Virus record (IMG/VR): IMGVR_UViG_3300032288_001948 | Coordinates: 1-62,377 of that record | Direction: 5' to 3' (one strand) | Origin: a virus | Taxonomy: Duplodnaviria; Caudoviricetes | Length of the DNA stretch: 62,377 nucleotides | Shown here: positions 1 to 62,377 of the stretch, one piece after another | How the letters are laid out: every line of letters starts with the position of its first letter | Numbering within the stretch: the stretch's first letter is position 1 | The notes under the pieces: model-generated | What the model saw: only the letters and a program-made list of their open reading frames with translations | What the model was told of the DNA's origin: nothing | The model's database searches: none | Made by a program: the position numbers and the translations under genes

Positions 1-123
1 AACACGGCTTCCTCATGTCCATCGCGGCAGTAAATGACCTTCTTCCCCGGTTGACCAATTCGTAGCAGCGCGGCTTCAAGTTCCGCGATGCGGGCGCGTA
101 GCGCTAGCGTTTCATCGGCGCGG
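1..123. repeat. Terminal direct repeat, left copy (circular assembly overlap)
   Basis: 1-123 identical to 62255-62377; a 74-aa ORF reads in frame across the join. Confidence 0.95.
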
Positions 124-188
124 ATTTCATGCACCGCTTGGTGTTCCGCCGTCAAAGGCGGTCCTTTTCCGAAGCCAAAACTACTCAT
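1..188 (-). CDS. Mini-gene array member, 74 aa, wraps the origin (188->1 then 62254->62218)
   Basis: Manual translation MSSFGFGKG...ARIAELEAALL...LLARAAYRGEKG*; ATGA overlaps with both neighbours; absent from the ORF track because it is split. Confidence 0.85.
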   Translation of the reverse strand, partial: MSSFGFGKGPPLTAEHQAVHEIRADETLALRARIAELEAALLRIGQPGKKVIYCRDGHEEAV

Positions 189-478
189 TCCTTCTCTCCC
201 AGATAAGCGGCGCGGGCGGCGCGTAGGTCATCGCTGCCCGGCGAACTGTCAAACTTTACTTGATTGTTGACTGAAATTGCGTCGCGGGCTTTGCGAACAG
301 GCTCCGCAGCAGCGTCATATTCATCCCGCTTTGACTTTGGACAGCCTTTTCTACCCACATACTTAGCGCAGATATATACCTGCAACTCGTCAGCCAATTC
401 TTTAACAAGCGCTTCAAGTTCCGCGATGCGGGCCTCCAGTTTCTCTATTTTCCGCGCTTGAAAATAGCCCATCACCAA
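185..478 (-). CDS. Mini-gene array member, coiled-coil hypothetical protein
   Basis: Contains ARIAELEA and ends RAARAAYLGEKE like its paralogs. Confidence 0.8.
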   Translation of the reverse strand: MVMGYFQARKIEKLEARIAELEALVKELADELQVYICAKYVGRKGCPKSKRDEYDAAAEPVRKARDAISVNNQVKFDSSPGSDDLRAARAAYLGEKE

Positions 479-762
479 TACCTCCTGTGCCGCCGATGAT
501 GCCGTCGATGGCGCGGCTTGCTCTCGTCAGCTTTAGTTGTTTCCGGCTCGCTAACATCATCGGCCGTTTTTGTTATTTGCGGCGCCGGGCATTTCTCGTG
601 AATGATCTCCGGCGCCACATACGGTGGCTTGAGGACATAGGCGGTGACCGCTTTGGTCGCGACCCTATAGGTGCCGCACTCATTCTTGATGGGCGCGTCG
701 ATCTTGAAAAAGATCAGGCCCATTCCGAAAATGAAGCCGAGGGCGAAGATTAGAAACTGCAT
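472..762 (-). CDS. Hypothetical protein with N-terminal membrane anchor
   Basis: MQFLIFALGFIFGMGLIFF hydrophobic segment; His/Arg-rich tail; GGAAAGGA upstream. Confidence 0.7.
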   Translation of the reverse strand: MQFLIFALGFIFGMGLIFFKIDAPIKNECGTYRVATKAVTAYVLKPPYVAPEIIHEKCPAPQITKTADDVSEPETTKADESKPRHRRHHRRHRRYW

Positions 763-763
763 G

Positions 764-1165
764 TCACCATCCTTTCCAGCCGGATAGCGCGACGATGCGG
801 CCCGGTTTCCGTTTGTTGATCTCACGTGCCCGCGCCAATGTCACAGGTTCTTTCACGAGCTTGGGTATCTGTGGCTTCGGCTGACGCGCGCGGGCTTTGT
901 TTGAGGCTATGGTCGCGTCGATCTGGCGTTGGCGTTTGGCTTGACGTTCGGCTTCCGTCTCGGCAGCCTTTTTCTCGGCGGCTTTGGCTTGTCGGGCTTC
1001 CCTGCGTTTGCGCAGAAACTCCTCATGAAACTCAGGGTCTGCCAGCTTCTTCTTGAACGCCTGATAGCGCGCCTTGTTCTGTTCAGGTGAGGACGCATGT
1101 GCGCGGTGCCATTCGCGGTGATACTTGCGGCGCTTCTCTAGCGCCTCCTCACTTTTCGCAGCCAT
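764..1165 (-). CDS. Basic helical hypothetical protein
   Basis: 133-aa ORF, AGGAGA RBS, operon packing. Confidence 0.7.
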   Translation of the reverse strand: MAAKSEEALEKRRKYHREWHRAHASSPEQNKARYQAFKKKLADPEFHEEFLRKRREARQAKAAEKKAAETEAERQAKRQRQIDATIASNKARARQPKPQIPKLVKEPVTLARAREINKRKPGRIVALSGWKGW

Positions 1166-1346
1166 AAACTTTCTCCTTGATGATGCCCAGCCGCACCGCC
1201 ACGGAGCGTGGCTGATTGCCGATCAACTCGCCGATCTCTTTGTTAGATTTACCGGCCAGATGCCAGTCCCATATCTGCTGCTCGTATGGGGTCAGCTTGG
1301 TCGGGTCTATAAATTTATGTGTAATCTTGCGCTGGATCGCCATCAT
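1149..1346 (-). CDS. Small LuxR/GerE-type HTH DNA-binding protein
   Basis: LTPYEQQIWDWHLAGKSNKEIGELIG fits the LuxR HTH pattern (LTxRE...GxSNxEIA); start approximate. Confidence 0.7.
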   Translation of the reverse strand: MMAIQRKITHKFIDPTKLTPYEQQIWDWHLAGKSNKEIGELIGNQPRSVAVRLGIIKEKVYGCEK

Positions 1347-1360
1347 CCTCTCCAATGTGA

Positions 1361-1389
1361 AACCCCCGGAAAATCCGGGGGCTTTATTT
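1361..1389. terminator. Hairpin, possible intrinsic terminator
   Basis: CCCCCGGA-AAA-TCCGGGGG with T/A tracts, just downstream of the 1388-1672 gene. Confidence 0.55.
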
Positions 1390-1672
1390 ACCTCACACGC
1401 CACACACCAATGCCCTGAACCGCATCAGGCTCGTCGGCATTGCACGCTTCCCACCCGTCCTCGGTCAAATACATATGAGTCAGCCGCGTTACGAACTTGC
1501 GGCCAAGCTGCTTCCCGGCAGTCGATGTCTGCGTCGTAAACGTATTCTTCGACTTATTGGGAATGAAAAACATATCGCCGACGCCCATCTCCTCGAACGG
1601 ATACCGGCGACGTGGGGATGGGACAGTCCGCGCAGCTTTGGGAATTGGAATATTTTTAATGACATGGTGCAT
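1388..1672 (-). CDS. Small phage protein, possibly DNA-binding (YPFxxMxVGDxFF family)
   Basis: IPIP...RRYPFEEMGVGDMFFIP...GVWRVR pattern recalled from proteobacterial phages; strong AGGAG RBS. Confidence 0.7.
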   Translation of the reverse strand: MHHVIKNIPIPKAARTVPSPRRRYPFEEMGVGDMFFIPNKSKNTFTTQTSTAGKQLGRKFVTRLTHMYLTEDGWEACNADEPDAVQGIGVWRVR

Positions 1673-1838
1673 ACCTTTAGTCTCCTACCTTATGTAAACG
1701 GGTAGGATAGTTAACATTCAGGTTCACAGATGTAAATGGCCCGTCTCGTGGGCCAGCCGGCTTCGCCCTGCACGGGGAGGTCCGAGGATCGCGCAGTCGT
1801 TGCTGCCGACTGTTATATCCCGACCCGCCGGCTGCGGC

Positions 1839-2498
1839 CTAGCCGCAGTCTACCTCCCGAATCGGCGGCGGACAACCGTGTGCAAGTTTCCACTTGATGC
1901 GGCTCTTGTAGGCTCGTGCCGTTTTGGGGTTGATGTTCATTTTCTCGGCGACCTCGATCCAGTGGAGCCCGTCCGCAAACAGCCAATACGCTCTGATTAA
2001 CCGTGGGCTGAATGTCTTGCGGCGCCAGTAGCATTTACCCTTCGCCAACGGGATGCTCTTTTCCTCGGCGGCGGCGCGTACCGCATACAGCACGGTCGTA
2101 TGATCCTTGTTGATCCAGCGGCCGATCTTGGAAAGCGTCTGGTGATGTTCCTGATTCAGCCGGTAGCAGAACTCACGACGAGCCACAGCCAGTCGCTTGT
2201 GGCGTTTGTGGCTGACCAGATCATCCGGGTGAACCTTGTGCTCAAGGCACAGCTCGAACATGAGCTGCTTGATCCACTTGGGCATGTTCGGGACATTGAT
2301 CTCGCCGAACTCGGCGGGCGTCTCGATGACATCAATCAGCGGCACGTAACAGTCCGCGGCCTTCGGTTTACGTTCTTTCGGGGGCTTTGGGGGCTTCGGC
2401 AGTTTCGCCGGTTTGAGTTTGATTAATCTTGGTTTCGGCGGCGCCGATCTACGCGGTGCACCAGCATACGGAATTAGATACGCCATCCCATCCTCCAA
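1839..2498 (-). CDS. Protein with DnaA C-terminal (domain IV)-like HTH plus a second C-terminal HTH
   Basis: TLSKIGRWINKDHTTVLYAVR resembles DnaA domain IV (IG..F..RDHTTVxHA); WIEVAEKMNINPKTARAY is a sigma-r4/LuxR-like HTH. Confidence 0.75.
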   Translation of the reverse strand: MEDGMAYLIPYAGAPRRSAPPKPRLIKLKPAKLPKPPKPPKERKPKAADCYVPLIDVIETPAEFGEINVPNMPKWIKQLMFELCLEHKVHPDDLVSHKRHKRLAVARREFCYRLNQEHHQTLSKIGRWINKDHTTVLYAVRAAAEEKSIPLAKGKCYWRRKTFSPRLIRAYWLFADGLHWIEVAEKMNINPKTARAYKSRIKWKLAHGCPPPIREVDCG

Positions 2499-2506
2499 GG
2501 GGATAT

Positions 2507-2535
2507 GGGGCTTCTCAGCTTAGCTAAGAAGCCCC
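2507..2535. terminator. Intergenic hairpin
   Basis: GGGGCTTCT...AGAAGCCCC stem between genes. Confidence 0.45.
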
Positions 2536-2541
2536 GCTGTG

Positions 2542-2820
2542 TTACGCTGCCTGAATTTCAGCCAGCAGCTTTTCTACATTCAACAACTCAGGACGTGTTA
2601 CTGGTTGATGCTCCGGCACGATTCGATTGCCGTCCTCCATCACGTCTTGCGTCGCCTCCAGTTTCAGCAGGAGTTTGTAAACCATTTCTTGGATGCCGGC
2701 CTCATGGTCGGTCATCGGACGATCATGCACACCATTGGCGCGACGATCCTCAAAGATCGCATTGGCTGCGATTGCACGACGGCGCTTCTCTAGTGCGGCG
2801 CCAGTAAGTTGGGTTGTCAT
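2542..2820 (-). CDS. Hypothetical protein
   Basis: MTTQLTGAAL start with GGAG RBS. Confidence 0.65.
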   Translation of the reverse strand: MTTQLTGAALEKRRRAIAANAIFEDRRANGVHDRPMTDHEAGIQEMVYKLLLKLEATQDVMEDGNRIVPEHQPVTRPELLNVEKLLAEIQAA

Positions 2821-2966
2821 TTGTGAATCTCCACTTTGTGCCTCAGTCCGATGGTTGTCTTGACGCGCGGTGACTGGGCTTGAATCCGCGAGTAAGGTCG
2901 GGTGTTGAATGCGGCGTGCGCCGCGATACCGATTCCGGTTAGCCATAAGATTACAAACTCCAACAC
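2817..2966 (-). CDS. Small hypothetical membrane peptide
   Basis: AAAAGGAG RBS before GTG; hydrophobic N-terminus; ATGA coupling to the next gene. Confidence 0.5.
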   Translation of the reverse strand: MLEFVILWLTGIGIAAHAAFNTRPYSRIQAQSPRVKTTIGLRHKVEIHK

Positions 2967-2976
2967 GTTACTCCTT

Positions 2977-3147
2977 TTAATCGACGACCTCCCATGTGAC
3001 AGTAACGTATTTGTCCACCTCCGCTTGAACCAGCTCCGCGATGTCGTCGTCGGTCGCGGCTGCCGGGACTTCCAGATCAAACTCATGGAAACACTCCACA
3101 AATCCAGTGTCAATCTTGACTTCTATTAGTTTTGATGTCCTTGGCAT
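2977..3147 (-). CDS. Small acidic hypothetical protein
   Basis: MPRTSKLIEV start with GGAG RBS. Confidence 0.6.
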   Translation of the reverse strand: MPRTSKLIEVKIDTGFVECFHEFDLEVPAAATDDDIAELVQAEVDKYVTVTWEVVD

Positions 3148-3349
3148 CCCATATCTCCTGCTCACGTTTAATAGCTTGAATGTTCTCGTGGTCGGAGAGC
3201 GCGGCATAAGCCGCGTCCTCCAGTGTTTGAAATGGGCCGCTAGTATATACGCGTTTGTCATCGGAATGTCTGAACCACGCATGGTTGTCATTCCAATACA
3301 CGATATAGCCTAACTCTAATGCTTGCCTGATCGGAAAAATGTCACTCAT
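3110..3349 (-). CDS. Hypothetical protein
   Basis: 79-aa ORF in the minus-strand operon. Confidence 0.6.
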   Translation of the reverse strand: MSDIFPIRQALELGYIVYWNDNHAWFRHSDDKRVYTSGPFQTLEDAAYAALSDHENIQAIKREQEIWDAKDIKTNRSQD

Positions 3350-3752
3350 CGTCCCACCCGTCGAGTATATCCTTGAGCGTCTGAGGCACCGGTAAATCTA
3401 ATTCGAGTTGCTTTGCAGGCTGCCTTGCTGGCTGTTTTACTGATGGCGGCGCCGTGACGATATTCTCCAATTCTGTGACGCGTCTTTCGAGCGCGGCAAA
3501 CCGATCGTCGATATTCGCGCGTCTTTCCGTATCTGGTAACGATCTGTGTCGCAGGAGAAACCCATTCGCCTGACGCACGGTTTTGACAGCCTCTGCGGTA
3601 ATTGGAGTTTCCAGATTATAGTGTTTTGTTAGCTCGCTTGCTAAACGCCCGTCAGTCCATGTCGGGATATATTTGTATAGTCCATCCGCTTTCAGCACCA
3701 TCAAGCGTTTGAGTGTTGCGAGAATTTGGTCATTTATTGTTTTGATAGCCAT
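3342..3752 (-). CDS. Hypothetical protein
   Basis: 136-aa ORF, AAAGGA RBS. Confidence 0.7.
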   Translation of the reverse strand: MAIKTINDQILATLKRLMVLKADGLYKYIPTWTDGRLASELTKHYNLETPITAEAVKTVRQANGFLLRHRSLPDTERRANIDDRFAALERRVTELENIVTAPPSVKQPARQPAKQLELDLPVPQTLKDILDGWDDE

Positions 3753-3764
3753 TGATTTGATCCT

Positions 3765-4052
3765 TTAGTTTGTCGGCATAGTAGATGGCAGATAAATACT
3801 CATGATTAAGTCACCTTTAACTGACACGTATATCTCCTCCTCGGTTGGCCAGTCTTTTGGCACAACAGCAAGCAACGCTCTCATTGTGCAGTCGATTGAC
3901 GGGGCAGCAATCGTGCCGTCCCGCCACAGCGGGCGTTTAGTCCCGGTGTCGAATCCTGTTGATTCCAGATACTTGGTCAGCCGCGTTTCCATGCGGCGAC
4001 AACGATCAACCACCTCCGTCATTTTCGATTCAAGTTCAAATGTCTCTCGCAT
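3765..4052 (-). CDS. Hypothetical protein
   Basis: 95 aa, TAATG coupling with upstream gene, GGAGG RBS. Confidence 0.7.
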   Translation of the reverse strand: MRETFELESKMTEVVDRCRRMETRLTKYLESTGFDTGTKRPLWRDGTIAAPSIDCTMRALLAVVPKDWPTEEEIYVSVKGDLIMSIYLPSTMPTN

Positions 4053-4915
4053 TACACACCTCCAAACGCGTTCATGAATCCAGACATATCTTCCATGATA
4101 CGCTTGGCCTCGTCAGCCACCATTGTGCGGGTGGCTTTATTCTTACGCAAATCCTTGGGCGCATAGCCCACGACAGTGCGCGCAATATCCTCGGTGATAG
4201 CAGTCAGCTTCGGATCATCCAGCACATTGAGCGCCGGCAACAACTCGACCAGCTCCTCAAGATTCTGAACAGTCGAGTCGCGGAAGATGTCGTCGGTGGA
4301 CATCTTAGCGGCGAAGTGACCCAGCACCGTGGACAGTCGAGTCCACACATCACCCATTGCACGAGAGATGCGGGATTGCATGGCGCGCTCCATCTCGTCA
4401 CGCACCGCACGTTCCTCGGCCTCGCTTGACAACTGCACCCGGAAGTCATTGGCCTCGGTCACAGCATCAATATCCAAGCTGATATAGAACTTGCGATGCA
4501 GCTCGTTAGCCGATGGATAGTCTGACGGATTGAACAGATCACCCATACGGAAGCTGGCTTGATCACGGGCCTTGGGATAGCCCACGTTCAAGAATGTATC
4601 GACCGCCGCATAGAACTCGCCTTGCAGTTTGCCGTGTTCCTCGACGAAGTTCTGATACATCTTGCGGGTCAGCAGCCGATCACCGTTGTCCTTCCACGGC
4701 AATGTCTTGTCGTAGAAGTGATTGCGGACAGCGCCGGCAGCAGACACGATGGTCTTGAGCGACTCTTTAGGAATCAGGTGTTTATTAACACGCGCCGCAT
4801 CAGTCTCGGCGCCAGCATCGTTGGTGACCTTGGCCGACGCAGACTTGTCGAGGCGATAGCCCATCCACACGCCGATCTGGAGATTAACAACCATGCAGTC
4901 ATTGACGATAGACAT
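4052..4915 (-). CDS. DUF3150-like protein
   Basis: N-terminal NLQIGVWMGYRLD..., HLIPKE, TLPW pattern recalled for this family; next to AAA and VWA genes. Confidence 0.6.
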   Translation of the reverse strand: MSIVNDCMVVNLQIGVWMGYRLDKSASAKVTNDAGAETDAARVNKHLIPKESLKTIVSAAGAVRNHFYDKTLPWKDNGDRLLTRKMYQNFVEEHGKLQGEFYAAVDTFLNVGYPKARDQASFRMGDLFNPSDYPSANELHRKFYISLDIDAVTEANDFRVQLSSEAEERAVRDEMERAMQSRISRAMGDVWTRLSTVLGHFAAKMSTDDIFRDSTVQNLEELVELLPALNVLDDPKLTAITEDIARTVVGYAPKDLRKNKATRTMVADEAKRIMEDMSGFMNAFGGV

Positions 4916-4954
4916 TGTATGTTCCTTTCAGTTTGTTAGATTATCTAACAAAGT

Positions 4955-5212
4955 TTAATACGTTAATTGAGCAGCCATGATAGCCGTGTCTACATCTGGA
5001 TATTCTTTCATTGGCTTGACTTCTTGATTCGCGTCCCCTTTCACGTCCAGCACATACCAATGCCCATACCAAGATACAATAGCGTATCGACAATGGGGCG
5101 GACATAATTTTACAAGGTTAATTAAGTCAGTTGACCCCTCATGGTTAATCCACACGACGCAGCTACCGCCGCACACGAACGCCTTGATGATGAGACGCTC
5201 GGGCGCTGTCAT
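4955..5212 (-). CDS. Hypothetical protein
   Basis: 85 aa, ATGA-coupled. Confidence 0.65.
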   Translation of the reverse strand: MTAPERLIIKAFVCGGSCVVWINHEGSTDLINLVKLCPPHCRYAIVSWYGHWYVLDVKGDANQEVKPMKEYPDVDTAIMAAQLTY

Positions 5213-6333
5213 ATCCGCACCACCTGACCGATCGGCACGTCAACCTTGGTCGTGCAGACAACAATCAGCGGATACTCAGGCTCGACGTTCGGCCACGGTG
5301 TATAGCCGTCGGTCACGAGCACAGCGATCTCCGGTTGATACTGGTCGATGTGTTGTAACGGCACACGCATATCAGTTCCTCCACCGCCTTTCGGATCAGC
5401 CTTGATGATGTCGCCGGCCTCGAACTCCTGTTCACCAGCGACCTCGGTGTCAGCCCAAACGAGGCGGATACGTTCGGGATTGACAGCCTCACTAATAGCC
5501 GCGACCTCACTGGCAATACGCGCCAACTCCTGATTAGTAATAGAGCCTGACGTATCGCCGATCACGACAATCTCACCCATACGCTGGCTGTGACGTGACG
5601 GCAGATAAACATCGGTGAAGCGACGGTTACGACGTGACCACGACTCGTTGTCTTTGGTGACACGGGTCATATACTCACGCAGCAAGTCTTGCCACGGCAC
5701 GGTCGGATTGAGTATCTCGTCAACCAGACGCGCCACACCCGCCGGCATCTTGCCGGCCATACGCGCCATGTTGGCAGCTTGAGCAACCTTCTGCTGTATC
5801 TGTTGCTCGGCCTTGGCACGCGCCTCGGCGTCGATGTTTGCAGGTTCACGCACATCTTCGCCCATGCCGGATGTATCTTGGTGCAGATCACCCGGCCCAG
5901 CTTTACCTTCGCCGTTCTGTTTGCGCTTCTTGTTCTCCTTATCCATCTCCTGCTTGAGCATGTCATACACTTGCTCGGCAGACATACCCTTGAATCGCGG
6001 ATCGAACAGACAGCCTTGGATCACCTCGAACCCTGCCTCATGCAGGATCAGATTGATGGCGTAGTCACACGCAATATTCCACAGTTGAGGATTGCGTGAG
6101 CCACGGCGCAAGCCATGCTTGAACACAATGTGCATGACCTCATGAGCCAGCACGAACATGACTTGCGGCAGCGTTAGACCCTCGATGAACGCAGGGTTAT
6201 AGAAGATCGTCAACATATCCGTCGCCGCTGTTGGCAGCGTGGTGTCGACGACCATCGGTGTGGACATGACGAGTGTTGCGAAGAACACTTGCGTCAATAA
6301 CATTTTAGCCTTGGCTTTCTGCATCTTGTTCAT
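5209..6333 (-). CDS. DUF2201-type protein: zincin metallopeptidase domain plus VWA-like domain
   Basis: TAATD, LAHEVMH (HEXXH), WNIACDYAIN; C-terminal DTSGS (MIDAS), GGGGTD, TDG. Confidence 0.85.
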   Translation of the reverse strand: MNKMQKAKAKMLLTQVFFATLVMSTPMVVDTTLPTAATDMLTIFYNPAFIEGLTLPQVMFVLAHEVMHIVFKHGLRRGSRNPQLWNIACDYAINLILHEAGFEVIQGCLFDPRFKGMSAEQVYDMLKQEMDKENKKRKQNGEGKAGPGDLHQDTSGMGEDVREPANIDAEARAKAEQQIQQKVAQAANMARMAGKMPAGVARLVDEILNPTVPWQDLLREYMTRVTKDNESWSRRNRRFTDVYLPSRHSQRMGEIVVIGDTSGSITNQELARIASEVAAISEAVNPERIRLVWADTEVAGEQEFEAGDIIKADPKGGGGTDMRVPLQHIDQYQPEIAVLVTDGYTPWPNVEPEYPLIVVCTTKVDVPIGQVVRI

Positions 6334-6751
6334 TTGCTGATTCCTTTAGTTTAGATGGCATGTCGCTGACAATCGAGGTGCTGATACCTAACCAACCCTG
6401 CACATCTCGCCCGCCGTTCTCATATTTAATGTCGTTATACTCCTCGCCGACCTCGGCATACTCATACGACAATCCCTCGGTGCCGGGTTGTTCGCAGGCT
6501 ATATCGTCGATGATTCGTTGCCATGCGTCGACTTCCTCATAATCAGGATACCACTTGATGCTCTGAACATTCAGGTCAATGACGCTTGTAGCGTGCAATT
6601 CTCGCACACCCTTAACATCATACCGCTTAATATCTGTTGCAAACCAGCTATTCACAGCAGCATTGTTCTCAAGTTTGAGCCGAGTCCAGAAAGCCTGAAC
6701 AATGTCAGGCTCCCCGTAAATTAAACAGCGCACATCACTTCGGTATCCCAT
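6305..6751 (-). CDS. Hypothetical protein (MGYRSDV start)
   Basis: 148 aa, GAAAGGA RBS. Confidence 0.75.
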   Translation of the reverse strand: MGYRSDVRCLIYGEPDIVQAFWTRLKLENNAAVNSWFATDIKRYDVKGVRELHATSVIDLNVQSIKWYPDYEEVDAWQRIIDDIACEQPGTEGLSYEYAEVGEEYNDIKYENGGRDVQGWLGISTSIVSDMPSKLKESANEQDAESQG

Positions 6752-6787
6752 GTTATTTCCTTTCGTTTTGTTAGACGATCTAACAAA

Positions 6788-7813
6788 TTAGTCAAACACG
6801 ACTTTGAAGCGCTTGGAGAAGTCGATAAACTCCTTGGTGGCGAACAGCTTGTCGTCACGCTTGACAGCCAACTGCCACGCCAGCACTGTGAACTCAGGGT
6901 CGAGACGGCACAGGAACTTGTGGTAGGTGGACACGTTTTTGTTGTCGAGTGAACCAGACACAGCGACAGTGATCGCATACGTCATGCTCGGCTCGTCAGG
7001 CAGCTCGACAGTCTCAGGGTCTTTGAGGATACGCGGCATGTAGTCCTTAACCTTGGCCCACACGTCAACGAAGCCCCAGAACTCAGCGGCAGCGCCATCA
7101 CCAACGGCGCCGGCCATCGCGATTTGTTTGGTGCGATGCGTCATAGTAGTATCTGCGTAATATTTCATCGCCTTGTCCCAAGTGCGGGGCGTGGCGAATG
7201 TCTTGTCGGGCTTGGCCGGATCGAACGTGGACAGCAGCGGCTTGCGGAACTGAATGAACGCAACCCACTCCATCGGCCAACCAGAGATTTGAGCATATTC
7301 ACACGACGCATCGACATCAGTGATCAACTCGATATGTGTGCCACGATTAGCCAACGGCAGAGCCATACGAGACTGAACACCACGGTCGCCGTCACGATTG
7401 GATGCAGCAACGATACGCACATTGGGCTTGAGCACATGTTCGCCGCAACGACGGTCATTGATGATCTGATAGCACGGCGCCTGAACACCCGGATTGTTAC
7501 CGCCGGTGATCTCGTCGAAGAACAGGATGATCAGCTTGTCATCGGGAAAGTTATCATTGCCAACGAACGGCAGCGTTGCTGGCAGGTTCCATACAGTTGC
7601 GCCGGCATCGGCAGTTGGGATGCCACGCAGATCGACAGAATCATACATAGATAGTCGGATGTCGCACAGCACAGCATCAAGCTCGTCAGCAAGCTGCTCG
7701 ACAATAGATGATTTACCGCCACCCGGTTGGCCCCACATGAACACAGGCTCATTGAGGCGGATCGCCACATCACGGATGACTTGCTTGGCTTCGGCTACAT
7801 TGACAGCAAACAT
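6788..7813 (-). CDS. MoxR/dynein-related AAA+ ATPase
   Basis: Walker A GQPGGGKS, DLRGIP, Walker B ILFFDE, sensor AASN, LANR, TPRTW. Confidence 0.9.
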   Translation of the reverse strand: MFAVNVAEAKQVIRDVAIRLNEPVFMWGQPGGGKSSIVEQLADELDAVLCDIRLSMYDSVDLRGIPTADAGATVWNLPATLPFVGNDNFPDDKLIILFFDEITGGNNPGVQAPCYQIINDRRCGEHVLKPNVRIVAASNRDGDRGVQSRMALPLANRGTHIELITDVDASCEYAQISGWPMEWVAFIQFRKPLLSTFDPAKPDKTFATPRTWDKAMKYYADTTMTHRTKQIAMAGAVGDGAAAEFWGFVDVWAKVKDYMPRILKDPETVELPDEPSMTYAITVAVSGSLDNKNVSTYHKFLCRLDPEFTVLAWQLAVKRDDKLFATKEFIDFSKRFKVVFD

Positions 7814-7854
7814 TGGATTATCCCTTCAGTTGTTTGTTAGATTGTCTAACAAAG

Positions 7855-8643
7855 TTATTTGGTTAGCAGGAGATGAGTGAACTCGGTTGTTTTCTTACGC
7901 GACACAACACCACACGTCGCTACACGTTTGCGGGCTTGCCAGTCCAGAGTATTGAAGTCCAGATGCAGCAGATCGCTAACGTGCATGGGCTGACGAGAAT
8001 AATAATGTGGGTTAGACACATAGCTTCGCGTTGCAGGGCTATAGACGTTTGGCACATGCACCGTTGATGGTTGATTTACTTTAGCCTCCTCACTTAACTC
8101 GTTCCATGCCTTGCATGCGGCACGGATTGTGTTGATATGATCCTTCTCGTCTCGGTTAAGTTTGTCCACCTCGGTCACACGGATCGGACATGCGCCGATC
8201 GGCGCCTCATCTGGTGCAGCATAATAGACCTGCGCCGTATTGCGTAAGCGTTTGGGTATGCGCTTATTTCCCTCCTGTTGGTAGACCGGTGACTGGATAC
8301 GCACCACATGGTTGGAGTCGTAGTCGATCCATAACGCTTGCGCGCCTTTGTTATTGAGCCATGATGGTTTGACAATATCACCATCCGGCGTCGTCAGTTT
8401 ATATTGAGTGAGGACACCCGGCCAGCGATGATCGTCGCTGTTGGCGATAGCGATATTCTGCGCCTCATAATGCCGGCGATACTTGGGCTTGTAATAGCCC
8501 TGTGTGACAATGAACTCGCCGGTTTCGAGTTGAATGAACGGCGCATGATAATAGGATCGTGCCGATATAAGTTCGACCTCATTGTAAAACTCTTTGAAGC
8601 GATCCCACTTTTTGGTTGCGTGGTTGAATGGTTCGAGTTTCAT
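7855..8643 (-). CDS. Hypothetical early protein
   Basis: 262 aa, GAAAGGA RBS, flanked by palindromes. Confidence 0.8.
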   Translation of the reverse strand: MKLEPFNHATKKWDRFKEFYNEVELISARSYYHAPFIQLETGEFIVTQGYYKPKYRRHYEAQNIAIANSDDHRWPGVLTQYKLTTPDGDIVKPSWLNNKGAQALWIDYDSNHVVRIQSPVYQQEGNKRIPKRLRNTAQVYYAAPDEAPIGACPIRVTEVDKLNRDEKDHINTIRAACKAWNELSEEAKVNQPSTVHVPNVYSPATRSYVSNPHYYSRQPMHVSDLLHLDFNTLDWQARKRVATCGVVSRKKTTEFTHLLLTK

Positions 8644-8681
8644 TTTACTTTCCTTTCGTTTGTTAGATGATCTAACAAATA

Positions 8682-9494
8682 TTAAAACTGGTTAGACAGC
8701 CGGCGCCACTTGTTTGCACTGGCTTGGACGCTGGACACATCATAGCCAGCGATCGACGGCACCTCGACCTTGATGATGCAATTCTCCACTTTATAAATGG
8801 CGTCGCGCACAGCATCAGCCGCACGGTCATGATAGTCGTCGAATATGGCGTTCCAGCCGTCCGGGCCATCACGAAACAGCTCGATCGTCTGCACCCAGCC
8901 GTTGCTATATTTGGGGTCGCGCAAATACCCTTGTCTCATTTGCGGTTGGCCCATCGCCGCACGCGCCTTGACCCATGCTTTGAAGTCATTGAACCCATAC
9001 GCCTTGAGCACAGCGTTAGCCTTGGCGGTATCGACGCGATACTTGATGAACGGGGCGAACATGGCCGGATCGACGGGCAGCCAGTCACCATTATCCGCCC
9101 GCATCAGCCGCACAGAATCACGCGCCATGCGGAACGTCATAGTAGTATTATCCCGCTCTAGATGCAGCAGGTATCCGACCCTGCTGTTGAACGTGGTGCA
9201 GATGCCTGATGGTGTAAGGCTGCGCGCAAACATATCAGTCGATATGGACTCATACGCATTGAGCACGATCGTGCCGTCAGGATGATAGACCACCACATCC
9301 GTGCCATGCAGACGGAAAGCAATCCCGTCGTTGTTAAGCTGGCGCATCGCCATGTGCTTTTTGTTGCGACCAGCGATCGGGCGCGTGTTGGTATCGCCGC
9401 TGCCACGCCACGGGTCAGTCTTGCCCCAGTAATTGAGCGCATCGCTGTAGCAGCGAATCGGTGGGATCGAGTAGGTGTCGATGTGAAAAGCCAT
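8682..9494 (-). CDS. Hypothetical early protein
   Basis: 270 aa, GAAAGGA RBS. Confidence 0.8.
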   Translation of the reverse strand: MAFHIDTYSIPPIRCYSDALNYWGKTDPWRGSGDTNTRPIAGRNKKHMAMRQLNNDGIAFRLHGTDVVVYHPDGTIVLNAYESISTDMFARSLTPSGICTTFNSRVGYLLHLERDNTTMTFRMARDSVRLMRADNGDWLPVDPAMFAPFIKYRVDTAKANAVLKAYGFNDFKAWVKARAAMGQPQMRQGYLRDPKYSNGWVQTIELFRDGPDGWNAIFDDYHDRAADAVRDAIYKVENCIIKVEVPSIAGYDVSSVQASANKWRRLSNQF

Positions 9495-9506
9495 GTGATA
9501 TTCCTT

Positions 9507-9728
9507 TCAGTTTGTTTCAGGTTCGTCCACACCGCCATGTGTGGCGATGTAATCGGTCAGGTCGAGCAGGGTCTGCGTCAATGTCTTACTGAACCCTGCC
9601 ACAATGATGCGTGACTTGAGTATCTCCAGCATGTCCGGTGTCGAGTGCATATCTGTCTCGACAATGAAACGTAACAACTGATCGAACGCAATCAGCGCAC
9701 GTTCGTGGTCTGTGAACCCAGCAGCCAT
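9507..9728 (-). CDS. Hypothetical protein
   Basis: 73 aa, GAAAGG RBS directly after a palindrome. Confidence 0.7.
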   Translation of the reverse strand: MAAGFTDHERALIAFDQLLRFIVETDMHSTPDMLEILKSRIIVAGFSKTLTQTLLDLTDYIATHGGVDEPETN

Positions 9729-9747
9729 GTGCTACCTTTCTGTTAGA

Positions 9748-9867
9748 TCATCTAACAAACATGAGGATGTCGAGCATTGTCCACGCTGTGACGAACGTGA
9801 TGAACAGCATGGACACGAACACGGCGCCGGCGCCGATGATTTGAATAGAGATGGGTGCGTCATTCAT
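9748..9867 (-). CDS. 39-aa transmembrane peptide
   Basis: Manual translation MNDAPISIQIIGAGAVFVSMLFITFVTAWTMLDILMFVR*; GGAG RBS; stop lies inside a palindrome. Confidence 0.6.
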   Translation of the reverse strand: MNDAPISIQIIGAGAVFVSMLFITFVTAWTMLDILMFVR

Positions 9868-9871
9868 TTGT

Positions 9872-10102
9872 TTACTCCACAGTTGGTTCATGAAAGTCAG
9901 TGGCGTCGTCGAGCACCGGCTTGTCGAGCGCCTTAATCAGTCGATCGGTTAATTCTTTCAGCTCATCCATAGTGTCGCCATGATAGAATGGCTCACCATA
10001 GCTAAACGGCAGCTTGGTGCTGTCGTCGTAATACACCTCGGCGAACATATAGAGCGTCTCACCTGCCTCGGTCTTACGCACAACGCGATGATTCCAAAAC
10101 AT
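9872..10102 (-). CDS. Small phage protein (WNHRV...EVYY type)
   Basis: MFWNHRVV..AEVYYD; AAGGAG RBS. Confidence 0.7.
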   Translation of the reverse strand: MFWNHRVVRKTEAGETLYMFAEVYYDDSTKLPFSYGEPFYHGDTMDELKELTDRLIKALDKPVLDDATDFHEPTVE

Positions 10103-10112
10103 GGTTGTCTCC

Positions 10113-10319
10113 TTAGAACGGCATGTCATGTGTTTGGTTTAACCCCAGTTGCAGTCTGGTCATGCGAATCTCATAGTCCAGCGCCACGAGGCGCGGGCCA
10201 TCCTCAAGCCACTCGGCGTCTATGAAGTCAGCTTCCAGACGCTTGAGCTTGACGTTAAGTGGCTCGGCCTGAAACGCCGGGCTCGTGTAGTCGATCGGTC
10301 TGATGTGCGATTTACTCAT
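10113..10319 (-). CDS. Hypothetical protein
   Basis: Operon packing with neighbours. Confidence 0.6.
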   Translation of the reverse strand: MSKSHIRPIDYTSPAFQAEPLNVKLKRLEADFIDAEWLEDGPRLVALDYEIRMTRLQLGLNQTHDMPF

Positions 10320-10527
10320 TGTCTTTTTTCCATTCATCTGTGCCATGCTCGTTTACATACTCAATCAGGTCGGTCAGCATGATCCACACCCGATAGGATA
10401 TGCCTGATGCTTTGAGGCGATGGTTCAGCGCCTTGATCGTGTCGCCGTCAGCCAGCTCCGTCGAGCACATGGCCCTGAGAAGCTGGTCATACAGCACAAT
10501 CATTTCCTCATCCTTTGTATAGCTCAT
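10312..10527 (-). CDS. Hypothetical protein
   Basis: 71 aa, GGGGAG RBS, ATGA coupling. Confidence 0.65.
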   Translation of the reverse strand: MSYTKDEEMIVLYDQLLRAMCSTELADGDTIKALNHRLKASGISYRVWIMLTDLIEYVNEHGTDEWKKDNE

Positions 10528-10754
10528 AGGATTGTGCTCCCCTTATAGATGCCGATCAAAGCCCGGCGATCCATCGCACGGGTGTAGCCCTGCTTCGGGC
10601 CGGCTGGCACGATCGTCCAGCGTGAACGCTCTGTCGCCGCCATCATGTCCCCACACTTGAGGCATGTGTCATAACCCAGATGAGCGCGCCGGGCTGGATA
10701 CGGCTCGTCACAAACAGTGCAGTGATATTGGATGATACGTTTACCAGTGCTCAT
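10524..10754 (-). CDS. Small C4 zinc-finger protein (DksA/TraR-like spacing)
   Basis: CTVCDEPYPARR...TCLKC; GAAAGGA RBS. Confidence 0.65.
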   Translation of the reverse strand: MSTGKRIIQYHCTVCDEPYPARRAHLGYDTCLKCGDMMAATERSRWTIVPAGPKQGYTRAMDRRALIGIYKGSTIL

Positions 10755-11064
10755 GGTTTGTCCTTTCGTCGTTTGAGGTGGGCGGTTTTGTTGGATCATG
10801 TCGCTTCGCTTCCATTCCCAACTTTGTTAGACAATCTAACAAACATAAAAGTTTTAATAGATGAATGAGTGGATGAATATATAAATGAACGCGCGGTGGC
10901 GGGACGCTACCCCCGCCACACGCAGTAATCACCAGTCGAGGGGCGGTCGACGCCCAATCGAATGGCTTAGACATATTCACGGTGATAAACAGCACACAGC
11001 GGTTTGATAGATGATCTAACAAACTGGATGGACGCGTCACGCGCAGCACCCGACTGATAGCTAA

Positions 11065-11093
11065 AGACTAGCATATAAAGGTTTGATTGTCAA
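11065..11093 (-). promoter_or_regulatory. Sigma70-type early promoter
   Basis: Minus strand TTGACA-17 nt-TAGTCT with TG at the extended -10 position. Confidence 0.7.
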
Positions 11094-11252
11094 GTTAAAT
11101 CTTTTGATTACAACCATGAAGTTTTAGCGCGGATTAGTGCTGGTCGATGGTCAAATTACCACGAGTTTATAGGATGATTGCATGGTGTAGGCGGATTATA
11201 TGCGGAATAGGCGACTTATATTCCTAATAGTCAAAAAATGGATTTATGTAAG

Positions 11253-11452
11253 TTATTGTAATCGGCCCAAATAGACAGGTAGTCAACTTTCAAACTAGTA
11301 TGAACGATTTTTACTGGAAAACGCGTTATATTTTCGTGATGTTAATGGTTGATGCAATACGCCGGTGGCGCACAAAAAATAAAAAAACCTTGTTTATATT
11401 TATTTTTATATGGATATTCTGACTACCTGTCTATTTCGGCCAATATCAATAA
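11253..11452. repeat. 33-bp inverted repeat pair (11253-11285 / 11420-11452), 134-bp spacer
   Basis: 29/33 identity; perfect 17-bp core AAATAGACAGGTAGTCA. Confidence 0.85.
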
Positions 11453-11577
11453 GTTCTGGTATGTCAACATAGGCAACTGGTCTAAAAGCACCGCCTTTTG
11501 GTAGACTAATCCTGTCTTTTCGTGGCAATAACAAGCACTTGTGGTTTTGTTAGATCATCTAACAAAATTCCGTGACT

Positions 11578-11638
11578 TTAATAGGTGTATCCTGTCAACA
11601 TATTAATAGGTGTAAATTTATAAAGTTTTAATAGGTGT
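11578..11638. repeat. Three direct repeats TTAATAGGTGT with exact 25-bp period
   Basis: Copies at 11578, 11603, 11628. Confidence 0.85.
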
Positions 11639-11750
11639 TATGTTTGCGTGCGTTCGAAAGCACCTAACTACTATGCCGAGATTTGATTGAGGCATGTGCG
11701 CGATTGATTCGCGCGCTGCATCTGTTTGATTAAATGTAAACATATAGGCA

Positions 11751-11780
11751 AATAAAAAGGGGCGCTCTCGCGCCCCTCTC
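11751..11780 (-). terminator. Rho-independent terminator
   Basis: GGGGCGC-GAGA-GCGCCCC-TTTTTATT after the 11785-12411 gene. Confidence 0.8.
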
Positions 11781-11784
11781 TGGA

Positions 11785-12411
11785 TCATTCGCAATTCGCA
11801 ATCTCGGCTTGCGCTGCGGCAAGCGCCACGGTTAGCGCCTTCACGAAAGCCGCGCTGGCTTGCGGCTTTACGATCGACAAAAGCGCCGCGAGATTTTCCC
11901 GTGCAAACATTGCCGCTTCGCGCGCCGTGGCCGGCTTATAGTCAACGCCAATGGCCGGCTTTTCGGCTTTCGCCTTTTCAGGCTTGGCCGGCGTCGCAGC
12001 CTTGGCCGTTTCCACCTTGGCCGTTTCGGCTTCCGTCTTGCGACCGGCGTTGTCGCGCTTGCCGCCGCGCTTATCAGTCGCGACTAGCCCGGCTTCCTTC
12101 CTAATGTGAAAGGCATAATTGCGCGCGGCGCTTGCCGCTTTGTCATACCATGTCGCGCGCGCTTTCGCGGCTTTCGCCTTTTCAGCCGCGACCATGCCAA
12201 GCGCGGTTTTCGCGTTGCCGCCCTTTACATTGGCGATAACGTATTGAACCATGCGCGCGCCCCAAAGCCACACTTCCAATTCGGCAATCGCCTTCTCGCC
12301 CTTGCAGGCTTTGGCGCGAGCGATAACCTTGCCGCGCGCGTTGCCTTCCGCGTGCACGAGCGCAACGTCGGCGGCATGAGCGGACATGATCGCGAGAAAA
12401 TCATTAGACAT
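11785..12411 (-). CDS. Ala/Lys-rich monocistronic early protein
   Basis: 208 aa, GAAAGGA RBS, own terminator, palindrome upstream. Confidence 0.8.
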   Translation of the reverse strand: MSNDFLAIMSAHAADVALVHAEGNARGKVIARAKACKGEKAIAELEVWLWGARMVQYVIANVKGGNAKTALGMVAAEKAKAAKARATWYDKAASAARNYAFHIRKEAGLVATDKRGGKRDNAGRKTEAETAKVETAKAATPAKPEKAKAEKPAIGVDYKPATAREAAMFARENLAALLSIVKPQASAAFVKALTVALAAAQAEIANCE

Positions 12412-12694
12412 TGTTTTATCCTTTCATAATTAAATCATCATTTGATGACCCTCATATTGAAATATACTTTTGTTAGATTGTCAAACAAAACTTATGCGCC
12501 CGGCCCTATATAAAGAATTCTTGCCACCCCCACCCCACCCCCCCAAGGGGTTTGCGCCGATTGCTATAATACATATTCATGGTCATCCATATATTTTTTA
12601 GAAATTTTTCCATAAATAAAATTCCATGACTTTATACGTTGATACCTCCCCACACCTTCAACTCTAAAAAATTTTTTATAAAATTTAGCCAAAA

Positions 12695-12723
12695 TTGACA
12701 TCGGCCCCCGTCACTCGTATTCT
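12695..12723 (+). promoter_or_regulatory. Sigma70-type promoter for the structural operon
   Basis: TTGACA-17 nt-TATTCT preceded by an AT-rich UP-like tract; GGAGG RBS and ATG at 12745. Confidence 0.75.
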
Positions 12724-12744
12724 TCAAAAAACTCGGAGGCTTAA

Positions 12745-13119
12745 ATGGCGAACTCGTCGCGTGTCGTGGCTGAACTGAAGCTGCGTTGTTTTTATGCTCG
12801 TGACGAAGCGCATAGCGCTCATTTGACGACAACGTCTTATGCCCAGCACATGGCGCTCGGAGCTTTTTATGACGAGATGCCTGATTTGGTCGACAGTCTG
12901 GTTGAATCGTATCAGGGCATCTACGGAATCGTGGAAGATAAACCCAACGTCACGATGCCGGCTGGCGGCATGGTTCCGATTTTGACTCAGCTCCGCAAGT
13001 GGATCATGGCCAACCGCGACAGTGTTGGTATATCGGACGACACCGAGCTTCAGAACGACATCGACTCGATCGTGACGCTGATCAACCGCACCATGTATAA
13101 GCTGAAGAATCTGAGATGA
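12745..13119 (+). CDS. Ferritin/Dps-like four-helix protein (DUF5856-like)
   Basis: AHLTTTSYAQHMALGAFYDE..DSLVESYQG, ELQNDID...YKL. Confidence 0.7.
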   Translation: MANSSRVVAELKLRCFYARDEAHSAHLTTTSYAQHMALGAFYDEMPDLVDSLVESYQGIYGIVEDKPNVTMPAGGMVPILTQLRKWIMANRDSVGISDDTELQNDIDSIVTLINRTMYKLKNLR

Positions 13120-13559
13120 CCGATCTGACCGTTCGACCGACAGCGAATGTGAATCCGGACAACCCGTCCGAGATCGAGATTTACCCGCCGACGTTGCCGC
13201 TTGAGGTGGCGTTGAAGACGGCGTCGGTCAAAGATATTTGCGAGGCGTACGGCCTGTCGAAAGACGAGTGGGAAAAGCTCAAGGTCAACCCCATGTTCGT
13301 CCACGAGGTGGCGGCGTATCGCGATGCGCTCAAGAAGGACGGCGGTATGTCCTTCAAGATGAAAGCCCGGCTGCAATCAGAGGAGCTTCTGAAGACCAGC
13401 TGGCGGATGATCCACGACCGGAGCGGTGACGTGTCTCCGCAGGTGCAGGCGGACTTGATCAAGTTCACCATCCGGGCGGCGGGTTTGGACGGAAGCAAAG
13501 ATCAGGCGGCACAAGCCGGGCAACAGAACGCGCTTCAGATCAACATCAATCTTGGATAG
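13116..13559 (+). CDS. Putative terminase small subunit
   Basis: HTH-like N-terminal half, C-terminal beta strand LQININLG, upstream of TerL. Confidence 0.55.
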   Translation: MTDLTVRPTANVNPDNPSEIEIYPPTLPLEVALKTASVKDICEAYGLSKDEWEKLKVNPMFVHEVAAYRDALKKDGGMSFKMKARLQSEELLKTSWRMIHDRSGDVSPQVQADLIKFTIRAAGLDGSKDQAAQAGQQNALQININLG

Positions 13560-13569
13560 GAGCAGGACA

Positions 13570-13821
13570 ATGGCGTTTGGGATGATGGCCCCGAAGGGCA
13601 AGATGCCGATGAAAAAAGGCCCGGGCAATCCGGCGAATACGAAGGGCGGCAAGAACGCCATTTCGATGAAGGGCAACAACGAGAAAATGCCGGGCGGCAA
13701 ACAGGCCGGCGAGTACACCAAGAAGCCTGCGCCGAGCGACGCCCCGATGCGCGCTGTGAAAGCGCTGCCGGCTAAGAGCAAGGGCAAAGTTCCGGCGCCG
13801 TTCAAGAAGGGCGCTAAGTGA
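13570..13821 (+). CDS. Small basic K/G/P-rich protein
   Basis: AGGA RBS; composition. Confidence 0.6.
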   Translation: MAFGMMAPKGKMPMKKGPGNPANTKGGKNAISMKGNNEKMPGGKQAGEYTKKPAPSDAPMRAVKALPAKSKGKVPAPFKKGAK

Positions 13822-14027
13822 AAAGCCTGATTATTCTCGCGCAGCTGGCTGCGGTGCCGGGGCCGACCGGGATGGCGATTTTGCCGAATGGTCAGGCGGT
13901 GCCGCAGATCAGCGAGAACATGGCGGCGGGCCAGAATGGCCCAGCCACTTACATGGTGCCGCGACCGGAGTCCGGTTACGGCGACTCGCTCTATATTCGT
14001 CGCGATCGATACGAGGATGATGAGTGA
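13818..14027 (+). CDS. Hypothetical protein
   Basis: Operon packing, 69 aa. Confidence 0.5.
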   Translation: MKSLIILAQLAAVPGPTGMAILPNGQAVPQISENMAAGQNGPATYMVPRPESGYGDSLYIRRDRYEDDE

Positions 14028-14308
14028 TGGCTAAGACTCGGCACGGCATGGTGAAGTCACCCGCGTGGCAGCGCTCAGAGGGCAAGAACCCCGAGGGCGG
14101 CCTGAACGCCAAAGGTCGCGCGTCGGCCAAGAAACAGGGCATGAACCTGAAACCGCCAGCGCCGAATCCCAAGACCAAGGAAGACGCCGGGCGGCGCAAG
14201 TCGTTCTGCGCCCGGATGTCCGGCATGAAAAGCAAGCTCACCAGCGCCAAGACGGCAAATGATCCGGATTCGCGGATCAACAAATCGCTACGAGCGTGGA
14301 ATTGTTGA
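14024..14308 (+). CDS. Conserved basic phage protein (RRKSFCARM type)
   Basis: GGLNAKGRAS...RRKSFCARM...PDSRINKSLRAWNC. Confidence 0.75.
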   Translation: MMAKTRHGMVKSPAWQRSEGKNPEGGLNAKGRASAKKQGMNLKPPAPNPKTKEDAGRRKSFCARMSGMKSKLTSAKTANDPDSRINKSLRAWNC

Positions 14309-14315
14309 GGTCCGA

Positions 14316-15740
14316 GTGAGTGACGCGATCAATTATACACCCCCGCCGACGATCAAAGAATTCATCAAAGATCATCGCGCGGGGGAGCTGTTTTACGACT
14401 GGATCGTAGGTCCGGTCGGCTCCGGCAAGACGACGGGCATTTTCTTCAAGCTCGTTCATATGGCGGCGCAGCAGAAACCGTCACCTGATGGCGTGCGCCG
14501 GACGCGCGCCGTGATTGTTCGTAACACTTTGCCGCAGCTTCGCGATACGACGCTGTCGTCATGGGCGTACTGGTTCAAGGATGGACAGGCTGGCCAGTGG
14601 TTGGCCACGCAGAACAAGTTCATCCTGAAGTTTAATGATGTGGAGTGTGAGGTCTTATTCCGCCCTCTGGACACGGCCGACGACGTCGCGCGCGTGCTCT
14701 CGTTGGAGGTGACCTTTGCAATCCTCGACGAATTTGTACAAATCCCGCGTGAGATTGTGGATGCGCTATCAGCGCGTCTTGGCCGCTATCCAGCAAGCAA
14801 AGATGGCGGCGCCACGAACTGGGGCATGTGGGGGTCATCGAACCCCGATACAGAAGACAATTGGTGGTTCGACTATCTGCACAATAGTCTACCCGAAAAC
14901 GCTCGGTATTTCGTGCAGCCATCTGGTTTTAGCGATTCTGCTGAGAACTTGATGAATCTGCCGGGCAATGCCGGGTATTATACGAACCAAGCCAAAGGCA
15001 AGTCTGAGGCGTGGATTAAGCAGTTTATTGAGGCGGAATGGGGGTATTCGGCTGCCGGCAAACCGGTCGTCCCGACATTTAAGGGCGACCTGCATATTGC
15101 CAAAAGCGCATTAAAGTATCATCCTACGCTCCCTCTTATTATTGGCTTGGACCCGGGGATAACAGGCTCAGCACTTATTTTTGGACAGGAGGACTTACAT
15201 GGTCGTCTTCTGGTTCTGGGTGAGCTTGTTCAGTCTGGGTATGGCATCGAACGCCTCATCCAAGAAAAAGTCCGCCCCTATATACGTTCCCGTTTTCCGG
15301 ACGCGCGCGTCACAATTGCGCCTGATCCGGCGGCTGCTAACCGAGCACAGACAGACGAACGGGCGGTGGTAGACGTCATCAAGCGGCACTATCCGGTGAA
15401 GATCGAGACAAACAACCGGCTGGCGATGCGCTTGAATGCGATCGAGCATTATACAACGCGGCTGACCGACATCGGCCCGGCGCTGCTCGTTGACGCCAAA
15501 GAGTGCCCGGTTCTGGTGCGCGCCCTCAAGGGCGGCTGGCGCTATGTCGTTGACACGAAGCGTGATACCATTAAAGGCGCAGAGCCCGAGAAGAACGCGT
15601 ACTCCCACCCCGGCGACGCGTTCGGGTATCTGTGCAGGTATTTCCATCGGCAGTCTGAGCGCGATGCGCGTTACTCAGTCGGTGGCCGCAAGCCGTTCAC
15701 TCCGCCGCGCCAGTTTGGCAGCGCGTATCATTTTAGGTGA
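14316..15740 (+). CDS. terL: Terminase large subunit
   Basis: Walker A GPVGSGKT, VRNTLPQLRDTT, Walker B AILDE, nuclease IGLDPG and HPGDAFGY. Confidence 0.92.
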   Translation: MSDAINYTPPPTIKEFIKDHRAGELFYDWIVGPVGSGKTTGIFFKLVHMAAQQKPSPDGVRRTRAVIVRNTLPQLRDTTLSSWAYWFKDGQAGQWLATQNKFILKFNDVECEVLFRPLDTADDVARVLSLEVTFAILDEFVQIPREIVDALSARLGRYPASKDGGATNWGMWGSSNPDTEDNWWFDYLHNSLPENARYFVQPSGFSDSAENLMNLPGNAGYYTNQAKGKSEAWIKQFIEAEWGYSAAGKPVVPTFKGDLHIAKSALKYHPTLPLIIGLDPGITGSALIFGQEDLHGRLLVLGELVQSGYGIERLIQEKVRPYIRSRFPDARVTIAPDPAAANRAQTDERAVVDVIKRHYPVKIETNNRLAMRLNAIEHYTTRLTDIGPALLVDAKECPVLVRALKGGWRYVVDTKRDTIKGAEPEKNAYSHPGDAFGYLCRYFHRQSERDARYSVGGRKPFTPPRQFGSAYHFR

Positions 15741-15745
15741 GACAC

Positions 15746-17917
15746 ATGATCACGACTGACATCAAAGGCCCGGCCTCGGCGGCAGCGGAACAAATGCCCC
15801 CGGACGTCATGGTGAATGACCCTGAAACGGCGCCGGTTCCGGTGATTCGGTCAGAGGAGCTGCGCCAGCTTGGCCAGAACCTCGACAAGCTGTTCATGCA
15901 GTACGTGTCAGATCGACGCATCGCGGAGCTGAAATGGCTGAGAAATCTACGTCAGTATCTCGGGCTGTACGACCCGGAGATCGAGAAGGAGATGTCGGTC
16001 AACCGATCGAAGGCATACCCGCGCATCACACGCGTCAAATGTATTTCGGTCCTGTCGCGGATCATGAATTTGATGTTCCCCGGCAACGAGCGCAACTGGC
16101 AGCTTCAAGCGTCTCCGTCACCGGATATGTCTCCGGAAGACGTGATGCAGGCGATCCAGACGCTGATGCAAAAGGCCCAAGAAGCCGGGCTGCCGCCGGC
16201 GCTGAGTGATGAGATGGTCAAGAGCGCTGTTCAGAATCTGGCGAATGACCGGGCTGAACTCCTGTCAGTTCTGATCGATGACCAGCTTCAGGAACTGGGC
16301 GGGGATCAGACGCTCGACTACGTTTCGCTTGCGCGCAAGGTCGCGCAGTCAGGTATTCTGTACGGCCTCGGCGTCCTCAAGGGTCCGTTTGTGCGTACGG
16401 CGCAGACAACGCGCTGGCAGTTTGACCCGGTGACGCAGATGCCGATGCCGGTGACGCAGACGATTTATAAGCCGATGTTTGAGTTCATGCCGATCTGGGA
16501 CTTCTACCCGGATATGTCGGCCAAGACGTTCGCGCAGATGGACGGCTATTTCAGCCGGGTTGTCATGTCGCGCTCGCAGATTCGCGCTCTGGCGGATCGC
16601 CCGGACTTCTTCCCCGACCAAGTGAAGCAGTACCTGAAAAATCACCCGCAGGGGAATTATCGCCCGCAGCCGTTCGAGACGGAGCTGCGCGCCATGGGCG
16701 TCAAGGTCAACGTCAATGAGATGAAATCGGAGACGACCAAGTACGAGATTCTGGTTTGGAATGGCCCGGTTGGCGGGCAGTTCCTACAGATGGCTGGCGT
16801 GGATGTGCCGGAAGATAAGCTGGCGGACGACATCGACGCCGAAGTCTGGATGATCGAAGGCAACATCATCAAAGCGGACATGAACCCTTGGCGAAAGATC
16901 GGGGCGGACGTAAAGACCATTCACACATTCCTGTTCGACGAGGACGACACAAGTCCGGTCGGGAATGGCCTGCCAAATGTTGTCCGGGACTCTCAGATGT
17001 CGATCAGTGCCGCCACGCGGATGCTGCTGGACAATGCAAGCGTCGTCTGCGGGCCGAATCTGGAGTTAAACACAGACCTCCTGCGCCCCGACCAAGACTT
17101 GACGTCGACTTCAGCTTACAAAATTTGGTACCGGGAGGGCACTGGCCCGGATGCGATGCAGCCGGCGGTGAGGAATCTTGCGATTGACGCGCATCTCGAC
17201 GATCTGCTGAAGACGATCGAGCTGTTCATGAAGTTCGCAGATATGGAAACTTTCGTCGGTCCGGCGACCGGCGGCGATATGGAACGGGGCATGAGTGAGC
17301 CGATGCGTACGGCGGCTGGCGCCTCCATGTTGCGCGGTGACGCGGCTTTGCCGTTCAAAGATATCATCCGTAACTTTGATATTTTCACGCAGTCGCTGAT
17401 CAACTCGCTGGTGCAGTTCAACCGCAAGTTCAATCCTGATCTGGCGCCGGAAGGTGACTATAACGTGCTTGCACGTGGCGCCACCTCGCTGATCGCGAAG
17501 GAAGTTCGCGGGATGCAGGTCGACCAGTTGGCGGCGACGCTGACCCCGGCCGAGGCGATGCACATTGACGAGCGCAAATTGATCGAGGCGCGCGTCAAGG
17601 TTCGCGACCTTGGTGATCTGTTGGTGCCGGCGGATGAAGCGAAACGTCGTCAGCAGCAGGCGTCTCAGGCGCAAGAGATCATGCAGCAGCAGCAGGCTGA
17701 GCAGGTCGCGGCCAACGTCCGTAAGACACTTTCTGACGCGTATAAAAATATTGCTCAAGGCCAGAAGAACACAGCCAATGCTGAAGCTGCGACCATTCAG
17801 GCCGCGCTAGACATTCTGGAGAAGGGCGTCGAGCAGGAGGTCAGCGGTGAAGGTGGATCGGAGAACAGCCCAAGCGGAGCTGGTGAAAGCAATTCAGGAG
17901 CGGGCCGGAACGTATGA
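15746..17917 (+). CDS. Portal protein
   Basis: ~720 aa directly after TerL; podovirus portal-like features (WDFYPD, RTAAGASML, Q-rich tail). Confidence 0.85.
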   Translation: MITTDIKGPASAAAEQMPPDVMVNDPETAPVPVIRSEELRQLGQNLDKLFMQYVSDRRIAELKWLRNLRQYLGLYDPEIEKEMSVNRSKAYPRITRVKCISVLSRIMNLMFPGNERNWQLQASPSPDMSPEDVMQAIQTLMQKAQEAGLPPALSDEMVKSAVQNLANDRAELLSVLIDDQLQELGGDQTLDYVSLARKVAQSGILYGLGVLKGPFVRTAQTTRWQFDPVTQMPMPVTQTIYKPMFEFMPIWDFYPDMSAKTFAQMDGYFSRVVMSRSQIRALADRPDFFPDQVKQYLKNHPQGNYRPQPFETELRAMGVKVNVNEMKSETTKYEILVWNGPVGGQFLQMAGVDVPEDKLADDIDAEVWMIEGNIIKADMNPWRKIGADVKTIHTFLFDEDDTSPVGNGLPNVVRDSQMSISAATRMLLDNASVVCGPNLELNTDLLRPDQDLTSTSAYKIWYREGTGPDAMQPAVRNLAIDAHLDDLLKTIELFMKFADMETFVGPATGGDMERGMSEPMRTAAGASMLRGDAALPFKDIIRNFDIFTQSLINSLVQFNRKFNPDLAPEGDYNVLARGATSLIAKEVRGMQVDQLAATLTPAEAMHIDERKLIEARVKVRDLGDLLVPADEAKRRQQQASQAQEIMQQQQAEQVAANVRKTLSDAYKNIAQGQKNTANAEAATIQAALDILEKGVEQEVSGEGGSENSPSGAGESNSGAGRNV

Positions 17918-18080
17918 AGTTCAGCAGGTAATGGACCTGCTGAACTTGCTTCTTGAAGATTCGAAGCATAATCTGGTGAATGCAGACAAAGAGCGAATCT
18001 TTCATCTTCAAGCCGAGGCGCAAACTTACGCCAACCTCATTCGGATGCTGACGCGCCCCAGCATCCGTCCTCAAACTTAG
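17847..18080 (+). CDS. Small head-assembly-region protein
   Basis: Between portal and scaffold; helical LQAEAQ motif. Confidence 0.65.
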   Translation: MKVDRRTAQAELVKAIQERAGTYEVQQVMDLLNLLLEDSKHNLVNADKERIFHLQAEAQTYANLIRMLTRPSIRPQT

Positions 18081-18089
18081 GAGTAGTCC

Positions 18090-18983
18090 ATGTCATCTGA
18101 AGCCGCTGCCGCCACCGAGACTGATAATTTCACTGCCGCGTTCGAGAAACTGGCGGAGCTTGGCGATCAGACCCCGCCGGCCGATTTGTCCGAACTTGCC
18201 GCACCGGCTGATGAGACGCCACCGGTTGACGAGCCGCCGCCGGCGGATGATGCTGAATCAGAGGCTGATGAATCAACCGAGGAGTCCGACGAATCCACGG
18301 AGGAATCGGATGAGCAGGACGAGACGCCGCCGGAGACGCAGGCAAAACTCTCTGATGACGAGCTTCTTGATCGCTTTGCGCGCATCGTTAAAACGAAAGA
18401 GCCGCAGGTTGATGAAACGCATCAGGTACCGCCTGAACAGCAACAGCAGCCTTATTATTCTGAGGAAGAAACTAAATTCCTTCAGGATTACGAAAAAGAC
18501 TGGCCTGACGTAGCGAAGGCGGAAGCGTTGCGGCGCCGCGCGGAATATCGTGATCTGGTCGGCTACGTGTTTCAGGAGGTCGCCAAAGAGATCATGCCCG
18601 TCATGGACATGGTCCGTACGCTTTCTGAGCGCACACACCTCAATGACCTTCACGCCACAGTCGGTGATTATGATGATGTGCGCGATAAGGTCATCGACTG
18701 GGTTGGCAAGCAGCCCGCCTATTTGCAGGCTGCATACAATCATGTTATAAAACAAGGAACGGTGGATGAGGTTGCTGACCTCATCAATCGCTATAAGCAG
18801 GAGTCGGGAGTGCAGACGCGCGCCGCTCCGGCGAGTAGGAAAACGGAGACTGAACTGCCCACGGCAACCAAACAAGCGGCTGCTGCTCTGGCCCCAGTCA
18901 GTTCCAAGCGTTCGGCGGTGATTGCCGGCCAAGACCCGAATGATTTCGAGTCGGCCTTCTCATCGTTCGCCGACAAACTTTGA
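18090..18983 (+). CDS. Capsid scaffolding protein
   Basis: Acidic disordered N-terminus, helical core, FESAF ending, immediately before MCP. Confidence 0.75.
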   Translation: MSSEAAAATETDNFTAAFEKLAELGDQTPPADLSELAAPADETPPVDEPPPADDAESEADESTEESDESTEESDEQDETPPETQAKLSDDELLDRFARIVKTKEPQVDETHQVPPEQQQQPYYSEEETKFLQDYEKDWPDVAKAEALRRRAEYRDLVGYVFQEVAKEIMPVMDMVRTLSERTHLNDLHATVGDYDDVRDKVIDWVGKQPAYLQAAYNHVIKQGTVDEVADLINRYKQESGVQTRAAPASRKTETELPTATKQAAAALAPVSSKRSAVIAGQDPNDFESAFSSFADKL

Positions 18984-19002
18984 ACTTTCAAGGAGCTAAA
19001 AC

Positions 19003-20052
19003 ATGAGTGCTGTCACATCTTATGGTGATATTTCACCTGCGGTTGCCGCCTATTCCGTGGTCCGTATGCTCAAGCGCGCGATGCCTTACCTGCATCTCGA
19101 AAAGTTTGGTCAGACCTACCCGCTGCCGACGAACTCCACGCAGACCGCGAAGTTCCGTCGTTACTTCCTGTCGGGCGCCGGCGGTTCCGCTGGTACGCAG
19201 TCCGCTGGTTCGGCGTTCTACATCCCGCTGGCGACGACTCCCCTGATCGAGGGCGTCACCCCGGCTGGCTCGCGCCTCGCAAATCAGGACTACACGGTTA
19301 CGCTGAATCAGTATGGCGACTTCGTCACCATCACGGACGTCGTGATCGACACGCACACCGACCCGGTTCTCCAGCAGGCCACGGACATCCTTGGCGAGCA
19401 GGCTGCCGTTACGGTTGAGACGCTGCGCTTCAACGTCCTGAAGGCGGGCACGAACGTGTTCTACGCCAACAGCGTTGCGGGTCGCACGACGGTCGCCGCC
19501 GCGATCTCGCTGGCTGATCAGCGTCGCGTCACGACTGGCCTGAACCGCCAGAACGCCAAGAAGATTTCGCAGGTTGTCGCCAGCTCTGCTGACTTCAACA
19601 CGAAATCGGTCGAAGCGTCCTACATGGCTGTTTGCCATCCGGACCTCGAAACCGACATCCGTTCGATGACGGGCTTCAAGGCGGTTGCGGATTACGGCCC
19701 GCACACGACCCCGTTCGAAGGCGAAATCGGCTCGGTCGAGCAGGTTCGCTATCTGACCTCGACGGTCATCAGCCCGTGGGCTGACGCCGCCACGGGTTCG
19801 ACCAAGGGCTCGATGCGCTCCACCAGCGGCACCTACGCCGACGTTTATCCGGTCCTCTACTTCGGCCGCGATGCGTTCGGTATCGTCCCGCTCAAGGGCA
19901 AGTCGTCCATGACCCCCATGGTCGTCAATCCGAAGCCGGCTCCGGGCGATCCGCTCGCTCAGCGCGGCACGGTCGGCTGGAAGCTGTGGACTGCCACGGT
20001 CATCCTTCAGGAAGCCTTCATGGCTCGCCTTGAGGTCGCTGCGACGGCCTAA
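19003..20052 (+). CDS. Major capsid protein (N4-gp56 family)
   Basis: YGDISP, KFRRY, LIEGVTP, QYGDF, GEIGSV, DPLAQRGTVGWK; strong codon bias. Confidence 0.92.
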   Translation: MSAVTSYGDISPAVAAYSVVRMLKRAMPYLHLEKFGQTYPLPTNSTQTAKFRRYFLSGAGGSAGTQSAGSAFYIPLATTPLIEGVTPAGSRLANQDYTVTLNQYGDFVTITDVVIDTHTDPVLQQATDILGEQAAVTVETLRFNVLKAGTNVFYANSVAGRTTVAAAISLADQRRVTTGLNRQNAKKISQVVASSADFNTKSVEASYMAVCHPDLETDIRSMTGFKAVADYGPHTTPFEGEIGSVEQVRYLTSTVISPWADAATGSTKGSMRSTSGTYADVYPVLYFGRDAFGIVPLKGKSSMTPMVVNPKPAPGDPLAQRGTVGWKLWTATVILQEAFMARLEVAATA

Positions 20053-20060
20053 TGATTGAC

Positions 20061-20088
20061 GGGGGCGCAAGCCCCCTCTTTCTTCTTT
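20061..20088 (+). terminator. Rho-independent terminator after MCP
   Basis: GGGGGC-GCAA-GCCCCC followed by a T-rich tract. Confidence 0.75.
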
Positions 20089-20107
20089 CAGCTTCTAGGA
20101 GATTAAA

Positions 20108-20506
20108 ATGGCTACCAAGTACATTGATACAGCTATCTCTGGTTCGTCTTTTCCGACGACCTACGTTGGCTCCGGCACGCTGGCCGCGAACTGCATCACC
20201 TCGGGTGGTGTGGTTAATCTCACGACCGGCAATTTCACCTCGACGGGTGATGCGGTGATCATCAACCTCGGCTTCCAGCCGCGTCGTATCTCGGTTCTCA
20301 ACGAAACCGACACGATCCTCTGGGGCAAGCAGGTTGGTATGTCCGCTGCTAACTGCACCAAGATCACGTCGACGACGCTCTCGGTCGAGACATCATCGGA
20401 CATCCTGTTCAATCAGGCGAACGTCGGTGAGGGTGTATGGACTGTCACGCTCAGCTCCACGCTGGCGGGTACGTCTAAGGCCATCAGCTTCGTGATCGAA
20501 GGCTAA
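20108..20506 (+). CDS. Putative capsid decoration or structural protein
   Basis: S/T/G-rich, LGFQPR motif, after MCP. Confidence 0.65.
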   Translation: MATKYIDTAISGSSFPTTYVGSGTLAANCITSGGVVNLTTGNFTSTGDAVIINLGFQPRRISVLNETDTILWGKQVGMSAANCTKITSTTLSVETSSDILFNQANVGEGVWTVTLSSTLAGTSKAISFVIEG

Positions 20507-20520
20507 GGCTTCTCCTGACT

Positions 20521-20548
20521 GGGGGCTACGGCCCCCATCTTTTTATTT
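20521..20548 (+). terminator. Rho-independent terminator
   Basis: GGGGGC-TACG-GCCCCC-ATCTTTTTATTT. Confidence 0.75.
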
Positions 20549-20565
20549 GTAGACGGAGATAGACC

Positions 20566-21045
20566 ATGGCTCAGAAGACTCTGGACGCCACCGGCAATGA
20601 GCCGATGGGCGTCGCCTATGCCAAGATCAACGACAACTTTTCGGAACTGTACGGCAATACGCCGGAATTTACCGATTGGTCGGGCGCGACTGTTACGGCT
20701 ACCGGCCTCATTTCGGGCGGTGCGCTTCAGGTTGATACCGGCACCAAGACGGCTACCGCTTCCGGCGGCGCCGCGACGCTTGCCAAGGATTCCGGCAAGA
20801 TCACGTCGGAATCGCTGACGACGGCGGCGGGCTCGACCTATACGCTGACCCTGACCAACAGCTCGATTGCGGCTGCGGACATGGTGTTTGCGAGCGTTGC
20901 ACTTGGTACGGCGACGACTGGTATGCCGGTCGTGACGCGTGTTACCCCGGGCGCGAATAGCGTCGTGATCGTCATCCAGAACATCCATGCTTCGGCCGCT
21001 CTGAACGGCACGATCGTGATCTCGTTCTTGGTTGCGAAAGCCTAA
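20566..21045 (+). CDS. Virion structural protein (head fibre or decoration-like)
   Basis: AYAKINDNFSELY N-terminal motif typical of phage fibres; T/S/A-rich. Confidence 0.7.
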   Translation: MAQKTLDATGNEPMGVAYAKINDNFSELYGNTPEFTDWSGATVTATGLISGGALQVDTGTKTATASGGAATLAKDSGKITSESLTTAAGSTYTLTLTNSSIAAADMVFASVALGTATTGMPVVTRVTPGANSVVIVIQNIHASAALNGTIVISFLVAKA

Positions 21046-21057
21046 TACTGGAGGTCG

Positions 21058-21312
21058 GTGATGCACTGCCGAGTTGTCATTGAGCGCGTAGCCAACGGCT
21101 ACGAGGTAGAAGTCACCGACCCCAAACAGAAGGCCATGAACAACGGGCCTCAGTCGATCAACAAACCGTATCGTTCGGCTGAAAAAGAATACGTGTTCAA
21201 AACTGTCGATGAAGTGCTGACGTTCCTGACCAAAAATCTGGACAAGGCGCTGCCTGCTGACGATTACGACAGCAGCTTTGACGAAGCTCTAGCGGAGGAC
21301 GAGGATGAGTGA
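21058..21312 (+). CDS. Hypothetical protein (IERVANGY motif)
   Basis: GGAGG RBS. Confidence 0.7.
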   Translation: MMHCRVVIERVANGYEVEVTDPKQKAMNNGPQSINKPYRSAEKEYVFKTVDEVLTFLTKNLDKALPADDYDSSFDEALAEDEDE

Positions 21313-21610
21313 AGCAGAACTGGGTGTAAATATCGAGCCGGAAATCAAGGTACGCAAGGCTAAGCCGATAGTTCCGGATACTGTTCGAATCGTCGTCGAA
21401 GAGAATGACGACATTCCACCGACTGGCCTGTTTCTGGGTCACAACGGCAAAGGTTATCTGATTCGCCCCGGCGAGCCAGTAGATGTGCCGAAGCACATCG
21501 TCGAGATTCTGGACCATGCCGTCATGTCGTCCCCGCAGATTGATCCCGGCACCAAGCAGGTGATAGGATATCGGGAGCGGATGAAATATCCGTATCGAAT
21601 CGTTAATTAA
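21305..21610 (+). CDS. Conserved phage protein of the head-completion region
   Basis: NGKGYLIRPGEPVDVP..IVEILDHA. Confidence 0.7.
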   Translation: MSEAELGVNIEPEIKVRKAKPIVPDTVRIVVEENDDIPPTGLFLGHNGKGYLIRPGEPVDVPKHIVEILDHAVMSSPQIDPGTKQVIGYRERMKYPYRIVN

Positions 21611-21619
21611 GGATGGACA

Positions 21620-22045
21620 ATGGCGGCAGATCAGCCCCGTGCGCCGACACAACGGCCCGGAAATCCAATTGATCTGTCGTTCGATGTTAACGACGCAGCC
21701 GCGTATTCTGGTGGATGGGCTCCTGTTGGCCATGCTGCTGGGTACGCGGCGCATCGTTTGGCGCCGTTGGCGTTGGGCGTCTTAGGTGCAGGCGGAGGTA
21801 TTCCGACCGGCGTCGCGCTTGGGTCTATGGTCCCGCAGGCGGCCAAGAGCCTGTATGACGCGCTTCCGTTACCCGGCCACGAGAATACTCCGATCCGTCA
21901 GGCCGGCGCCGCATCCCGCCAAGATTTCTATAATAATCTGAATCGTGGTAATTATGGTCATGCAGTCAAGGACGCGCTGCTTGCCAGCGGTATGACGCTG
22001 GGGCAGTTCATCCGCGATTTACCGCCACCAGTCCCGGGCCGATAA
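21620..22045 (+). CDS. Hypothetical protein, possible internal virion protein
   Basis: G/A-rich; shares a GxYGHA motif with 23314-24804. Confidence 0.6.
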   Translation: MAADQPRAPTQRPGNPIDLSFDVNDAAAYSGGWAPVGHAAGYAAHRLAPLALGVLGAGGGIPTGVALGSMVPQAAKSLYDALPLPGHENTPIRQAGAASRQDFYNNLNRGNYGHAVKDALLASGMTLGQFIRDLPPPVPGR

Positions 22046-22046
22046 A

Positions 22047-22814
22047 ATGAATCTTAGCGACTTGCTCGCAGAACTGCGGGAAAATATCCTCTACGACCGC
22101 TCGGACCGTGTTTCCGGCACACCGGATTATTTGTGGTCGGACGCCACCCTGATTCGCTATATCAATCAGGCGCAGAATCGTTTTGCGCGTCATGGCTTGG
22201 TCATTCGTGACGGCACTTCACAGGATGCGACGGAAGTCGTGATCCAGACCGGTGTGACCGAATACGCTCTGCATCCTTCCGTGCTGGCGGTGATCTCGGC
22301 CAAGATGCCGGGAGACACGGCGGACCTCGCCCGCGCGGGACACGCAGCGTTTCAGACTTATCGTCAGCCTGATCCGTACTTTTTCGATCCGGCTCAGCTG
22401 TCATCCATGCCGCCCGGTAAACCGCTGGCGTATGGCACAGACGAATATCTGAGCGCTGATGATTACGACGCAATTAGCGTCACGACCTTGCGGCTCTATC
22501 CCGAACCGACCGCGGACTACAACAATCAGATATTGCGGCTGCGTGTCGTTCGGCTCCCGTTGAACGAGTTGTCGATGACGACCGGGTTTAATTATCCGGA
22601 GATTCCGGCGGAGCATCATCTCGAAATGCTCGATTGGGCGGCGTATCTGGCGCTTCGCATTGTGGATGTGGATGGCGGGATGCCGGCGCGTGCCAACGAA
22701 TTTCGTGCATCTTTCGAAGATCATGTGAAGCGTGCGCGGAATACCGCGATGCGCAAAATGTTCACCCCGGCCCAATGGGGGTTTGGAAGATCGGGATTCT
22801 CATGGGAACATTGA
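22047..22814 (+). CDS. Head-tail adaptor/connector-like protein
   Basis: WSDATLIRYINQAQ, LRLYPEP, PEIPAEHH..LDWAAYLAL. Confidence 0.7.
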   Translation: MNLSDLLAELRENILYDRSDRVSGTPDYLWSDATLIRYINQAQNRFARHGLVIRDGTSQDATEVVIQTGVTEYALHPSVLAVISAKMPGDTADLARAGHAAFQTYRQPDPYFFDPAQLSSMPPGKPLAYGTDEYLSADDYDAISVTTLRLYPEPTADYNNQILRLRVVRLPLNELSMTTGFNYPEIPAEHHLEMLDWAAYLALRIVDVDGGMPARANEFRASFEDHVKRARNTAMRKMFTPAQWGFGRSGFSWEH

Positions 22815-23311
22815 CAGTTTCTCGATTGCACGAGCTTTTGCACTACGACCCTGAGACCGGAACGTGGGTGTGGCTTGTTGCGCGTACGGCGAAAGCGAAA
22901 ATCGGGACCGTCGCCGGCCGTCTGCATCATACTGGATATCGTCACATCGGTATCGACGGCCGCCGGTATGCGGCGCATCGCTTGGCGTGGCTGTATATGA
23001 CCGGGAAATGGCCTGCCGCGCAGATCGATCATGTTAATTTGATCAGAGATGACAATCGCTGGTGTAATTTGCGGGAAGCCACGCGATCTGAGAATTTTTT
23101 TAATCGTCGTGTACAATGTGATAGCGTGTCCGGAATCAAGGGACTCCGTCAACTTCCGAGCGGAAATTGGGGTGTTCGTGCGACCATAGATGGGCGCCAC
23201 CAATATCTGGGCACGTTTCCTTGCGCTGAACTCGCGGCATTTGTGCGTAGCGAGTTCGTTGATGCGCATCACGGCGAGTTCGGCCGTAATGGCTATACGT
23301 GGGAGCACTAA
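22802..23311 (+). CDS. HNH homing endonuclease with AP2-like C-terminus
   Basis: LHYDPETG, AHRLAWLYMTG, IDHVNLIRDDNRWCNLR, YLGTF; free-standing. Confidence 0.9.
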   Translation: MGTLTVSRLHELLHYDPETGTWVWLVARTAKAKIGTVAGRLHHTGYRHIGIDGRRYAAHRLAWLYMTGKWPAAQIDHVNLIRDDNRWCNLREATRSENFFNRRVQCDSVSGIKGLRQLPSGNWGVRATIDGRHQYLGTFPCAELAAFVRSEFVDAHHGEFGRNGYTWEH

Positions 23312-23313
23312 TT

Positions 23314-24804
23314 ATGGCCGGTCCGTTTGATCTAACTCCGTTTCAAAAGCAAAACGTCCAATCGTGGATGCGCGGGCCTATGACAACGGACCCGAAAGCG
23401 CTGCATCCGGATATTGCAAATATGGTGCGGGACGTAAGTAAAATGTATACACCATCTGGTGAACGTCCCGTAGGTGCTGGTCCGGCGATGCAGGCGGCGG
23501 TTCAGGGTCAGGCTCTTTCGCCGGCGCAGGAACCTGTACGGATGTATCCTGCGATGTCGGAGTTGGCATCAAGTATTCCTCCGCAAGGTCAACCGCGCGG
23601 TTATTCGGGTGTACCGTGGAATGCTCCCACGGCAACAGAAGTGCGGGGACTTGGTCCCCAGTCCGCGACGCCTGATCTCCAAACACGCTACAGCGCACCT
23701 ATTGGCGCGAAGCAACCCGCACCGCCCTTGAGCGAATTTATGCAAAAGATGGCAGATACGCGGGCGCCTGTCTCGGATGTGGCGCAGAAGATGAGTGGCG
23801 CGCGCCCTCAGACTGCAACTCCGGCCGAAGATGCCCGATTCCTCGGTAAATTGGCTGGTGCGGCCGGAACTGTCGGGGCAGCAATGCAGGGCGCTCCCAT
23901 CTCCACATTGGCGCGCGGCGCCGCCGTCGCGTACCCGGCTGTCAACGCGGCCGGACAGCTATTTCAAGGATTGTCGGATGCGGCGGCCGGTCGTCCGAAT
24001 GCTACAATCGAGGCATCTCGTCCCGCCCGTGAGCAGACATATCGCGATATTGCGGCCGGGGAATATGGCCACGCTCTAGGAAGCGCCATCCGCGCAACCG
24101 GGCAGACCGGCGGTCAAGTCCTCGGCAATATGCTCACACCATTTGGCAACGTGCTTCGCGGACTTACTGGTGCGCCAGCGGCGGCTGCTGCGGCTCCTGC
24201 ATCTGCGGCGCCTCAAGGATTGTCGGACCAGCAGTTCACACCGGGTGGACTCGGAGCGTATACCACGGCCCGCACGCGCGCGACGCCGTTAGATCAGGTT
24301 GTGGCGGCGCCCCCTGAAGTGACCGTCCCTGCGGCTGCCCCGCAAACATCGGCACCGGCGGCTACTGCTCCGACGCGATCAACTGTTAATGTCATTCGCG
24401 GCGGTCGAGCCCCCACGACATATGACGTGTCACCCGGCGTTCCGATTGGCACCATTGTGCGTCCCGAGGCGCCACGTTCACCGGCGCAGGCTGTTGTGGG
24501 GGATGCAATGTCTCAGCCGCTTTTCCCCGGTGATCGACCGGATCAACCGTTGGCTGTTCGACAAGCGATCGCGAACCTTGTGAAGTCGGCGAGTCCTCGG
24601 GCGCAGACGGCGGCTGATCGCGCTCGTGCGGCGGCTATGACAGATTACGATCTGGCGAATAAATATGAGCTTGATCCGTCACCAGACGCGCAGGCAAAGG
24701 CGAAGGTTTATAGGAAGCGTGCCGAAGATATGCTGAAACTGCTGTATCCGGCGGCAAGTGATCCGATGCGTGATCTACTTCGGCAGTCGCAAGAGGCAGA
24801 GTAA
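23314..24804 (+). CDS. Putative internal virion (ejection) protein
   Basis: A/P/G-rich ~496 aa before the giant virion gene. Confidence 0.65.
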   Translation: MAGPFDLTPFQKQNVQSWMRGPMTTDPKALHPDIANMVRDVSKMYTPSGERPVGAGPAMQAAVQGQALSPAQEPVRMYPAMSELASSIPPQGQPRGYSGVPWNAPTATEVRGLGPQSATPDLQTRYSAPIGAKQPAPPLSEFMQKMADTRAPVSDVAQKMSGARPQTATPAEDARFLGKLAGAAGTVGAAMQGAPISTLARGAAVAYPAVNAAGQLFQGLSDAAAGRPNATIEASRPAREQTYRDIAAGEYGHALGSAIRATGQTGGQVLGNMLTPFGNVLRGLTGAPAAAAAAPASAAPQGLSDQQFTPGGLGAYTTARTRATPLDQVVAAPPEVTVPAAAPQTSAPAATAPTRSTVNVIRGGRAPTTYDVSPGVPIGTIVRPEAPRSPAQAVVGDAMSQPLFPGDRPDQPLAVRQAIANLVKSASPRAQTAADRARAAAMTDYDLANKYELDPSPDAQAKAKVYRKRAEDMLKLLYPAASDPMRDLLRQSQEAE

Positions 24805-24806
24805 AC

Positions 24807-27800
24807 ATGCCGTTCGTTGACGAGAATCCATATTTCGCCGGCGCTGCACCGCAGCAGGATGCGACGCCTTCGCGGGAAATTGATTTCTCGCAATATCCCA
24901 GATTTGCCGAGCAGTTCGCAGCGAAAGAAGCCCCGGCGCGAGGTGTATTCGGTCCCGGTTTGCGTGCAGGATTCAATGAGCTTCAAGCTATGGGCGGCGC
25001 CGCGGCGTCGGCTCTTGGCGGTGCTGTAGGTTATCAGCCCCTTCAAGAATGGGGTGCTGATGTCAGCCGCGCAAATCAGGCGGAGGCCGCCAAGTACGGA
25101 CGTCCTGATCTTGAGACAGCTCCATGGCGTGAGGGCGGCGCCGGTTGGCTTCCATGGCTTGGGTATCAGGCCGCGAAGCAAATCCCGTTGGCCGGGGCCA
25201 CAATGCTCGGCACAGCGTTGTTTCCTGAAGCCGCTGTTCCTGCTGCTTTATCGCGCGCCGGCGCCGCTGTGCCTGAACTTCTTGGTGGTGGCGGTTTGCG
25301 GGCCGGTATGTCGGCGGCAGAGACTGCTGCGGCGGAGACTGCGGGTAAACAGTACGCCAAAAGTTTCTTGGGCGGTTCCGCGGTCAACCTGCCGGTGGCT
25401 GCTGGCAGTATGTATCAGGAAGCGATGGATCGCCCCGGCGGCCCGACGCAAGAAGACGCGATTAAAGCGTTGGCGATGGCGCCCGCGTATGCCGCGACAG
25501 AAGGTCTGGGCGGCGCGCTTGGCCGCGGGATTATTTCTGAGGCGGCGACCAAAGGCATTACCGCGACTGTGGGGCGTGCAGCTCTGCGTAGTGCGGTCGA
25601 GGAAGGCCCGACCGAGGCAGCCCAGACGGCGATGGAATTGTCGTTCCGTCCCGATATGTCGCCGGCGCAGAAAGCTAGTCAGATCGTCGATGCTGCATTG
25701 ACTGGCGCCGCGGTCGGCGGTGTTTTTGGTGCGGCTGGCGGTGGCGTCAACGCCGCCATGAACCCCATGCGCGCTACGAAAGATGTGGCGCCGAACCAGC
25801 TTACAAACGACGACATCCTCAACTCAGTGGACCAGACACTCGGTCCGCTGCCGAATGCGCCGGCCCAACAGGCAGATACCGAGCAGGTGACGGCTCCCGC
25901 CACACCATCTGAGCCTGCTCCGCCGCCAATGATGGCGCAGATTACCGAGGCTGAAGCTCCGGAAGCCGTGGCGAAGGAAGAATCGGCCGCAGCCGCCGAA
26001 CGCGTCGAGAAATTACAGACTTCGGTCGCTGACGCGATGGACGGCGGTGCGATCGCTCAGAATGTGAAAGTGGTCCAGCGGGTGCTGGGTGATGCACAGT
26101 CCCTGCCGGATGCGATCAGTAAATTTCTTGATATTCAGGATCAGGCCGACCAGAAGAAAGGCGCAGCCGCTGGTAGATTGACCGCTGCGCAAAAGAAGAT
26201 TGGTAGCGCGCTTGGCATTACGGACTCAGATGGTCGTCCGCTGGATATCGACGCTGAGATCAGCACTCTGACGCAGCAATTGACGGCTGCGCAGACGCCG
26301 CAGGCTCGTCAGCAGATTACGAATCAGATTGACCGGCTCGATCTGATTCGACCGGTTATCGAGGAAGTACGGGCCAGCCGCGCCGCGCCTGTCGAGTCCG
26401 TCGCGCCGGCGCCTGAAGAAATGCTCACTCCGCCTCCGCGCGAGGCCGCTCCGGCAACTGAGGAAGCTCCGGGTGCACGAGCACCAGCGGCTGCGCCCGC
26501 GGTGACATTAACTGCTGAAGCGGAAGACCTGCTGGCAAAGGGTGGTATTCCGTTCAAGGTCACGCAGAACCTCGCCAAGATTGCCAAAGAGAACGGCATC
26601 GAGGTCAAGGGCGCGAGCGGCGCCGAAGCTCAGCGAATCGTTGCAGAACTTCAAGCGATCAAGGACAGCCAGACGGCTGCACCAGCCACGGAGATTCCCA
26701 GTGCCATTCAAGAGCAAGGCCCAACGGGCGTATATGTTCAGCCAGCTCCCGAAACTGGCGGAGCAGTGGGCGAAGGAAACGCCCAAGGGGGCGAAGCTCC
26801 CGGAGAAGGTATCGGGGCGGCCTCAGAAACCCAACCAGAAGTCCCCACCACCCCCCCGTCAGAAGTAGCACCGCCCGCGGCGCCTGCGCCCTCACCGGCT
26901 GCTCAGACGTTTATGCAGCAGCAGGGCATCAAGCAGCTTTCGCCGGAAGAACGCGTCGCTGCACGCGAGCGGCAGAAAGTCGAGGAGGCGGCGTTTCTTC
27001 AGAAACGTCAGGCCCAGATTCGCGCGGCCAATGCCAAGAATGCTCAACGCGGCGGCGTGACGGCAGCACCCGTGGCGCCAAAGGGCATGACGCCCGAAGA
27101 ATTTCTTGCACGACGCAATCGCGAGCGTCCGTCGATGGGGGCTCTAGGCGAAGAATCTGAGTTAGACCGCGACATTTCGTCGCTGGTTGAGAATAACGCC
27201 AGCGGCAAACAAGTGCTGGATTACCTTGGGCAGCACGGAAAGACTGAGTTCGATCGGCTTCTTGCTCAGCATTTGTCTCGACTCGGCGTATCGCCGTCGA
27301 TGCAGTTCGAGGATGTCAACAACCCTGATCTTCAGCTTGATCGTGAGCAGGCCGCCGGACGTGAAATCCTCGGCTCGTACAACGTGGAGCAGGACCGCAT
27401 AAACTTATACAGTCGTGCGGGTTCGGCGCAGGTCACGCTGCATGAGGGAATACATGCTGCAACCGACCGTGCGATCCGCACCAGTTCGCCGGCAGCGCAA
27501 AAACTGAAAGATGTCTACTCAGAATTTATGGCGCGGCCGGAGCAGTATGATCGGTCGACCCCGGCGTATGACAATGAAGCCGAGTTCATCAGTGAAGCGT
27601 TCAGTAACCCGGATTTCCGTGAGTTTCTGAAGACGTTGCAGGTCGGCCCCAAGAATCTATGGGAAAAATTTAAGGACGCGGTGTTCAAATTGCTGCGGAT
27701 GCCGCAGCGTGCGCGCACGGTCTTTGATCAGGTGATGGAAGTGGGTGAGCCACTATTCCAAGAGAACCAGCAGACGACCATGGAGGACGTTTATCGCGCC

Positions 27801-30800
27801 ATGGGCGAGGAGCCTATTAACGAGTCACCATTCTCTGTAAACGAGCAGCTCGGTAAGATCGCGACGACGCTCGGTAAAGTGGCCGATAAGTTCGATCGCA
27901 CTGCGTCGCTCGGCGTTGCCGCTCGTCAGACTATACTGGGGTGGAACTCTATCACTCACATGGCGACACGTTACGGTAAACTGTTCACCTCTGGCGGTAC
28001 GAACTGGATACAGAAATACGCGGACTATAATCAGGAGCGTGCGGCGGTCGCGGCGCGTATGTCTCAGCTGTTTAAGAATGTGTACGACGATTACAAAGCG
28101 CTCGAAAAAAAGAGCGCGGCGGTCGCCGAAACATTTCGCAAACTCATGGCGTTGACCGAGTTCAATATCGACTGGCGTAAGTCGTGGGATGCGCAAACGT
28201 GGCTGCACGATCAGCCTAACAGCAAAGATTTACAAAGGCTGCACGCCGATATGCGGCGTGAAGGCGGCCGGTTGGACGCCGATACGAAAGGGTTGTTCGA
28301 TCGGTTCGAGGCGGTAAACAACGTCACGCGATATGCGCAGATGTCGTTATCACTTTACAACATGATCGTGGCTGACCCGGCTATGGCGAAGAATATCGCC
28401 AACTCTGATGTCGACCCGATTGACGAGTTTTTGCAACAGTCGTCACTCCACGAGAATCCTGCCGAAGCTCAAACTTATTGGCGGAAGACGCTTGAGAAGC
28501 AGCTGGCTGCGGCCGACCCGTTCATTAAGGCCCAGAATCGGATCATGAGGAAGGGTGCAACTGCGGCTGAACGCTCGAAAGCGCGGCAGATTCTTCAGCC
28601 TCTGTCGCAATTGGTTGACTCGACCAAGCAGACGATGACGGTGATGAAACAGTCGCCAAACTTCCATCTCGGGCGGTTTGGCGATTACATGGTTACATTC
28701 CAGATTAAGAAAGACGAGGCGGGCATCGACGCTGACGCTCAACGCCGCGTGGCTGCCGCCATGGATGCCGCAGGTGTACAAGCTCAGCTTTCACCGGAGA
28801 ACAACAATCCGACCGTGTTTGTGCGTGTCGAGACGATTGAGCAGGCTAAGAAGCTACAGGAGCTTGCTCGCGACATGCAGAAGCGCGGATGGCTTAATCC
28901 GGATGTAGAGCCTAAAGCGGGACTGCGCACGGATTCAGAGTTCAGGGATATCGCCAACCCGCAATGGCTCCAGAAATATATCGAGGCGCTTCAGTCTGAG
29001 ACGTTTGAGGACGAGGGACTCACGGGCGAGGCGGCGGAGCAGGCGATTAAAAACCGCAAGCAGATGGTTCAGCAGGCCCGCGAGCTATATCTGAATATGT
29101 TGCCAGATAACGCGTTGGCGAAGGTGTTGACTGAGCGTAAAAGCATCGCCGGCTACTCACCGGACATGATGCGCAGTTTCGCATTCCGTCATCAGATCGG
29201 CATGAACACGATCGCGAATCTAGCCACGATGCACAATATCGCAGGCTCGCTGACCGAGATGCGCCGCATCATCAACGCTGCCAAGACGGGCGACGTGCAG
29301 GATACGGTGAAGCTCCAGAATATCTTCAATGAGATTTCGCAGCGTGAAACCGGTCGATCGATGCAACCTCAGAATAGCTTCTGGGACAGCGTTCGCGCGT
29401 TCAATCACGCGTACTTCTTAGGCGCATCACCGTCGTACGTACTGGTCAATATGACCCAGCCCGGCGTCTTGTTGTGGCCCGAATTATCTAAGCAGCATGG
29501 CTATGTAAACTCGGGTAAGGCGATTGCCTCGGTTACGCCGACCGCGTTTAAGGTCATGGCGGCGGTCATGAAGGTTAGCAAGTCGGCCGACGCGATCATT
29601 ACTGAAAAATCGTTGAAGGCATCCGGCGTGGACGAGGCGACCGCTGATTTTATCATGCGCGTGGCAAACACCGGTAATCTTGATCTTGGCAGTACATCAC
29701 GTGAGTTAGGGCGCGTTGTCGATAAAGAGATGGATTCGCGCACCGATCAGCTCCTGCGTTGGGCGGCGGCGGCTGGGTATTATTCTGAGACGTTTACTCG
29801 TCTGTCGGCGGCGCTTGCCGCGCGAGAATTGTATCAAAACAAGTCCGACACCGAAGGCATGATGACTTATGTGAATAAGACCATCAACGAGTCCATGCTG
29901 AACTATTCGTCATGGAATACGGCCCGTCAGATGGGCAAGATGGGTGTGGCGGGCGAGTACACCCCGGTCATGTTCAGCTTCATGACGTATCAGGCGCAGG
30001 TGCTTGAGAAAATGTATCGTGAGCTGCGGGATGCGTTTGGTGGTTCGCCAGAGGCGCGGAGATTCTTGCTTTCGCACGCCGCTGCACTGACGGTCCTGTC
30101 GGGATCGCTCGGGCTGCCATTCGCTTCGGTCGCGGCGCGAGTATTCGATGGGCTCAAGGATGCATTCGGGGACGACGATGAGCCGTCAGATGTCAAATCG
30201 GCATGGCGGAATTTTCTCGCGGATATGTTTGGCAAAGAGGTCGGAGAAGTTCTGGCGCGCGGTGTACCGCGGGCGCTCGGGTTTGACGTCTCAAGCCGTG
30301 TGGGTGAAGCCGATCTGGCGCCGTTTAGCCGCTTCCTGACCGATCGCCGGGAATGGCGGGATGCCGCTCAAGACATGGCGCTCCGGACACTCGGGTCACC
30401 GGTGAGCATGGCGCTCAATATTCTTGAGGGAGGCACGCAGTTTGCGCGCGGGGATGCGATTGAAGGGCTCCAGAAGATGGTGCCAAACAGTCTCAAGGGA
30501 CCGATCGCCGCGTATCGCATGGCCGAGGATGGCCGGTATGTCGACAGTAAAGGTCGCGAGTTGCCGATGGAGCCGGGCGCACAAGATGTCTTGATCCAAG
30601 CGCTCGGATTTACACCACAGGCGAAAGCCGAGTACCAAGAAGCCAGCATGGCGCAGACAGTCCGCAAAGGGCTTCTGACGCGCGAAGGTGCGACGCTTCG
30701 CGATCAGTTGGTGGACGCCATCATGGATAATTCGGCCGACCGCGATCGACTTACACAGAAGGCGGTGGCTTATGATCAGGCCCATCCGGACCGCCCAATC

Positions 30801-30941
30801 CTGAAGTCGGTTGCGTCTACGATTAAACGACGGCGAGAAGGTCTGGCGTTATCGCGCGCGACTGGGGCGCCGCTTGGAGTCAAACCGCAAGATGTCGGCG
30901 CGCGTGGACTGACAACATATATGAATGTCGACATGCAGTGA
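24807..30941 (+). CDS. Giant internal virion / polyvalent protein (2044 aa) with zincin HEXXH and PLxRFG-like motif
   Basis: TLHEGIHAAT..EFISEAFSNPDF (MPTase-like); NFHLGRFGDY; C-terminal GSLGLPF. Confidence 0.8.
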   Translation: MPFVDENPYFAGAAPQQDATPSREIDFSQYPRFAEQFAAKEAPARGVFGPGLRAGFNELQAMGGAAASALGGAVGYQPLQEWGADVSRANQAEAAKYGRPDLETAPWREGGAGWLPWLGYQAAKQIPLAGATMLGTALFPEAAVPAALSRAGAAVPELLGGGGLRAGMSAAETAAAETAGKQYAKSFLGGSAVNLPVAAGSMYQEAMDRPGGPTQEDAIKALAMAPAYAATEGLGGALGRGIISEAATKGITATVGRAALRSAVEEGPTEAAQTAMELSFRPDMSPAQKASQIVDAALTGAAVGGVFGAAGGGVNAAMNPMRATKDVAPNQLTNDDILNSVDQTLGPLPNAPAQQADTEQVTAPATPSEPAPPPMMAQITEAEAPEAVAKEESAAAAERVEKLQTSVADAMDGGAIAQNVKVVQRVLGDAQSLPDAISKFLDIQDQADQKKGAAAGRLTAAQKKIGSALGITDSDGRPLDIDAEISTLTQQLTAAQTPQARQQITNQIDRLDLIRPVIEEVRASRAAPVESVAPAPEEMLTPPPREAAPATEEAPGARAPAAAPAVTLTAEAEDLLAKGGIPFKVTQNLAKIAKENGIEVKGASGAEAQRIVAELQAIKDSQTAAPATEIPSAIQEQGPTGVYVQPAPETGGAVGEGNAQGGEAPGEGIGAASETQPEVPTTPPSEVAPPAAPAPSPAAQTFMQQQGIKQLSPEERVAARERQKVEEAAFLQKRQAQIRAANAKNAQRGGVTAAPVAPKGMTPEEFLARRNRERPSMGALGEESELDRDISSLVENNASGKQVLDYLGQHGKTEFDRLLAQHLSRLGVSPSMQFEDVNNPDLQLDREQAAGREILGSYNVEQDRINLYSRAGSAQVTLHEGIHAATDRAIRTSSPAAQKLKDVYSEFMARPEQYDRSTPAYDNEAEFISEAFSNPDFREFLKTLQVGPKNLWEKFKDAVFKLLRMPQRARTVFDQVMEVGEPLFQENQQTTMEDVYRAMGEEPINESPFSVNEQLGKIATTLGKVADKFDRTASLGVAARQTILGWNSITHMATRYGKLFTSGGTNWIQKYADYNQERAAVAARMSQLFKNVYDDYKALEKKSAAVAETFRKLMALTEFNIDWRKSWDAQTWLHDQPNSKDLQRLHADMRREGGRLDADTKGLFDRFEAVNNVTRYAQMSLSLYNMIVADPAMAKNIANSDVDPIDEFLQQSSLHENPAEAQTYWRKTLEKQLAAADPFIKAQNRIMRKGATAAERSKARQILQPLSQLVDSTKQTMTVMKQSPNFHLGRFGDYMVTFQIKKDEAGIDADAQRRVAAAMDAAGVQAQLSPENNNPTVFVRVETIEQAKKLQELARDMQKRGWLNPDVEPKAGLRTDSEFRDIANPQWLQKYIEALQSETFEDEGLTGEAAEQAIKNRKQMVQQARELYLNMLPDNALAKVLTERKSIAGYSPDMMRSFAFRHQIGMNTIANLATMHNIAGSLTEMRRIINAAKTGDVQDTVKLQNIFNEISQRETGRSMQPQNSFWDSVRAFNHAYFLGASPSYVLVNMTQPGVLLWPELSKQHGYVNSGKAIASVTPTAFKVMAAVMKVSKSADAIITEKSLKASGVDEATADFIMRVANTGNLDLGSTSRELGRVVDKEMDSRTDQLLRWAAAAGYYSETFTRLSAALAARELYQNKSDTEGMMTYVNKTINESMLNYSSWNTARQMGKMGVAGEYTPVMFSFMTYQAQVLEKMYRELRDAFGGSPEARRFLLSHAAALTVLSGSLGLPFASVAARVFDGLKDAFGDDDEPSDVKSAWRNFLADMFGKEVGEVLARGVPRALGFDVSSRVGEADLAPFSRFLTDRREWRDAAQDMALRTLGSPVSMALNILEGGTQFARGDAIEGLQKMVPNSLKGPIAAYRMAEDGRYVDSKGRELPMEPGAQDVLIQALGFTPQAKAEYQEASMAQTVRKGLLTREGATLRDQLVDAIMDNSADRDRLTQKAVAYDQAHPDRPILKSVASTIKRRREGLALSRATGAPLGVKPQDVGARGLTTYMNVDMQ
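26701..26868 (+). CDS. Nested out-of-frame small gene (MPFKSKAQ type), 55 aa
   Basis: GGAG at 26690 then GTG at 26701; product MPFKSKAQRAYMFSQLPKLAEQWAKETPKGAKLPEKV resembles a small phage protein family I recall. Confidence 0.6.
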   Translation: MPFKSKAQRAYMFSQLPKLAEQWAKETPKGAKLPEKVSGRPQKPNQKSPPPPRQK

Positions 30942-31004
30942 TCGTTTTGAGTTTACAGTTGATTCATGTAGAATCGTCGCGCTATAGCAATAGGAGACGC
31001 CATC

Positions 31005-31427
31005 ATGGCATCGTTTAACAAATTCTACCCGTTCGTTGAGGCGTTGGCTGAGAAAGTCCATGATCTCGGCGCCGACACTCTCAAGATCATGCTGACCAAC
31101 ACGGCGCCGTCTTCGGCGAACGCGGTCAAGACAGACATCACGGAAATCAGCGCTGGTAATGGCTATACGGCGGGCGGCAATACGGCGGCTGTCAGCTCCA
31201 GCTCGCAGACGTCTGGCACCTACAAGCTGGTTTTGTCGGACCCGTCGACGTGGACGGCCTCGGGCGGCTCGATTGGCCCCTTCCGTTACGCGGTGCTCTA
31301 CAATTCGACGGCCGCTTCCGGCAACCTGATCGGCTGGTGGGATTACGGCTCCTCGGTCACGCTGGCGGATGGCGAACAGTTTACGGTCGATCTTGATCAG
31401 TCGAATGGCGTCCTGACGCTGGCGTAA
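31005..31427 (+). CDS. Virion structural protein (tail-associated)
   Basis: FNKF..F.E.LAEKVHDLG.DTLK, GNGYTAGG, GSIGPFRYAVLYN, LIGWWDYG. Confidence 0.75.
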   Translation: MASFNKFYPFVEALAEKVHDLGADTLKIMLTNTAPSSANAVKTDITEISAGNGYTAGGNTAAVSSSSQTSGTYKLVLSDPSTWTASGGSIGPFRYAVLYNSTAASGNLIGWWDYGSSVTLADGEQFTVDLDQSNGVLTLA

Positions 31428-31627
31428 TGCCGACTCCCGCGACTTATACCCTCTCGGCGCTGCCGGGGGGGTTTGCCTTATCCGGCGCCGCTGCATCGCT
31501 TGAGAATGGCTGGGGTGGCGACGGAGTTTTTGTATGGGTGACGCCCGAGATCGAGGCGAACGTGTTTCCAGTTGCGGCGACAGATGCTAATGTATCTGCA
31601 CCGAATTCGATCTTCCGCTGGGAGTGA
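31427..31627 (+). CDS. Small protein with one FxLxG repeat unit
   Basis: TAATG coupling; YTLSALPGGFALSG. Confidence 0.5.
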   Translation: MPTPATYTLSALPGGFALSGAAASLENGWGGDGVFVWVTPEIEANVFPVAATDANVSAPNSIFRWE

Positions 31628-31635
31628 TCACCGAC

Positions 31636-34029
31636 ATGGCTTTCAAAATCCTCAATCGCGTCAAGATGACGGTCGCCAGTGCTCCCGGCACCGGCTCGAT
31701 CACTCTTGGTTCTGCGCTCCAGCAATACCAATCCATGTCGGATGCCGGCGTCTCAGACGGCGATACGGTACCCTACGTCATCGAGGATTTGTCCCTCCCC
31801 GGCTGGGAAATCGGCACCGGCACATACACGGCATCCGGCACAATCCTCGCACGCACGACCGTCCTGATGTCGAGCGCCGGCGGCACGATTAAGATTTCCG
31901 CGACTGCTAATGCGATCGTGATGGTTTCGCCTTCGCAGGCCAATTTGCAATCGACTGACACGCTGACGAGCGGCACGCTACCCGTGGGTCGTGGCGGCAC
32001 CGGCCTCACCTCGCTTACCGCTGGCTACATTCCGTTTGGCGGATCGTCAACGTATAGCTCAGACAGCAGCTTGTTCTGGGACAATACGAATAAGCGGCTT
32101 GGCGTCGGCACTGCGTCACCAATCTCTAAGTTTACCGTTATTTCAGGTAGCGGCTCTACGCTCGCGCAGTTGAACATTGGTTACAATGGTTCTAGCAACT
32201 ACTATGATGCAGACAACCATTTCTTTAGAAACGCTGCACAAACAGGACAGGTTACTATTGACAGCGCTCAACGTATCACAGCCGGTGCGTTAAGTGTATC
32301 TACAGGTTCGTCACCAAACATAGCTGCCTTATACACAGGTTATGGTGGCTCAACTAACTACTACGACGCCAATACGCACATTTGGCGCAATGGTTCATCA
32401 AGTGAAACCATGCGTATCTCAGGTAGCTCTGTGTTCATCGGTGGCACAACTGCGCCTGTTCTTGGAACGGAAGCCCTTGGTGTCTATGGACCGCTTGGCA
32501 TCAAAGCCGCATCACTGACAGCATCTTCGATATATGCAAATATTGCAGGCGCTCCAAACTTTCAAACGTATTACGCAGGAACCAGTGCCACATACATTGG
32601 CTCTATTGGCACTGATGGCACCAATCTAAACATTTCTGGCAATGCCGGTCTAAACTTGCAGGTTGCCACCAATACCAAGATGACTATCACCTCCGGCGGG
32701 CTGGTGGGCATTGGCACTTCGTCGCCATCATCGGGCACAAAGTTAGAGGTTTACGGGAACAGCGCAGGCATCGCACAGATTGCATCTACCACTGCGGGTG
32801 TTTCTCAACTATGGGCGCTATCAAGTGATTGGTCGTCTGGGCCATCCTATATGGGATCAGGCTTATGGCAATATGGATCAACCGCTACGGGGACTAACTC
32901 TGGCCTATCAAACGCAAGTTTAGGCTTATTAGCATTTCAAAATTGTTCTGCTGGCTTAATTCAGACAAACGGCGCTTCGCCTATTGTGTTTGGGACAATA
33001 GGCGCAGAGCGTATGCGTATCACCTCCGCAGGTGCGGTAGGTATTGGCACTTCGTCGCCATCCACTACGCTTACTGTAGCTGGCGCAACGACTATCACAT
33101 CTGGTGGACTGTCGGTTGCTGGTTCAGCATCGGGTTACTCTGATGAGTTGCGCTTTACATCAACAACATCCGGCGTAGAGGTTGCAATATCGTCGCTTGC
33201 AGCAGGCGCTGCTTCGATGAACTTCGATCATCGCGCCACAAGCAATACTGCTGGGTTTAAGTGGCGTAACGGCACGGGCTCTGCTGTTCAGCTTATGCAG
33301 CTTGATGGTTCCGGCAACCTCGGACTGGGTGTCACGCCGAGTGCTTGGGGTGCCGGTTGGCGCGCTTTTGAATTTGGTGGAGCAGGCGGGAACGCCTTGA
33401 TGTCTGGTGGTTCCGCTTCGTGGCTAACGTCTAACTGTTACTACAACGGAACAAACTGGATATATAAAGCCAGCTACAATGCTAGCTACTATTTGCAAAA
33501 CGGCGGCGTTCACTCTTGGCTAACATCCGCCTCCGGCACCGCAGGCAATGCCATCAGCTTCACGCAGGCGATGACGCTGACTGCAGCGGGCTATCTTGGG
33601 ATAGGCCTTACAAATCCCGGCGCAGATATTCATCTTTATAGATCAGGCGCAAATCCTGTTCTAAGAATTGAGCGCGCATCTGGTGCGTATTTTGACATAT
33701 TTGCAACTGCATCAGCCGGCTTCCTGTCTGTTGTAACAAACAGTGATTTAGTATTTAGAACAAATAACACAGACGCGCTCCTTATCAGCGCTGCTGGATG
33801 GGCAAATGTATGCGCTGCAACTGCCACTCCTGCTGGAGGTTCGACAACCGCCAAACTTATATTTGGAACGACAGCAGGCTTTGGTATCTACTACGGTTCA
33901 GGTGCGCCGACAGTGTCTGCTGCTCAAGGCTCCATCTATCTCCGCAGTGATGGCTCGTCAACATCAACGCGCTTGTATGTGAATACAAACGGCAGCACGA
34001 CATGGACTAACGTAACGACTGCGGCATAA
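31636..34029 (+). CDS. Tail fibre protein
   Basis: NRVK..GTGSITLG..WEIGTGTY anchor; LPVGRGGTG; repeated GxVGIGTxSP units. Confidence 0.85.
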   Translation: MAFKILNRVKMTVASAPGTGSITLGSALQQYQSMSDAGVSDGDTVPYVIEDLSLPGWEIGTGTYTASGTILARTTVLMSSAGGTIKISATANAIVMVSPSQANLQSTDTLTSGTLPVGRGGTGLTSLTAGYIPFGGSSTYSSDSSLFWDNTNKRLGVGTASPISKFTVISGSGSTLAQLNIGYNGSSNYYDADNHFFRNAAQTGQVTIDSAQRITAGALSVSTGSSPNIAALYTGYGGSTNYYDANTHIWRNGSSSETMRISGSSVFIGGTTAPVLGTEALGVYGPLGIKAASLTASSIYANIAGAPNFQTYYAGTSATYIGSIGTDGTNLNISGNAGLNLQVATNTKMTITSGGLVGIGTSSPSSGTKLEVYGNSAGIAQIASTTAGVSQLWALSSDWSSGPSYMGSGLWQYGSTATGTNSGLSNASLGLLAFQNCSAGLIQTNGASPIVFGTIGAERMRITSAGAVGIGTSSPSTTLTVAGATTITSGGLSVAGSASGYSDELRFTSTTSGVEVAISSLAAGAASMNFDHRATSNTAGFKWRNGTGSAVQLMQLDGSGNLGLGVTPSAWGAGWRAFEFGGAGGNALMSGGSASWLTSNCYYNGTNWIYKASYNASYYLQNGGVHSWLTSASGTAGNAISFTQAMTLTAAGYLGIGLTNPGADIHLYRSGANPVLRIERASGAYFDIFATASAGFLSVVTNSDLVFRTNNTDALLISAAGWANVCAATATPAGGSTTAKLIFGTTAGFGIYYGSGAPTVSAAQGSIYLRSDGSSTSTRLYVNTNGSTTWTNVTTAA

Positions 34030-34038
34030 GGAACTACC

Positions 34039-34368
34039 ATGGCTAACACATACACTTGGGTAATCTCCCAACTCGACTGCTACCCTACGCAAGACAACAA
34101 GACTGACGTTGTGTTCACCATCCACTGGCGGCGTCAGGCGACTGACGGCACGCACACGGCTGACATCTACGGTTCGCAGGCGGTGACGCTTGATCCGTCT
34201 GCAACCTACATTCCCTACGCGGAACTAACGGAAGCTATCGTCATTGGGTGGCTTGAGGACGCTATGGGCGCTGAGACGCTCGAAGCGCAGAAGGCTGCCC
34301 TCGACAAACAGATTTCCGATCAGGTTAATCCGCCGACGATTTCGCCGCCTCTCCCGTGGCAGTCGTGA
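34039..34368 (+). CDS. Tail-fibre-associated small protein
   Basis: TYTWVISQLDCYP..DVVFTIHWR..FIPY-like..LTE..VIGW..LPW, typical downstream of such fibres. Confidence 0.75.
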   Translation: MANTYTWVISQLDCYPTQDNKTDVVFTIHWRRQATDGTHTADIYGSQAVTLDPSATYIPYAELTEAIVIGWLEDAMGAETLEAQKAALDKQISDQVNPPTISPPLPWQS

Positions 34369-35128
34369 CATACCGCCAAGTGTAGCCGTATGCTTGTGGT
34401 TTAACACCACGGCATACTTTGGCGATACTTGAATGATCTCCTTTATACTTTCCTTGGCTGCATATCCACTCTGCGGCCAAGGTTCCTGTGCCAAAAATAA
34501 CACCAGTTTCAACGCACAAAATCGGCTTTGCTTGCGCGTGCGCGGCTCGCTTTTCTGGGGTATCAAACCGCTCAAGCGCTTTGCGACGGGCATGCGCGCG
34601 ATTTTTTGAGTTTGCAAAGTATTTGCGGGTGTTTTGGCTGAGTTTTTGCCGTGTACTCGGCTCTGAAAAATACTTTCGTAATGACTGACTTATTTTGGTG
34701 CGAGTTATAGTATTAGCCATCTGAGATTTCACACGCAAAATGTGCGCTGCCTTAAATTCAGCATCCAGATACCGTTGTTTTGCTTTCCGACTAATATTTT
34801 TACGGTACTGCGGATTGGCGCGATGTTGTTTAAGTTTACGTCGCGTAGCATCGGAGATATTTACTCCGGCCGCGCCTTCTCCTCCGGTCGTTAAATTGCA
34901 CAACCCGTGCTTTGCGTACCGTTTAATCAATTTCTTTTCGAGCGCGAACGCCTCATCTTCTGAGAGTGCTTTTTTGATGATCTCGATAGTGTAGCCATAA
35001 CACCGGACTGTATTCCACCAATAATTTGATCGCCCCCATGTAGATTTGTGCCGATATCGGCAGCCTTTGCCGACATAGAAGATTTTGCCGTCTGTCGCGC
35101 GTTTGTGTACATACACGAAAAACAGCAT
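34325..35128 (-). CDS. GIY-YIG homing endonuclease with NUMOD-like repeats
   Basis: FVYVH..FYVGKG..R..E..E..CNLTTGGEG; C-terminal KPILCVETG..AYGYTWRY; antisense, low GC. Confidence 0.88.
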   Translation of the reverse strand: MLFFVYVHKRATDGKIFYVGKGCRYRHKSTWGRSNYWWNTVRCYGYTIEIIKKALSEDEAFALEKKLIKRYAKHGLCNLTTGGEGAAGVNISDATRRKLKQHRANPQYRKNISRKAKQRYLDAEFKAAHILRVKSQMANTITRTKISQSLRKYFSEPSTRQKLSQNTRKYFANSKNRAHARRKALERFDTPEKRAAHAQAKPILCVETGVIFGTGTLAAEWICSQGKYKGDHSSIAKVCRGVKPQAYGYTWRYVTTATGEAAKSSAD

Positions 35129-35217
35129 ATTAGGTTCTCTCCAGTTTTGCGGTGATCGCGGAGATGATGTAGTATCGTGATGGTAGACTATCAACCGCCT
35201 TTACCGTGGAGTGTCTA

Positions 35218-35391
35218 ATGGAAGAAAAAATCGTTACAATCAGCATGAAGCTGGTAAACTGGAATCTCGTCATGCACGCGCTGGCCCAGCGCCCGTACGG
35301 CGAGGTTGCCGCGGTGATAGCTGAACTGCAACAGCAGGCGGCCCCGCAGGTCGGTGACGCCGCGCCTCCGGCGCCGGAAACTGCGCAGTAA
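35218..35391 (+). CDS. Small fibre-associated protein
   Basis: ALAQRPYGEVAAVIAEL..QA.PQ motif. Confidence 0.7.
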   Translation: MEEKIVTISMKLVNWNLVMHALAQRPYGEVAAVIAELQQQAAPQVGDAAPPAPETAQ

Positions 35392-35400
35392 GGCGATGAG

Positions 35401-37131
35401 ATGGTCGATGCTGTCGGAGGTGCGGTAGCTTCGGCTCCAGTCGCGTGGCAATCTGTCGCAGCGACAAAGGGCGGCTATACTCTTTCGGCGTCGACCGGCT
35501 CATTCAGCCTCACAGGGCAGTCTGCCCTCTTTAAGATAAACCATCGGCTGATTGGCGTCGCCGGGGCATTTACACTCACCGGTAATCCGGCGGCGGTCGT
35601 CGAGTACCATAAGCTGCACGCCTTCTACGGCGGCTTTGCGCTCACGGGACAGGCGTCCCGGCTTCTCTATAACCACCGCCTTGCGGCCGGTACCGGCTCG
35701 TTCACGCTTACTGGTCAGACGTCTCGGCTTCTCTATGGCCACCGGCTGGCGGCCGAGCCGGGCGCATTTACGCTCACCGGCGGCGGCGCATTTCTCAAGG
35801 AAGGTCATCGCCTCGCGGCCGAACCGGGGGCATTCACGCTCACCGGCGGCGGGGCATTTCTTCAGGAGGGTCACCGCCTCGTCGCTGACGTTGGTCGGTT
35901 CTTTTGGAATTTGCCGGTCTATGGTCCGGTCGCCTCGGAAGCCGTTGGCGCGTCGCCAGTCGCCGCCACGGTCAATTATGGTGAGGTTGCGTTTGAATAT
36001 TCGCGCCGGCTGACCGCCTATACGGGCGCCTTCACCCTTACCGGTAATCCGGCGGCGGTTGTTGAGTACCACAAACTCAATGCCTTTTATGGCGGATTCA
36101 CACTTACCGGGCAGGCGGCGCGCCTTTCTTACGGCTACCGTTTACCGGTAGACGCCGGCGCGTTCACACTTACCGGGCAGAACGCAGAGCTTGATCGATC
36201 GCAACGGCTCTATGCGGGTACCGGTGCTTTTACGCTCACCGGGGTCGCTGCCAGTCGGTCGTGGACAATCTGGACTCAAACCGGGGCATTTACCCTCACG
36301 GGATATCCGGCGTTCACGCGTCAGAATCATCGGCTCGCGGCCGGCGCCGGCGCCTTCACGTTCACGGGCAACACCGCGTTCTTGCTGCGCAAGCCGGCGC
36401 TCGGCGCTTTTGGCGGCAACTTCACGCTTACCGGATACCCAGCAGTATTGCTGGGGGATTATTATCTGCGCGCCGCGACCGGCGCATTTACGCTTACTGG
36501 GCAGGTTGCCGCTCTCCGGCGCGGTTATCGAGTCACGGCGACCGCGGGGTCGTTTACGCTTACGGGCAAGGCGATCCGGCCACTCGTCTACCACCGTTTG
36601 GTGGCGGGTGCAGGCGCATTTACGCTCACGGGCGGCGGTGCGTTCCTCAAAGAAGGGCACCGACTGGCTGCCGGCGCCGGCACGTTCACATTCACCGGCT
36701 ACGATGCTGAGCTGGTTTACGGCTCCAAGTTTGTCGTGGAGCCCGGCGCTTTCACGCTTACAGGATACCCGTCTACCGGCATCTATGTCCCGGTACTTCT
36801 GGCGCGGACGGGCACGTTCACACTCACAGGGTACCCAGCATATCGGCAGGCCAAGTTTATTCTTCGCGCCGGCGTCGGCGCCTTCACGCTTACTGGTTAT
36901 CCGACGATCGAGGGTCGGCGCCTGTTTGCTGCGCCCGGTCAGTTTGTTCTTACTGGATTTCCTGCTAGAATCCGTGACAGCGCCAAGGGCATCGCGCGGT
37001 TCCGGTGGTACAATAGCGCCGCGACCGTCATGGATTTCGAGACGCCACCGATCAGCGCCGTTATCGCCGCCTCAGTGGTCGTCAAGACCGGGATCAGTTC
37101 TGGCAAGAAACGGTTCAAACAGGTGAGATGA
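35401..37131 (+). CDS. Tandem-repeat structural protein (~21 x ~23-aa GxFTLTG units)
   Basis: Repeats visible at both protein and DNA level. Confidence 0.8.
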   Translation: MVDAVGGAVASAPVAWQSVAATKGGYTLSASTGSFSLTGQSALFKINHRLIGVAGAFTLTGNPAAVVEYHKLHAFYGGFALTGQASRLLYNHRLAAGTGSFTLTGQTSRLLYGHRLAAEPGAFTLTGGGAFLKEGHRLAAEPGAFTLTGGGAFLQEGHRLVADVGRFFWNLPVYGPVASEAVGASPVAATVNYGEVAFEYSRRLTAYTGAFTLTGNPAAVVEYHKLNAFYGGFTLTGQAARLSYGYRLPVDAGAFTLTGQNAELDRSQRLYAGTGAFTLTGVAASRSWTIWTQTGAFTLTGYPAFTRQNHRLAAGAGAFTFTGNTAFLLRKPALGAFGGNFTLTGYPAVLLGDYYLRAATGAFTLTGQVAALRRGYRVTATAGSFTLTGKAIRPLVYHRLVAGAGAFTLTGGGAFLKEGHRLAAGAGTFTFTGYDAELVYGSKFVVEPGAFTLTGYPSTGIYVPVLLARTGTFTLTGYPAYRQAKFILRAGVGAFTLTGYPTIEGRRLFAAPGQFVLTGFPARIRDSAKGIARFRWYNSAATVMDFETPPISAVIAASVVVKTGISSGKKRFKQVR

Positions 37132-37433
37132 TGCAGAAATTCGTTCGTGGAAACGAGATCGTTTGCTCCGGCACCTTTACCCCGGTTACCGGGACGACGC
37201 AGCCGTCGAGCGCCGAAGCGATTCTGGTCTATACCGACCCGGCTGGTGACCCGGCGACCTCGACAATCTCCCTGTCCAAAGACGCCAACAATGTCTGGTC
37301 AGGCGTCTGGGATTCCAATCTTGCCGGCGCCGGTACTGTCGAGTGGGTAATCCGTTGCTGCACTGGGCTTCAAGCGGCGGCGCAAGGGACATTCCTGATT
37401 CTGGCGAATGCTGCAAATACCGGGAGCTGTTAA
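37128..37433 (+). CDS. Small beta-rich structural protein
   Basis: Operon packing; YTDPAG, W.GVWDS. Confidence 0.6.
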   Translation: MMQKFVRGNEIVCSGTFTPVTGTTQPSSAEAILVYTDPAGDPATSTISLSKDANNVWSGVWDSNLAGAGTVEWVIRCCTGLQAAAQGTFLILANAANTGSC

Positions 37434-37687
37434 TGCCTGAGACGATCTCTTTTATCGAGGACGGCAATCAAGCCAACCCGGTTAGCGACATCAACCCGTT
37501 GCCGGTCTATCAGACGTCTGGTCTGAGCCTGCCGGTGCATGACTATATCAGCTGCACCTATTCCGGCAGCAACCTGACCGGTGTGACGTACAAATCGGGC
37601 GGAGCAAGCGGCACAGTAGTGGCCACCCTTGCACTCACCTACGACGGTGCAAGCAATCTGCTTACAGTCACCAAAACGGTGCCGTGA
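37433..37687 (+). CDS. Small structural protein
   Basis: NPLPV..DYISCTY..GGASGTVVATL.LTYD. Confidence 0.7.
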   Translation: MPETISFIEDGNQANPVSDINPLPVYQTSGLSLPVHDYISCTYSGSNLTGVTYKSGGASGTVVATLALTYDGASNLLTVTKTVP

Positions 37688-38232
37688 TGACGTATGTCTT
37701 TAACCCCTTCACTCAAGAGCTGGATTTTGTCGGCCCGAATGCCGGGCTGATCAATTTCCGCGGCAGCTTCTCCGACTCCAACACGCAGCTCGTTCAGTCT
37801 ACGACTGCCGGGCAGGCGATCACGCTGGATACTGTCGAGGTCACAGATGGTGTGACGTTGAGCAATGGGTCACGAATCGTCCTACCTATTGTGGGCGACT
37901 ATCTGCTGACATTCAGCGCCATGCTGGTCACGAACAGCAACCAACCGCAGTCGGTCGACATCTGGCTGCGAAAGAATGGTACAGGCGCGGAGGCCCGCTC
38001 CAGCACCCATATGCACGTCGCAAAAAATAATACGAACGTCATGACCGTATCGTTCATCATCACGGCGACTGCCCAAAATGATTATTTTCAGTTGATGATG
38101 TGCGCGTCCAGCGCCATCGACACTGCCGGTGTGGCGGATACCGGAATCGCTGCGGTCGCAGGATCGGCAGCCAATCCCCTCCGCCCGGCGGCGCCGAGCA
38201 TCCTTGTAACTGTCAACAAGATCACAACTTGA
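37684..38232 (+). CDS. C1q/BclA-like beta-domain structural protein
   Basis: YVFNPFT start; GDYLLTFS..VDIWLRKNG..NDYFQLM. Confidence 0.6.
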   Translation: MMTYVFNPFTQELDFVGPNAGLINFRGSFSDSNTQLVQSTTAGQAITLDTVEVTDGVTLSNGSRIVLPIVGDYLLTFSAMLVTNSNQPQSVDIWLRKNGTGAEARSSTHMHVAKNNTNVMTVSFIITATAQNDYFQLMMCASSAIDTAGVADTGIAAVAGSAANPLRPAAPSILVTVNKITT

Positions 38233-38240
38233 GGCCCGAT

Positions 38241-38639
38241 ATGGCTAAGTTTAAACTAGGGGCGCACTCGGAAATGCTGTTGCGCGGCGTCCACCCCGAT
38301 CTGGTGAAGGTCGTCCGTCGCGCGATTCAGATCGCGACGAAGCATGATTTTAAGGTGCTGGAAGGCGTCCGTTCTGTCGCGCGTCAGCGCGAGCTGGTCA
38401 AATCCGGTGCGTCACAGACCATGAAGTCTCGGCATATTCACGGTTTTGCGGTGGACATCGCCCCGTTTGTCGCCGGTCAGGTCCGCTGGGATTGGCCGCT
38501 GTATCACGAGCTGGCCGTTGTCATGAAGCAGGCCGCAAAGGATGTCGGTGTTCCGATCGAGTGGGGCGGCGACTGGAAATCGTTCAAGGACGGCCCGCAC
38601 TGGCAGTTGCCGGCGCGCAAATACCCGGACCCAAAATAA
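38241..38639 (+). CDS. Endolysin, M15-family (L-Ala-D-Glu) peptidase
   Basis: LRGVHPDL, EGVRS..RQ, SRHIHGFAVD, WGGDW..DGPHWQL. Confidence 0.9.
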   Translation: MAKFKLGAHSEMLLRGVHPDLVKVVRRAIQIATKHDFKVLEGVRSVARQRELVKSGASQTMKSRHIHGFAVDIAPFVAGQVRWDWPLYHELAVVMKQAAKDVGVPIEWGGDWKSFKDGPHWQLPARKYPDPK

Positions 38640-38779
38640 TGGACCCGCGGTGGGAGCAAATCATGCAGATGGTGATGCTCATCTCCGCTGCCGGAATCGC
38701 CGCGTTGGCCTGCCAGTTTGGCTTCAAAATGGGCCAAGCTCTCTATCGGGAGATGTACATATGTGGCGGATTGTGCTGA
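38639..38779 (+). CDS. Small membrane protein
   Basis: TAATG coupling; one hydrophobic helix. Confidence 0.5.
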   Translation: MDPRWEQIMQMVMLISAAGIAALACQFGFKMGQALYREMYICGGLC

Positions 38780-38868
38780 TAGTTCTGGCGTTCGCACTGG
38801 CCAGCTGTGAGTCGGCCAAGTATTATGAGTGTCTCGCAAGAGACTCGACATCTAACCCGTGCAACTAG
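38761..38868 (+). CDS. 35-aa lipoprotein
   Basis: GGAG RBS; MWRIVLIVLAFALASC signal peptide and lipobox. Confidence 0.6.
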   Translation: MWRIVLIVLAFALASCESAKYYECLARDSTSNPCN

Positions 38869-38877
38869 GAGGTGAAC

Positions 38878-39060
38878 ATGGACTCTATTCTCATGAACTG
38901 GAAGACCTCGATCCCCGGAATTCTTGCGCTGGCTGCGGTCATTTGGAACTCGTGGCAGACCAAGACGATCAATGTCGACGATGTCATCGGTGCTCTGGTC
39001 GCGATTGGTCTGGTGCAGGCAAAAGACTGGAACGTCACCGGCGGCGATAAGCACCAGTGA
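38878..39060 (+). CDS. Putative holin
   Basis: NWKTS, two TM helices, AKD ending; within the lysis cassette. Confidence 0.6.
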   Translation: MDSILMNWKTSIPGILALAAVIWNSWQTKTINVDDVIGALVAIGLVQAKDWNVTGGDKHQ

Positions 39061-39260
39061 TGGGCTGGCTACTTCTTGGCGGCCTTCTGGTCGCGCTTGG
39101 CTGGACCGTGATCAGTCTGATTCGATCACTTGAACAAGAACGAATCGCTGCTCAACAACTGCGCAAGGAAGCCGAGATCAAGGAAAAGCAAACCTCCGTG
39201 ATCTTGGAACCGAGGACCACCGACGATGCGATTGATCGTCTTGATTCTGGGACTTTTTAG
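39057..39260 (+). CDS. Putative i-spanin (Rz-like)
   Basis: N-terminal TM plus coiled coil, ends RLDSGTF. Confidence 0.6.
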   Translation: MMGWLLLGGLLVALGWTVISLIRSLEQERIAAQQLRKEAEIKEKQTSVILEPRTTDDAIDRLDSGTF

Positions 39261-39426
39261 TCTCACCGCGTGTCAGTCTACGGGGGGCGGGTGTCCGCCC
39301 CTCAATTCGTATAGTGCGCTACAGCAACGACAGGCGGCAGCAGAGCTGCGCAAAATGCCCAAGTCGCAGGTGGCGCAAATGATTGTGGACTATGGTAAAC
39401 TGCGTGACGCCTGCCGGATCAGATAG
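39226..39426 (+). CDS. Putative o-spanin lipoprotein (Rz1-like)
   Basis: LTAC lipobox, CPPL..Y, overlaps the i-spanin. Confidence 0.65.
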   Translation: MRLIVLILGLFSLTACQSTGGGCPPLNSYSALQQRQAAAELRKMPKSQVAQMIVDYGKLRDACRIR

Positions 39427-39437
39427 AGGCTGAGATT

Positions 39438-39740
39438 ATGGATAACGGTAACCCGACACTCTGGGAAATGGTGAAGGACTTCTTTGTCCCAGTTGGCGGC
39501 CCTGCCGTTGGCGGCCTCCTCGGTTATCTGGCGGCCCGCCAGAAGAACCAGATTTTGGACGATCACCTCGACGCCAAGGGCGACGCCATTCAGCTGGATG
39601 CCATAACGCGTCATTTTGAAGCACTGATCGACGGGTATGAGAAACGAATCAACGACTTAACCAGTGAAGTCCACCAGCTAAGAGATGAAGTAAAGAAGCT
39701 GCGCCAAGCGCTCGACGCGCGGTCAAGGGCGGGACTCTAA
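39438..39740 (+). CDS. Membrane-anchored coiled-coil protein (holin/antiholin-like)
   Basis: Hydrophobic N-terminal part then heptad repeats. Confidence 0.55.
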   Translation: MDNGNPTLWEMVKDFFVPVGGPAVGGLLGYLAARQKNQILDDHLDAKGDAIQLDAITRHFEALIDGYEKRINDLTSEVHQLRDEVKKLRQALDARSRAGL

Positions 39741-39741
39741 G

Positions 39742-40797
39742 ATGGCCGATCCTCAAGACCCACAGAATCCCGGCGACTCCATCACCTTTGCCAACTGGGA
39801 AGGTCTGCGGAATACTGTCACCCGTGAGCGGTTGAAGCCCACGGAGCTGGAGCGTGCGGTCAATATCGACATTGATGATGCTGGCCAAATTCATCGTCGT
39901 CGCGGCTATACTAAAGTCGCGGATGGAAACTACCATAGCATCTATTCCGATCAGTCCGGGCGTATGTTCGGGGTTAAGGACGGCGCGTTCGGCCTGCTAT
40001 ATCCTGATTATACTTTTGAGACACTTCTGCCGGGCGTGGGTCCGGATGATCTCGATTACGCTCGGGTAGGCGACGATCTGTATTTCTCGTCGGCGACGGC
40101 ATCCGGTGTAGTTGGGATTAACAATATCGTCTCCCAGTGGGGTGCCGAGGTGGCGCCGAATCAGTGGCTATCCCCGGTCGTTGTGCCCACCGAGACGCTC
40201 CCGCCGACGCGCGGCAAGTTCATTTCGGCGCCGCCGATGGCGACTGCGCTGACGTACTGGAACGGCCGTATCTATATGGCGAACAAGCATACCGTCTGGG
40301 CGACGGAACTGTATCTGTACAATTACGTCGATAAAACAAAGAACTTCCTCCAGTTCGAGTCCGAGGTCACCATGCTGGCGACCGTCACGGATGGGCTGTA
40401 TGTCGGCACGACCGAGTCGGTTTGGTTCTTGTCCGGACCGTTCAACGAGATGAAGCGCATCCCGATCATGAATTACGGGGTGATGCCCCGGTCATCGGTT
40501 GAGGTGCCGGCGGAGTTAATCAAACCGCAGATCAGTCAAGACCCCCAGTCGCCGATCAGGAACGCAGTTTTGTTCTTAACGAAAACAGGACTCTGTGCGG
40601 GATTCGACGGCGGAATCATTTACAATTTGACGCAGGCCGAGGTATTATTCCCCGACGCGATTGCGGCGGCCCCAATGTTCCGGCGTCAAGACGGTGTCAA
40701 TAGCTATGTGGTCACGACCAATAGCGGTGGCACCCCGTCCGCAAACACGCGGATCGGGGATTATGTAGACGCCGAAATCAGGAGATTTCAAGGGTGA
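39742..40797 (+). CDS. Virion structural protein (tail, beta-propeller-like)
   Basis: AVNIDIDDAGQIHRRRGY, GRIYMA, VTDGLYVGT. Confidence 0.7.
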   Translation: MADPQDPQNPGDSITFANWEGLRNTVTRERLKPTELERAVNIDIDDAGQIHRRRGYTKVADGNYHSIYSDQSGRMFGVKDGAFGLLYPDYTFETLLPGVGPDDLDYARVGDDLYFSSATASGVVGINNIVSQWGAEVAPNQWLSPVVVPTETLPPTRGKFISAPPMATALTYWNGRIYMANKHTVWATELYLYNYVDKTKNFLQFESEVTMLATVTDGLYVGTTESVWFLSGPFNEMKRIPIMNYGVMPRSSVEVPAELIKPQISQDPQSPIRNAVLFLTKTGLCAGFDGGIIYNLTQAEVLFPDAIAAAPMFRRQDGVNSYVVTTNSGGTPSANTRIGDYVDAEIRRFQG

Positions 40798-41288
40798 TTA
40801 CGCAGGCTGAGCTTAAAGAGATGCTCGACTATGACCCTTCCACTGGTGCGTTTGTGTGGATGACCAGTCATGCGCGGAAATCTGAAAACCCTTCGTTAGC
40901 CGGTTACATTCATCGAAAAGACGGCTATAGGTATATTCGTATCGTCGGACGGTCATATGCAGCGCATCGTTTAGCCCATTTGTACATGCGTGGTGTCTGG
41001 CCGACTGCACAGGTTGACCACATCAATCTGCTGCGGGACGACAATCGGTGGTGTAATCTGCGGCTGGCTACGTGCTCTCAGAATCACGGAAACCAGCGTA
41101 GGTATCGCAACAATACTGTCGGGCTCAAGGGGGTGTCATGGCGGGAAGATGTTCATCGCTGGAAAGCGAAGGGCATGGTCCGTGGACAAACCAAATATCT
41201 CGGCTACTTCGATTGTCCGGCGGCGGCACATCTCGCCTACGTCGTTTGGGCAGATACATCTTTCGGCGAGTACGCGCGAGCAAACTAA
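40794..41288 (+). CDS. HNH homing endonuclease with AP2-like C-terminus
   Basis: LDYDPSTG, AHRLA.LY, VDHINLLRDDNRWCNLR, YLGYF; paralog of 22802-23311. Confidence 0.9.
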   Translation: MITQAELKEMLDYDPSTGAFVWMTSHARKSENPSLAGYIHRKDGYRYIRIVGRSYAAHRLAHLYMRGVWPTAQVDHINLLRDDNRWCNLRLATCSQNHGNQRRYRNNTVGLKGVSWREDVHRWKAKGMVRGQTKYLGYFDCPAAAHLAYVVWADTSFGEYARAN

Positions 41289-41298
41289 GGAGATTGGT

Positions 41299-41832
41299 AT
41301 GGAATACCAGAAGACTGAGGCCGGCCTTTTGGTGCCAGCCAATAAGATTGAGGTGTCCGGTAAGTATAACGGCCAGATCATTCGTGACGGCAAGGTGATT
41401 GAGGAGTTCGAAGACCCCAATCTGGTCGTCAATGAAGGTCTGAACTCGCTGCTGAATATCTATTTCGCGGCGGCCACTCAGATCACAACGTGGTATGTCG
41501 GCGTCTTTGAAGGCAACTACACCCCGGTGGCGACGGTTACAGCGGCGACGATTACTTCCGCTTCGACCGAATCCACGGCGTATGCCTCGTTGACGCGCCC
41601 GGAATATACTGAGGCGGCGGCTTCCAGCCAGAGCATCACGAACAGCGCCAATCGCGCCAGCTTCGTATTCAACGCGACCAAGACGATTTACGGCGCCTTC
41701 CTCGTGTCGGCCTCGGCTAAGTCGGCCACGACTGGTACGCTGTTCTCGGCGGCTCGCTTCTCATCGTCCAAGAATGTCGAGTCTGGTGACGAGTTGCTGC
41801 TGACCTACACGTTCACGGCTTCGTCGAGCTGA
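41299..41832 (+). CDS. Virion structural (tail) protein
   Basis: NLVVNEGLN..WYVGVFEGNY..TIYGAFL..GTLFSAARF. Confidence 0.75.
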   Translation: MEYQKTEAGLLVPANKIEVSGKYNGQIIRDGKVIEEFEDPNLVVNEGLNSLLNIYFAAATQITTWYVGVFEGNYTPVATVTAATITSASTESTAYASLTRPEYTEAAASSQSITNSANRASFVFNATKTIYGAFLVSASAKSATTGTLFSAARFSSSKNVESGDELLLTYTFTASSS

Positions 41833-41836
41833 TGGC

Positions 41837-41864
41837 AGGGGGCTTCGGCCCCCTCCTCTCTTTT
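41837..41864 (+). terminator. Rho-independent terminator with C(UUCG)G loop
   Basis: AGGGGGC-TTCG-GCCCCCT then pyrimidine/T tract. Confidence 0.7.
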
Positions 41865-41881
41865 GCTGCCGGGGGATTAAG

Positions 41882-42907
41882 ATGACGCTTTTATTTGTTG
41901 ATGGCTTCGATCACTACGGGACATCTGACCTATCAAAAAAGTGGGTAAATGTCGGGGGCAGTGAACAGATTGCATCGACATCTGGTCGTCGAGGCGGTGG
42001 CGCGTTATACGCAGCCAGCTACGGTCAAAGCATAGATAAAGTGATCACATCTAGCGGGACTGTAATCATCGGAGTCGCATTTAAGAGTGCGACTTTTAAC
42101 ACAGGTTACCCTGCGCTGTTTACACTGAAAGAAAGTGCGACTGTACACCTGACCGTTATGTATAACGCTGCTTCCAAAATTGAAATTCGTCGCGGTAACA
42201 CTGGCGGGACGCTTCTGGCGACCAGCACATCGGCCTACACATTGTCAGCGTGGAATTATTTCGAGCTTAAAGCAAAGATTGACTCGACAACAGGTACGAC
42301 TGAGGTCCGCATCAACGGTGTTGTAGATAGTGGGCTGACACTGACCGGCGCGAATACTCGCAATGGCGGCACATCCGGAGTAATTAGCACGGTCCAACTC
42401 GGGCAATCAGGTGGTGCTGGCGCTTGGGCGTATTATGACGATCTTTATGTGTGCAATAACTCGGGTTCGACGAACAATGATTTTCTCGGGGATTGTCGAG
42501 TCGATACGATTCTGCCTACAGGCGACGGAAACTACACACAATTCACGCCAAGCACCGGCACTGCTCACTGGTCATTGGTAGACGAGAACCCCCCGAATAC
42601 GACGGATTATGTATCGAGCGCCACTTCCGGTGACCGCGACAGTTATACATTTCCCGATCTTTCGGGCCTGTCGTCGCAGACCATCTACGGCATTCAGATT
42701 AATGCGGCGGCGCTTAAATCCGATGCTGGTGCGCGTAGTCTTGGCACCATGTCACGGCTGGGCGGAACCGATAAGGATGGCGCCGGCGCGGCCATGAGCA
42801 CTAGTCAGTTATATATCTCCGAGATTCAGGAAACCGACCCGGCAAGTGCGGCGTGGACCGAATCGAATGTTAACGCGGCCGAGTTCGGCGTGAAGGTCAC
42901 GGCATAA
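41882..42907 (+). CDS. Virion protein, lectin/ConA-like beta-sandwich
   Basis: LLFVDGFDHY, WNYFELK, YYDDLYV, WTESNVNAAEFG. Confidence 0.7.
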   Translation: MTLLFVDGFDHYGTSDLSKKWVNVGGSEQIASTSGRRGGGALYAASYGQSIDKVITSSGTVIIGVAFKSATFNTGYPALFTLKESATVHLTVMYNAASKIEIRRGNTGGTLLATSTSAYTLSAWNYFELKAKIDSTTGTTEVRINGVVDSGLTLTGANTRNGGTSGVISTVQLGQSGGAGAWAYYDDLYVCNNSGSTNNDFLGDCRVDTILPTGDGNYTQFTPSTGTAHWSLVDENPPNTTDYVSSATSGDRDSYTFPDLSGLSSQTIYGIQINAAALKSDAGARSLGTMSRLGGTDKDGAGAAMSTSQLYISEIQETDPASAAWTESNVNAAEFGVKVTA

Positions 42908-45255
42908 TGACTGACGCACGAGTATCTCAGGTTGCCGTCGAGGTTATCCGTACGAACCTCGCGGTCGCCGCGCAGGTGTCACAGCTTGCGGTTGAGGTGC
43001 TTCGACCAAACGTGCCCAAGGGTATCTCTGCTGCGACAGGCACGTTCACACTGACCGGCGTTGCTTCAACCGGGCGGTACACTCGCATTGTCGTCGGCGC
43101 CACAGGCGCATTCACGTTAACCGGGGTGGCGGCGTCATTCTCGCGAAACTATCGTCTGGCTGGCGCAGTCGGCGCAATTACCCTTGTTGGAAACGCCGCG
43201 ACATTTATCCGCCCAAATAGTCTGACTGCTGACCGGGGCGTGTTCACACTCACGGGGCGAAGCGCCGCGCTGAAGCGCCATTTGCGCGTGGGCGGAGCCA
43301 AGGGCACATATACTTGGACCGGTATCGCCGCCGTTCTACAGGCGCCCCCAAAGAGTATCGCAGCTTCGACCGGAGCATATGTCACGACCGGTAAAGCTGC
43401 GATCTTTAGTCGCCCTCAGAATATCATCGACCCGGCAACTGGTAATATTCTGCTGCGCAACCTGCGTGCACGGACATCCAGCCACGCAGACGCGGATACA
43501 GCTTATAACGCGTGGGCCGCCACGCTCGGCGTCGACGCAACGGGTACGGATTACACGGTTAGTGGGTCTTATACGTCAACGGATTTCGTAGTGCTCAACG
43601 CTCCGCCAATAGACTACGGCGCATATGCCGGCGCTGATATTGCGCACGGCGGCGCGGTCGCGTTTTATCTTACTGACCCGGCTGTGACGACAGGCAATTA
43701 TACGACTTACGCGTATGGGTCCGTGACTCTCGGGTATATTAACGTGCCATCTGCGAGGCCGGTGTTTATTCTTGGCGCGCGGAATAACTTGGTTACCGGG
43801 TATTACCAGAACTATTCTCTCAAGTTGCGTAAAGCGCTTAATCCTCTGACCGATGCTCAAGAAACCATCGTCATCTTTACGCGATCTCAGTCGAGCGATC
43901 AGGCGTACCCGATCCGTTGCGCATTCCGATTTTGTGCCGGATACTTTGAGGCGGTATTCACTGCCAATCCCGCGAATATACCCTCGGGCGGGTATGACCG
44001 TGTGTCATATATTGTTGCGAACGAATCCACCGACATAGCGACATCCGGCATGGATATTGTTCCTGATTTCTCTGGTACTGTGCAGATCATCTCGGACGAT
44101 CTATCCGCATTACGCCCTTATGTAGATGATGCGCTCGCATGGGGTGATTCATCGGCGGCCAAGTATCTGACATATCCAGTGCAGGCAGACACGGTATTTC
44201 CACGAGATCACGCGCGAGGAGATTACGCGCTCCTGCTGACACAGAACACCGTCCTCGGCGCCGCGACCACATATGTGTTTAAGCCCGGCGCGCTGGTGCG
44301 CGAAGTCGTCACACTGGCTGACGTGCAGACACCCTCGTGGCGATTCGCTGGTATCCTGACAGACCGGCCGTTGATTGCAGATGCAATTGCCACTGCATAC
44401 CCCGTGTCGGTGGCCGATACGGCGACGATCTTAGACGCAGCCGCGGTAGTACGCGGCATACTTGTACTTGAGGCGCTGCGGATTATTGACCCGACAACCA
44501 CGGCGGCGTCGTTCTATGTCGAGCTGGCGGACATGCTTGCTACGGCTGACGATTTGCGGCGGTTCCTTGGCGGCAGTCTTGCTGATACGTTTACCACCGG
44601 TGACGCAACCGCGTATGCGCCGATTCTAGGCAAGGTGATCACCGACTCGATCGCACTGTCTGATATCGCGGCCGGTAAACTGATATTCCGCATCACGGCG
44701 GACGAGACGTTTGCCTTGGACGACGCGACTGCCCTGAAGGCGATCTTCCGCCCAGTGGTTACGGATGGCGTTGAGATTGCGGCGGGCTATCTTGAGCCTA
44801 ACGGGGCATTTACGACATGGGCAATCAACACCCGTACCGGCGCCGTGACCGAGTACCAGAACTATTCGTTCAACAGCTTCTGTCAAAACGGCCATAAGTA
44901 TCTCGGCGCATCTGCGTCCGGGCTGTACGAACTGGACGGTGACGATGACGCCGGGAGCGATATTATCGCTCAGATCAAGAGTGGGTTCGCCCAGTTCGGT
45001 GGATCGAAGTACTCGTCGTTCAAGGCGGCATATCTCGGTATGCGCGGCAACGGTGACATTATCCTGAAGCTGGAGACGGGCGACAACAAGTCCTACACGT
45101 ATCAGACCGTGATACAGGATATGCAGTCCACCAAGGTTCGGCTGGGCAAGGGGCTACGCGCCCGTTATTTCTCATTTGAGCTGATCAGCACCGGCCCAGA
45201 TTTCGATCTGGATACCGTCGAGTTCATTCCGCTCGTGGCGCAGCGTCGTGTCTAG
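42907..45255 (+). CDS. Tail structural protein with N-terminal FTLTG repeats
   Basis: 782 aa; C-terminal WAINTRTGAVTEY..RLGKGLRARYFSFEL. Confidence 0.75.
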   Translation: MTDARVSQVAVEVIRTNLAVAAQVSQLAVEVLRPNVPKGISAATGTFTLTGVASTGRYTRIVVGATGAFTLTGVAASFSRNYRLAGAVGAITLVGNAATFIRPNSLTADRGVFTLTGRSAALKRHLRVGGAKGTYTWTGIAAVLQAPPKSIAASTGAYVTTGKAAIFSRPQNIIDPATGNILLRNLRARTSSHADADTAYNAWAATLGVDATGTDYTVSGSYTSTDFVVLNAPPIDYGAYAGADIAHGGAVAFYLTDPAVTTGNYTTYAYGSVTLGYINVPSARPVFILGARNNLVTGYYQNYSLKLRKALNPLTDAQETIVIFTRSQSSDQAYPIRCAFRFCAGYFEAVFTANPANIPSGGYDRVSYIVANESTDIATSGMDIVPDFSGTVQIISDDLSALRPYVDDALAWGDSSAAKYLTYPVQADTVFPRDHARGDYALLLTQNTVLGAATTYVFKPGALVREVVTLADVQTPSWRFAGILTDRPLIADAIATAYPVSVADTATILDAAAVVRGILVLEALRIIDPTTTAASFYVELADMLATADDLRRFLGGSLADTFTTGDATAYAPILGKVITDSIALSDIAAGKLIFRITADETFALDDATALKAIFRPVVTDGVEIAAGYLEPNGAFTTWAINTRTGAVTEYQNYSFNSFCQNGHKYLGASASGLYELDGDDDAGSDIIAQIKSGFAQFGGSKYSSFKAAYLGMRGNGDIILKLETGDNKSYTYQTVIQDMQSTKVRLGKGLRARYFSFELISTGPDFDLDTVEFIPLVAQRRV

Positions 45256-47014
45256 GTTCAAATTTGAGCTACCTGCGATCAAGGGAACTGAACTCTGGCC
45301 CAAGCAGATTCAGGCGCCGGCTAACGTGCGCATTGGTTTTGAGTTCCCGGCACGATTCGCATCGGCCAGCAAATCGTACCTCGAAAATCTTGCGCAACGC
45401 CTGATGGATCAGCGAGCAGGTACGATCAGCCATTATATACAGGCTCAGCGCAGAAATTATCACCTCGGCGTCACTGAAGTCGCGGCCACGCATCGTGAGA
45501 TCGACGGGCTGTTTATGGCGTACAATAATATTCAGGGCGTGCATGAGACGGTTGATCTGAAGTTCACAGTCTCCGAGGAACAGCTGCAACAACTAGAGAA
45601 AAAGTCTGAGTTCCAGAATAAGCTGCACGAACATAACGTTGACACGTTAATGTGTGTTGTGTTTCATTCCGGCAATCAAATCTCGTACACCCCTATGTCT
45701 TCACTTGGACGCACGGGTGGCGTTGCGCAAAACAGGAAATTAAAACAAAGTCGTTGGGGGGGCGAAATTATCAAAGCCTGTCAGATGCGCCTCAATAAAT
45801 ATTTCAGTATCATTCAGTCGGGGCTCGCAGATCTCACACGTGGTACAGTATCTCGAGGTGATAAGTTTGCTATCACAACATCACTATTAGCAGATGAAGT
45901 TACAGTAAGTTCAGACGTGCGGACTGAATATCCTATTATGAGCGGTAAAGAGTACACAGCATACGCGTCAAATGCTACGGTGGTATTTTCAAAAATTGGT
46001 GCGATTAAAGCTGCGGTCTTTTTACCGGATAGTTCGGAGTTACCTCAGTATGGGGCCTCTCGGGCATTTTTTATCGCAGAAAATGGTGATCGGTATTCTG
46101 CTTTTGCGGCGTTTTCGGGTGGCTCTATTGAAGTAGATATAAATTTTGATTTAACGGGTGGAGGAGCTGGGGTCGGTGAAGAGAATAATCCATATAGTAT
46201 AAGACCGGCCGCAACCGATTTTAGAAGCTGGCGCTGGTATAAAAATGGTGAACGCGTGTCTGACGACTACTACTATAAACTAAATCTTTGGGAGACTGGT
46301 GACCCGGAAGCCGGACCGACAGGGCTCGTCAGTTACGTCTCGGGCGTTGAGGCGGTTCAGACCAATTATCCCGCGATTACACTAGAAGCATCTGGGGGTA
46401 TTACCCCTGTAGATAAGATATCCCCCATTACATTTAATTATCAATTTACTGGTAGTATCGCGTCAGAAACCCATGCTTTGCTATCTGCGTTTACTTGGAC
46501 CGTTTTAAACGAAAAATACGCGAATTATACCTTCGGGCCAATCTCGGGTGACTACGCTTCGAAACTTACCGGGCCTCCCCTTGGCGGAAATACTACCATG
46601 GTGATTGAGCCAAACTACCAGACATATGTGTCGTATATCGCGTTCCCCTATCCTCGGAACAGTACGCGCCTATGGATGATGTACAAAAAAATACCTTATA
46701 TTAGAGACCCCGAACTCTGGAGCGTTAATCAACAGGTTTGGTACATAAAAGACGAACCACCTACCGGGGACCTATATACTCCTTATGGGGTGATATCTGG
46801 GAAGACTTGGAAAGTCGACGAATCTGCCGGAGCATTCAGTGGATGGCTACAAATATCAAACGGCAAGCATATGATCCAAGCTTTTATGTATGCCGGTGAG
46901 CGGTATATGTATCTTAACAATAATCGTGTCTCGTCAGTGCTCGGCGTCTCACTTGACGCCATTCAGGCCGTACTTTTCGACATCCCATTGAAAAAACTTA
47001 ATGAGTTTAAATAG
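45248..47014 (+). CDS. Hypothetical virion-region protein, low GC
   Basis: 588-aa ORF with AT-rich codon usage. Confidence 0.75.
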   Translation: MSRFKFELPAIKGTELWPKQIQAPANVRIGFEFPARFASASKSYLENLAQRLMDQRAGTISHYIQAQRRNYHLGVTEVAATHREIDGLFMAYNNIQGVHETVDLKFTVSEEQLQQLEKKSEFQNKLHEHNVDTLMCVVFHSGNQISYTPMSSLGRTGGVAQNRKLKQSRWGGEIIKACQMRLNKYFSIIQSGLADLTRGTVSRGDKFAITTSLLADEVTVSSDVRTEYPIMSGKEYTAYASNATVVFSKIGAIKAAVFLPDSSELPQYGASRAFFIAENGDRYSAFAAFSGGSIEVDINFDLTGGGAGVGEENNPYSIRPAATDFRSWRWYKNGERVSDDYYYKLNLWETGDPEAGPTGLVSYVSGVEAVQTNYPAITLEASGGITPVDKISPITFNYQFTGSIASETHALLSAFTWTVLNEKYANYTFGPISGDYASKLTGPPLGGNTTMVIEPNYQTYVSYIAFPYPRNSTRLWMMYKKIPYIRDPELWSVNQQVWYIKDEPPTGDLYTPYGVISGKTWKVDESAGAFSGWLQISNGKHMIQAFMYAGERYMYLNNNRVSSVLGVSLDAIQAVLFDIPLKKLNEFK

Positions 47015-47056
47015 CCGCAGAATCTGGTATTCTGGCGCCATATGAGGAGCTAAGCC

Positions 47057-48940
47057 ATGTCTTTGATCTGGGGTGACGCCAATGCGATGTACGCCTATGC
47101 GCAGGGGCGCACGGCGGCGACAGACGCATATATTCTCCAGCTTGGGCAGGCTGCCGCCGGGCTGACGCCGCCGATTATTAACCCGGTATTCCCTGCCGCA
47201 CCCACTGCCCCGGCTGTGGCTCAAGCGACGGCACCCAGTTTCCAACCAGTCATCTGGACGATCCCCGGCATCCCGACACCGTTCTCCGGCACGCTGAATA
47301 TCGACCAGTATATGCCGGCCCCGTTTGATGGCACGCCGCCGATCTTAAGTTTCCCGGCCGCCCCGGAAGGAGTGACTGAGGCCGCGCCCACGGCGCCACC
47401 CATAAATGTGGATTATGTTTATCCTGATCTAAGTGTCAGCTTGCCGGCGCCGCCCAGCCTCTTGTCGTTGAGCATTGTACCGTTCAGCGGCGTCAATATA
47501 CCTGCGATCGACGTGACGATTCCCGAGCTGACTGCTGTGGCGCCATCCGTCGTACAGTACGTGCCGGGCGCCTTGTATACATCCAGCCTGTTGACGTCGC
47601 TCAGCTCGACCTTGCAGGACCGCATCGAGAATGGCGGCACCGGGTTGCCTCCGCCGATTGAGAACGCCATCTGGGATCGTGGTCGTGAGCGCGAGTACCG
47701 CCAGTCTGCCGCCGCGATTGCAGAGCTGGAGCGTATGGGGTCGTTGGGCTACGCCTTCCCGCCCGGTGTGTACATCGACGCGCGTCTCAAGATTCAGACC
47801 GAGATGGGATACACCATTGCCGGGTACAGCCGTGAGGTTGCAATCGAACAGGCTAAACTTGAGCAGAGCAATATTCTTGCAGCGCTTAACACGGCCACCC
47901 AGCTTGAAGGGCAGCTGATCAGCTATAACAATAACGTCGAGCAGCGCGCGTTTGAGTCGGCCAAGTTTGCCACGCAGGCTGGCATCGAGATTTACAACGG
48001 TCAGGTGCGGGCGTATGCCGCGATTGTAGACGCTTATCGCGCCAAGGTGCAGATTTATGAGGCGCAGATTCGCGCCGAGATCGCCAAGGTTGAGGCGTAT
48101 AAGACGCAGATTGCCGCCGAGCAGGCCAAGGCCACAATCAACACCGCATTGGTTGAGCAGTACAAAGTTCAGGCGAATGTCGCCTTGTCTGCTATCCAGA
48201 TTTACGAGGCCCAGATCAAGGCGATTCAGACCAAGGCCGACATCGAGAAGATCAAAGTTCAAATTTTCGGGGAGCAGGTGCGCGGTTATACCGCGCGCAT
48301 CGGCGCGTATACGGCGCAGGTCGAGGGTTTTCGCGCGTCAATTCAGGCCGAGGGCACCAAACAGGAAGCCTACAAATCGCAGGTGCAAGCCTATGGCGCC
48401 ACGGTCGAGGCGGCGGTCAAACAGGTCGAGGCGAAGATTCGCGAATTCGAGGGACTGTTGAAGCAGAAAGAGCAGGAGTGGGAAGGCTATAAGGCTTCTG
48501 CATCGGCGGAATCGTCGCGCGCTAAAGCGATCTCGGATAGCAACTCAAGTGCGGCCGAGGTTTACAAGGCGACGGTTCAGGGACTTGCAAGCTATAACGA
48601 GACACTGACCAAGCAGTGGCAGGTGACATACGATCAAGCTCAACGCACTGTGGATATCGGCGTCAATGCCGCCAAGGCGAATGCCGAACTGTACATGACC
48701 ACACGGTCGCTGGCGCTCGACGCGGCAAAGGTTGGCGCACAGGTTTCGGCGCAGCTCGGCGCCGCGGCGCTTAACGCGATTAACTGGTCATCCAGTGTGT
48801 CGAACAGCACCAGCACAAGCAACTCGAACCAGACGAGTAACTCGATCAGCACTTCGACGAGTAACTCGACCAACCGCCAGACCGGCGAAATGACCAACTA
48901 TCAGTACGGCGAGATGACGTACAATAACCTTAATACATAA
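47057..48940 (+). CDS. Virion protein with Pro-rich N-terminus and long 11-residue-like coiled coil
   Basis: GTGLPP.IENAIWDRGRERE then YxAxV repeats; AGGAG RBS. Confidence 0.8.
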   Translation: MSLIWGDANAMYAYAQGRTAATDAYILQLGQAAAGLTPPIINPVFPAAPTAPAVAQATAPSFQPVIWTIPGIPTPFSGTLNIDQYMPAPFDGTPPILSFPAAPEGVTEAAPTAPPINVDYVYPDLSVSLPAPPSLLSLSIVPFSGVNIPAIDVTIPELTAVAPSVVQYVPGALYTSSLLTSLSSTLQDRIENGGTGLPPPIENAIWDRGREREYRQSAAAIAELERMGSLGYAFPPGVYIDARLKIQTEMGYTIAGYSREVAIEQAKLEQSNILAALNTATQLEGQLISYNNNVEQRAFESAKFATQAGIEIYNGQVRAYAAIVDAYRAKVQIYEAQIRAEIAKVEAYKTQIAAEQAKATINTALVEQYKVQANVALSAIQIYEAQIKAIQTKADIEKIKVQIFGEQVRGYTARIGAYTAQVEGFRASIQAEGTKQEAYKSQVQAYGATVEAAVKQVEAKIREFEGLLKQKEQEWEGYKASASAESSRAKAISDSNSSAAEVYKATVQGLASYNETLTKQWQVTYDQAQRTVDIGVNAAKANAELYMTTRSLALDAAKVGAQVSAQLGAAALNAINWSSSVSNSTSTSNSNQTSNSISTSTSNSTNRQTGEMTNYQYGEMTYNNLNT

Positions 48941-48950
48941 GGAGCCGACA

Positions 48951-49565
48951 ATGGCGATCGCGGATATCAGTTCACTCATCAGCGAAAAATACGCGACCCA
49001 ACGGTACGCCGCTGATGCCGAGGCCAATGCTCGAATTGCGGCGGCAAACATAGGTGGTCGGTTCGATCAGGCCAATACGCAAGCACGTACAAACGCGCAG
49101 CTCGCTGAGCGGAATCTCCAGAATCGTGGCACTTTAGCCGCCATCGCAGCCGGTGGTCAGACTCCCGAGAATCTGGCGCAAGCCGATTATTACAGCGCTC
49201 AAGCGCGAACGGCGAATCAGGCCGCGGACACAGGTGGTTTTGTTGCGGGAGCGCCAAGAGGTGGAGGTATGCCGGCATCGTCGAGCCTCGGCACCAGCAC
49301 ACTTGACTCATTGTCGAGCCCGCGTGGACTCGGCTGGTTGACGAGCCCGACACCGATGCGGCAACAGGATACCGGTTTGTCTCCGGCCCGTTATGCCAAG
49401 GGTACCGCTCGTGTTCCCGGCAAGGGCGACGGCACCAAAGACACCGTGAAAGCCAAGCTGGCGCCGGGTGAAGCTGTGCTGAATAAACCTGCTGCGGAAG
49501 ACATGGGCCGCGGATTGATCGCGGCCCTTAACCAGATGGGCGCCAAGAAGATGGGGATGATTTAA
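48951..49565 (+). CDS. Putative internal virion protein
   Basis: C-terminal YAKG..VPGKGDGTKDTV.AKLAPGEAVL motif. Confidence 0.7.
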   Translation: MAIADISSLISEKYATQRYAADAEANARIAAANIGGRFDQANTQARTNAQLAERNLQNRGTLAAIAAGGQTPENLAQADYYSAQARTANQAADTGGFVAGAPRGGGMPASSSLGTSTLDSLSSPRGLGWLTSPTPMRQQDTGLSPARYAKGTARVPGKGDGTKDTVKAKLAPGEAVLNKPAAEDMGRGLIAALNQMGAKKMGMI

Positions 49566-52534
49566 TCCCCATCAACGGCTTTTAATTTACCCTTCGGCGG
49601 TGTGACTTCTGCCGAGGGGTTTTCTACGACCGCCAGATCGGGGACGTTCAGACAATCAGGGTGCTTCAGGTCCATGATGAAGCACCACGCTTGCGCTTTA
49701 CCGAACTCGGTGCCTGCACCCAATACCTTCTTGACGTTGACGTTGGTGACCACACGCATCCGGTTACCGTTGGCGTCCAGTTGGGGCACATGTAGCTCGT
49801 TAATGATCTTCAGGAAATTGGCGCCGATCTTGACGCAGTAATCCTTGAAGCCTTTGCGCAACACCCAGAGCGTCTTGTCCTCAAAGTCGAAATGCGCCAG
49901 CAACTGGTTAGTAGGCTTGCGCAAAACATTGACGATGCCATTGCTCTTGATGCGCTGGACGACGAGCGTGTTGCCGGAGATGGTTTCCAGATAGTCAGTC
50001 AACACGCCGATCGGCGACGAGTACTCATCGGTCACGACACCACGCAGCGCCGGAATCTGGACCGTCAGCGCCCAGATGCGCAGCGCCACCATGTCATAGC
50101 GGATGAGGCCAAGCTGCGAAGCGATACGGCCGGCGACAATAATCACAGCCACGACGCCGGACCAGAAGCGCTCACCCGACTGGATGTTCGCCTCCTCATC
50201 AACCCGGCGCATCTCCGCACGCACCATCTCCTTGACCGCCGCATAATTCTTGACGACGTACTGAATAAAAATTTCGCCGATGTGACCGAAGTTAAGTCTT
50301 AGATCATGCAAGAAATCGTCGGCTTCCCATTTCTTGTGGACGATTGTCTTGGGAAACTGGATTTCAAACACGCGCATCGACGCCGCAGTGCCGGCGGAAT
50401 TGTTCGTCGACAGCAGCCCATGTAAACTGTTGTTCGAGGTCGTGAGAACAATCGTGGCCTTCTCGCCTTCCGGCTTCTTCTGTGGTGTGCCATCAGGATT
50501 CAAGCGCCCGCGCACACCGGACTGCGATACACCCATGGCCATGTCGCGCGCTTCATCCAGACCGATCGTCGTGATCTCATCCACGCAGACCGGGAGATTA
50601 GAGAGTGTCGCCGCCTTGGAGTTGCGGTGACGCGCGGTCGATCCATCCTTGGTGCCGTTGATGGTGAACTTTTCCGGATCACCCCACATCGACGCAGCGG
50701 TATAGATCGACGAGGACTTTGACGCACCAGCCTCGCCGGTACAGTTCACGATCACACCACGGTGGCCAGTCATGCCCATCAGCGGTGCCGCCAGCCCCGC
50801 GAGTACAGCGAACTGGTTCTGCACATACGCAGGGTTATTGTAGAAATCCAGCAGCTCCAGCTGGCGTGCAAGCGTGCCCTTCTTGTGAATTGCGTCAGCG
50901 TGCTCCGCCGCCGTGGGACTGAGGATTACAGGCTTCACATCTCCGTTTGCGTAGACAATCGTGTCGGCGAGGATGAATGCGGTGTGCTCATCTGCCCAGC
51001 CCAAATGTGTCGCTTGAGCATCGGCAGCGGAGTGCCGCTGTAGTTCAGCGATATAGGCGACCATGTAATTCTGTAGCTCCTTCATGTCATCCGGCTGCGC
51101 ATAGACGCCGGCATTGGCCAGCACCGTAACGAATTTCTTGCGATCGTATAACGCATCAGCATCCAGTACGAACTCAATGACGCCGTCGTTCGGTTGAGTG
51201 ACACGCCAGACAATCTGTTCAATCCCGAGCACGTGATTGCGCACACGCCGTACCGGGTAGATGTCACGATCATATATGACGCGGTGAAACTCCTCGCCAT
51301 CTTTGTTGGTGGCCTTCATCGAGATGCCGCCACCCTTCATGCGGGTGTACGGTTTGGGCGCCGGAGGCAGCTCCATCTCGACCGCGACCGGACCAGCTTG
51401 TACTTGAATGACCGGCGCCGGCGCCGATTCCGTCTTACGCGCATGCCAAAGTGGAGACGAACCTTTGCCGTTGAACTCGCAGCCGACACAGCGTTCCGAG
51501 CCGCAAACAGAGGCCAGCTTCGCGCAGGTCGTCGGACCCATAGGCTTGCCGGTGGTGGGACTGCGGTAGTCAATAAGACGCTGTACTTTGGCTTCGGTGG
51601 CTTCAGGTGTATAGCCGGGATACTGATCAGAGATTTTGTGGATGAGTTTTTCGCTGTTGATGCAGAATCGCACCAGATTGAGTGCGGCCTGCCATTCCGG
51701 TTCACTCACATTACCGCGCTGTTTGGCAAGATAGCGAGCCTGTTTACAGATCGGTAGGACGGCATCCTTGAAGCTGATCGGGTCGAATTCGGTTTGCCGA
51801 TCGATATTGCTCGCGCCAAAGTAGTCGTCTACGTCGGCGCTTACGGGCTTTTTTGAAAGATACATCTCCGGGTTCACGCCTGCACGAATTACAGCATCGT
51901 TCAGCCGCTTCAGAAACGTGCCCAGTTCCGTTGGGCGACCGGGACGCAGCACCTTGACCAGACGCTTCTCACCACGCTTGTGGTTGAATGTACCAGCTAC
52001 ACGCAACACGCTGGAGGTATCAGTGGTACGCGCTGGGTCAGCCTTTAGTCCGTGGTGCTGCGCCAGTGCTTTGAGTCGCGCAGCATATGTGCGCCATTCG
52101 TCCGAAAGGATTGAGGTGTCTAATAACCAGTACACATGGAGGCCGCCACCAGACGAAGCGACCAGCGGGTATGGCAGGTGTGTGTCGGCGATAAACTCTT
52201 TAAGTCCAATGATTGCGTCGGCCTGTGTCGCGTACTTGTTATCTCCTTCACCGACGTCGAGATCGAAAAAGAAACATCTAGCTTCCTGCATATTCGTTTG
52301 CAGGCGATGTGACCAACCACCTTGCTCACCTTTGTTTGGATTCCAGACTTTTTCTTCTTTAAGCGAATGGACGCAAAAGAAAACATCCCTTGCGTCCTTA
52401 ATCTTTTCGACATGCGCCACGGCTTCGTCAATCGTATGGAATACACTGTGGGCGTAGCCCTTGTTCACCGGCGTCGCGATGCAATACAAGCCGTCAGTCG
52501 GCCACACAGACTGAAGAAATTCCGTTGGTGTCAT
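49562..52534 (-). CDS. DNA primase-helicase (AEP-like N-terminus plus DUF927 domain)
   Basis: FFDLDVG, SSGGGLHVYW, VLRVAGTFN; LGWADE, GEAGASKS, PVCVDEIT, TTSN, NFGHIG. Confidence 0.88.
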   Translation of the reverse strand: MTPTEFLQSVWPTDGLYCIATPVNKGYAHSVFHTIDEAVAHVEKIKDARDVFFCVHSLKEEKVWNPNKGEQGGWSHRLQTNMQEARCFFFDLDVGEGDNKYATQADAIIGLKEFIADTHLPYPLVASSGGGLHVYWLLDTSILSDEWRTYAARLKALAQHHGLKADPARTTDTSSVLRVAGTFNHKRGEKRLVKVLRPGRPTELGTFLKRLNDAVIRAGVNPEMYLSKKPVSADVDDYFGASNIDRQTEFDPISFKDAVLPICKQARYLAKQRGNVSEPEWQAALNLVRFCINSEKLIHKISDQYPGYTPEATEAKVQRLIDYRSPTTGKPMGPTTCAKLASVCGSERCVGCEFNGKGSSPLWHARKTESAPAPVIQVQAGPVAVEMELPPAPKPYTRMKGGGISMKATNKDGEEFHRVIYDRDIYPVRRVRNHVLGIEQIVWRVTQPNDGVIEFVLDADALYDRKKFVTVLANAGVYAQPDDMKELQNYMVAYIAELQRHSAADAQATHLGWADEHTAFILADTIVYANGDVKPVILSPTAAEHADAIHKKGTLARQLELLDFYNNPAYVQNQFAVLAGLAAPLMGMTGHRGVIVNCTGEAGASKSSSIYTAASMWGDPEKFTINGTKDGSTARHRNSKAATLSNLPVCVDEITTIGLDEARDMAMGVSQSGVRGRLNPDGTPQKKPEGEKATIVLTTSNNSLHGLLSTNNSAGTAASMRVFEIQFPKTIVHKKWEADDFLHDLRLNFGHIGEIFIQYVVKNYAAVKEMVRAEMRRVDEEANIQSGERFWSGVVAVIIVAGRIASQLGLIRYDMVALRIWALTVQIPALRGVVTDEYSSPIGVLTDYLETISGNTLVVQRIKSNGIVNVLRKPTNQLLAHFDFEDKTLWVLRKGFKDYCVKIGANFLKIINELHVPQLDANGNRMRVVTNVNVKKVLGAGTEFGKAQAWCFIMDLKHPDCLNVPDLAVVENPSAEVTPPKGKLKAVDGD

Positions 52535-52549
52535 GGTCTGTATCCTGAT

Positions 52550-52876
52550 TTATTTTTCGCCGCGTTCTTGCAACATTGCTTTGAACAAAATGCAGTAAAC
52601 GATGATGTCGTCGAGACGACCAGAGAGCGGCTCCAATCGCTCGCGCGATTTACCGGCATTCAGATCGTTAATGTATTGAATCACGGCGTCCCAATGTTTT
52701 GCCGCGTAGACCGCCCAAACAACCTCCATAGGCAGACCAAGATTCTGGCCGTTCCGGCGGAAGTTGGCAAGCCTGTCAACATCACCGGCGTACTCGCCGC
52801 CTTTCAACTTACTCAACTGGTAGATGTTCTTAATTGTCGACTCCACTAAGGCTTGGTATTTGTCGTGCGAAAACAT
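52550..52876 (-). CDS. Small helical protein, nucleotide-metabolism-associated (MazG/dNTPase-like fold suspected)
   Basis: KGGEYA..DRLANFRR...KH.DA...GRLDDIIVYCIL. Confidence 0.55.
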   Translation of the reverse strand: MFSHDKYQALVESTIKNIYQLSKLKGGEYAGDVDRLANFRRNGQNLGLPMEVVWAVYAAKHWDAVIQYINDLNAGKSRERLEPLSGRLDDIIVYCILFKAMLQERGEK

Positions 52877-52896
52877 TTTTTTCTCCCTTTAAGACA

Positions 52897-52924
52897 GTAA
52901 TGCCCGGCAAATACCGGGCATTAC
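52897..52924 (-). terminator. 11-bp stem hairpin after the SSB-like gene
   Basis: GTAATGCCCGG-6 nt-CCGGGCATTAC; weak U tract. Confidence 0.55.
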
Positions 52925-52955
52925 ATCAGTGCGTATCAGTGCGTATCAGGGCGTA

Positions 52956-54047
52956 TCAATCCTCGCCCCATTCACCCAGCAGATCGGTCAGGTCATCCTC
53001 GCTGGCGACAGGCGCCGGCTTGGCGGCTTTCTTGATCGGCACCACCACATCGTCATCGTCGTCCTCGACCGGAGCCTTGGCCTTAACTTTGGGTGCGGCC
53101 TTCTTGGCAACGGGCTTCGGCGCCGGGACATCGTCCTCGTCCTCATCGTCAATGACCGGCGCCGGCTTGGCCTTGGCTACAGTCATCTTCGCGGGCGGGA
53201 TCACCACAGCATCGTCCTCGTCGTCATCGACGGCGACCGGAGCAGCCTTCTTAGGCGCCTCGATCTTGGTGCCATCGGCGCCGTTGGGCGTCCACGTACC
53301 CGACAGAAGCTGCTTGACCTCCGGCTGCTGCGACATCGGACCAACGATGGACAGCTCACTGGTTTCGAGCCAGCGATCCGGCGAGAAAATAACCTTCGCG
53401 TAATCCACGTTCGGGTCGAACTTCATCTTGGTCACGAGACGGCCGGAGTGTTTGACACCACGGGCGCGCAGCAGGTCGGTATACTGCTGGAACGCGAACC
53501 AGCCAGCCGCCTCCAGTTCAGGAGACTTCTTGTCGTAGTTCGACGTTACCGCCAGCTTCAGGCGCAGGGGCGGGAAGTTGCCCAGATTGTTGGCCGGTAC
53601 GACAACAACCATACGGTGCTGGCCACAAGCCGACACAGCCTTACCCTGTGCTGAAATCTTCGAACCCTTGGCCGACAGCGGGCAGGCTTCACAGGTGCCG
53701 CACTTGGGTTCCGGCACAGACGGGTGGGGCTTGCGGCCGTCATCCGACCAGCACTCCGGCTGACCCGGCTTCTCCGGATCGTACTCGCCCGGATAATAAG
53801 TGCGGCCCATGCGCTCGGCGTAGTCGAGGACCACGACGCGCAGGATCGGGACATTAACTTCCTCACCGTCCTCGTCGCGCTTGACCAGCGGAATCTTCTC
53901 ACCGTTGACATTGAGCGTCCAGCGTTTGCCGCCGTATGTGACGGACGGTACTGTCTGGCGTTCTTTGATGTTGCCGGCGCCGAAATACTGATCGACCTCG
54001 GCTGGCACCTTCGGGGCGTTGTCAAATAATGCTAATGCGTTGCTCAT
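52956..54047 (-). CDS. Putative ssDNA-binding / replication accessory protein
   Basis: CWSDDG..CEACP..C motif, long acidic/Lys-Ala tail ending LLGEWGED. Confidence 0.65.
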   Translation of the reverse strand: MSNALALFDNAPKVPAEVDQYFGAGNIKERQTVPSVTYGGKRWTLNVNGEKIPLVKRDEDGEEVNVPILRVVVLDYAERMGRTYYPGEYDPEKPGQPECWSDDGRKPHPSVPEPKCGTCEACPLSAKGSKISAQGKAVSACGQHRMVVVVPANNLGNFPPLRLKLAVTSNYDKKSPELEAAGWFAFQQYTDLLRARGVKHSGRLVTKMKFDPNVDYAKVIFSPDRWLETSELSIVGPMSQQPEVKQLLSGTWTPNGADGTKIEAPKKAAPVAVDDDEDDAVVIPPAKMTVAKAKPAPVIDDEDEDDVPAPKPVAKKAAPKVKAKAPVEDDDDDVVVPIKKAAKPAPVASEDDLTDLLGEWGED

Positions 54048-54061
54048 TTATCTTCTCCAGT

Positions 54062-54448
54062 TTAAGCGCGACGAACGCGAACGACGTACTCGCGATACAC
54101 AGACACGCCGGGGGGTATGCCGCCGCCGTTCGCATCCATATATTCCTTGACAAATGTTTTCTTGATCCGGCGCTCCAGCGCGTCGAATGCGTCATGATCT
54201 TTGACCCACTGATAAAACGCGTTCCAGTCGGCGCCGGTGGGTGTGATTTCTTCTTGGCGGTAGACGATGCCCGAATCCGTCTTTGACGAGTTCTGCTGGG
54301 TGTCGTTCAGGAAGCGGAGCATCTCGCCTTCAAGGCGCTCCAACTTTTCTTTTAATGCGGCGTCCTGCTGTTCCCAATCTTTTTTCAGCTTTGAACGGGC
54401 ATCGCGGATTTTTATATAGACTTTCGTCAGCTTATTCATGTCGGTCAT
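54062..54448 (-). CDS. Conserved replication-module protein (coiled coil, PPGV tail)
   Basis: YIKIRD, DWNAFYQWV, IPPGV. Confidence 0.75.
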   Translation of the reverse strand: MTDMNKLTKVYIKIRDARSKLKKDWEQQDAALKEKLERLEGEMLRFLNDTQQNSSKTDSGIVYRQEEITPTGADWNAFYQWVKDHDAFDALERRIKKTFVKEYMDANGGGIPPGVSVYREYVVRVRRA

Positions 54449-54466
54449 TTCAGAGTCCTTTAAGAG

Positions 54467-56020
54467 TTATTCGGTCACAGCTTTATATAAGTTCAGGATG
54501 TTATCTTGCGTAGCCTTCTTGTTGTCAACCATCTTATAGATTTGCCATTCTATAGCATGTCCTCCTAATCTTACAATAGTCATCTTACGAGTCTGACCTG
54601 TACGGTTAAACCTTTCTATAACCTGCTGATATTCGTCGTTCGAATAAATCGGCGCGTAAAAAATCAGCGTATCCGCTTCGGTCAGATTCAGGCCGTGAGC
54701 CATGACCTTGGGGTGGCACAACAGCACATGCGGGTCAGTCTGGGTTTTGAAGTCCAGAATGATTCGGTCGCGCGCCTTCGGGCTGACATCGCCGTTGATG
54801 ACGGCGCAGCTGTAATGCGGTTCCAGTTCTTTGGCCAGCGAGTTGATAATACCCTTAAAGGGTACAATCACCAGCACCTTGCCGCTGGCGCCTTGAATCG
54901 CCTCCAGCAGTGTGCGGACACGTGGCCCGTGCGGCAGATCGACATACTCCTCCGTCTCGGGGTCTTTGATGGCGCCGCACAGAATCTGGCGCAGCTTGTT
55001 GATCTTGTCGGCCGCATTGACTGCCGTGATCTGGTGCTCCTTGGCCTCGGCCTGCATCAACGTCTGCATGGCCTTGAACGCCGACTTCTGGTCAGGCGTC
55101 AGCTCGATCGTCCAGTCCTCAGTTATGACCGGGGGCAGATCGAGACAGTCGGCCTTCTTGAACCGGACGGCTGGCTGCATGGCCTCGAATGCTGTGGCGA
55201 ACGAATCAGGGCGCGGCATCCACTTGAACTGCGTCACCTGCGCCATCGTCATGCGCTTGAAGGCGCCAAAGTACTGCGGCACCCGACTCGGTGAGATGAG
55301 TCTTGTCAGCGCCCACGCGTCGGTCGGCGCGTTCGGGCATGGTGTGCCCGTCAGCAACCACAGGCGCATGTCATCGCGCAGCATCGCGCGCAAGCTCTTA
55401 TACTTTTTGGTGTCATGGTTGCGGAACATGGATGCCTCATCCACGACCACCAGATTGATGTCCGGGCGGCGCCGGATATGGTCGGCAATCTCCTGAATCC
55501 CCAGACCGTCGTGGTTCAGAATATAGAAGTCCACATCCCGGTTAAGCGCTTCCATGCGCTGAGTGCGTGAGCCATGAACGACCACGGCCTTGCGGTGCAT
55601 CAGCACATCGAAGATGTCGTTTTTCCACACGCGTTCCAGCGTGGACAGTGGCGATAGAATCAGGGCTTTCTGAATCTTGCCCTGTTGCATGAGGCAATCG
55701 GCAGCCCACAGCGCAGCCGCGGACTTACCGACGCCCATCTCAGACAAGTTGAACGCGCGTCGATTCATGGTCAGAAATTCAGCCATCACCTTTTGATGTG
55801 CGAACGGCTTGTATTTTCCGGGCCAGTTGTAACTAGTTAGAATCGGCGATGGTACGTCGATGCCAATATTCTTGAGCAGTTTTGCGCTGTCGATCGTGTG
55901 CTGTATTGCGACATTGTATTCGTCGTGATTGATCGTCTTGCTCTTAGGGATCATGTCACGAATTGCAAATGGATCAGGAACGTGCAGAAGCACGCTCTTA
56001 CTTGCTTGATGGATCATCAT
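54467..56020 (-). CDS. SNF2-family (SF2) helicase
   Basis: PFAHQ, EMGVGKS, VVVDEAS, LTGTP, HGLNLT, QVIERFNRTGQ. Confidence 0.92.
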   Translation of the reverse strand: MMIHQASKSVLLHVPDPFAIRDMIPKSKTINHDEYNVAIQHTIDSAKLLKNIGIDVPSPILTSYNWPGKYKPFAHQKVMAEFLTMNRRAFNLSEMGVGKSAAALWAADCLMQQGKIQKALILSPLSTLERVWKNDIFDVLMHRKAVVVHGSRTQRMEALNRDVDFYILNHDGLGIQEIADHIRRRPDINLVVVDEASMFRNHDTKKYKSLRAMLRDDMRLWLLTGTPCPNAPTDAWALTRLISPSRVPQYFGAFKRMTMAQVTQFKWMPRPDSFATAFEAMQPAVRFKKADCLDLPPVITEDWTIELTPDQKSAFKAMQTLMQAEAKEHQITAVNAADKINKLRQILCGAIKDPETEEYVDLPHGPRVRTLLEAIQGASGKVLVIVPFKGIINSLAKELEPHYSCAVINGDVSPKARDRIILDFKTQTDPHVLLCHPKVMAHGLNLTEADTLIFYAPIYSNDEYQQVIERFNRTGQTRKMTIVRLGGHAIEWQIYKMVDNKKATQDNILNLYKAVTE

Positions 56021-56021
56021 G

Positions 56022-56252
56022 TTAATGCCTCGACAATTTATCCCAGTTCACGTTGTTCACCCATTCCAGATTCGCAAGTTGCGCGTGCATCTTGTTCACA
56101 CAATCCCAACAGATCACAGAGTCATAATCGTGGTTGACAAACAAAGACTGGTTTTTCTCATCCCCGCAAAAGTCACAGGTAAAACGTCTGCTTTCCTGAT
56201 AACGCTCACGCAGAATCGCAAGAACCTTGTCCAGTTCGTCATCCGAGTTCAT
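56022..56252 (-). CDS. Stand-alone ClpX-type C4 zinc-finger protein
   Basis: CDFCG-x15-VICWDCV resembles the ClpX ZBD pattern CSFCG...ICDECV. Confidence 0.6.
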   Translation of the reverse strand: MNSDDELDKVLAILRERYQESRRFTCDFCGDEKNQSLFVNHDYDSVICWDCVNKMHAQLANLEWVNNVNWDKLSRH

Positions 56253-56622
56253 GGGTCATTTCACGAATTGCATTTAACATTGCAGCGCCATCCTCGGCGT
56301 TCGGTTGTTTACCTTCCGAGATCGCCTTGGACGAGCGGTCAAAAGCATCCATCCAAATGGTCAGCCAGTCAAGTCGTTTCTCATTGACCACGAACCCGAA
56401 GGCATCTTCTGCGATGATGGAGGACAAGAACGCCCGCTGGTGGACGGTCGGCACGTTGGCGCCGAACTTGGTTTCAATTGCCAAGAACACCCCGCCACGG
56501 ATAGCGTTAAAATCAGCAACGCCAATCTTGCCGAAGCCGTTGGCTGGCGGCATCCACCAGAACCAGCCGTGTTTGTCCAGAAGTTTTTTGACTTCCTTCT
56601 TGACGTCTTTTTCATTTTTCAA
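56239..56622 (-). CDS. VRR-NUC domain nuclease / Holliday junction resolvase-like
   Basis: EKDVK, GVADF, FLAIETK, Q motif; TTG start with GAGGAGG RBS. Confidence 0.8.
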   Translation of the reverse strand: MKNEKDVKKEVKKLLDKHGWFWWMPPANGFGKIGVADFNAIRGGVFLAIETKFGANVPTVHQRAFLSSIIAEDAFGFVVNEKRLDWLTIWMDAFDRSSKAISEGKQPNAEDGAAMLNAIREMTHELG

Positions 56623-56648
56623 TTTAGTTCCTCCTCGGTTTCCAGAAC

Positions 56649-57140
56649 TCACACACGAGTGAACGGCTTGCGTTGCACAGGCGTGAGAATTGCTTCCGGA
56701 TATGTCCACCCATATTTTTTAACGCGACATCGCACGGTATTGATACTTATTTTCTTTATTTCACACCACTCTACTAGCCGCCGCCTAACCCCTGCGATTG
56801 ATACCCACACGACTTGCACCGAGTTGCGTGCTTGTGTACGGACATTTGCCCATCGACAGTTGGACGGGGTATAATTACCATTTACATTAATGCGGTCCAA
56901 TGTGGTCCCGGCAGGTCGCGGACCCATATCAGACAAAAAGTTCTCAAACTTTTTCCAGCGCCGACAGACTTTAATACCTCTGCCTCCGTAATGCCTCCAT
57001 GTCGATCGGTTTGGATTTGTGCATCGCGTCCACATTCCCGCCCAAGAATGATACTCGGGCGAGAACTTGTTTTTGCCGGCGTGCCCGTGACGGTACGCTG
57101 GATTAGTCTTATCGATGGTATCTGCTGTTTGCTTTGCCAT
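56649..57140 (-). CDS. HNH-type homing endonuclease
   Basis: EYHSW..M..RC, YGGRGIKVC.RW..FENFL.DMG.RP, LDRINVNGNY.P.NCRWA. Confidence 0.88.
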   Translation of the reverse strand: MAKQTADTIDKTNPAYRHGHAGKNKFSPEYHSWAGMWTRCTNPNRSTWRHYGGRGIKVCRRWKKFENFLSDMGPRPAGTTLDRINVNGNYTPSNCRWANVRTQARNSVQVVWVSIAGVRRRLVEWCEIKKISINTVRCRVKKYGWTYPEAILTPVQRKPFTRV

Positions 57141-57789
57141 TGAACTCGCAATCTAGCACAGGGCACCACTGTTTGCAAAGCCCGGACTGGCGTGGCTGCC
57201 ACGTATCAGTCTTGAACGCTTGCGCGTATTGCCTCAAGTCCGGAATGAACTTGGCCCACATCGACGGGATGTCCTCACGGCGATACACCCACCGCGTCTC
57301 GCTTGCCGTCTTGGTCCAGTAAAAGCGGACATGCACGAGATCGGTGTCAGGATATAATGCGAACGTATGAAGTGCGAACAAAGATAACTGGTCCATCTTC
57401 TGGTGAGGTTTACCAGTTTTGTAGTCGACAACGTACGCGCCGGAATCATTACTTACTTTGATGTAGTCGATGATTCCGCGAAACCAGACATCTGGTGCGA
57501 AGAAGTTACAGGGCTCGCGCTTGAGATTAAGAGCGATCTTCTGTTCCACATTATGTATGCCCGGAAGCGCCTCCAGCTTCTGCATATAATCTTCATGTTG
57601 TTCTAGTCCTGCGGGTAGCGGTGTGCCGTCCAGCTGACGCAACTCGAACGCTTTATGCACACGCTCACCCCACAGCATCTGCTCGGACTTTTCCTCCTGT
57701 ACAGACTTGCTGACATACTTCGCCTCGTATTGGCGAGGACACGTCTTGAACGTGTCCAGCGCCGAGAATGACCATGCTTTAGGCTTCAC
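57109..57789 (-). CDS. PD-(D/E)XK exonuclease (Cas4/RecB-like)
   Basis: WSFSAL..F.TCPRQY, GERVH, GIIDY, VDYKTGK, QL..FA, C..WCPV..C; GTG start inferred. Confidence 0.85.
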   Translation of the reverse strand: MKPKAWSFSALDTFKTCPRQYEAKYVSKSVQEEKSEQMLWGERVHKAFELRQLDGTPLPAGLEQHEDYMQKLEALPGIHNVEQKIALNLKREPCNFFAPDVWFRGIIDYIKVSNDSGAYVVDYKTGKPHQKMDQLSLFALHTFALYPDTDLVHVRFYWTKTASETRWVYRREDIPSMWAKFIPDLRQYAQAFKTDTWQPRQSGLCKQWCPVLDCEFNGKANSRYHR

Positions 57790-57949
57790 GATGCGGGCCT
57801 TTGAAATGGCGTTGCAGTTCTTTCGGCATGGTCTTGAGCAGCGATTCGCCGACACCCATCTCCATGATTGCCATTAACTGCGCCAACTCATATGCAGTTA
57901 TGCTGCTTTGCGGATCAAACGCGTGAATCGGTTCTTCATCATAGATCAT
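57779..57949 (-). CDS. 56-aa hypothetical protein
   Basis: Manual translation MIYDEEPIHAFDPQSSITAYELAQL...; fills the gap, ATGA-coupled. Confidence 0.55.
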   Translation of the reverse strand: MIYDEEPIHAFDPQSSITAYELAQLMAIMEMGVGESLLKTMPKELQRHFKGPHREA

Positions 57950-58479
57950 AGCTTCAACCCCAAAAATTTAACGATCTGCTGCATGTGCTGTGCCTGAACG
58001 GTTGCGTCGTTCAACGCTTGGTGCAGGGTACCAAGTTCTGGGCGGTCGATATTCGGCGCCAGATTCTTGAGCGTGCGATAACAGCGATCATTATAAAACG
58101 CCCACGGGCAATCGAGGCCGACCTTGTTGTAGGCGTTGCGCAGAATCACATTGTCGAACGTGGCTCCATTGCCCCACACTGGTACCGGGCCGTCTCCGAT
58201 CCACATGGCCAAGCCTTCAAGGGCGGTGGGCAGATCAACAAAGTCGCTGGCAAGCAGCGCTTTTCTTGCGGTGTCGCGCTCCTTATCCATCCACCAGAGG
58301 ACGGTGCCGGGATCGATTTTAAGTCCGAATGCGACAGCGCTATCGAGGGAAACGCCAACATAAAAAGCGTCATCGATGCCACTGCCCATAGGGTCGAACT
58401 TAACAGCACCAATAGATACAATCGCAGCTTCATTTCCGGTTCCCATTGTTTCAAGGTCAACCATTACATGCGTAGTCAT
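57946..58479 (-). CDS. DEDDh 3'-5' exonuclease (RNase T-like)
   Basis: VMVDLETMG, WGNGATFDNVIL, RCYRT, HQALNDA. Confidence 0.88.
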   Translation of the reverse strand: MTTHVMVDLETMGTGNEAAIVSIGAVKFDPMGSGIDDAFYVGVSLDSAVAFGLKIDPGTVLWWMDKERDTARKALLASDFVDLPTALEGLAMWIGDGPVPVWGNGATFDNVILRNAYNKVGLDCPWAFYNDRCYRTLKNLAPNIDRPELGTLHQALNDATVQAQHMQQIVKFLGLKL

Positions 58480-58742
58480 TAGTGTACTCCGTGCTGCGGT
58501 TCGTCGGAGATCGTGAGATATTGGTGCATCGCATCAAAGAACATGCTGATGTATTCCGGCTTATCGGCTTGTAACTCTAGATAGCGGCGAGAAGCTGTGA
58601 GTGCCAACAGTACTGCGAGATTCGGCCGACCAGAACACAACTCACCGATCTTAGCGGCAAGTTCATCGGCTTCAGCTGAATGCTTCGCTACAACCTCCGC
58701 CAGTTTCTTAGCGAACTCACGATCAGACATGTCATCGGTCAT
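58479..58742 (-). CDS. Hypothetical protein
   Basis: 87 aa, coupled on both sides. Confidence 0.65.
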   Translation of the reverse strand: MTDDMSDREFAKKLAEVVAKHSAEADELAAKIGELCSGRPNLAVLLALTASRRYLELQADKPEYISMFFDAMHQYLTISDEPQHGVH

Positions 58743-59014
58743 TTCATACTCCCATCTTTGTTGCGTTTGAACGAACGGTTTTCACTCGGACTGACAGCAC
58801 GCGCATTCTTGATTGTGTTCGATCCACCTTTGGACAGCGGCTTCTTGTGGTCGAGGTCTTGACCGGACTTAACCATGCCCAGCTTCAACGCTTTACGGCG
58901 CAGCTTGTGGCGCTTGGCGCTACCCGATTCAGAACCTGTTCCCTGTTCGCCGCGATCCTTGGCGGTCTTGGCTTCTTGTTTATAATCACGCACGTATCCG
59001 GGGGAGCTAGGCAT
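58739..59014 (-). CDS. Small HNH nuclease
   Basis: RDYKQE...DLDHKKPLSKGGSN...N..NR. Confidence 0.75.
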   Translation of the reverse strand: MPSSPGYVRDYKQEAKTAKDRGEQGTGSESGSAKRHKLRRKALKLGMVKSGQDLDHKKPLSKGGSNTIKNARAVSPSENRSFKRNKDGSMK

Positions 59015-59198
59015 CGTCGTCGTCCTCTGATTCAACCTTCTCAAGTACATACCCAAGTCGCTTAAATCGCTCCTTGTCGTATGGCTCGGTAAACTCAGAA
59101 TACTCTCCTTTTAGGGTGATTTCACCTTTCTCCTTGTCGATCCGCATGACCTTGTATCGACGGTCGGTCTTGACGTTTTTGAAGTACAGTTCAGTCAT
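59007..59198 (-). CDS. Hypothetical protein
   Basis: 63 aa, acidic tail, operon packing. Confidence 0.65.
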   Translation of the reverse strand: MTELYFKNVKTDRRYKVMRIDKEKGEITLKGEYSEFTEPYDKERFKRLGYVLEKVESEDDDDA

Positions 59199-61083
59199 AT
59201 TTCCAATCCTCTAATTGACCCCACGACGGACCAGCTTTGCAGTCCCACGGCAACGGTATCGGCGGGGTAAAATCCCACGCTTGCTGGTACGGCAGATTGT
59301 CCAGCTGGTCTTTGACGGCACGCGCTGCCCGTTTGACGTTGACATCCGGCACATAAAGATAGATGCCGTCGTGCAAGTCCCACGCGAAGTACGCGCCCAG
59401 CTCAATCAGCAATGGCTTCAAGACCTGAAGCGCCAGATATTTCTGATCGGCGCCGGTGCCCTGAATCCTGTAGTTGATCGAGGTGGACCCCATTGACCAG
59501 CCACGTTCTTTCCAATCCCCGGTGACCTGCACCCGGCGACCGGCGAATGTTTCGACGTAGCCTGTCTTTTTGGTGAGGCTGATCTGGCGTTCCCAGTACA
59601 GCGGCACTTTCGCGTAGGCCGTCAAATACGTCCTGCGGATCAGATTGGCTTCGTCTATATTCATCGGCAGCCCGTACTGCACACGAGCAACTGTTCGAAG
59701 TTTAGGAGCAGACGTTCGATATTGCAAGCTGAGATTCGCAACTTTACCTAGCTGTCTACGATCTTTCGCCTTGGGGTGCTTATCTTTAATATCCTGTAAC
59801 ATCTTCTCGTATGTGATGTTGGCGATCGCGGCGCCCATGTACGAATGCGCGTCCTCGCCCGGCCCACACAGATTCAGCATGACTGGATCGCCGGAGGCTA
59901 TGGCCATCCAACGAAATTCTTGACCGCTCGCATCAAACTCCATGAGTGTGTATCCCGGCGGAGGGGTGATGATCCCACGAAATTCTGCGCCACGTTTCTC
60001 CTGATGAATCGCAAAACCGGTTTGCCTTTCATCTTTATTTCGACCCTGCTTGGACGCGTAAGTGAGCCGCCCGGAGTAGGTGCCGAATACGATCGCTTGA
60101 GGGTGGGTGCGGCCGTCTTGGTTATAATCCACGGACGCCAATGGCGCTTCTGCGAACTTGGTTCGATTGTTGAGCGCTTCGCGATAAGCCCGAAGTTCCT
60201 TTGCGCGCTCGTCGATGAACGACAATTCATGTAGCGTTTCCTTGTCGGTTGCCCGGCTTACCTTGCCGGTTTTCTTGCCCGTATTTTCTTTCTGGACTGG
60301 CAGTCCCCACTCATCAAACAGCAAAACCGCCAGCTTTGTGGGTGAGCGGATCACCTGCTCGGTCACCCCATGAGGTGCGAGTAATTCGAGCTTATTAGCC
60401 CCCACCATCGTCAGGTTGGCCGCCAGTTCCCTCGTCGCCAGCGTGTCCACGACCATGCCCCGGACGTTCGCCAGCGCCACGACCGGCAGACTTTCTGCTT
60501 CGATCAGCGCCGCACGCAGCTGAGAGGGGCATAGTAGATGATAGAACTGCTTGGCCAGAATCAGCGTGAAGATCGTATCCCGTACGTTATATTTGTGCAG
60601 CTTGGCCCGCGCCTCGGGAGATTCGTCGTGAAAGTCCACGCCTTCCTCATACCCGGCATACCGCGGCATGTACTCGGCAACGGCCGTCTTGAGGCTATAG
60701 GACTTCTTCTTTGATCGATCCGTCTCGTACTCCGGCTCGATGGTCAGGTGCCGCCACAGCAACATGCCGTCGAGCCACTTGGCCCGCATCACCAAATCCT
60801 CCAGTCCGTACGCCACAAGCCAGCCGATATCGAACACCGTGTTCCAGCCCACGATGGTCTGGTCATTATAGATCGCCGACTCCAAGAACTCCTGCATCAT
60901 GTCTGCCGTGGGGTTCAGGCCGCCGGCGATCGGAACGATCTGCTTGCCCTGTTTCTGCACCACGGCGAGGCTGGTGGCCCACGCTCTTTCCTGCTGAACA
61001 CGCCATGGTTGAAGGGCGTATTCGTGTAACGCCCCCGACGTTTCGAAGTCGAAGGCGATGAACTTGTCATCGTCCCAGATCAT
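59191..61083 (-). CDS. polA: DNA polymerase, family A, with 3'-5' exonuclease domain
   Basis: ExoI DFETS, ExoII WNTVFD, ExoIII YNVRD; TYSGRL; motif A DASGQEFR; motif B RQLGKVANLSLQY; motif C LHDG. Confidence 0.92.
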   Translation of the reverse strand: MIWDDDKFIAFDFETSGALHEYALQPWRVQQERAWATSLAVVQKQGKQIVPIAGGLNPTADMMQEFLESAIYNDQTIVGWNTVFDIGWLVAYGLEDLVMRAKWLDGMLLWRHLTIEPEYETDRSKKKSYSLKTAVAEYMPRYAGYEEGVDFHDESPEARAKLHKYNVRDTIFTLILAKQFYHLLCPSQLRAALIEAESLPVVALANVRGMVVDTLATRELAANLTMVGANKLELLAPHGVTEQVIRSPTKLAVLLFDEWGLPVQKENTGKKTGKVSRATDKETLHELSFIDERAKELRAYREALNNRTKFAEAPLASVDYNQDGRTHPQAIVFGTYSGRLTYASKQGRNKDERQTGFAIHQEKRGAEFRGIITPPPGYTLMEFDASGQEFRWMAIASGDPVMLNLCGPGEDAHSYMGAAIANITYEKMLQDIKDKHPKAKDRRQLGKVANLSLQYRTSAPKLRTVARVQYGLPMNIDEANLIRRTYLTAYAKVPLYWERQISLTKKTGYVETFAGRRVQVTGDWKERGWSMGSTSINYRIQGTGADQKYLALQVLKPLLIELGAYFAWDLHDGIYLYVPDVNVKRAARAVKDQLDNLPYQQAWDFTPPIPLPWDCKAGPSWGQLEDWKYD

Positions 61084-61295
61084 TATTTCTCTCCCAGTGC
61101 GGCGCCAATTATGTCCACCATCTGCTTGATAAGCTGCTGCTGATAGCCTTCCGCCGCCGTTTCAGGAATGAACCCATCGGAACCGGCATAGACCTCGTAG
61201 GCTTCACGCAGCGCCGCTTCAAGTTCCGCGATGCGGGCGTCCTTTTTCATTAGCTGGCCGTTGATGGAAAGCGGGTGAACATAATCGTCAGTCAT
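61083..61295 (-). CDS. Mini-gene array member
   Basis: ARIAELEAAL, ends AALGEK. Confidence 0.75.
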   Translation of the reverse strand: MTDDYVHPLSINGQLMKKDARIAELEAALREAYEVYAGSDGFIPETAAEGYQQQLIKQMVDIIGAALGEK

Positions 61296-61477
61296 CCCTT
61301 CTCTCCCAGATAAGCGGCGCGGGCGGCGTTAGTAATTTCTTCAATGGTTAAGCGACCAGCGCACTTATCCTCTAAAATATCCTTCAATGCATTAGCCATA
61401 ACCCAACTGACATTTGAGATATGAACTTCGCGTTCGCCGTCGTATTTGGTTTCAACCAATTCGTATCGCTCAGTCAT
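61292..61477 (-). CDS. Mini-gene array member
   Basis: Ends AARAAYLGEKG. Confidence 0.75.
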   Translation of the reverse strand: MTERYELVETKYDGEREVHISNVSWVMANALKDILEDKCAGRLTIEEITNAARAAYLGEKG

Positions 61478-61973
61478 TCTTCTTCTCCAAAGCGGCGCGG
61501 GCGGCGCGGAGGTCGGCTTCTTTTACAAAGACTGTTATATACTCAGCAACATTTACTGGGTCTTTTGGGTAGCTCACAAATGGCTTCATTGCTGACCGCA
61601 GGTTCAAGAATTTGGTTTCATAGTCGAACAGCCTTTCATTCAACTCCGCGATGCGGGCGCGGTAATATTCAATATCCCGCATCATTACCTCATCATTACT
61701 TTCGTGATACGTTGCGTCATATTCCAACTCCGCAATCCGTCTCGCCTGCGCCTCTAATGCGTCGGCGGCTTCTCCGGCGTCATTGTCGCCGTGGTATCTT
61801 TGAAGAAGACGCAGGCGTGAGGACAGTTCTGTCATGTCCAGCGAACTGTCAGGCTTTACTTGACGGTTGGCCTTCGCCTTCTGGACCTCTTGGACATACT
61901 GTTCACTCTTGTCATATTCTTCCCGCGTCACCAATGACCCGTCGCGTATCCTTATAGTAGGCTCGTCACTCAT
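61470..61973 (-). CDS. Mini-gene array member (167 aa, two RIAEL units)
   Basis: Start MSDEPT at 61973 after GGAGAGAAGGA; EAADALEAQARRIAELE; ends RAARAALEKKND. Confidence 0.75.
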   Translation of the reverse strand: MSDEPTIRIRDGSLVTREEYDKSEQYVQEVQKAKANRQVKPDSSLDMTELSSRLRLLQRYHGDNDAGEAADALEAQARRIAELEYDATYHESNDEVMMRDIEYYRARIAELNERLFDYETKFLNLRSAMKPFVSYPKDPVNVAEYITVFVKEADLRAARAALEKKND

Positions 61974-62221
61974 TCCTTCTCTCCCAGATAAGCGGCGCGG
62001 GCGGCGCGGACAGGTGCCATGTCCATGTCGTATCGCTTCTGCATGGCGGGATGGACATTGCCGTAGCGGTTGTCCAATTCCTCCTCCAAATCGTCCGCAC
62101 ATTCTTTTAGAAGCGCCATCAATTCCTCAATCGCGTCGGCGGCTTCATCGCATGTGTCCGCACCAGCCATGTCGCTGCGAAGCAATTCCACCAAGTCGGT
62201 AAGTCGGTTACTATCACTCAT
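61970..62221 (-). CDS. Mini-gene array member
   Basis: DLVELLR..CDEAADAIEEL; ends RAARAAYLGEKE. Confidence 0.75.
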   Translation of the reverse strand: MSDSNRLTDLVELLRSDMAGADTCDEAADAIEELMALLKECADDLEEELDNRYGNVHPAMQKRYDMDMAPVRAARAAYLGEKE

Positions 62222-62254
62222 CCCTTCTCTCCCCTATAAGCGGCGCGGGCCAGT

Positions 62255-62377
62255 AACACGGCTTCCTCATGTCCATCGCGGCAGTAAATGACCTTCTTCC
62301 CCGGTTGACCAATTCGTAGCAGCGCGGCTTCAAGTTCCGCGATGCGGGCGCGTAGCGCTAGCGTTTCATCGGCGCGG
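62255..62377. repeat. Terminal direct repeat, right copy
   Basis: Identical to 1-123. Confidence 0.95.

Follow-up and report, generated by a model that had tools for sequence, protein, structure and literature searches.

What is the role of a 21-bp palindrome that recurs among the early genes of a phage, in five of nine copies between stop codon and ribosome-binding site (RBS)? A motif search of the window (the whole 62,377-bp stretch analysed, a complete virus record with direct terminal repeats and an estimated completeness of 100%) for TTTGTTAGANNNTCTAACAAA returned exactly the nine copies of TTTGTTAGA-N3-TCTAACAAA named by the original prediction, at 4932, 6767, 7833, 8659, 9739, 10823, 11003, 11546 and 12469. 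All of them fall in the leftward non-structural operon on the minus strand, within its first 7.6 kb, six with perfect arms and three with one mismatch. Relaxing the search to at most two or at most three mismatches gave the same nine matches, the whole genome held no further copy, and 100 dinucleotide shuffles of it gave no match, so that the chance expectation is nil.

Arrangement of the nine copies

The genes flanking the palindromes are all on the minus strand, and the region is laid out as follows.

Copy 1, 12469..12489: one mismatch; on the minus strand a G-run, then TTTGTTTGACAATCTAACAAA with its TTGACA; the first leftward gene has its ATG 57 nt downstream
First leftward gene, 11785..12411, minus strand: 208 aa; its family sits directly after the first palindrome in four of the four lineages examined
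Intrinsic-terminator-like hairpin, 11750..11776, minus strand: immediately downstream of the first gene, GGGGCGC-GAGA-GCGCCCC and then a U-run; -26 kcal/mol, z -5.6
Non-coding leader, 10800..11784, minus strand: ~1 kb, three palindromes, several minus-strand TTGAC(A/T) hexamers, GC 0.479
Copy 2, 11546..11566: perfect; in the leader, starting 25 nt downstream of a TTGACA hexamer, after three phased ACACCTATTAA repeats
Copy 3, 11003..11023: one mismatch; in the leader, ~40 nt downstream of a promoter-like TTGACA-N17-TAGTCT (our reading)
Copy 4, 10823..10843: perfect; followed after 23 nt by the ATG of a 91-aa DksA/TraR-like zinc-finger gene (10524-10799, minus strand)
Copy 5, 9739..9759: one mismatch; its last bases run into the AGAAAGG RBS of a 73-aa gene (9507-9728)
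Copy 6, 8659..8679: perfect; between a 270-aa gene (8682-9494) and a 262-aa gene (7855-8643)
Copy 7, 7833..7853: perfect; between the 262-aa gene and a MoxR-like AAA ATPase gene (6788-7813)
Copy 8, 6767..6787: perfect; abuts the ATPase stop codon, upstream of a 148-aa gene and a DUF2201/VWA gene (5209-6333)
Copy 9, 4932..4952: perfect, the last copy; upstream of a conserved 287-aa gene (4052-4915)
p95 gene, 3765..4052, minus strand: 95-aa core protein with a 30-residue N-terminal helix carrying an invariant R-x2-RRIETR, then a small beta domain

Of the nine, the leader has three and the stop-to-RBS gaps five, and the remaining one overlaps a TTGACA ahead of the first gene. The geometry described earlier for the last five (0-2 nt from or over the stop codon, 10-19 nt before the next ATG, abutting the RBS) was measured as claimed: at 4932, 6767, 7833 and 8659 the palindrome starts 2, 0, 1 and 2 nt from the stop codon, ends 16, 15, 19 and 15 nt before the ATG and is immediately followed by GAAAGGA or GAAGGGA, and at 9739 a 47-codon open reading frame (ORF) terminates inside the spacer, with the ATG 10 nt further on. 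As read from the ORF layout between 4900 and 10800, a palindrome was present in all five intergenic gaps of at least 20 nt and in neither of the two 12-nt gaps. The arms are constant among the nine copies and the central 3 bp free, the plus-strand spacers reading, by coordinate, TTA, CGA, TTG, TGA, TCA, CAA, TGA, TCA and TTG; the complementary pairs TGA/TCA and TTG/CAA bear out that spacers occur in both orientations.

We presume that the leader is the early promoter cluster. Copy 1 overlaps the TTGACA hexamer that its mismatch creates on the minus strand, as originally noted, and copy 2 spans about -4 to +17 relative to a TTGACA hexamer that we read as a promoter; a program-based promoter scan listed no minus-strand promoter near the palindromes, the promoter-like sites being our own readings. 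Copies 1 and 2 of relative L013 are likewise upstream of promoter-like sites (our reading), and L011 and L013 each carry one copy immediately after the first-gene terminator. By these readings some copies lie outside the operon transcript or at classical operator positions, which favours a DNA operator, and their location at or upstream of promoter-like hexamers fits an operator or roadblock array. The 208-aa product of the first gene is possibly an immediate-early regulator; its predicted structure comprises two all-helical domains with a linker rich in Lys and Ala between them, and the model matched no known fold and contained no DNA-binding fold.

Position and sequence of the palindrome in related phages

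Relatives from IMG/VR and metagenomes, gathered by searches with the ATPase and with the VWA protein, share a syntenic ATPase/VWA core, and each has its own 14-22-bp palindrome in 4-16 copies at the same junctions. Such a family was present in 23 of the 26 closest VWA loci (22 plus L105), and 10 of 14 short metagenome contigs carried a repeated or ATPase-proximal palindrome. In the window and L013 alike, copies flank the ATPase gene on both sides and precede the 262-aa and the 287-aa gene; the 7833 copy has orthologous positions in L013, L045 and many metagenome contigs, and the 4932 copy in L013. By hand count, 15 of 19 related loci have a copy whose end lies 15-98 nt ahead of the VWA gene, the 6767 copy being the counterpart here, and in all four whole contigs checked the palindromes were limited to the non-structural gene block. 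Constant arms with variable centres recur as well, for example in L014, L050, L116 and L123.

The sequence itself behaves differently, with more than 20 different arm sequences and centres of 0 to 5 bp across the clade. L119 and L115, whose ATPases are 72% identical, have unrelated palindromes, yet L107 and L122, at 41% ATPase identity, have one in common. The exact 21-mer is shared with one close relative only, L045 (ATPase identity 72%), where it lies upstream of the ATPase gene. Downstream of that gene L045 carries an L013-like imperfect palindrome instead, a combination that is odd for a single specificity. Elsewhere, 6 IMG/VR contigs and, among 185,579 species genomes, 28 contigs (11 of them from Bacillales) had the exact motif, always as a single site; neither search found it in multiple copies outside the window, which speaks against a repeat of host origin and against the box of a host regulon. 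Scanning relatives therefore failed to recover the motif as originally written beyond L045, whereas the element recurs clade-wide at the same junctions in changed sequence. That it is conserved in position, not in sequence, is a new comparative result.

Base pairing and competing explanations

Among 55 sites from six genomes, 72 pair positions departed from the consensus, comprising 4 compensated, 17 G·U and 51 broken pairs; across 58 sites, G·U pairs numbered 19 versus 22 A·C. Position 6 is mismatched in 10 of 12 L011 copies, and L105 copies, reading TTTGTCAG...CTCACAAA, contain a C·C clash, so that a central mismatch recurs in two lineages. Half-sites vary independently of each other. The arms are under no selection for base pairing, and the near absence of compensation together with the recurrent central mismatches favours sequence-specific recognition of double-stranded DNA over RNA or DNA hairpins.

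This bears directly on the proposal that the transcribed palindromes act as hairpins, or as RNA sequence 5' of cistrons, serving as processing sites, 5' or 3' stabilisers or translational-regulator operators, which we regard as unlikely. The junction copies are all transcribed within the operon, between stop codon and RBS, and those of the window fold into 9-bp hairpins of about -7 kcal/mol (z at most -1.9 in seven of nine). In L011, a Shine-Dalgarno sequence occupies the centre of all six sites abutting an ATG versus three of nine others, and among the asymmetric sites of L011, L012 and L105 one orientation relative to transcription predominates, from which it follows that the element overlaps translation signals and that a directional or RNA-level role retains some room. 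However, besides the pairing not being kept, loops vary on invariant stems, the opposite of usual RNA-protein recognition; the gap between palindrome and ATG differs among lineages, from 0 to 40 nt; and some copies precede promoter-like sites or follow a terminator. For RNase III the stems are not long enough, the palindromes have no U-tract for termination, and the window gave no Rfam match. The mRNA processing or translation hairpin among the earlier readings is thus disfavoured, since relatives keep sequence and not pairing, even though the available text on the Cluster K SAS/ESAS repeats likewise proposes a part in translation initiation (PMC3203893). Far less probable still, in our view, are cruciform or hairpin promoters for a virion-delivered or other phage RNA polymerase, as in the distant relative coliphage N4. 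Capsid and ATPase/VWA genes do have their nearest named homologues in N4-like phages, and in L011 the ATG directly follows the palindrome, as expected if the transcript starts just after the hairpin. However, the 2044-aa virion protein has DarB-like/PLxRFG matches over its C-terminal half only, with no Pfam or PDB sequence match and no R-x3-K-x7-YG motif, and the scan of ORFs turned up no further candidate of polymerase size. On the side of this reading, the available part of the report on StenR_269 offers, as a guess, that the giant protein of that phage is a virion RNA polymerase (PMC10747016). In the accessible text on N4, the early promoters are phage-specific inverted repeats around a centre at -11, as short and as early as the present sites, yet they number three rather than 9-16 and have a GC-rich heptamer, a vRNAP requirement and fixed loop bases (-11 purine, -10G), against variable template-strand centres here (T, G, T, G, C, A, G, C, T), no recognisable polymerase and unconserved pairing (PMC4496689). 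Hairpins are not kept in L011 and L105, a perfect palindrome confers no direction, and the Shine-Dalgarno sequences inside L011 sites indicate that the sites are transcribed.

Recognition by a protein that the phage recruits from its host, for instance a nucleoid protein or global regulator, with lineage differences reflecting different hosts, is improbable. In its favour, the L013/L122 core TGTGA-N6-TCACA matches what we take to be the CRP-family consensus, the cores of the window, L011 and L014 fit TGYNA-N7-TNRCA, presumably like the TnrA/GlnR boxes of Bacillales, the single-copy genome matches include the 11 of 28 in Bacillales, and no common phage DNA-binding family was found. Against it stand the diversity of arms and centres within one phage clade, the unrelated sites of L119 and L115, the shared site of the distant L107 and L122, and a motif repeated in none of the 185,579 species genomes; a GC content of 55% and strong Shine-Dalgarno sequences do not suggest a Bacillales host. 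Slightly more doubtful is that the 14-22-bp repeats serve mainly as micro-homologies for inserting, deleting or swapping early gene cassettes. Between L011 and L012, 5 of 30 alignment ends fell at most 5 nt from a palindrome edge versus 0.43 expected (P = 0.0002), a test whose baseline is random positions although mosaic joints fall at gene boundaries, and hence at palindromes, anyway; two ~300-bp gene insertions or deletions and one replacement begin right at a palindrome. In strain-variant contigs from runs X2, X4 and X5, 177-187 nt are inserted right next to the 8659 copy, and one X3 contig diverges exactly at 12468|12469. The idea that gene content switches exactly at the palindromes therefore holds for some indels but not for the other 25 of the 30 L011/L012 ends. 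Insertions also lack a flanking pair of copies, the X2 insertion duplicating the RBS and not the palindrome and the L011 insertion having a plain RBS at its far end; never-swapped core genes (ATPase, VWA, 287-aa) are flanked by palindromes too; and recombination alone does not account for dyad symmetry. To our knowledge a 3-bp centre is unsuited to known site-specific recombinases, and, in line with the earlier observation, none was found among the 49 ORFs of the window scanned. Shuffling mediated by the PeSL of T4-like phages, for which this role has been proposed, is documented in the available text, where small early genes have conserved short repeats in the intergenic spaces beside them, at which indels between close relatives begin; unlike the present sites, however, PeSL combine a sigma-70 promoter with a terminator stem-loop, whereas conserved promoter hexamers and a U-tract are missing here and core genes are flanked as well (PMC2839356, PMC4122927).

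The operator reading, its precedents and a candidate binder

Constant arms, variable centres, independent half-sites and lineage-specific arms at conserved positions are best fitted by an operator or roadblock array. We therefore favour, at somewhat less than an even chance, the reading that the nine palindromes are double-stranded DNA operators for a phage-encoded, two-fold-symmetric, sequence-specific regulator whose specificity varies between lineages; its reader would be a phage-encoded protein dimer and the outcome repression. Bound at the early promoter region, the regulator would occlude the early promoters, and bound at every sizeable early-operon junction it would place serial roadblocks before host RNA polymerase, so that the immediate-early and early block could be switched off, or its expression graded, as one unit during lytic growth, while regulator and sites would co-evolve to shift specificity between lineages. 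As between the two, the palindromes are more probably binding sites of a fast-evolving phage regulator than RNA hairpins. Among the three earlier proposals, operator or roadblock silencing thus fits best, cassette crossover retains the indels at palindrome edges but lacks a recombinase, and the mRNA hairpin fares poorly. The phage looks strictly lytic, no repressor was found, in agreement with the earlier remark that no cI-like repressor is evident, and we know of no tested precedent for a roadblock array in a lytic phage. No DNA-binding family was common to all lineages: HTH_3 occurred in L011 and L012 only, a DnaA_C HTH in the window and L014 only, and GerE-like HTH matches were weak.

The closest precedents are repeats of Cluster O and Cluster K mycobacteriophages, as described in the available parts of the reports. 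The 17-bp Cluster O repeat, TGTTCGG-N3-CCGAACA, likewise has constant inverted arms 3 bp apart, a variable centre without meaningful orientation and no counterpart in the host, and most of its tens of copies sit at gene 5' ends or in short gaps between genes of a leftward non-structural block; its authors suggested a dimeric regulator and observed deletions between copies, a point in favour of recombination (PMC4351075). In contrast, Cluster O phages are siphoviruses of an actinobacterial host, their arms measure 7 bp rather than 9 bp, copies occur genome-wide including coding regions (10-11 of 34 Corndog sites), and all five phages share one sequence, whereas the present clade changes sequence and keeps positions (PMC4351075). 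Cluster K SAS and extended SAS (ESAS) repeats go with the translation starts of non-structural genes, the extended form being imperfect inverted repeats with subcluster-specific consensus and conserved positions; however, SAS is an asymmetric 13-mer containing the RBS, which here stands separately beside the palindrome, and ESAS has 17-bp arms and a 4-13-bp spacer, unlike these compact sites of 14-22 bp (PMC3203893). Cluster A stoperators, also numerous short sites at promoters and in short intergenic gaps, are bound by a phage protein that halts initiation and elongation and co-evolves with them to new specificities, yet in the text available they are asymmetric 13-mers read by a monomer in one working orientation, as opposed to dyad-symmetric sites, and their reader is the immunity repressor of temperate phages (PMC9283540).

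As to which protein might bind the palindromes, p95, present in 19 of 22 genome sets, is the lead candidate, but only a lead. It was not found in the L013 contig (83% complete, with 11 sites), and its predicted structure is without a known DNA-binding fold. The RRIETR motif is invariant although the palindromes differ between lineages, which counts against p95 as the reader. Its predicted homodimer scored 0.62 versus 0.00 for the best of three controls, a mark reached by 20 of 30 proteins solved as one-chain pairs versus 1 of 23 solved as single chains; runs agreed in at least 62% of contacts, with a partner pLDDT of at least 73. The two chains are predicted to meet through their C-terminal beta domains, at residues 50-61 and 73-89, leaving the basic helices free.

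Nine palindromes in the early operon

Nine copies of TTTGTTAGA-N3-TCTAACAAA were located in the window, six of them perfect and three with one mismatch, which bears out the array of the original prediction and extends it, as described below, to a clade-wide, lineage-specific element. The following features are needed here:

4932, 6767, 7833, 8659, 9739, 10823, 11003, 11546 and 12469: palindrome copies, counted along the minus strand from copy 1 (12469) to copy 9 (4932)
12411-1 and, continuing across the record ends, 62377-49562, minus strand: genes including those for the MoxR-like AAA ATPase, DUF2201 metallopeptidase/VWA, DNA polymerase, helicase, primase, PD-(D/E)XK nuclease and exonuclease
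11785-12411, minus strand: first gene of the operon, 208 aa
6788-7813, within the minus-strand block: ATPase gene
5209-6333, within the minus-strand block: VWA gene
3765-4052, minus strand: p95, a 95-aa core protein
12745-49565, plus strand: structural genes (terminase, portal, N4-type capsid, 2044-aa DarB-like/PLxRFG protein)

The 62,377-bp record is complete, has direct terminal repeats at its ends and holds no tenth copy. Allowing up to three mismatches added none in the window, and 100 dinucleotide-preserving shuffles gave 0. All copies are restricted to 4932-12489 and lie outside called genes; past 4932, the minus-strand block has none. They are dyad-symmetric 21-mers (9+3+9 bp) with invariant arms and a variable 3-bp centre, and both orientations of the spacer are seen, as had been claimed. 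One copy overlies a TTGACA hexamer, three are in the leader and five occupy stop-to-RBS gaps. Copy 1, which has a G-run on its upstream side, precedes the first gene by 57 nt, and the one mismatch that it carries does create TTGACA on the minus strand. Between 10800 and 4900, all intergenic gaps of at least 20 nt share one layout on the minus strand, namely stop codon, 0-2 nt, palindrome, GAAAGGA-type RBS and ATG. The early leader, approximately 1 kb of non-coding sequence after the first gene, contains copies 2-4, several TTGAC(A/T) hexamers and three phased ACACCTATTAA repeats. The latter are exact on the minus strand (11578-11588, 11603-11613 and 11628-11638; 25-bp spacing; 0.32 expected by chance), lie just upstream of copy 2 and suggest that the leader has another site family, built of direct repeats. 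The G-run, GGGGGGGTGGGGTGGGGGTGG on the minus strand (12524-12544), is found a short way upstream of the first palindrome; at the equivalent place (4620-4720), the related contig L013 carries long GGGGCGGGGGC repeats, so a G-quadruplex-like tract appears to be conserved where the early region starts.

In agreement with the original prediction, neither a cI-like repressor nor a recombinase is evident among the 49 window ORFs scanned, and HTH_3 is absent from the genome. Pfam and/or PHROGs likewise revealed no integrase, repressor or RNA polymerase among these ORFs. Judged by this gene content, the phage appears to be lytic and to rely on the host polymerase.

The same element with other sequences in relatives

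Elsewhere the original motif was found singly: 6 IMG/VR contigs have one site apiece, as do 28 contigs of 185,579 species genomes, and none repeats it; 11 of these 28 single-copy genomes (L017-L044) are Bacillales. The core of the 21-mer also fits the TnrA/GlnR box, TGTNA-N7-TNACA, a likeness that is presumably unconnected with the phage. Megablast of window 4000-13000 found nothing among 50,697 phage records. What relatives do share is the same kind of element in other sequences. Relatives were gathered through the ATPase and through the VWA protein, the VWA survey comprising the 26 closest among 80 of 202 VWA-positive IMG/VR stretches and the metagenome survey the 14 of 60 loci with at least 47% ATPase identity. 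A palindrome family of 4-16 copies was present in 22 of the 26 closest VWA loci, and the quasi-palindromic family of locus L105, TTTGTCAG-N5/6-CTCACAAA, raises this to 23. Among the remaining three, none was seen in L108, and the L112 and L128 sequences have no upstream flank.

Palindrome families of relatives' loci and contigs; the sequences are examples, and further families occur among relatives.
L011/L012: TTTGTRAAC-N3-GTTYRCAAA
L013 and L122: TTTGTGACA-N2-TGTCACAAA
L014: TYTGCTACA-N3/4-TGTAGCARA
L046: TTACCGCATGCGGTAA
L050: GATATATCGC-N-GCGATATATC
L109: CACGACA-N3-TGTCGTG
L114: TGGGACA-N3-TGTCCCA
L116: GTCACGT-N-ACGTGAC
L117: GAGTCAA-N5-TTGACTC
L118: CGTCAGA-TCA-TCTGACG
L119: TTACGCCGGCGTAA
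L124, L127 and L130: GTGTTACA-N3-TGTAACAC

In the whole contigs checked, copies were confined to the non-structural block, spanning 7.7 kb in L013, 16 kb in L014 and approximately 29 kb in L011. Their positions are orthologous between genomes: by hand count, the VWA match is preceded by a copy ending 15-98 nt before it in 15 of 19 loci, and L045, whose ATPase is 72% identical, keeps the window 21-mer exactly upstream of the ATPase gene. Across the clade, more than 20 site sequences occupy the same gene junctions. The nearest named phage by capsid, Pseudomonas phage Rollin (OR577172; 45% identity), has a different 25-bp palindrome, AAAAGGTAG-N7-CTACCTTTT, with five copies in approximately 500 bp around the record start (the first 500 bp, L015 1-520, and the last bases, the end of L016) and none at gene junctions.

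Other repeats were seen in these early regions. The L013 leader has a second palindrome, TAAGACACGACAGTGTCTTA, in two copies (6474-6493 and 6619-6638), a direct repeat, ATATAGTAGTTTGATGGATGG, in three (5602-5625, 5678-5700 and 6551-6572), and two first-gene paralogues (4897-5460 and 5868-6356), each of which has a palindrome, a promoter-like site and a terminator of its own. Long tandem arrays occur in L105 (5169-5802; 15-bp unit, approximately 29 or more copies) and L108 (809-1385; 72-bp period). Small paralogous early proteins recur as well. Those of the window (71 and 73 aa; 10312-10527 and 9507-9728, minus strand) have DQLLR...LxDLxxYxxxHG in common and no family match, the 9507-9728 gene following palindrome copy 5. 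In L011, one family of them, ending in P-x-DWPD-x-V...A, is repeated four to five times (9281-9316, 13375-13410, 13692-13727, 14180-14215 and 17350-17399), and L115 and L119 also carry multi-copy small paralogues.

Hairpins, crossover sites and double-stranded DNA sites

Dyad symmetry that survives lineage-wide sequence change is compatible with either a hairpin or a symmetric protein, and within-genome variation discriminates between them. At 55 sites from six genomes, 72 pair positions departed from the consensus, 4 of them compensated, 17 G·U and 51 broken; on the sense strand of 58 sites, G·U (19) was not commoner than A·C (22). Position 6 was mismatched in 10 of 12 L011 copies, and most L105 copies carry a C·C clash. 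With so few compensations and such recurrent mismatches, it is the sequence that is conserved and not the pairing, which speaks against the mRNA hairpins put forward as one option of the original prediction; Rfam at gathering score gave 0 matches in the whole window. Moreover, arms are fixed while centres vary, some copies precede promoter-like sites or come directly after terminators, and the distance from palindrome to ATG ranges from 0 to 40 nt. In our reading, a symmetric reader recognises the sequence of these sites in double-stranded DNA. The element nevertheless overlaps translation signals and may act directionally, since an SD occupies the site centre at 6/6 L011 sites with an abutting ATG versus 3/9 others, and asymmetric variants show a partial orientation bias, in L011, L012 and L105 only. 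The sites do not resemble intrinsic terminators, which have a G+C-rich stem and then a U-tract: the window stems have 2 G-C of 9 pairs (approximately -7 kcal/mol), with no U-run after them. By contrast, a strong, true terminator follows the first gene at 11750-11776 (-26 kcal/mol). N4 hairpin promoters have a purine at -11, a G at -10 and a maintained hairpin (PMC4496689), whereas the window centres vary and pairing is broken in L011 and L105. The idea that the 2044-aa protein (24807-30941, plus strand) is a virion RNA polymerase with a T7-like catalytic domain looks unlikely, as its C-terminal half (residues ~1155-2028) has DarB-like/PLxRFG homologues and the protein showed no Pfam match, PDB sequence match or motif B pattern. 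Its otherwise unmatched N-terminal part contains HEGIH (HExxH; residues 879-883, 27441-27455).

Another option, crossover sites for shuffling gene cassettes, would have gene content switch at the palindromes, and some joints do start there. Of the 30 ends of alignments between L011 and L012, 5 are no more than 5 nt from a palindrome edge (0.43 expected at random), a count confounded by the coincidence of palindromes with gene boundaries, and two gene-sized insertions/deletions and one replacement start at such edges. Strain variants in public sequencing runs, compared as contigs only and over the covered parts, gave a 177-187-nt insertion beside the 8659 copy (window 8640-8658) in runs X2, X4 and X5; these near-identical phages of other water metagenomes also have a 316-nt replacement of most of a 148-aa gene (6337-6682); one X3 contig departs from the window between 12468 and 12469. 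The insertions and joints, however, do not have a palindrome copy on both sides. Because of this, and because core genes are flanked too and site and gene boundaries coincide, we take recombination to be a by-product of where the sites lie, not the purpose of the sites. The sites also differ from integron attC and other site-specific recombination sites in their 3-bp centre, and no cognate recombinase was seen among the scanned ORFs; crossover cores span 6-8 bp for tyrosine and 2 bp for serine recombinases. GTTAGAT fits GTTRRRY in the window lineage only.

A proposed operator array and candidate readers

The best explanation is the remaining option of the original prediction, a multi-operator or roadblock system, in the form of an array for a phage-encoded dimer, a reading that we give slightly less than an even chance. 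By architecture, its closest counterpart is the Cluster O mycobacteriophage repeat, which likewise combines invariant inverted arms, a variable 3-bp centre and many copies per genome. That repeat (7+3+7 bp, 34 copies), from which its authors inferred a dimeric regulator while leaving function open (PMC4351075), is TGTTCGG-N3-CCGAACA and is scattered genome-wide, including coding sequence, whereas the window arms differ and the copies stay outside genes. Cluster K ESAS elements resemble the array in being tied to gene starts with a subcluster-specific consensus (PMC3203893). Cluster A stoperators are likewise numerous at promoters and in short gaps between genes, and they share the proposed mechanism, but they are asymmetric 13-bp sites of temperate phages, oriented with transcription (PMC9283540), in contrast to the dyad-symmetric window sites. 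PeSLs are composites of a sigma-70 promoter and a terminator stem-loop (PMC2839356, PMC4122927), and the scan listed neither a promoter nor a terminator at the nine window sites. Our literature search, of limited coverage, found no description of the clade's repeats, and the StenR_269 paper does not mention any (PMC10747016). Short dyad repeats punctuating operons were already known in phages (Cluster O, Cluster K ESAS); the array is a variant of this functionally unsolved kind, and what is new is a clade-wide, lineage-specific element.

Likenesses to the integron core site and to regulator boxes (LexA, CRP, TnrA, TyrR, Ogr TGT-N12-ACA and bZIP-like half-sites) are leads at most, as the spacing misfits or the fit is to a single lineage.

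Site sequences are at odds with the core phylogeny: L119 and L115 have 72% identical ATPases and unrelated sites, whereas L107 and L122 share a site at 41% ATPase identity. This makes a phage factor that changes fast or can be exchanged a likelier reader than a host protein. Pfam on 90 ORFs of L011, L013 and L014, plus family searches, identified no DNA-binding family common to the lineages. PHROGs and Pfam searches of the window's small early ORFs yielded no regulator apart from a DnaA_C HTH in a 219-aa protein (1839-2498), weak GerE matches in that protein and in an 84-aa one (1149-1403), and a 91-aa protein with a DksA/TraR-like zinc finger (10524-10799). In the 22 genome sets compared, the core families were the ATPase, VWA, p287, p95, p262 and p270. 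Of these, p95 combines a 30-residue helix bearing an invariant RRIETR with a small beta domain and had no fold match in PDB. For p95, a symmetric homodimer joined by the beta domain was predicted at a score of 0.62 (best of 3 controls: 0.00), a mark reached by 20/30 proteins solved as same-chain pairs and 1/23 solved as single chains; the dimer runs had at least 62% contact agreement and a partner pLDDT of at least 73. As p95 was not found in L013's contig and its basic motif stays constant while sites differ, this candidate reader is a lead only. The first-gene family is conserved in position (129 relatives at E ≤0.001 by profile search), and its AF2 model is all-helical with no known fold (pLDDT 86.3). 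Foldseek against PDB at E ≤0.001 and Pfam returned nothing, ESM Atlas gave no lead above 0.88, and VIA wide gave generic helical hairpins only (Z ≤7.6, residues 155-208). With no indication of DNA binding in these fold and family searches, the first-gene product was dropped as a binder.

The clade constitutes a natural experiment, with more than 20 sites at the same junctions, close genomes unlike and distant genomes alike. Given this diversity at fixed positions, co-variation should allow the reader protein to be traced, and exchanging sites should put the mechanism within reach of a test. Co-variation of p262 and p270 gave no signal owing to fast evolution even between motif-sharing genomes; p95 gave one suggestive pair, L129 and L121, with like sites and 61% p95 versus 37% ATPase identity. 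Many unique small ORFs remain as candidates from the L119/L115 comparison.

Were the sites operators, they would form a multi-site transcriptional switch in lytic phages using the host polymerase and would supply many short, mutually orthogonal operator/regulator pairs; were they not, the simplest hairpin models are already excluded by the data. An unlikely, more far-reaching possibility is that this strictly lytic, N4-capsid-type freshwater clade has a fast-diversifying 'operator code', its lineage palindromes being read by a co-evolving novel-fold dimer (p95 or another). Such a code would resemble the immunity specificities of temperate phages, without lysogeny, and could, for example, keep the early genes of a like phage silent on superinfection. 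Site turnover would then be driven by escape from a competitor's regulator, and patterns of the L119/L115 and L107/L122 type would reflect regulator exchange with conversion of all its sites. Separately, the structural block contains, on its opposite strand, a homing-endonuclease-like gene (34325-35194, minus strand; phrog_314, E 1.5e-17).

Follow-up and report, generated by a model that had tools for sequence, protein, structure and literature searches.

An HNH endonuclease gene between two diverged copies of the end of a phage adaptor gene

Results

The HNH gene starts in one adaptor tail and ends in another

We analysed a stretch of 62,377 nucleotides (the window), which is the complete record, with terminal repeats, of a Caudoviricetes phage known from metagenomes only. 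All features described here are on its + strand. The gene of the head-to-tail connector, or adaptor, lies at 22047-22814 and encodes 255 aa; with a capsid gene at 19003-20052, this is the head-neck module position of an SU10-type adaptor. The adaptor ORF ends in ...WGFGRSGFSWEH followed by TGA, and its tail codons (FGRSGFSWEH plus TGA, 22782-22814) form the upstream tail, which we regard as the inserted, replacement copy and which makes the adaptor complete in the occupied allele. The gene of an HNH endonuclease (22802-23311, 169 aa) starts within this tail: its ATG at 22802 is out of the adaptor frame and gives a 13-nt overlap with the adaptor gene, and its ribosome-binding site, GGGA at 22793-22796, is also located there. 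An alternative start, TTG at 22811, overlaps the adaptor TGA. The HNH ORF ends in ...HHGEFGRNGYTWEH followed by TAA, and its last 7-10 codons are those of a second adaptor tail (FGRNGYTWEH plus TAA, 23279-23311), hereafter the downstream or native tail, which now serves as the HNH C-terminus. The two copies are 497 bp apart. Within the downstream tail, GGAG at 23300-23303 serves the next gene (23314-24804, 496 aa), whose ATG at 23314 adjoins the end of the HNH gene; this next gene is translationally coupled to whichever ORF carries the native tail at its end. Its product has no family match, and a comparison of the protein with viral contigs returned no relatives. Promoter-like and terminator-like sites showed no excess over shuffled sequences (2 against 2.1 and 3 against 2.8, respectively). 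A first-pass annotation of the window had described an HNH gene inserted in the adaptor tail between two similar C-terminal copies 497 bp apart, with the nuclease start codon in the upstream copy and the GGAG of the next gene in the downstream one; our coordinates bear out each of these points.

Both proteins belong to known families

The adaptor matches PF24175 (SU10_adaptor; E 3.4e-15, 57.4 bits for a cut-off of 27) and phrog_399, and 57 relatives were found. Its C-terminal end is well conserved: 25 aligned sequences show no exception at F246 and G247, and at least 90% of them keep W253, all 10 members of its 90% cluster are 255 aa long, and close relatives end in NGFTWEH, NGYSWEH or NGFSWEH. 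A search of solved structures with the adaptor profile gave one weak match (26fb_T, a 'structural protein' chain, E 1.7e-4), which does not cover the tail, so that a structural role of the tail is deduced from conservation only. Relatedness to described phages is distant: the best match in the phage collection is 32% identical (Pseudomonas phage Rollin) and all 39 adaptor records lie below 60%, as do all 3006 HNH records of that collection when compared with the window HNH.

The HNH protein matches PF13392 (HNH_3; E 1.1e-15, 57.4 bits for a curated cut-off of 24.8) over residues 56-98 and phrog_99 (E 6e-60) over residues 4-165. Its catalytic columns are kept; in a 21-sequence alignment D76-H77 is invariant, and N89, N98 and N101 are present in the window protein and at least 90% conserved. 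Many homologues carry an AP2 domain (PF00847) and align over the C-terminal half of the window HNH, where Pfam detected no AP2 even at E<=10; an HNH paralogue elsewhere in the window (HNH2) has an AP2 match at E 2.7e-4, below the curated cut-off. The GC content of the HNH gene is 0.50-0.575, only slightly under that of its flanks, and composition alone is therefore no mark of foreign origin. The protein collection holds no second HNH more than 62% identical to this one.

The nuclease extends 4-6 residues past the ends of 19 aligned full-length homologues, all of which (19/19) end 1-3 residues after an H-G-E-F-A/G-R motif; in a larger set, 34 of 119 homologues stop exactly two residues past it. 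HNH homologues that naturally end in WEH would have spoken against the first-pass annotation, but none of the 119 ends in W-[ED]-x, and HNH2 ends in GEYARAN*. The description of the HNH end as a duplicated adaptor tail in that annotation needs one correction. The residues N-G-Y-T-W-E-H are unambiguously adaptor-derived; F-G-R is also a C-terminal motif of the HNH family, GEFGR being the natural form in 3 of the 119 homologues. When viral contigs were scanned for further HNH C-termini joined to an adaptor tail there were 0 matches, with a strict pattern (H-G-E/D-F-A/G-R-x-G/A-aromatic-x-W) that variants may escape.

The two tails are alike as protein and different as DNA

The tails share 7 of 10 residues, the other three being conservative changes (BLOSUM62 score 52). 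As DNA they agree at 18 of 33 bases with the stop codon, or 16 of 30 coding bases, and their longest exact shared run is 5 nt. The first-pass description of a similar protein with recoded DNA is thus correct. The resemblance is not due to chance. The 96 six-frame ORFs of the window with at least 100 aa give 4560 pairs of C-terminal 10-mers, of which the two tails are the sole pair scoring 30 or more, and of 22,501 10-mers compared with the adaptor tail only the two tails score 28 or more.

Codon usage sets the upstream copy apart from its own gene. Its GC3 is 0.3, against 0.65 in the adaptor body, and it has atypical codons that are rare in this phage, namely AGA (2% of Arg), GGA twice (12% of Gly) and TCA (13% of Ser). 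The downstream tail has a GC3 of 0.7 and common codons (CGT, GGC), the usual ones of the phage. As to what this recoding may be for, two findings weaken the reading of it as a resistance adaptation. Firstly, outside the 90% cluster, the adaptor gene and the HNH-free relatives closest to it agree at only about 50% of third codon positions over most of the gene, and a tail from another lineage would therefore look 'recoded' anyway. Secondly, part of the recoding in the upstream tail creates the ribosome-binding site and start codon of the HNH gene itself. Counted by eye, the downstream copy matches the HNH-free relative L003 at 25 of 33 bases and the upstream copy at 22 of 33; sliding identity against L003 and a further relative, L004, did not discriminate the native tail, third positions being near saturation.

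An empty allele ends like the downstream tail

We detected the occupied allele in all four sequencing runs examined (4/4), which come from four studies: run X2 holds the whole stretch in one gapless contig, X4 covers 21600-23318, and X3 and X7 cover it in pieces. X3 also holds an empty allele. In a contig of depth 3.4, window position 22780 is joined to 23279 via one letter, which is present in neither tail copy at that position, for a net change of -497 bp; the segment 22781-23278 of the occupied allele, 498 nt, is thus replaced by 1 nt. The last 30 letters of the contig fall on 23279-23308 and are the only ones beyond the joint. The empty allele encodes a 255-aa adaptor with a downstream-type tail, which demonstrates a presence/absence polymorphism with a precise empty allele, seen in one contig of one run, X3 coming from the study of the likely source sample and from a different sample. 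The same run contains occupied contigs with 0 differences from the window. Branch contigs stop at 23308 and a common contig begins at 23279, which is what two alleles that converge here should produce; the pattern of contig breaks hints at a further difference near 22775. The joint is absent from the contigs of X2, X4 and X7; these are contig data, uninformative on true absence.

Relatives agree with the empty allele. In 72 of 74 distinct relatives there is no HNH gene at the 3' end of the adaptor gene, and among the 68 HNH-free relatives in which the next start was found, the next ORF lies at most 4 nt from the adaptor stop in 45. The first-pass annotation held the downstream copy to be probably the original and expected HNH-free alleles to end like it and to abut the next gene, and the X3 contig, which runs into 23279-23308, and these relatives uphold both expectations. 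The downstream tail is the native copy.

The two exceptions carry an HNH of the same family at the junction, 45% (L011) and 39% (L047) identical to that of the window. In L047 the nuclease gene has the same start-in-tail overlap, its sequence being cut before the HNH end. In L011 the nuclease gene is free-standing between the genes, ends in HGNFARA* and comes with no duplicated tail. Both have an atypical adaptor tail, WSFG..AWSW. An exact 38-nt query spanning the native tail and the next start gave 0 matches in a collection whose answers omit near-identical records. In occupied genomes the native tail remains intact, and a recognition site wholly within it would leave them non-immune.

The HNH gene travels with its upstream flank

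Within the 90% adaptor cluster, variants P0125 and P0130 show 8 residue differences from the window, none of them beyond residue 182, and match it in full from 183 to 255. The other seven variants (P0122-P0124 and P0126-P0129, on 15 contigs) carry S249N in 7/7 cases and N217A in 6/7. The S249 tail is confined to 3 of the 10 variants (4 contigs), and these match the 4 contigs with the exact HNH protein. At the DNA level, contigs that cover flank and HNH differ from the window at 0 positions in X3 (22745-23098) and at 1 in X7 (22703-22887), and the adaptor-body contigs of these two runs differ at 19/188, 21/398 and 15/134 positions. This demonstrates a single haplotype, made up of the HNH gene and the final ~40 adaptor codons and common to strains with differing adaptor bodies. 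The travelling flank, at 22695-22781 with an approximate left edge (codons 183 to 217), is a probable co-conversion tract; its pattern fits co-conversion of host sequence.

Discussion

We consider it likely that the locus carries a free-standing HNH homing element, neither intron- nor intein-borne, which lies inside the last ten codons of the adaptor gene and brings a replacement 3' gene end. The mobile unit would be about 0.5 kb long, with a diverged adaptor tail as the replacement (FGRSGFSWEH*) in front and, behind it, a nuclease ORF that has no stop of its own and reads into the resident tail (...NGYTWEH*), displaced 497 bp downstream. Such a design would leave the adaptor protein full-length with a near-consensus C-terminus, let the next gene retain its native ribosome-binding site and its stop/start coupling, and split the insertion-point sequence in occupied genomes. 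During mixed infections the nuclease would nick or cut HNH-free genomes near the adaptor tail, and repair off the occupied genome would then copy the unit together with about 100 bp or more of the flank on its upstream side, that is, by intron-less homing with co-conversion, as for the T4 seg and mob genes. The right-hand junction may have formed at a short match coding for F-G-R, between H-G-E-F-G-R of the nuclease and W-G-F-G-R of the resident tail; that both families have F-G-R suggests such a microhomology junction.

A single accident could also have given rise to the arrangement. The mobile element would then be the HNH gene alone, placed after the adaptor stop in the manner of L011 or L047, and one illegitimate recombination at the F-G-R microhomology would have duplicated the tail once; the upstream tail would be the adaptor end of a donor phage and not cargo evolved for immunity. 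We hold this to be a serious but less probable possibility. The HNH gene of L011 occupies the site without a duplication, which indicates that the replacement tail may be a by-product of one imprecise repair and not obligatory; F-G-R belongs to both families, the scan of viral contigs gave no further fused case, and a third-position identity of about 50% is the ordinary distance between lineages. Against a one-off event, the arrangement is now unit-like, since the HNH-plus-tail haplotype occurs across adaptor bodies and in four studies, and the unit could not spread further, into the empty allele that we observed, without taking the upstream tail along. The accident concerns the origin and 'purpose' of the tail and is largely compatible with the homing element that we favour.

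At the other extreme, the stretch coding for W-G-F-G-R-N-G-F-S-W-E could have long served a dedicated HNH lineage as its homing site, with the tail as an obligatory, co-evolving immunity cassette. The basis of this idea is three occupied alleles whose nucleases are 39-45% identical and which each have an atypical adaptor tail (WSFG..AWSW or S249). We think it unlikely; if true, gene-end replacement would be a general and overlooked way to invade essential phage genes free of introns and inteins. One may go further and suppose that the nuclease uses its adaptor-derived peptide as a tether to the binding partner of the adaptor in the neck.

The presence/absence polymorphism could be read in the opposite direction, the occupied form being ancestral in the lineage and the X3 empty allele a deletion between the tail copies. 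Homing endonuclease genes can be lost, and two short direct repeats do flank the HNH gene here. These repeats, however, share no exact run of more than 5 nt, the joint letter is found in neither copy at that position, and a chance in-frame deletion would hardly restore a consensus 255-aa adaptor. In addition, 72 of 74 relatives are empty, N249 tails prevail in 7 of the 10 cluster variants, and no second HNH above 62% identity exists in the protein collection. We regard loss as very improbable.

Direct repeats around an insert are a hallmark of transposition, and the tail could have been duplicated at insertion, as a target-site or local tandem duplication whose copies then diverged in place. 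A fresh duplication would yield two equal copies; the empty allele matches the downstream copy and is not colinear into the upstream one, which agrees with the downstream copy at only 18/33 bases, the ORF map contains neither a transposase nor terminal inverted repeats, and HNH homing elements are not known to make target-site duplications. The probability of this origin is, in our view, slighter still. Finally, group I introns with HNH genes occur in phage structural genes, but a self-splicing intron here, or an adaptor completed with the downstream tail through splicing or recoding, can be given almost no credence, in keeping with the intron-less homing proposed in the first-pass annotation: 22300-23800 has no Rfam match at E<=1 on either strand, the upstream tail with its stop codon already makes the adaptor full-length and near-consensus, and a spliced product would duplicate nothing.

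The free-standing homing endonuclease genes of phages are not known to lie outside intergenic gaps, save where the host gene is protected by an intron or intein. The homing element that we favour would represent a third option in phage, a substitute gene end brought by the element itself. With it, an element can occupy an essential structural gene without cost to the encoded protein, and the displaced native end keeps the translation signals of the neighbour. The case is directly testable, since both alleles exist in nature, they differ by a defined 498-nt segment and the enzyme has 169 aa. For annotation, short duplicated gene ends beside a nuclease gene are markers of recombination boundaries, and an annotator may take them for fusion proteins or for errors of sequencing. 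No comparable phage case was found in a full-text search that covered few subscription journals, so an earlier report may exist.

Among known systems, the free-standing endonucleases of T4 share the intron-less way of homing. Overlap of the start with the upstream ORF is usual there (segF 11 bp, segC 20 bp, mobA 23 bp, mobC 24 bp), comparable to the 13 bp of the window HNH; the seg and mob genes are likewise free-standing between or at the ends of conserved genes and sporadic among relatives, flanking markers are co-converted, and the HNH members nick one strand (PMC2988022). Unlike the element described here, those of T4 lie between genes, with no replacement of a gene end and no fusion to a displaced one, and that review mentions neither 'duplication' nor 'duplicated' (PMC2988022). 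The nuclease itself resembles the HNH + AP2 homing endonucleases, a family named in PMC10448857, in its N-terminal HNH_3 domain, a C-terminal half that aligns with PF00847 homologues and the natural end H-G-E-F-A-R; it differs in lacking a Pfam-detectable AP2 and in its adaptor-derived C-terminal extension. In phage Aeh1, as in the window, an HNH-type mobile endonuclease lies inside an essential phage gene and sequences born of the insertion are functional protein termini: mobE splits nrdA, whose two polypeptides have novel tails and come together again (PMC3045599). The adaptor, in contrast, is unsplit and completed by a homologous tail, its native tail being discarded onto the nuclease.

The arrangement connects phages with the 'hybrid genes' of fungal mitochondria, and the locus is the phage counterpart of the 'mobile ORF' (mORF) hybrids found there. 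Such mORFs, with a foreign carboxy-terminal, are described in Allomyces macrogynus atp6, Rhizopus oryzae atp9, Mortierella verticillata cox2 and Glomus sp. atp6, atp9, cox2 and nad3; the native copy is 91-98% identical in nucleotides to an ORF-less relative and the inserted copy 64-81%, its DNA being far more diverged than its protein (PMC3630166). The likenesses are several: the endonuclease ORF lies towards the 3' end of an essential gene, the inserted C-terminal is in frame with the gene core and upstream of that ORF, the native C-terminal is kept downstream and is closer to the ORF-less allele than the inserted copy, and the latter is conserved as protein (7 of 10 residues at the phage locus) and diverged as DNA; in some mORFs the ORF is in phase and without a stop (PMC3630166), the phage nuclease ORF likewise having no stop of its own. 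Set against the fungal cases, the phage locus differs in its setting, a phage genome and a virion structural gene, in its nuclease, an HNH_3 enzyme and not LAGLIDADG or GIY-YIG, and in its duplicated piece of only 10 codons. Its nuclease also starts inside the inserted tail, in another frame than the host gene, and is fused to a native tail that is still the translation-initiation region of the next gene. The phage element works like an mORF hybrid and is not a member of those element families.

The adaptor C-terminus is duplicated at the end of an HNH gene

The 62,377-bp window comprises a complete virus record and has direct terminal repeats. In its head-neck module, the major capsid gene (19003-20052; PF25209, phrog_1357) is separated by several small ORFs from the adaptor gene (22047-22814; 255 aa; PF24175, SU10_adaptor, E 3.4e-15), which is followed by an HNH gene (22802-23311; 169 aa; PF13392, HNH_3, E 1.1e-15; phrog_99, E 6e-60), a gene for a 496-aa protein with no family match (23314-24804) and, directly after it, a 2044-aa ORF (24807-30941). 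No isolated phage is a close relative: the top adaptor match, to Pseudomonas phage Rollin, is 32%, and F116-like phages come next at about 26%. The adaptor ends in FGRSGFSWEH with a TGA stop (upstream tail, 22782-22814) and the HNH protein, 497 bp downstream, in FGRNGYTWEH with TAA (downstream tail, 23279-23311). The tails share 7 of 10 residues, with three conservative changes, and 18 of 33 bases, the longest exact run being 5 nt. They form the only C-terminus pair scoring at least 30 among the 4560 pairs of the window's six-frame ORF set, and across 22,501 10-mers of the window ORFs the HNH tail alone resembles the adaptor tail. The HNH ATG (22802) falls within the upstream tail, an alternative TTG start (22811) overlapping the adaptor TGA, and GGAG (23300-23303) in the downstream tail region precedes the ATG of the 496-aa gene at 23314. 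We confirmed from the sequence the duplicated adaptor tail fused to the HNH that the first-pass annotation had described, and all its positions hold, from the two tails and their spacing to the HNH start, the GGAG and the next ATG.

It had also been considered that HNH homologues might naturally end in WEH. We examined the best 120 of 2193 homologues; the 119 proteins other than the window's own include none with a W-[ED]-x end. In a motif search of this same set (best 120 of 2193), H-G-E-F-A/G-R is followed by exactly two residues before the stop in 34 of the 119, another 14 stop one, three or four residues past it, and 3 carry a natural G-E-F-G-R; no second HNH more than 62% identical to the window's was found in that protein collection. 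In an alignment of 19 full-length homologues, which takes in the window's own paralogue (40794-41288, ending GEYARAN) and both HNHs of the relative L011, all 19 stop 1-3 residues past the motif, and only the window's HNH extends further, with ...YTWEH. The adaptor family ends almost everywhere in W-G-F-G-R-N-G-F-S-W-E-x: WGFG occurs in 61 and a terminal WEH in 7 of the 74 distinct adaptor 3' ends drawn from contigs of viruses and metagenomes, and in an alignment of 25 adaptors F246 and G247 never vary and W253 is conserved in at least 90%. Since HNH homologues stop 1-3 residues past their motif and adaptors end in the tail motif, the N-G-Y-T-W-E-H on the nuclease is, judged from these family ends, adaptor sequence; F-G-R is common to both families.

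An empty allele ends in the downstream copy

The HNH is absent after the adaptor in 72 of the 74 distinct relatives, and in 45 of the 68 HNH-free relatives with a start found, the next ORF begins no more than 4 nt from the adaptor stop, in line with the prediction that empty alleles abut the next gene. The other two, L011 and L047, are occupied by a same-family HNH. L011 (adaptor 63% identical, HNH 45%) has a free-standing nuclease gene that lies after the adaptor stop and before the next gene; its product ends in HGNFARA, its TGA overlaps the next ATG, and there is no duplicated tail. In L047 (adaptor 59%, HNH 39% over 77 residues of a contig that stops before the HNH end), the nuclease starts within the adaptor's last codons, in the window's register. 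These two alone among the 74 adaptor ends have WSFG...AWSW instead of WGFG...GFSW (L011, 4720-4768; L047, 1320-1367), so nuclease-linked tails are atypical even at the protein level.

We then placed contigs from four public sequencing runs (X2, X3, X4 and X7) on window positions 21600-24800. One 44-kb X2 contig spans the whole interval with 81 differences and no gaps, the X4 contig matches up to 23318, and X3 and X7 cover the HNH piecewise with 0-1 differences. In another X3 contig (depth 3.4), position 22780 is followed, after a single other letter, by 23279 (net -497 bp), and the contig runs 30 letters past this joint. In the adaptor frame it reads ...W-G-F-G-R-N-G-Y-T-W-E-H, a 255-aa adaptor with the downstream tail; this one contig matches the expectation that an HNH-free allele ends like the downstream copy. 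The occupied allele has 498 nt in place of its 1 nt. The joint is not an assembly artefact of repeats, because the two tails share no long word. The occupied branch stops at 23308, a common contig starts at 23279 and the joint contig has 30 letters there, a pattern that fits two alleles merging at 23279 if these are, as we assume, word-graph contigs with 31-letter words.

That the downstream copy is the native tail, as had been thought probable, is supported by the X3 empty allele, which runs into it, by codon usage and by cluster variation. Codons that are frequent in this phage occur in the downstream tail (CGT, 30% of Arg; GGC, 43% of Gly; GC3 0.7). The upstream tail has AGA (2%), GGA twice (12%) and TCA (13%), and its GC3 is 0.3 versus 0.65 in the adaptor body. 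Relatives in the adaptor's 90% cluster end in NGFTWEH, NGFNWEH, NGFSWEH or NGYSWEH; NGYTWEH is therefore within local variation.

An origin of the duplicated tail in a single accident is a serious view, since the L011 site is occupied without duplication and a pattern scan of viral contigs found no second HNH-adaptor-tail fusion. Emergence of the empty allele by deletion is unlikely: the X3 joint letter is present in neither copy, the flanking repeats resemble each other too little and the site is empty in 72 of 74 relatives. An HNH lying in an intron is unsupported, there being no Rfam support at the locus, and needless because the upstream tail already completes the adaptor gene. The two copies do not relate equally to the empty allele, and this asymmetry excludes a target-site duplication.

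The HNH and its upstream flank among diverged strains

The S249 tail is found in 3 of the 10 protein variants of the adaptor cluster (P0121, P0125 and P0130, on 1 + 2 + 1 = 4 contigs), and the exact HNH protein, sole member of its 90% cluster, is recorded on 4 contigs. Relative to the window, P0125 and P0130 have 8 residue differences, none of them beyond residue 182; P0127 has the same 160-182 block as these two and differs at 217, 222, 226 and 249. The X2 contig differs at 8 adaptor residues and 2 in the next gene, and its HNH protein must be identical to the window's because the HNH cluster has no second member. X3 and X7 contigs show 0-1 differences over 22703-23098, and adaptor-body contigs 5-11%. 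A recent spread of the HNH among diverged strains, together with at least about 100 bp of the flank upstream of it, would leave such a pattern, and co-conversion of this flank with the HNH is likely.

Past 23318, 594 other letters in the X4 contig replace 492 of the window, which it rejoins at 23811; the 5' (N-terminal) part of the 496-aa gene is a replaceable cassette, with its left boundary 7 nt beyond the HNH stop. Separately, 48 nt of the adaptor gene (22287-22334) are 98% identical to the relative L003 (third positions 0.94), the remainder being 67-85%; a small patch of recombination or a site under constraint may account for this stretch.

A proposed mechanism

Comparison of these sequences supports the structure and polarity of the first-pass interpretation, an HNH insertion with a replacement gene end and putative homing activity. 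The insert opens with a substitute tail completing the adaptor. Within it, GGGA (22793-22796) lies five bases before the HNH ATG and is created by N249S (AAT to TCG) together with GGC to GGA; S249 marks occupied alleles because N249S helps create this motif. Lacking its own stop, the nuclease ORF terminates in the native tail; the GGAG of this tail and its stop/start spacing continue to serve the next gene. The nuclease would be synthesised at a low level, by translational re-initiation where the adaptor gene stops; in T4, the seg and mob genes likewise overlap the ORF before them, by 11-24 bp (PMC2988022). The nuclease would nick or cut empty genomes near the tail codons, and the unit would be copied by repair from an occupied genome. 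With a recognition site across the left junction or within the tail codons, the recoded tail would give putative immunity; a site wholly inside the native tail would not be protected, because that tail is intact downstream in occupied genomes. The origin of the fusion seems best explained by a right-hand junction at F-G-R-coding microhomology, between an HNH end H-G-E-F-G-R-x-x, of the kind seen in 3 of the 119 homologues, and the resident W-G-F-G-R tail.

The second HNH_3 gene of the window (40794-41288), 45% identical to the first, lies between two genes of the tail module; it starts with a GTG that overlaps the stop codon of the gene before it (39742-40797), its GEYARAN end carries no duplicated host-gene end, and it has a weak AP2 match (E 2.7e-4, below cut-off). 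Further free-standing genes of the family lie at other capsid-neck junctions in L011 (2200-2691 and 4773-5264), L027 and L032 (2406-2891) and L031 (685-1164 and 2397-2891), so the structural module of this group is a frequent landing ground.

Comparison with known systems

Nuclease genes at exchange boundaries are described in phages (PMC10448857). The review of T4 intron-less homing does not use 'duplication' or 'duplicated' (PMC2988022), and in the Aeh1 mobE/nrdA split, insertion-derived tails became essential (PMC3045599). A full-text literature search of partial coverage found no gene-end replacement by a nuclease in a phage. The closest described phenomenon is the mitochondrial 'mORF' hybrid gene (PMC3630166), in which the inserted endonuclease ORF brings a foreign carboxy-terminal with it and the native C-terminal stays behind downstream, as in Allomyces atp6 and Glomus atp6, atp9, cox2 and nad3. 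There, the native copy hardly differs from that of the ORF-less relative, and the inserted copy has diverged in DNA but is conserved in protein. The precedent of fungal mitochondrial endonucleases carrying a replacement 3' gene end, mentioned in the first-pass annotation, matches these hybrids. The window locus shares their structural features and differs in its HNH_3 nuclease, its phage genome, its 10-codon duplicate and the fusion of the nuclease to the native tail.

What the first reader, a model, noticed from the sequence alone, without database searches (positions are those of the whole stretch)
26690..26868. Probable overprinted gene nested inside the 2044-aa virion protein
Seen: in the +1 frame of a low-complexity linker there is GGAG, a 7-nt spacer, then GTG, giving MPFKSKAQRAYMFSQLPKLAEQWAKETPKGAKLPEKV... 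(55 aa). From memory this resembles a widespread family of small free-standing phage proteins starting MPFKSxAQ (not verified by search). The host frame here (SAIQEQGPTGVYVQPAPETGGAVGEGNAQ) departs from the surrounding A/P/E-rich composition, as expected under dual coding. Annotation pipelines would miss it.
Basis: partly seen in the sequence, partly recalled or inferred. Interest (0 to 1): 0.72.

Follow-up and report, generated by a model that had tools for sequence, protein, structure and literature searches.

The report
Small conserved gene nested in giant gene
A 55-residue phage gene from a large, uncharacterised family sits out of frame inside the flexible linker of a 2044-residue virion protein gene, and the same hidden arrangement recurs in many unrelated-looking phages where annotation misses it.

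Summary
GGAG (26690-26693), a 7-nt spacer and GTG (26701) open a 55-codon ORF ending at TAG 26866-26868. It lies in the +1 frame of the 2044-aa ORF 24807-30941.

An open frame alone means little here: there are 11 such stretches in this gene. The peptide, however, is a full-length member of a large phage family (MPFKSxAQ...ETPKGxKLP plus a basic tail). The family has 4174 clusters, and the profile built without the peptide scores it at 75 bits.

The same +1 nesting in a giant ORF occurs in 12 of 80 related viral loci and in cultured Flavobacterium phages, at GC 32-66%.

Within the overlap, selection follows the small frame. Changes silent in the small frame are enriched, and the nest is the best-conserved 90 nt of a 3.8-kb comparison. 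Seven of seven loci with GC of 0.41 or more keep a Shine-Dalgarno core before the nested start.

Best reading: a real nested gene, translated by internal initiation, with the giant protein reading through it as a disordered linker. The nested gene is probably the older partner.

The product's function is unknown and no expression data exist.

It is a new variant of a known kind; Rz/Rz1 and ShiLan-type out-of-frame insertions are the precedents.

The parts
24807..30941 (+). Host gene: 2044-aa giant protein of the structural module
   Evidence: ORF. PHROG families phrog_11358, phrog_22591 and phrog_30335 (unknown function, giant proteins) match aa 1417-2011 at E 1e-33 to 4e-37. It lies between the major head protein gene (19003-20052) and a tail-fibre-like gene (31624-34029). 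A virion role is inferred from this position and from the 'structural protein' annotation of the Flavobacterium phage counterpart.
24846..25703 (+). Conserved N-terminal region of the giant protein (aa 14-299)
   Evidence: 39-40% identity to the giant ORFs of L083 and L084. 33-37% identity to L015 over about aa 34-480.
26690..26693 (+). Shine-Dalgarno core GGAG, 7 nt before the nested start
   Evidence: An SD core in the same position is found in 7 of 7 nested loci with GC of 0.41 or more, against a 5-16% per-site background in the same giant genes.
26701..26868 (+). Nested gene: GTG start, 55 codons, TAG stop; +1 frame relative to the giant gene; member of the MPFKS small-protein/module family
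   Evidence: It keeps all invariant family columns (P2 F3 K4 S5 P17 A20 T27 P28). The AF2 model shows two helices (6-15, 17-26) and an unstructured basic tail, mean pLDDT 77.
26700..26870 (+). Giant-protein residues 632-688: the low-complexity linker encoded by the same bases in the host frame
   Evidence: Composition. The segment lies in the variable middle region (aa 300-965), which is not shared with the homologues L083 and L084.
27441..27455 (+). HExxH motif (HEGIH, aa 879-883) in the giant protein, 190 residues after the nest
   Evidence: An HExxH motif lies downstream of the nest in 7 of the 17 nested or candidate ORFs listed: window, L001, L002, L006, L053, L061 and L079. This is a motif only: there was no Pfam or PDB sequence match for aa 688-998.
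27702..30881 (+). Conserved C-terminal region of the giant protein (aa 966-2025)
   Evidence: 36% identity over 1118 aa to L083. 30% identity over about 1320 aa, beginning near aa 784, to the nest-bearing giants of L079 and L006.

Best explanation
Window 26701-26868 is a genuine protein-coding gene nested in the +1 frame of the giant structural-module gene 24807-30941. Ribosomes start on their own at GTG 26701, guided by GGAG 7 nt upstream, on the giant gene's mRNA. They make a 55-residue basic protein: a short N-terminal PFKS segment, a two-helix hairpin and a Lys/Arg/Pro-rich tail. The protein belongs to a large, uncharacterised phage family. Ribosomes translating the giant protein read the same bases one position earlier, as a Gly/Glu/Pro/Ala-rich disordered linker in the variable middle of that protein. 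The small gene is the older, constrained partner. The giant protein's linker over it is largely a by-product that is tolerated because it is unstructured. The cassette probably entered, or was engulfed by, a permissive linker, and can relocate to just after the giant gene's stop codon. Shown: both frames are open, the homology, the recurrence, selection on the small frame, and conserved initiation signals. Inferred: that the gene is translated, and the direction of evolution. Guess (about 0.3): the product works with a free N-terminus as a partner or adaptor of packaged, injected proteins.
For: (1) Family membership. There are 48 small homologues with E down to 1.1e-9 among 5.8 billion proteins. 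All invariant columns are kept. The score against the profile built without the peptide is 75 bits. The family has 4174 clusters at E<=1e-3 and 810 at E<=1e-10.

(2) Recurrence. Among the 80 IMG/VR loci kept (of 312 relatives found), the small ORF lies inside a giant ORF of 1200 codons or more in 12 loci, always with the giant frame equal to the small frame +2. These loci are L002, L006, L015, L033, L035, L053, L058, L060, L061, L072, L073 and L079. Flavobacterium phage elemoC_14-1A (GC 0.32) shows the same arrangement. Among the loci with GC below 0.45, that frame is open across the small ORF only where a larger ORF encloses it: the giant ORFs, and a contig-end-truncated open frame of at least 289 codons in L043.

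(3) Selection.
- Differences by small-frame codon position 1/2/3 are 0.341/0.240/0.472 in 14 nested copies and 0.313/0.256/0.614 in 27 free copies. The giant frame's wobble position (small-frame position 2) is the least variable.
- Changes silent in the small frame but replacing in the giant frame number 858, against 513 of the converse class. The observed fractions are 0.313:0.187; the random-mutation expectation is 0.173:0.262.
- Over the same 90 nt, amino-acid identity is 0.57 in the small frame and 0.40 in the giant frame, across 91 pairs.
- L058 and L073 are 70.5% identical over 3.8 kb, and the top 90-nt window (99%) is the nest.

(4) Initiation signals. A start codon is kept in 14 of 14 nested copies. 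An SD core is present in 7 of 7 loci with GC of 0.41 or more, against a 5-16% background. Stop codons lie 1-20 codons upstream of the start in the small frame in most nested loci.

(5) Own lineage. Contigs about 5% diverged, in runs X2, X4 and X5, show 39 listed variant places in 25835-26636 and none listed in 26637-26840. The next, 26841 G>A, is AAG>AAA (silent) in the small frame and Val>Ile in the giant frame.

(6) The module normally heads a protein. It starts at residue 1 in 130 of the best 150 representatives. In a domain scan of the 120 listed longer proteins, 109 of 130 domain hits start at the N-terminus. Ten of the other 21 are full-length modules, and all ten begin with M or V.
Against: There is no expression evidence of any kind: no RNA run holds the region, and there is no proteomics or Ribo-seq.

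In the window itself the small frame is open for 63 codons upstream of the GTG. A +1 shift from the giant frame is therefore not excluded for this one locus.

Two homologues of the window's giant protein lack the module: L083 (36% identity), in a 97%-complete genome, and L084 (28%), on an 18%-complete fragment. The gene is therefore dispensable for this type of giant protein.

The read-laying table listed only 40 of 83 variant places. At worst, up to 6 unlisted X2 differences could lie in the nest.

The selection counts use pairs of related sequences and are not phylogenetically independent.

The six loci with GC of 0.39 or less have no SD core (0 of 6). This is explained only by my recollection that Bacteroidota-type hosts initiate without SD.

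Free-standing copies sit in varied contexts, which weakens any claim of a fixed functional tie to the giant protein.
Confidence: 0.8

Rival explanations
1. The small-frame peptide is made by ribosomal frameshifting rather than by internal initiation. Either a +1 shift out of the giant frame gives an N-part-plus-module product, or a -1 shift at the end of the small ORF gives a module-plus-C-part product that mimics the in-frame fusions seen elsewhere.
For: In the window the small frame is open for 63 codons before the GTG. In-frame versions exist: the module heads a giant protein of more than 2100 aa in L029 and sits in frame inside the giant proteins P0094 and P0159. The shift from the small frame to the giant frame would be -1, the common direction (established knowledge).
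Against: A start codon is conserved at the module's first position in 14 of 14 nested copies. In other nested loci a stop codon in the small frame lies 1-20 codons upstream of it, for example 1 codon in L006 and 2 in L033. SD cores are conserved. Canonical X XXY YYZ heptamers in the small frame occur in 3 of 14 nested copies against 9 of 27 free copies, and none occurs in the window. Every nested small ORF ends with its own stop codon.
Confidence: 0.07
2. The ORF is a silent relic or passenger. It would be a module that was once in frame, or a recently inserted cassette, displaced by indels; it is no longer translated and is conserved only because too little time has passed.
For: In-frame internal modules exist (P0094 and P0159). 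The module is absent from the window's two giant-protein homologues. There are no expression data.
Against: Nested copies have diverged to about 57% amino-acid identity yet keep the start, the stop, the invariant residues and a coding-type pattern of variation in the small frame. The arrangement spans GC 0.32-0.66, in giant proteins only about 25-35% identical to each other. No decayed copy was found in any of the 81 loci or in the window.
Confidence: 0.07
3. The 2044-codon ORF is not one gene. Separate N- and C-terminal proteins flank a free-standing small gene, and the continuous host frame across it is incidental to GC-rich DNA.
For: At 55% GC, long open alternative frames are common in the window. 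In L029 a 1338-codon ORF precedes a separate giant gene that is headed by the module.
Against: The host frame has no stop codon anywhere across the nest. The same continuity holds in genomes of GC 0.32-0.41, where it cannot be incidental (L001, L035, L053, L058, L061, L072). L027's uninterrupted giant aligns collinearly with both sides of L053's nest.
Confidence: 0.03
4. It is a chance ORF with a chance resemblance.
For: There are 11 open +1-frame stretches of 55 codons or more in this gene.
Against: E 1.1e-9 against 5.8 billion proteins. 75 bits against the self-excluded profile, aligned over residues 2-46. Zero PHROG hits for 6 control alternative-frame ORFs.
Confidence: 0.01

Closest known systems
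Rz/Rz1 spanin genes of phage lambda (and T7 18.5/18.7); recalled from established literature, not fetched here
   Same: A small gene lies wholly embedded in the +1 reading frame of a larger phage gene and is translated from its own internal start.
   Different: Rz1 is a lipoprotein that partners its host-gene product in lysis. The peptide here has no cysteine and so no lipobox. Its host is a 2044-aa structural-module protein. The nested gene belongs to a family that is mostly free-standing or heads other proteins.
[quoted passage not shown]
   Same: A pre-existing gene sits out of frame inside a host gene. It has its own GTG start and stop. The host frame crosses it without stops as a tolerated loop, and uninterrupted homologues of the host gene exist.
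   Different: That nested gene is a homing endonuclease, which explains its mobility. The 55-aa two-helix protein here has no nuclease features, so if the cassette moves, the means is unknown. Here the arrangement recurs in 12 of 80 loci kept, plus the window and the Flavobacterium phages, always in the same relative frame.
Polyvalent proteins of phages and conjugative elements (Iyer et al. 2017, PMC5512222; passages read)
   Same: This concerns the host gene. It is a giant protein encoded beside the portal, terminase and capsid genes, with a variable middle and an HExxH motif. The module's fusion partners elsewhere include the InPase domain, which Pfam's model PF18823 detects in P0125.
   Different: No Pfam polyvalent-protein model matched the window's protein. 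The paper's text has no occurrence of 'frameshift' or 'overlapping', so it does not describe nested genes.
DUF3008 (PF11450)
   Same: Small viral and bacterial proteins of similar size. It was the nearest Pfam-bearing cluster by language-model features, at score 0.86, which is a lead only. I also recall a similar N-terminal and C-terminal motif pattern, which no call verified.
   Different: The HMM test failed. There was no match in the window at E<=10, and 0 of 49 family members matched.

Membership tests
MPFKS small-protein/module family (includes phrog_1375; no Pfam model) | Significant sequence match over the full module, independent of the query itself | tested here: met
   E 1.1e-9 for the best of 48 hits. 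phrog_1375 at E 6e-5 and 5.8e-6. 75 bits against the profile built without the peptide, residues 2-46.
MPFKS small-protein/module family (includes phrog_1375; no Pfam model) | Invariant residues P2 F3 K4 S5 P17 A20 T27 P28; near-invariant Q8 K29 G30 L33 P34 | tested here: met
   All are present in the window peptide.
MPFKS small-protein/module family (includes phrog_1375; no Pfam model) | The module begins at the start codon of its protein | tested here: met
   GTG at the position of family residue 1. 130 of the best 150 representatives start at residue 1. GTG starts also occur in L009, L015, L051 and L065.
Out-of-frame nested (overlapping) gene | Both reading frames are open across the overlap in independent lineages | tested here: met
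   12 of 80 loci, plus the window and L001, at GC 0.32-0.66.
Out-of-frame nested (overlapping) gene | Purifying selection on the nested frame and reduced variation in the overlap | tested here: met
   The counts are pairwise and not phylogeny-corrected.
Out-of-frame nested (overlapping) gene | Own translation-initiation signals | tested here: met
   GGAG-7 nt-GTG. SD core in 7 of 7 loci with GC of 0.41 or more.
Out-of-frame nested (overlapping) gene | The nested product is actually made | not testable with these tools
   No RNA holder was listed. No proteomic or ribosome-profiling data are available.
DUF3008 (PF11450) | Match to the Pfam HMM at or above its cut-off (24 bits) | tested here: not met
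   No match at E<=10 in the window. 0 of 49 aligned members match.
Programmed ribosomal frameshift site | Slippery heptamer X XXY YYZ in the frame being left, enriched in nested copies | tested here: not met
   None in the window. 3 of 14 nested copies against 9 of 27 free copies.
Rz1-type embedded lipoprotein | Signal peptide with a lipobox cysteine | tested here: not met
   The 55-aa peptide contains no cysteine.
ShiLan-type out-of-frame insertion element | Insertion relative to uninterrupted homologues of the host gene | tested here: met
   The L083 and L084 giants lack it. L053 carries a block of about 56 aa, including the nest, that is absent from the collinear L027 giant.
ShiLan-type out-of-frame insertion element | The nested gene is a homing (HNH) endonuclease | tested here: not met
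   No Pfam family matched at E<=1. The model shows a two-helix hairpin only.
Polyvalent protein (host gene) | Recognisable zincin-like MPTase or other polyvalent-protein domains | tested here: inconclusive
   An HExxH motif at aa 879-883, but no Pfam hit for the whole protein or for aa 688-998 and no PDB sequence hit.

The most novel reading that the evidence does not exclude
The MPFKS gene is a self-contained cassette (ribosome-binding site, start, about 45-60 codons, stop). It repeatedly lodges in the disordered linkers of giant packaged or injected phage proteins, or is engulfed by them. The host protein's linker is then created by reading the cassette in the -1 frame: overprinting in reverse, with the old gene inside and the new frame outside. 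The arrangement persists because the small protein needs a free N-terminus and must be made together with the giant protein, as its partner or adaptor for packaging or ejection. In this way a conserved 'motif' of giant virion proteins (DA[VI]QE...VGEG...) would be nothing but the shadow of another gene.
Probability: 0.3. Interest if true: 0.8.

Novelty: new variant of a known kind. Interest (0 to 1): 0.68.

Why it matters
Out-of-frame nested genes in tailed phages are known from only a few cases, and standard gene callers forbid them. The hidden gene here is not an orphan. It belongs to a family of more than 4000 sequence clusters and is found nested, in the same frame, in giant virion-protein genes of phages whose GC content ranges from 32% to 66%.

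Three things follow.
- It adds a conserved protein to phage genomes that are currently annotated without it, including cultured Flavobacterium phages in which it could be tested.
- It is a clear natural example in which the embedded gene is the older partner and the host protein's linker is the derived frame. This is relevant to how overlapping genes arise and to how giant multi-domain virion proteins grow.
- It is a caution: a sequence block conserved among giant proteins can be the shadow of a gene in another frame.

The tight linkage to the giant gene takes four forms: nested, abutting its stop codon, fused at its head, or in frame inside it. This points to a functional tie that could be tested directly.

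Tried and rejected
Pfam gave no family for the peptide or for the 108-aa extended ORF at E<=1. None of the 49 aligned members hit DUF3008.

Foldseek of the AF2 model against the PDB gave 0 matches. The model is too small to be informative.

I had wondered about a ribbon-helix-helix-like dimer and ran a homodimer prediction on residues 1-42 in two copies. The verdict was 'no answer', score 0.02. It is not used as evidence either way.

The -1 frameshift idea was rejected on heptamer counts.

A search for a second or decayed copy of the module in all 81 loci and the window found only noise.

A megablast search of the giant gene against cultured phages gave no match. tblastn of short family members against cultured phages is insensitive: E about 0.2 for the elemo phages, and 4 records.

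The genome-contig scan gave 11 MAG loci, none nested.

The window's middle region (aa 688-998) had no PDB sequence hit and no Pfam hit. 'Zincin-like' therefore rests on the HExxH motif alone.

Aligning the L053 and L027 linkers could not fix the exact indel boundaries.

No RNA holder was listed for the region. This is reported here only and is not evidence.

Literature searches: 'MPFKS' returned 7 papers, none relevant; one phage paper has the letters at the C-terminus of an unrelated predicted protein. The search on polyvalent proteins and overlapping genes is, the elemovirus search is, and the search on nested or out-of-frame genes and internal virion proteins is. None describes this arrangement. 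Subscription journals and supplementary files were not searchable.

Full report
**Observation.** GGAG lies at 26690-26693, followed by the 7-nt spacer ATTCCCA and GTG at 26701. There are 55 codons, and TAG lies at 26866-26868.

The enclosing ORF 24807-30941 encodes 2044 aa, and the small ORF is in its +1 frame.

The window is a complete 62,377-bp virus record with direct terminal repeats. The giant gene lies in the structural module:
- terminase large subunit, 14259-15740;
- a portal-type protein, 15737-17917;
- major head protein, 19003-20052;
- a tail-fibre-like gene, 31624-34029.

Openness alone proves nothing in this 55%-GC gene. Its +1 frame has 11 open stretches of 55 codons or more, and the small frame here is open back to 26512.

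**Homology.** The peptide is a full-length member of a real family.
- A search of 5.8 billion proteins gave 48 small (40-78 aa) homologues with E down to 1.1e-9.
- Their alignment A1 has the consensus MPFKSKAQRxxLYAxxPxxAKxFxxETPKGAKLPExVK plus a basic tail. The window peptide keeps every invariant column.
- A profile built without the window peptide scores it at 75 bits over residues 2-46.
- phrog_1375 (unknown function) matches. No Pfam model does.
- An exhaustive profile search of 1.84 billion cluster representatives finds 4174 clusters at E<=1e-3 and 810 at E<=1e-10.
- Six other alternative-frame ORFs of 78-215 aa in the same gene gave no PHROG hit.

**Recurrence of the nest.** A scan of IMG/VR found 312 relatives, of which the best 80 loci were kept.
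- In 12 of the 80, the small ORF lies inside an ORF of 1226 to over 2958 codons: L002, L006, L015, L033, L035, L053, L058, L060, L061, L072, L073 and L079.
- In every one of these, the giant frame equals the small frame +2, that is, the small gene is +1 of the giant.
- L074 and L078 (a 701-codon open frame in GC-rich DNA) and L043 (cut by the contig end) are doubtful and were not counted.
- Cultured Flavobacterium phage elemoC_14-1A (GC 0.32) has an ATG-initiated 42-codon copy in the +1 frame of its 3694-aa 'structural protein'. The GenBank record inspected annotates only the giant CDS. tblastn hit 68 such Flavobacterium phage records; I inspected one.
- Among the loci with GC below 0.45, the host-type frame is open across the small ORF only where a larger ORF encloses it: the giant ORFs, and the truncated frame of at least 289 codons in L043. 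Dual openness there is not chance.
- In 5 more loci the small gene starts 2-11 nt after the stop codon of an ORF of 1400 codons or more: L027, L051, L063, L068 and L069. In L029 the module is the in-frame N-terminus of a giant of more than 2100 aa.
- The remaining loci carry free-standing copies in varied contexts.
- The 11 loci found in MAGs were not nested.

**Selection.** The small frame, not the giant frame, carries the coding signature in the overlap.
- In 14 nested copies over 37 aligned codons, pairwise differences at small-frame codon positions 1/2/3 are 0.341/0.240/0.472. In 27 free-standing copies they are 0.313/0.256/0.614. Position 2 of the small frame, which is the giant frame's wobble position, varies least. 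Position 3 varies most, but less than in free copies, as dual coding predicts.
- Classifying single-base differences over the first 30 codons in 78 pairs gave 858 that are silent in the small frame and replacing in the giant frame, and 513 of the converse class. Random mutation of the same sequences predicts 0.173:0.262; the observed fractions are 0.313:0.187.
- Over the same 90 nt, mean amino-acid identity is 0.57 in the small frame and 0.40 in the giant frame, across 91 pairs.
- L058 and L073 are 70.5% identical over 3.8 kb of the giant gene. The most conserved 90-nt window (99%) is the nest, and the linker just upstream falls to 60-70%.

These are pairwise counts on related sequences, not phylogenetically independent events.

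**The window's own lineage.** Contigs about 5% diverged, in runs X2, X4 and X5, cover the region.
- Of the 40 listed variant places (83 found, 43 not shown), 39 lie in 25835-26636 and none in 26637-26840.
- The next, 26841 G>A, is AAG>AAA (Lys47, silent) in the small frame and GTC>ATC (Val>Ile) in the giant frame.
- Record totals bound the unlisted X2 differences in 25800-26872 at 6. The result is therefore suggestive, not proof of invariance.

**Initiation signals.**
- The first codon of the module is ATG, or GTG in the window and L015, in 14 of 14 nested copies.
- All 7 nested loci with GC of 0.41 or more have an AGGA, GGAG or GAGG core within -17 to -4 of that codon. These are the window, L002, L006, L015, L033, L072 and L079. 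The background is 5-16% per site in the same giant genes.
- The 6 loci with GC of 0.39 or less have none and instead have A-rich leaders. That fits my recollection that Bacteroidota-type hosts do not use SD; this was not tested.
- In most nested loci a stop codon in the small frame lies 1-20 codons before the start. This argues against a frameshift fusion. The window, with 63 open codons upstream, is an exception.
- Slippery heptamers are not enriched: 3 of 14 nested against 9 of 27 free, and none in the window.

**The host gene.**
- The window's giant protein shares aa 14-299 and 966-2025 with the giants of L083 (36-39% identity) and L084 (28-40%).
- From about aa 784 onward it shares sequence with the nest-bearing giants of L079 and L006, at 30% over about 1320 aa.
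- The nest (aa 632-688) lies in the variable middle. There the host frame is 84% G/P/E/Q/S/T/A and 14% hydrophobic.
- An HExxH motif follows at aa 879-883. No Pfam or PDB sequence match supports a peptidase assignment.
- L083 and L084 have no module. L083's 97%-complete genome has none anywhere.
- L027's giant aligns collinearly with L053's on both sides of L053's nest but lacks a block of about 56 aa that contains it. L027 carries its small gene just after the giant's stop codon.
- No locus holds a second or decayed copy.

So the cassette is present or absent, and nested or abutting, among related giants.

**Where the module sits in other proteins.**
- A search for longer proteins found 440 that carry the module.
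- I scanned the 120 listed ones with the profile. Of 130 domain hits, 109 start at the N-terminus.
- Ten of the other 21 hits are full-length modules, and all ten begin with M or V. They include in-frame internal copies in the giant proteins P0094 and P0159. The remaining 11 are short partial matches.
- Downstream fusion partners include a GH24 lysozyme, an InPase domain, a SET domain, an M48-like peptidase and DUF5661.
- In the exhaustive search, 130 of the best 150 representatives have the module starting at residue 1.

This pattern suggests that the module needs a free N-terminus. That would explain why a copy lying in the middle of a giant gene is expressed from its own start rather than as an internal domain. 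This is an inference.

**Structure and function.**
- AF2 with the family alignment gives mean pLDDT 77, two helices (6-15 and 17-26), and an extended N-terminal PFKS segment and tail.
- Foldseek found nothing.
- The window peptide has 13 K+R and 3 D+E in 55 residues.
- Function is unknown. My best guess, at about 0.3, is a small basic partner or adaptor of packaged, injected proteins. It rests only on the linkage to giant structural proteins and on the fusion partners.

**Comparison with what is known.**
- Embedded +1-frame genes are classic in phages (lambda Rz/Rz1; recalled). This peptide has no lipobox cysteine.
[quoted passage not shown] The nested gene here is not a nuclease.
- The polyvalent-protein paper (PMC5512222; passages read) describes giant packaged proteins with HExxH domains. 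It has no occurrence of 'overlapping' or 'frameshift'.
- DUF3008 was a lead from the protein atlas (0.86) and from my memory. It failed the HMM test.
- Four literature searches found no description of this arrangement. Subscription journals and supplements were not searchable.

**Verdict.** This is a real nested gene (confidence about 0.8), most likely translated by internal initiation. The giant protein's linker is the secondary frame. It is a new variant of a known kind, unannotated and recurrent, and testable in cultured Flavobacterium phages. The main gap is the complete absence of expression data. The product's function and the direction and number of nesting events are inferred.

Noticed in passing
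L001 5591-5621 and 5987-6017 (Flavobacterium phage elemoC_14-1A, MT497067.1): A 31-nt direct repeat (97% identical), 396 nt apart, covers the 14 nt before the nested ATG and its first 17 nt. The upstream copy opens only a 10-codon stub (MPFKSKKLMK). It looks like the footprint of a 132-codon in-frame insertion or duplication at the 5' edge of the nest.
   Followed up: partly
window 26690-26774 (run X2, record 2): A 265-nt, depth-2 contig matches the window only from 26690, the first base of the GGAG, to 26774, with 7 differences. The 174 nt before that are unlike the window. This suggests the same cassette in a different upstream context, with a boundary at the ribosome-binding site. It rests on one low-depth contig.
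   Followed up: no
Giant-frame translations over the nest in the window and L001-L079: The host-frame peptides share a pseudo-motif (D-A-[VI]-Q-E-[PS]-S ... V-x-V-[RQ]-E ... V-G-E-G-[DN]) across otherwise unalignable linkers. This is simply because they shadow the conserved small gene. Domain hunters could mistake it for a conserved domain of giant virion proteins.
   Followed up: partly
L029 6001-12114; proteins P0094 (module at aa 838-880) and P0159 (aa 672-714): The same module occurs in frame. It heads a giant ORF of more than 2100 aa that is preceded by a separate 1338-codon ORF (L029), and it sits in the middle of 1226-aa and 1085-aa proteins with its Met retained.
   Followed up: partly
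L083 (genome handle G001, 61,068 bp, 97% complete): This phage's giant protein is 36% identical to the window's over 1118 aa, yet it has no MPFKS module anywhere in its genome. The gene is therefore accessory for this phage type.
   Followed up: yes
window 25054-25701 (+): A 215-codon GTG ORF, also in the +1 frame of the giant gene, within the Ala/Pro/Glu-rich N-terminal part. It has no PHROG match and is most likely a chance open frame in GC-rich DNA.
   Followed up: partly
window 25800-27800: Contigs that differ from this stretch at roughly 4-9% of positions occur in runs labelled aquatic metagenome (X2) and drinking-water metagenome (X4). In X2 and X4, window 27224-27556 is replaced by a diverged segment of equal length (333 nt) inside the giant gene's variable middle.
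   Followed up: no
L018, L028, L034, L039 (192-198 aa), L077 (217 aa), L066 (248 aa): A subfamily in AT-rich phages fuses the module to a C-terminal domain of about 150 aa that contains a conserved WDHPGCED motif. This domain was not characterised.
   Followed up: no
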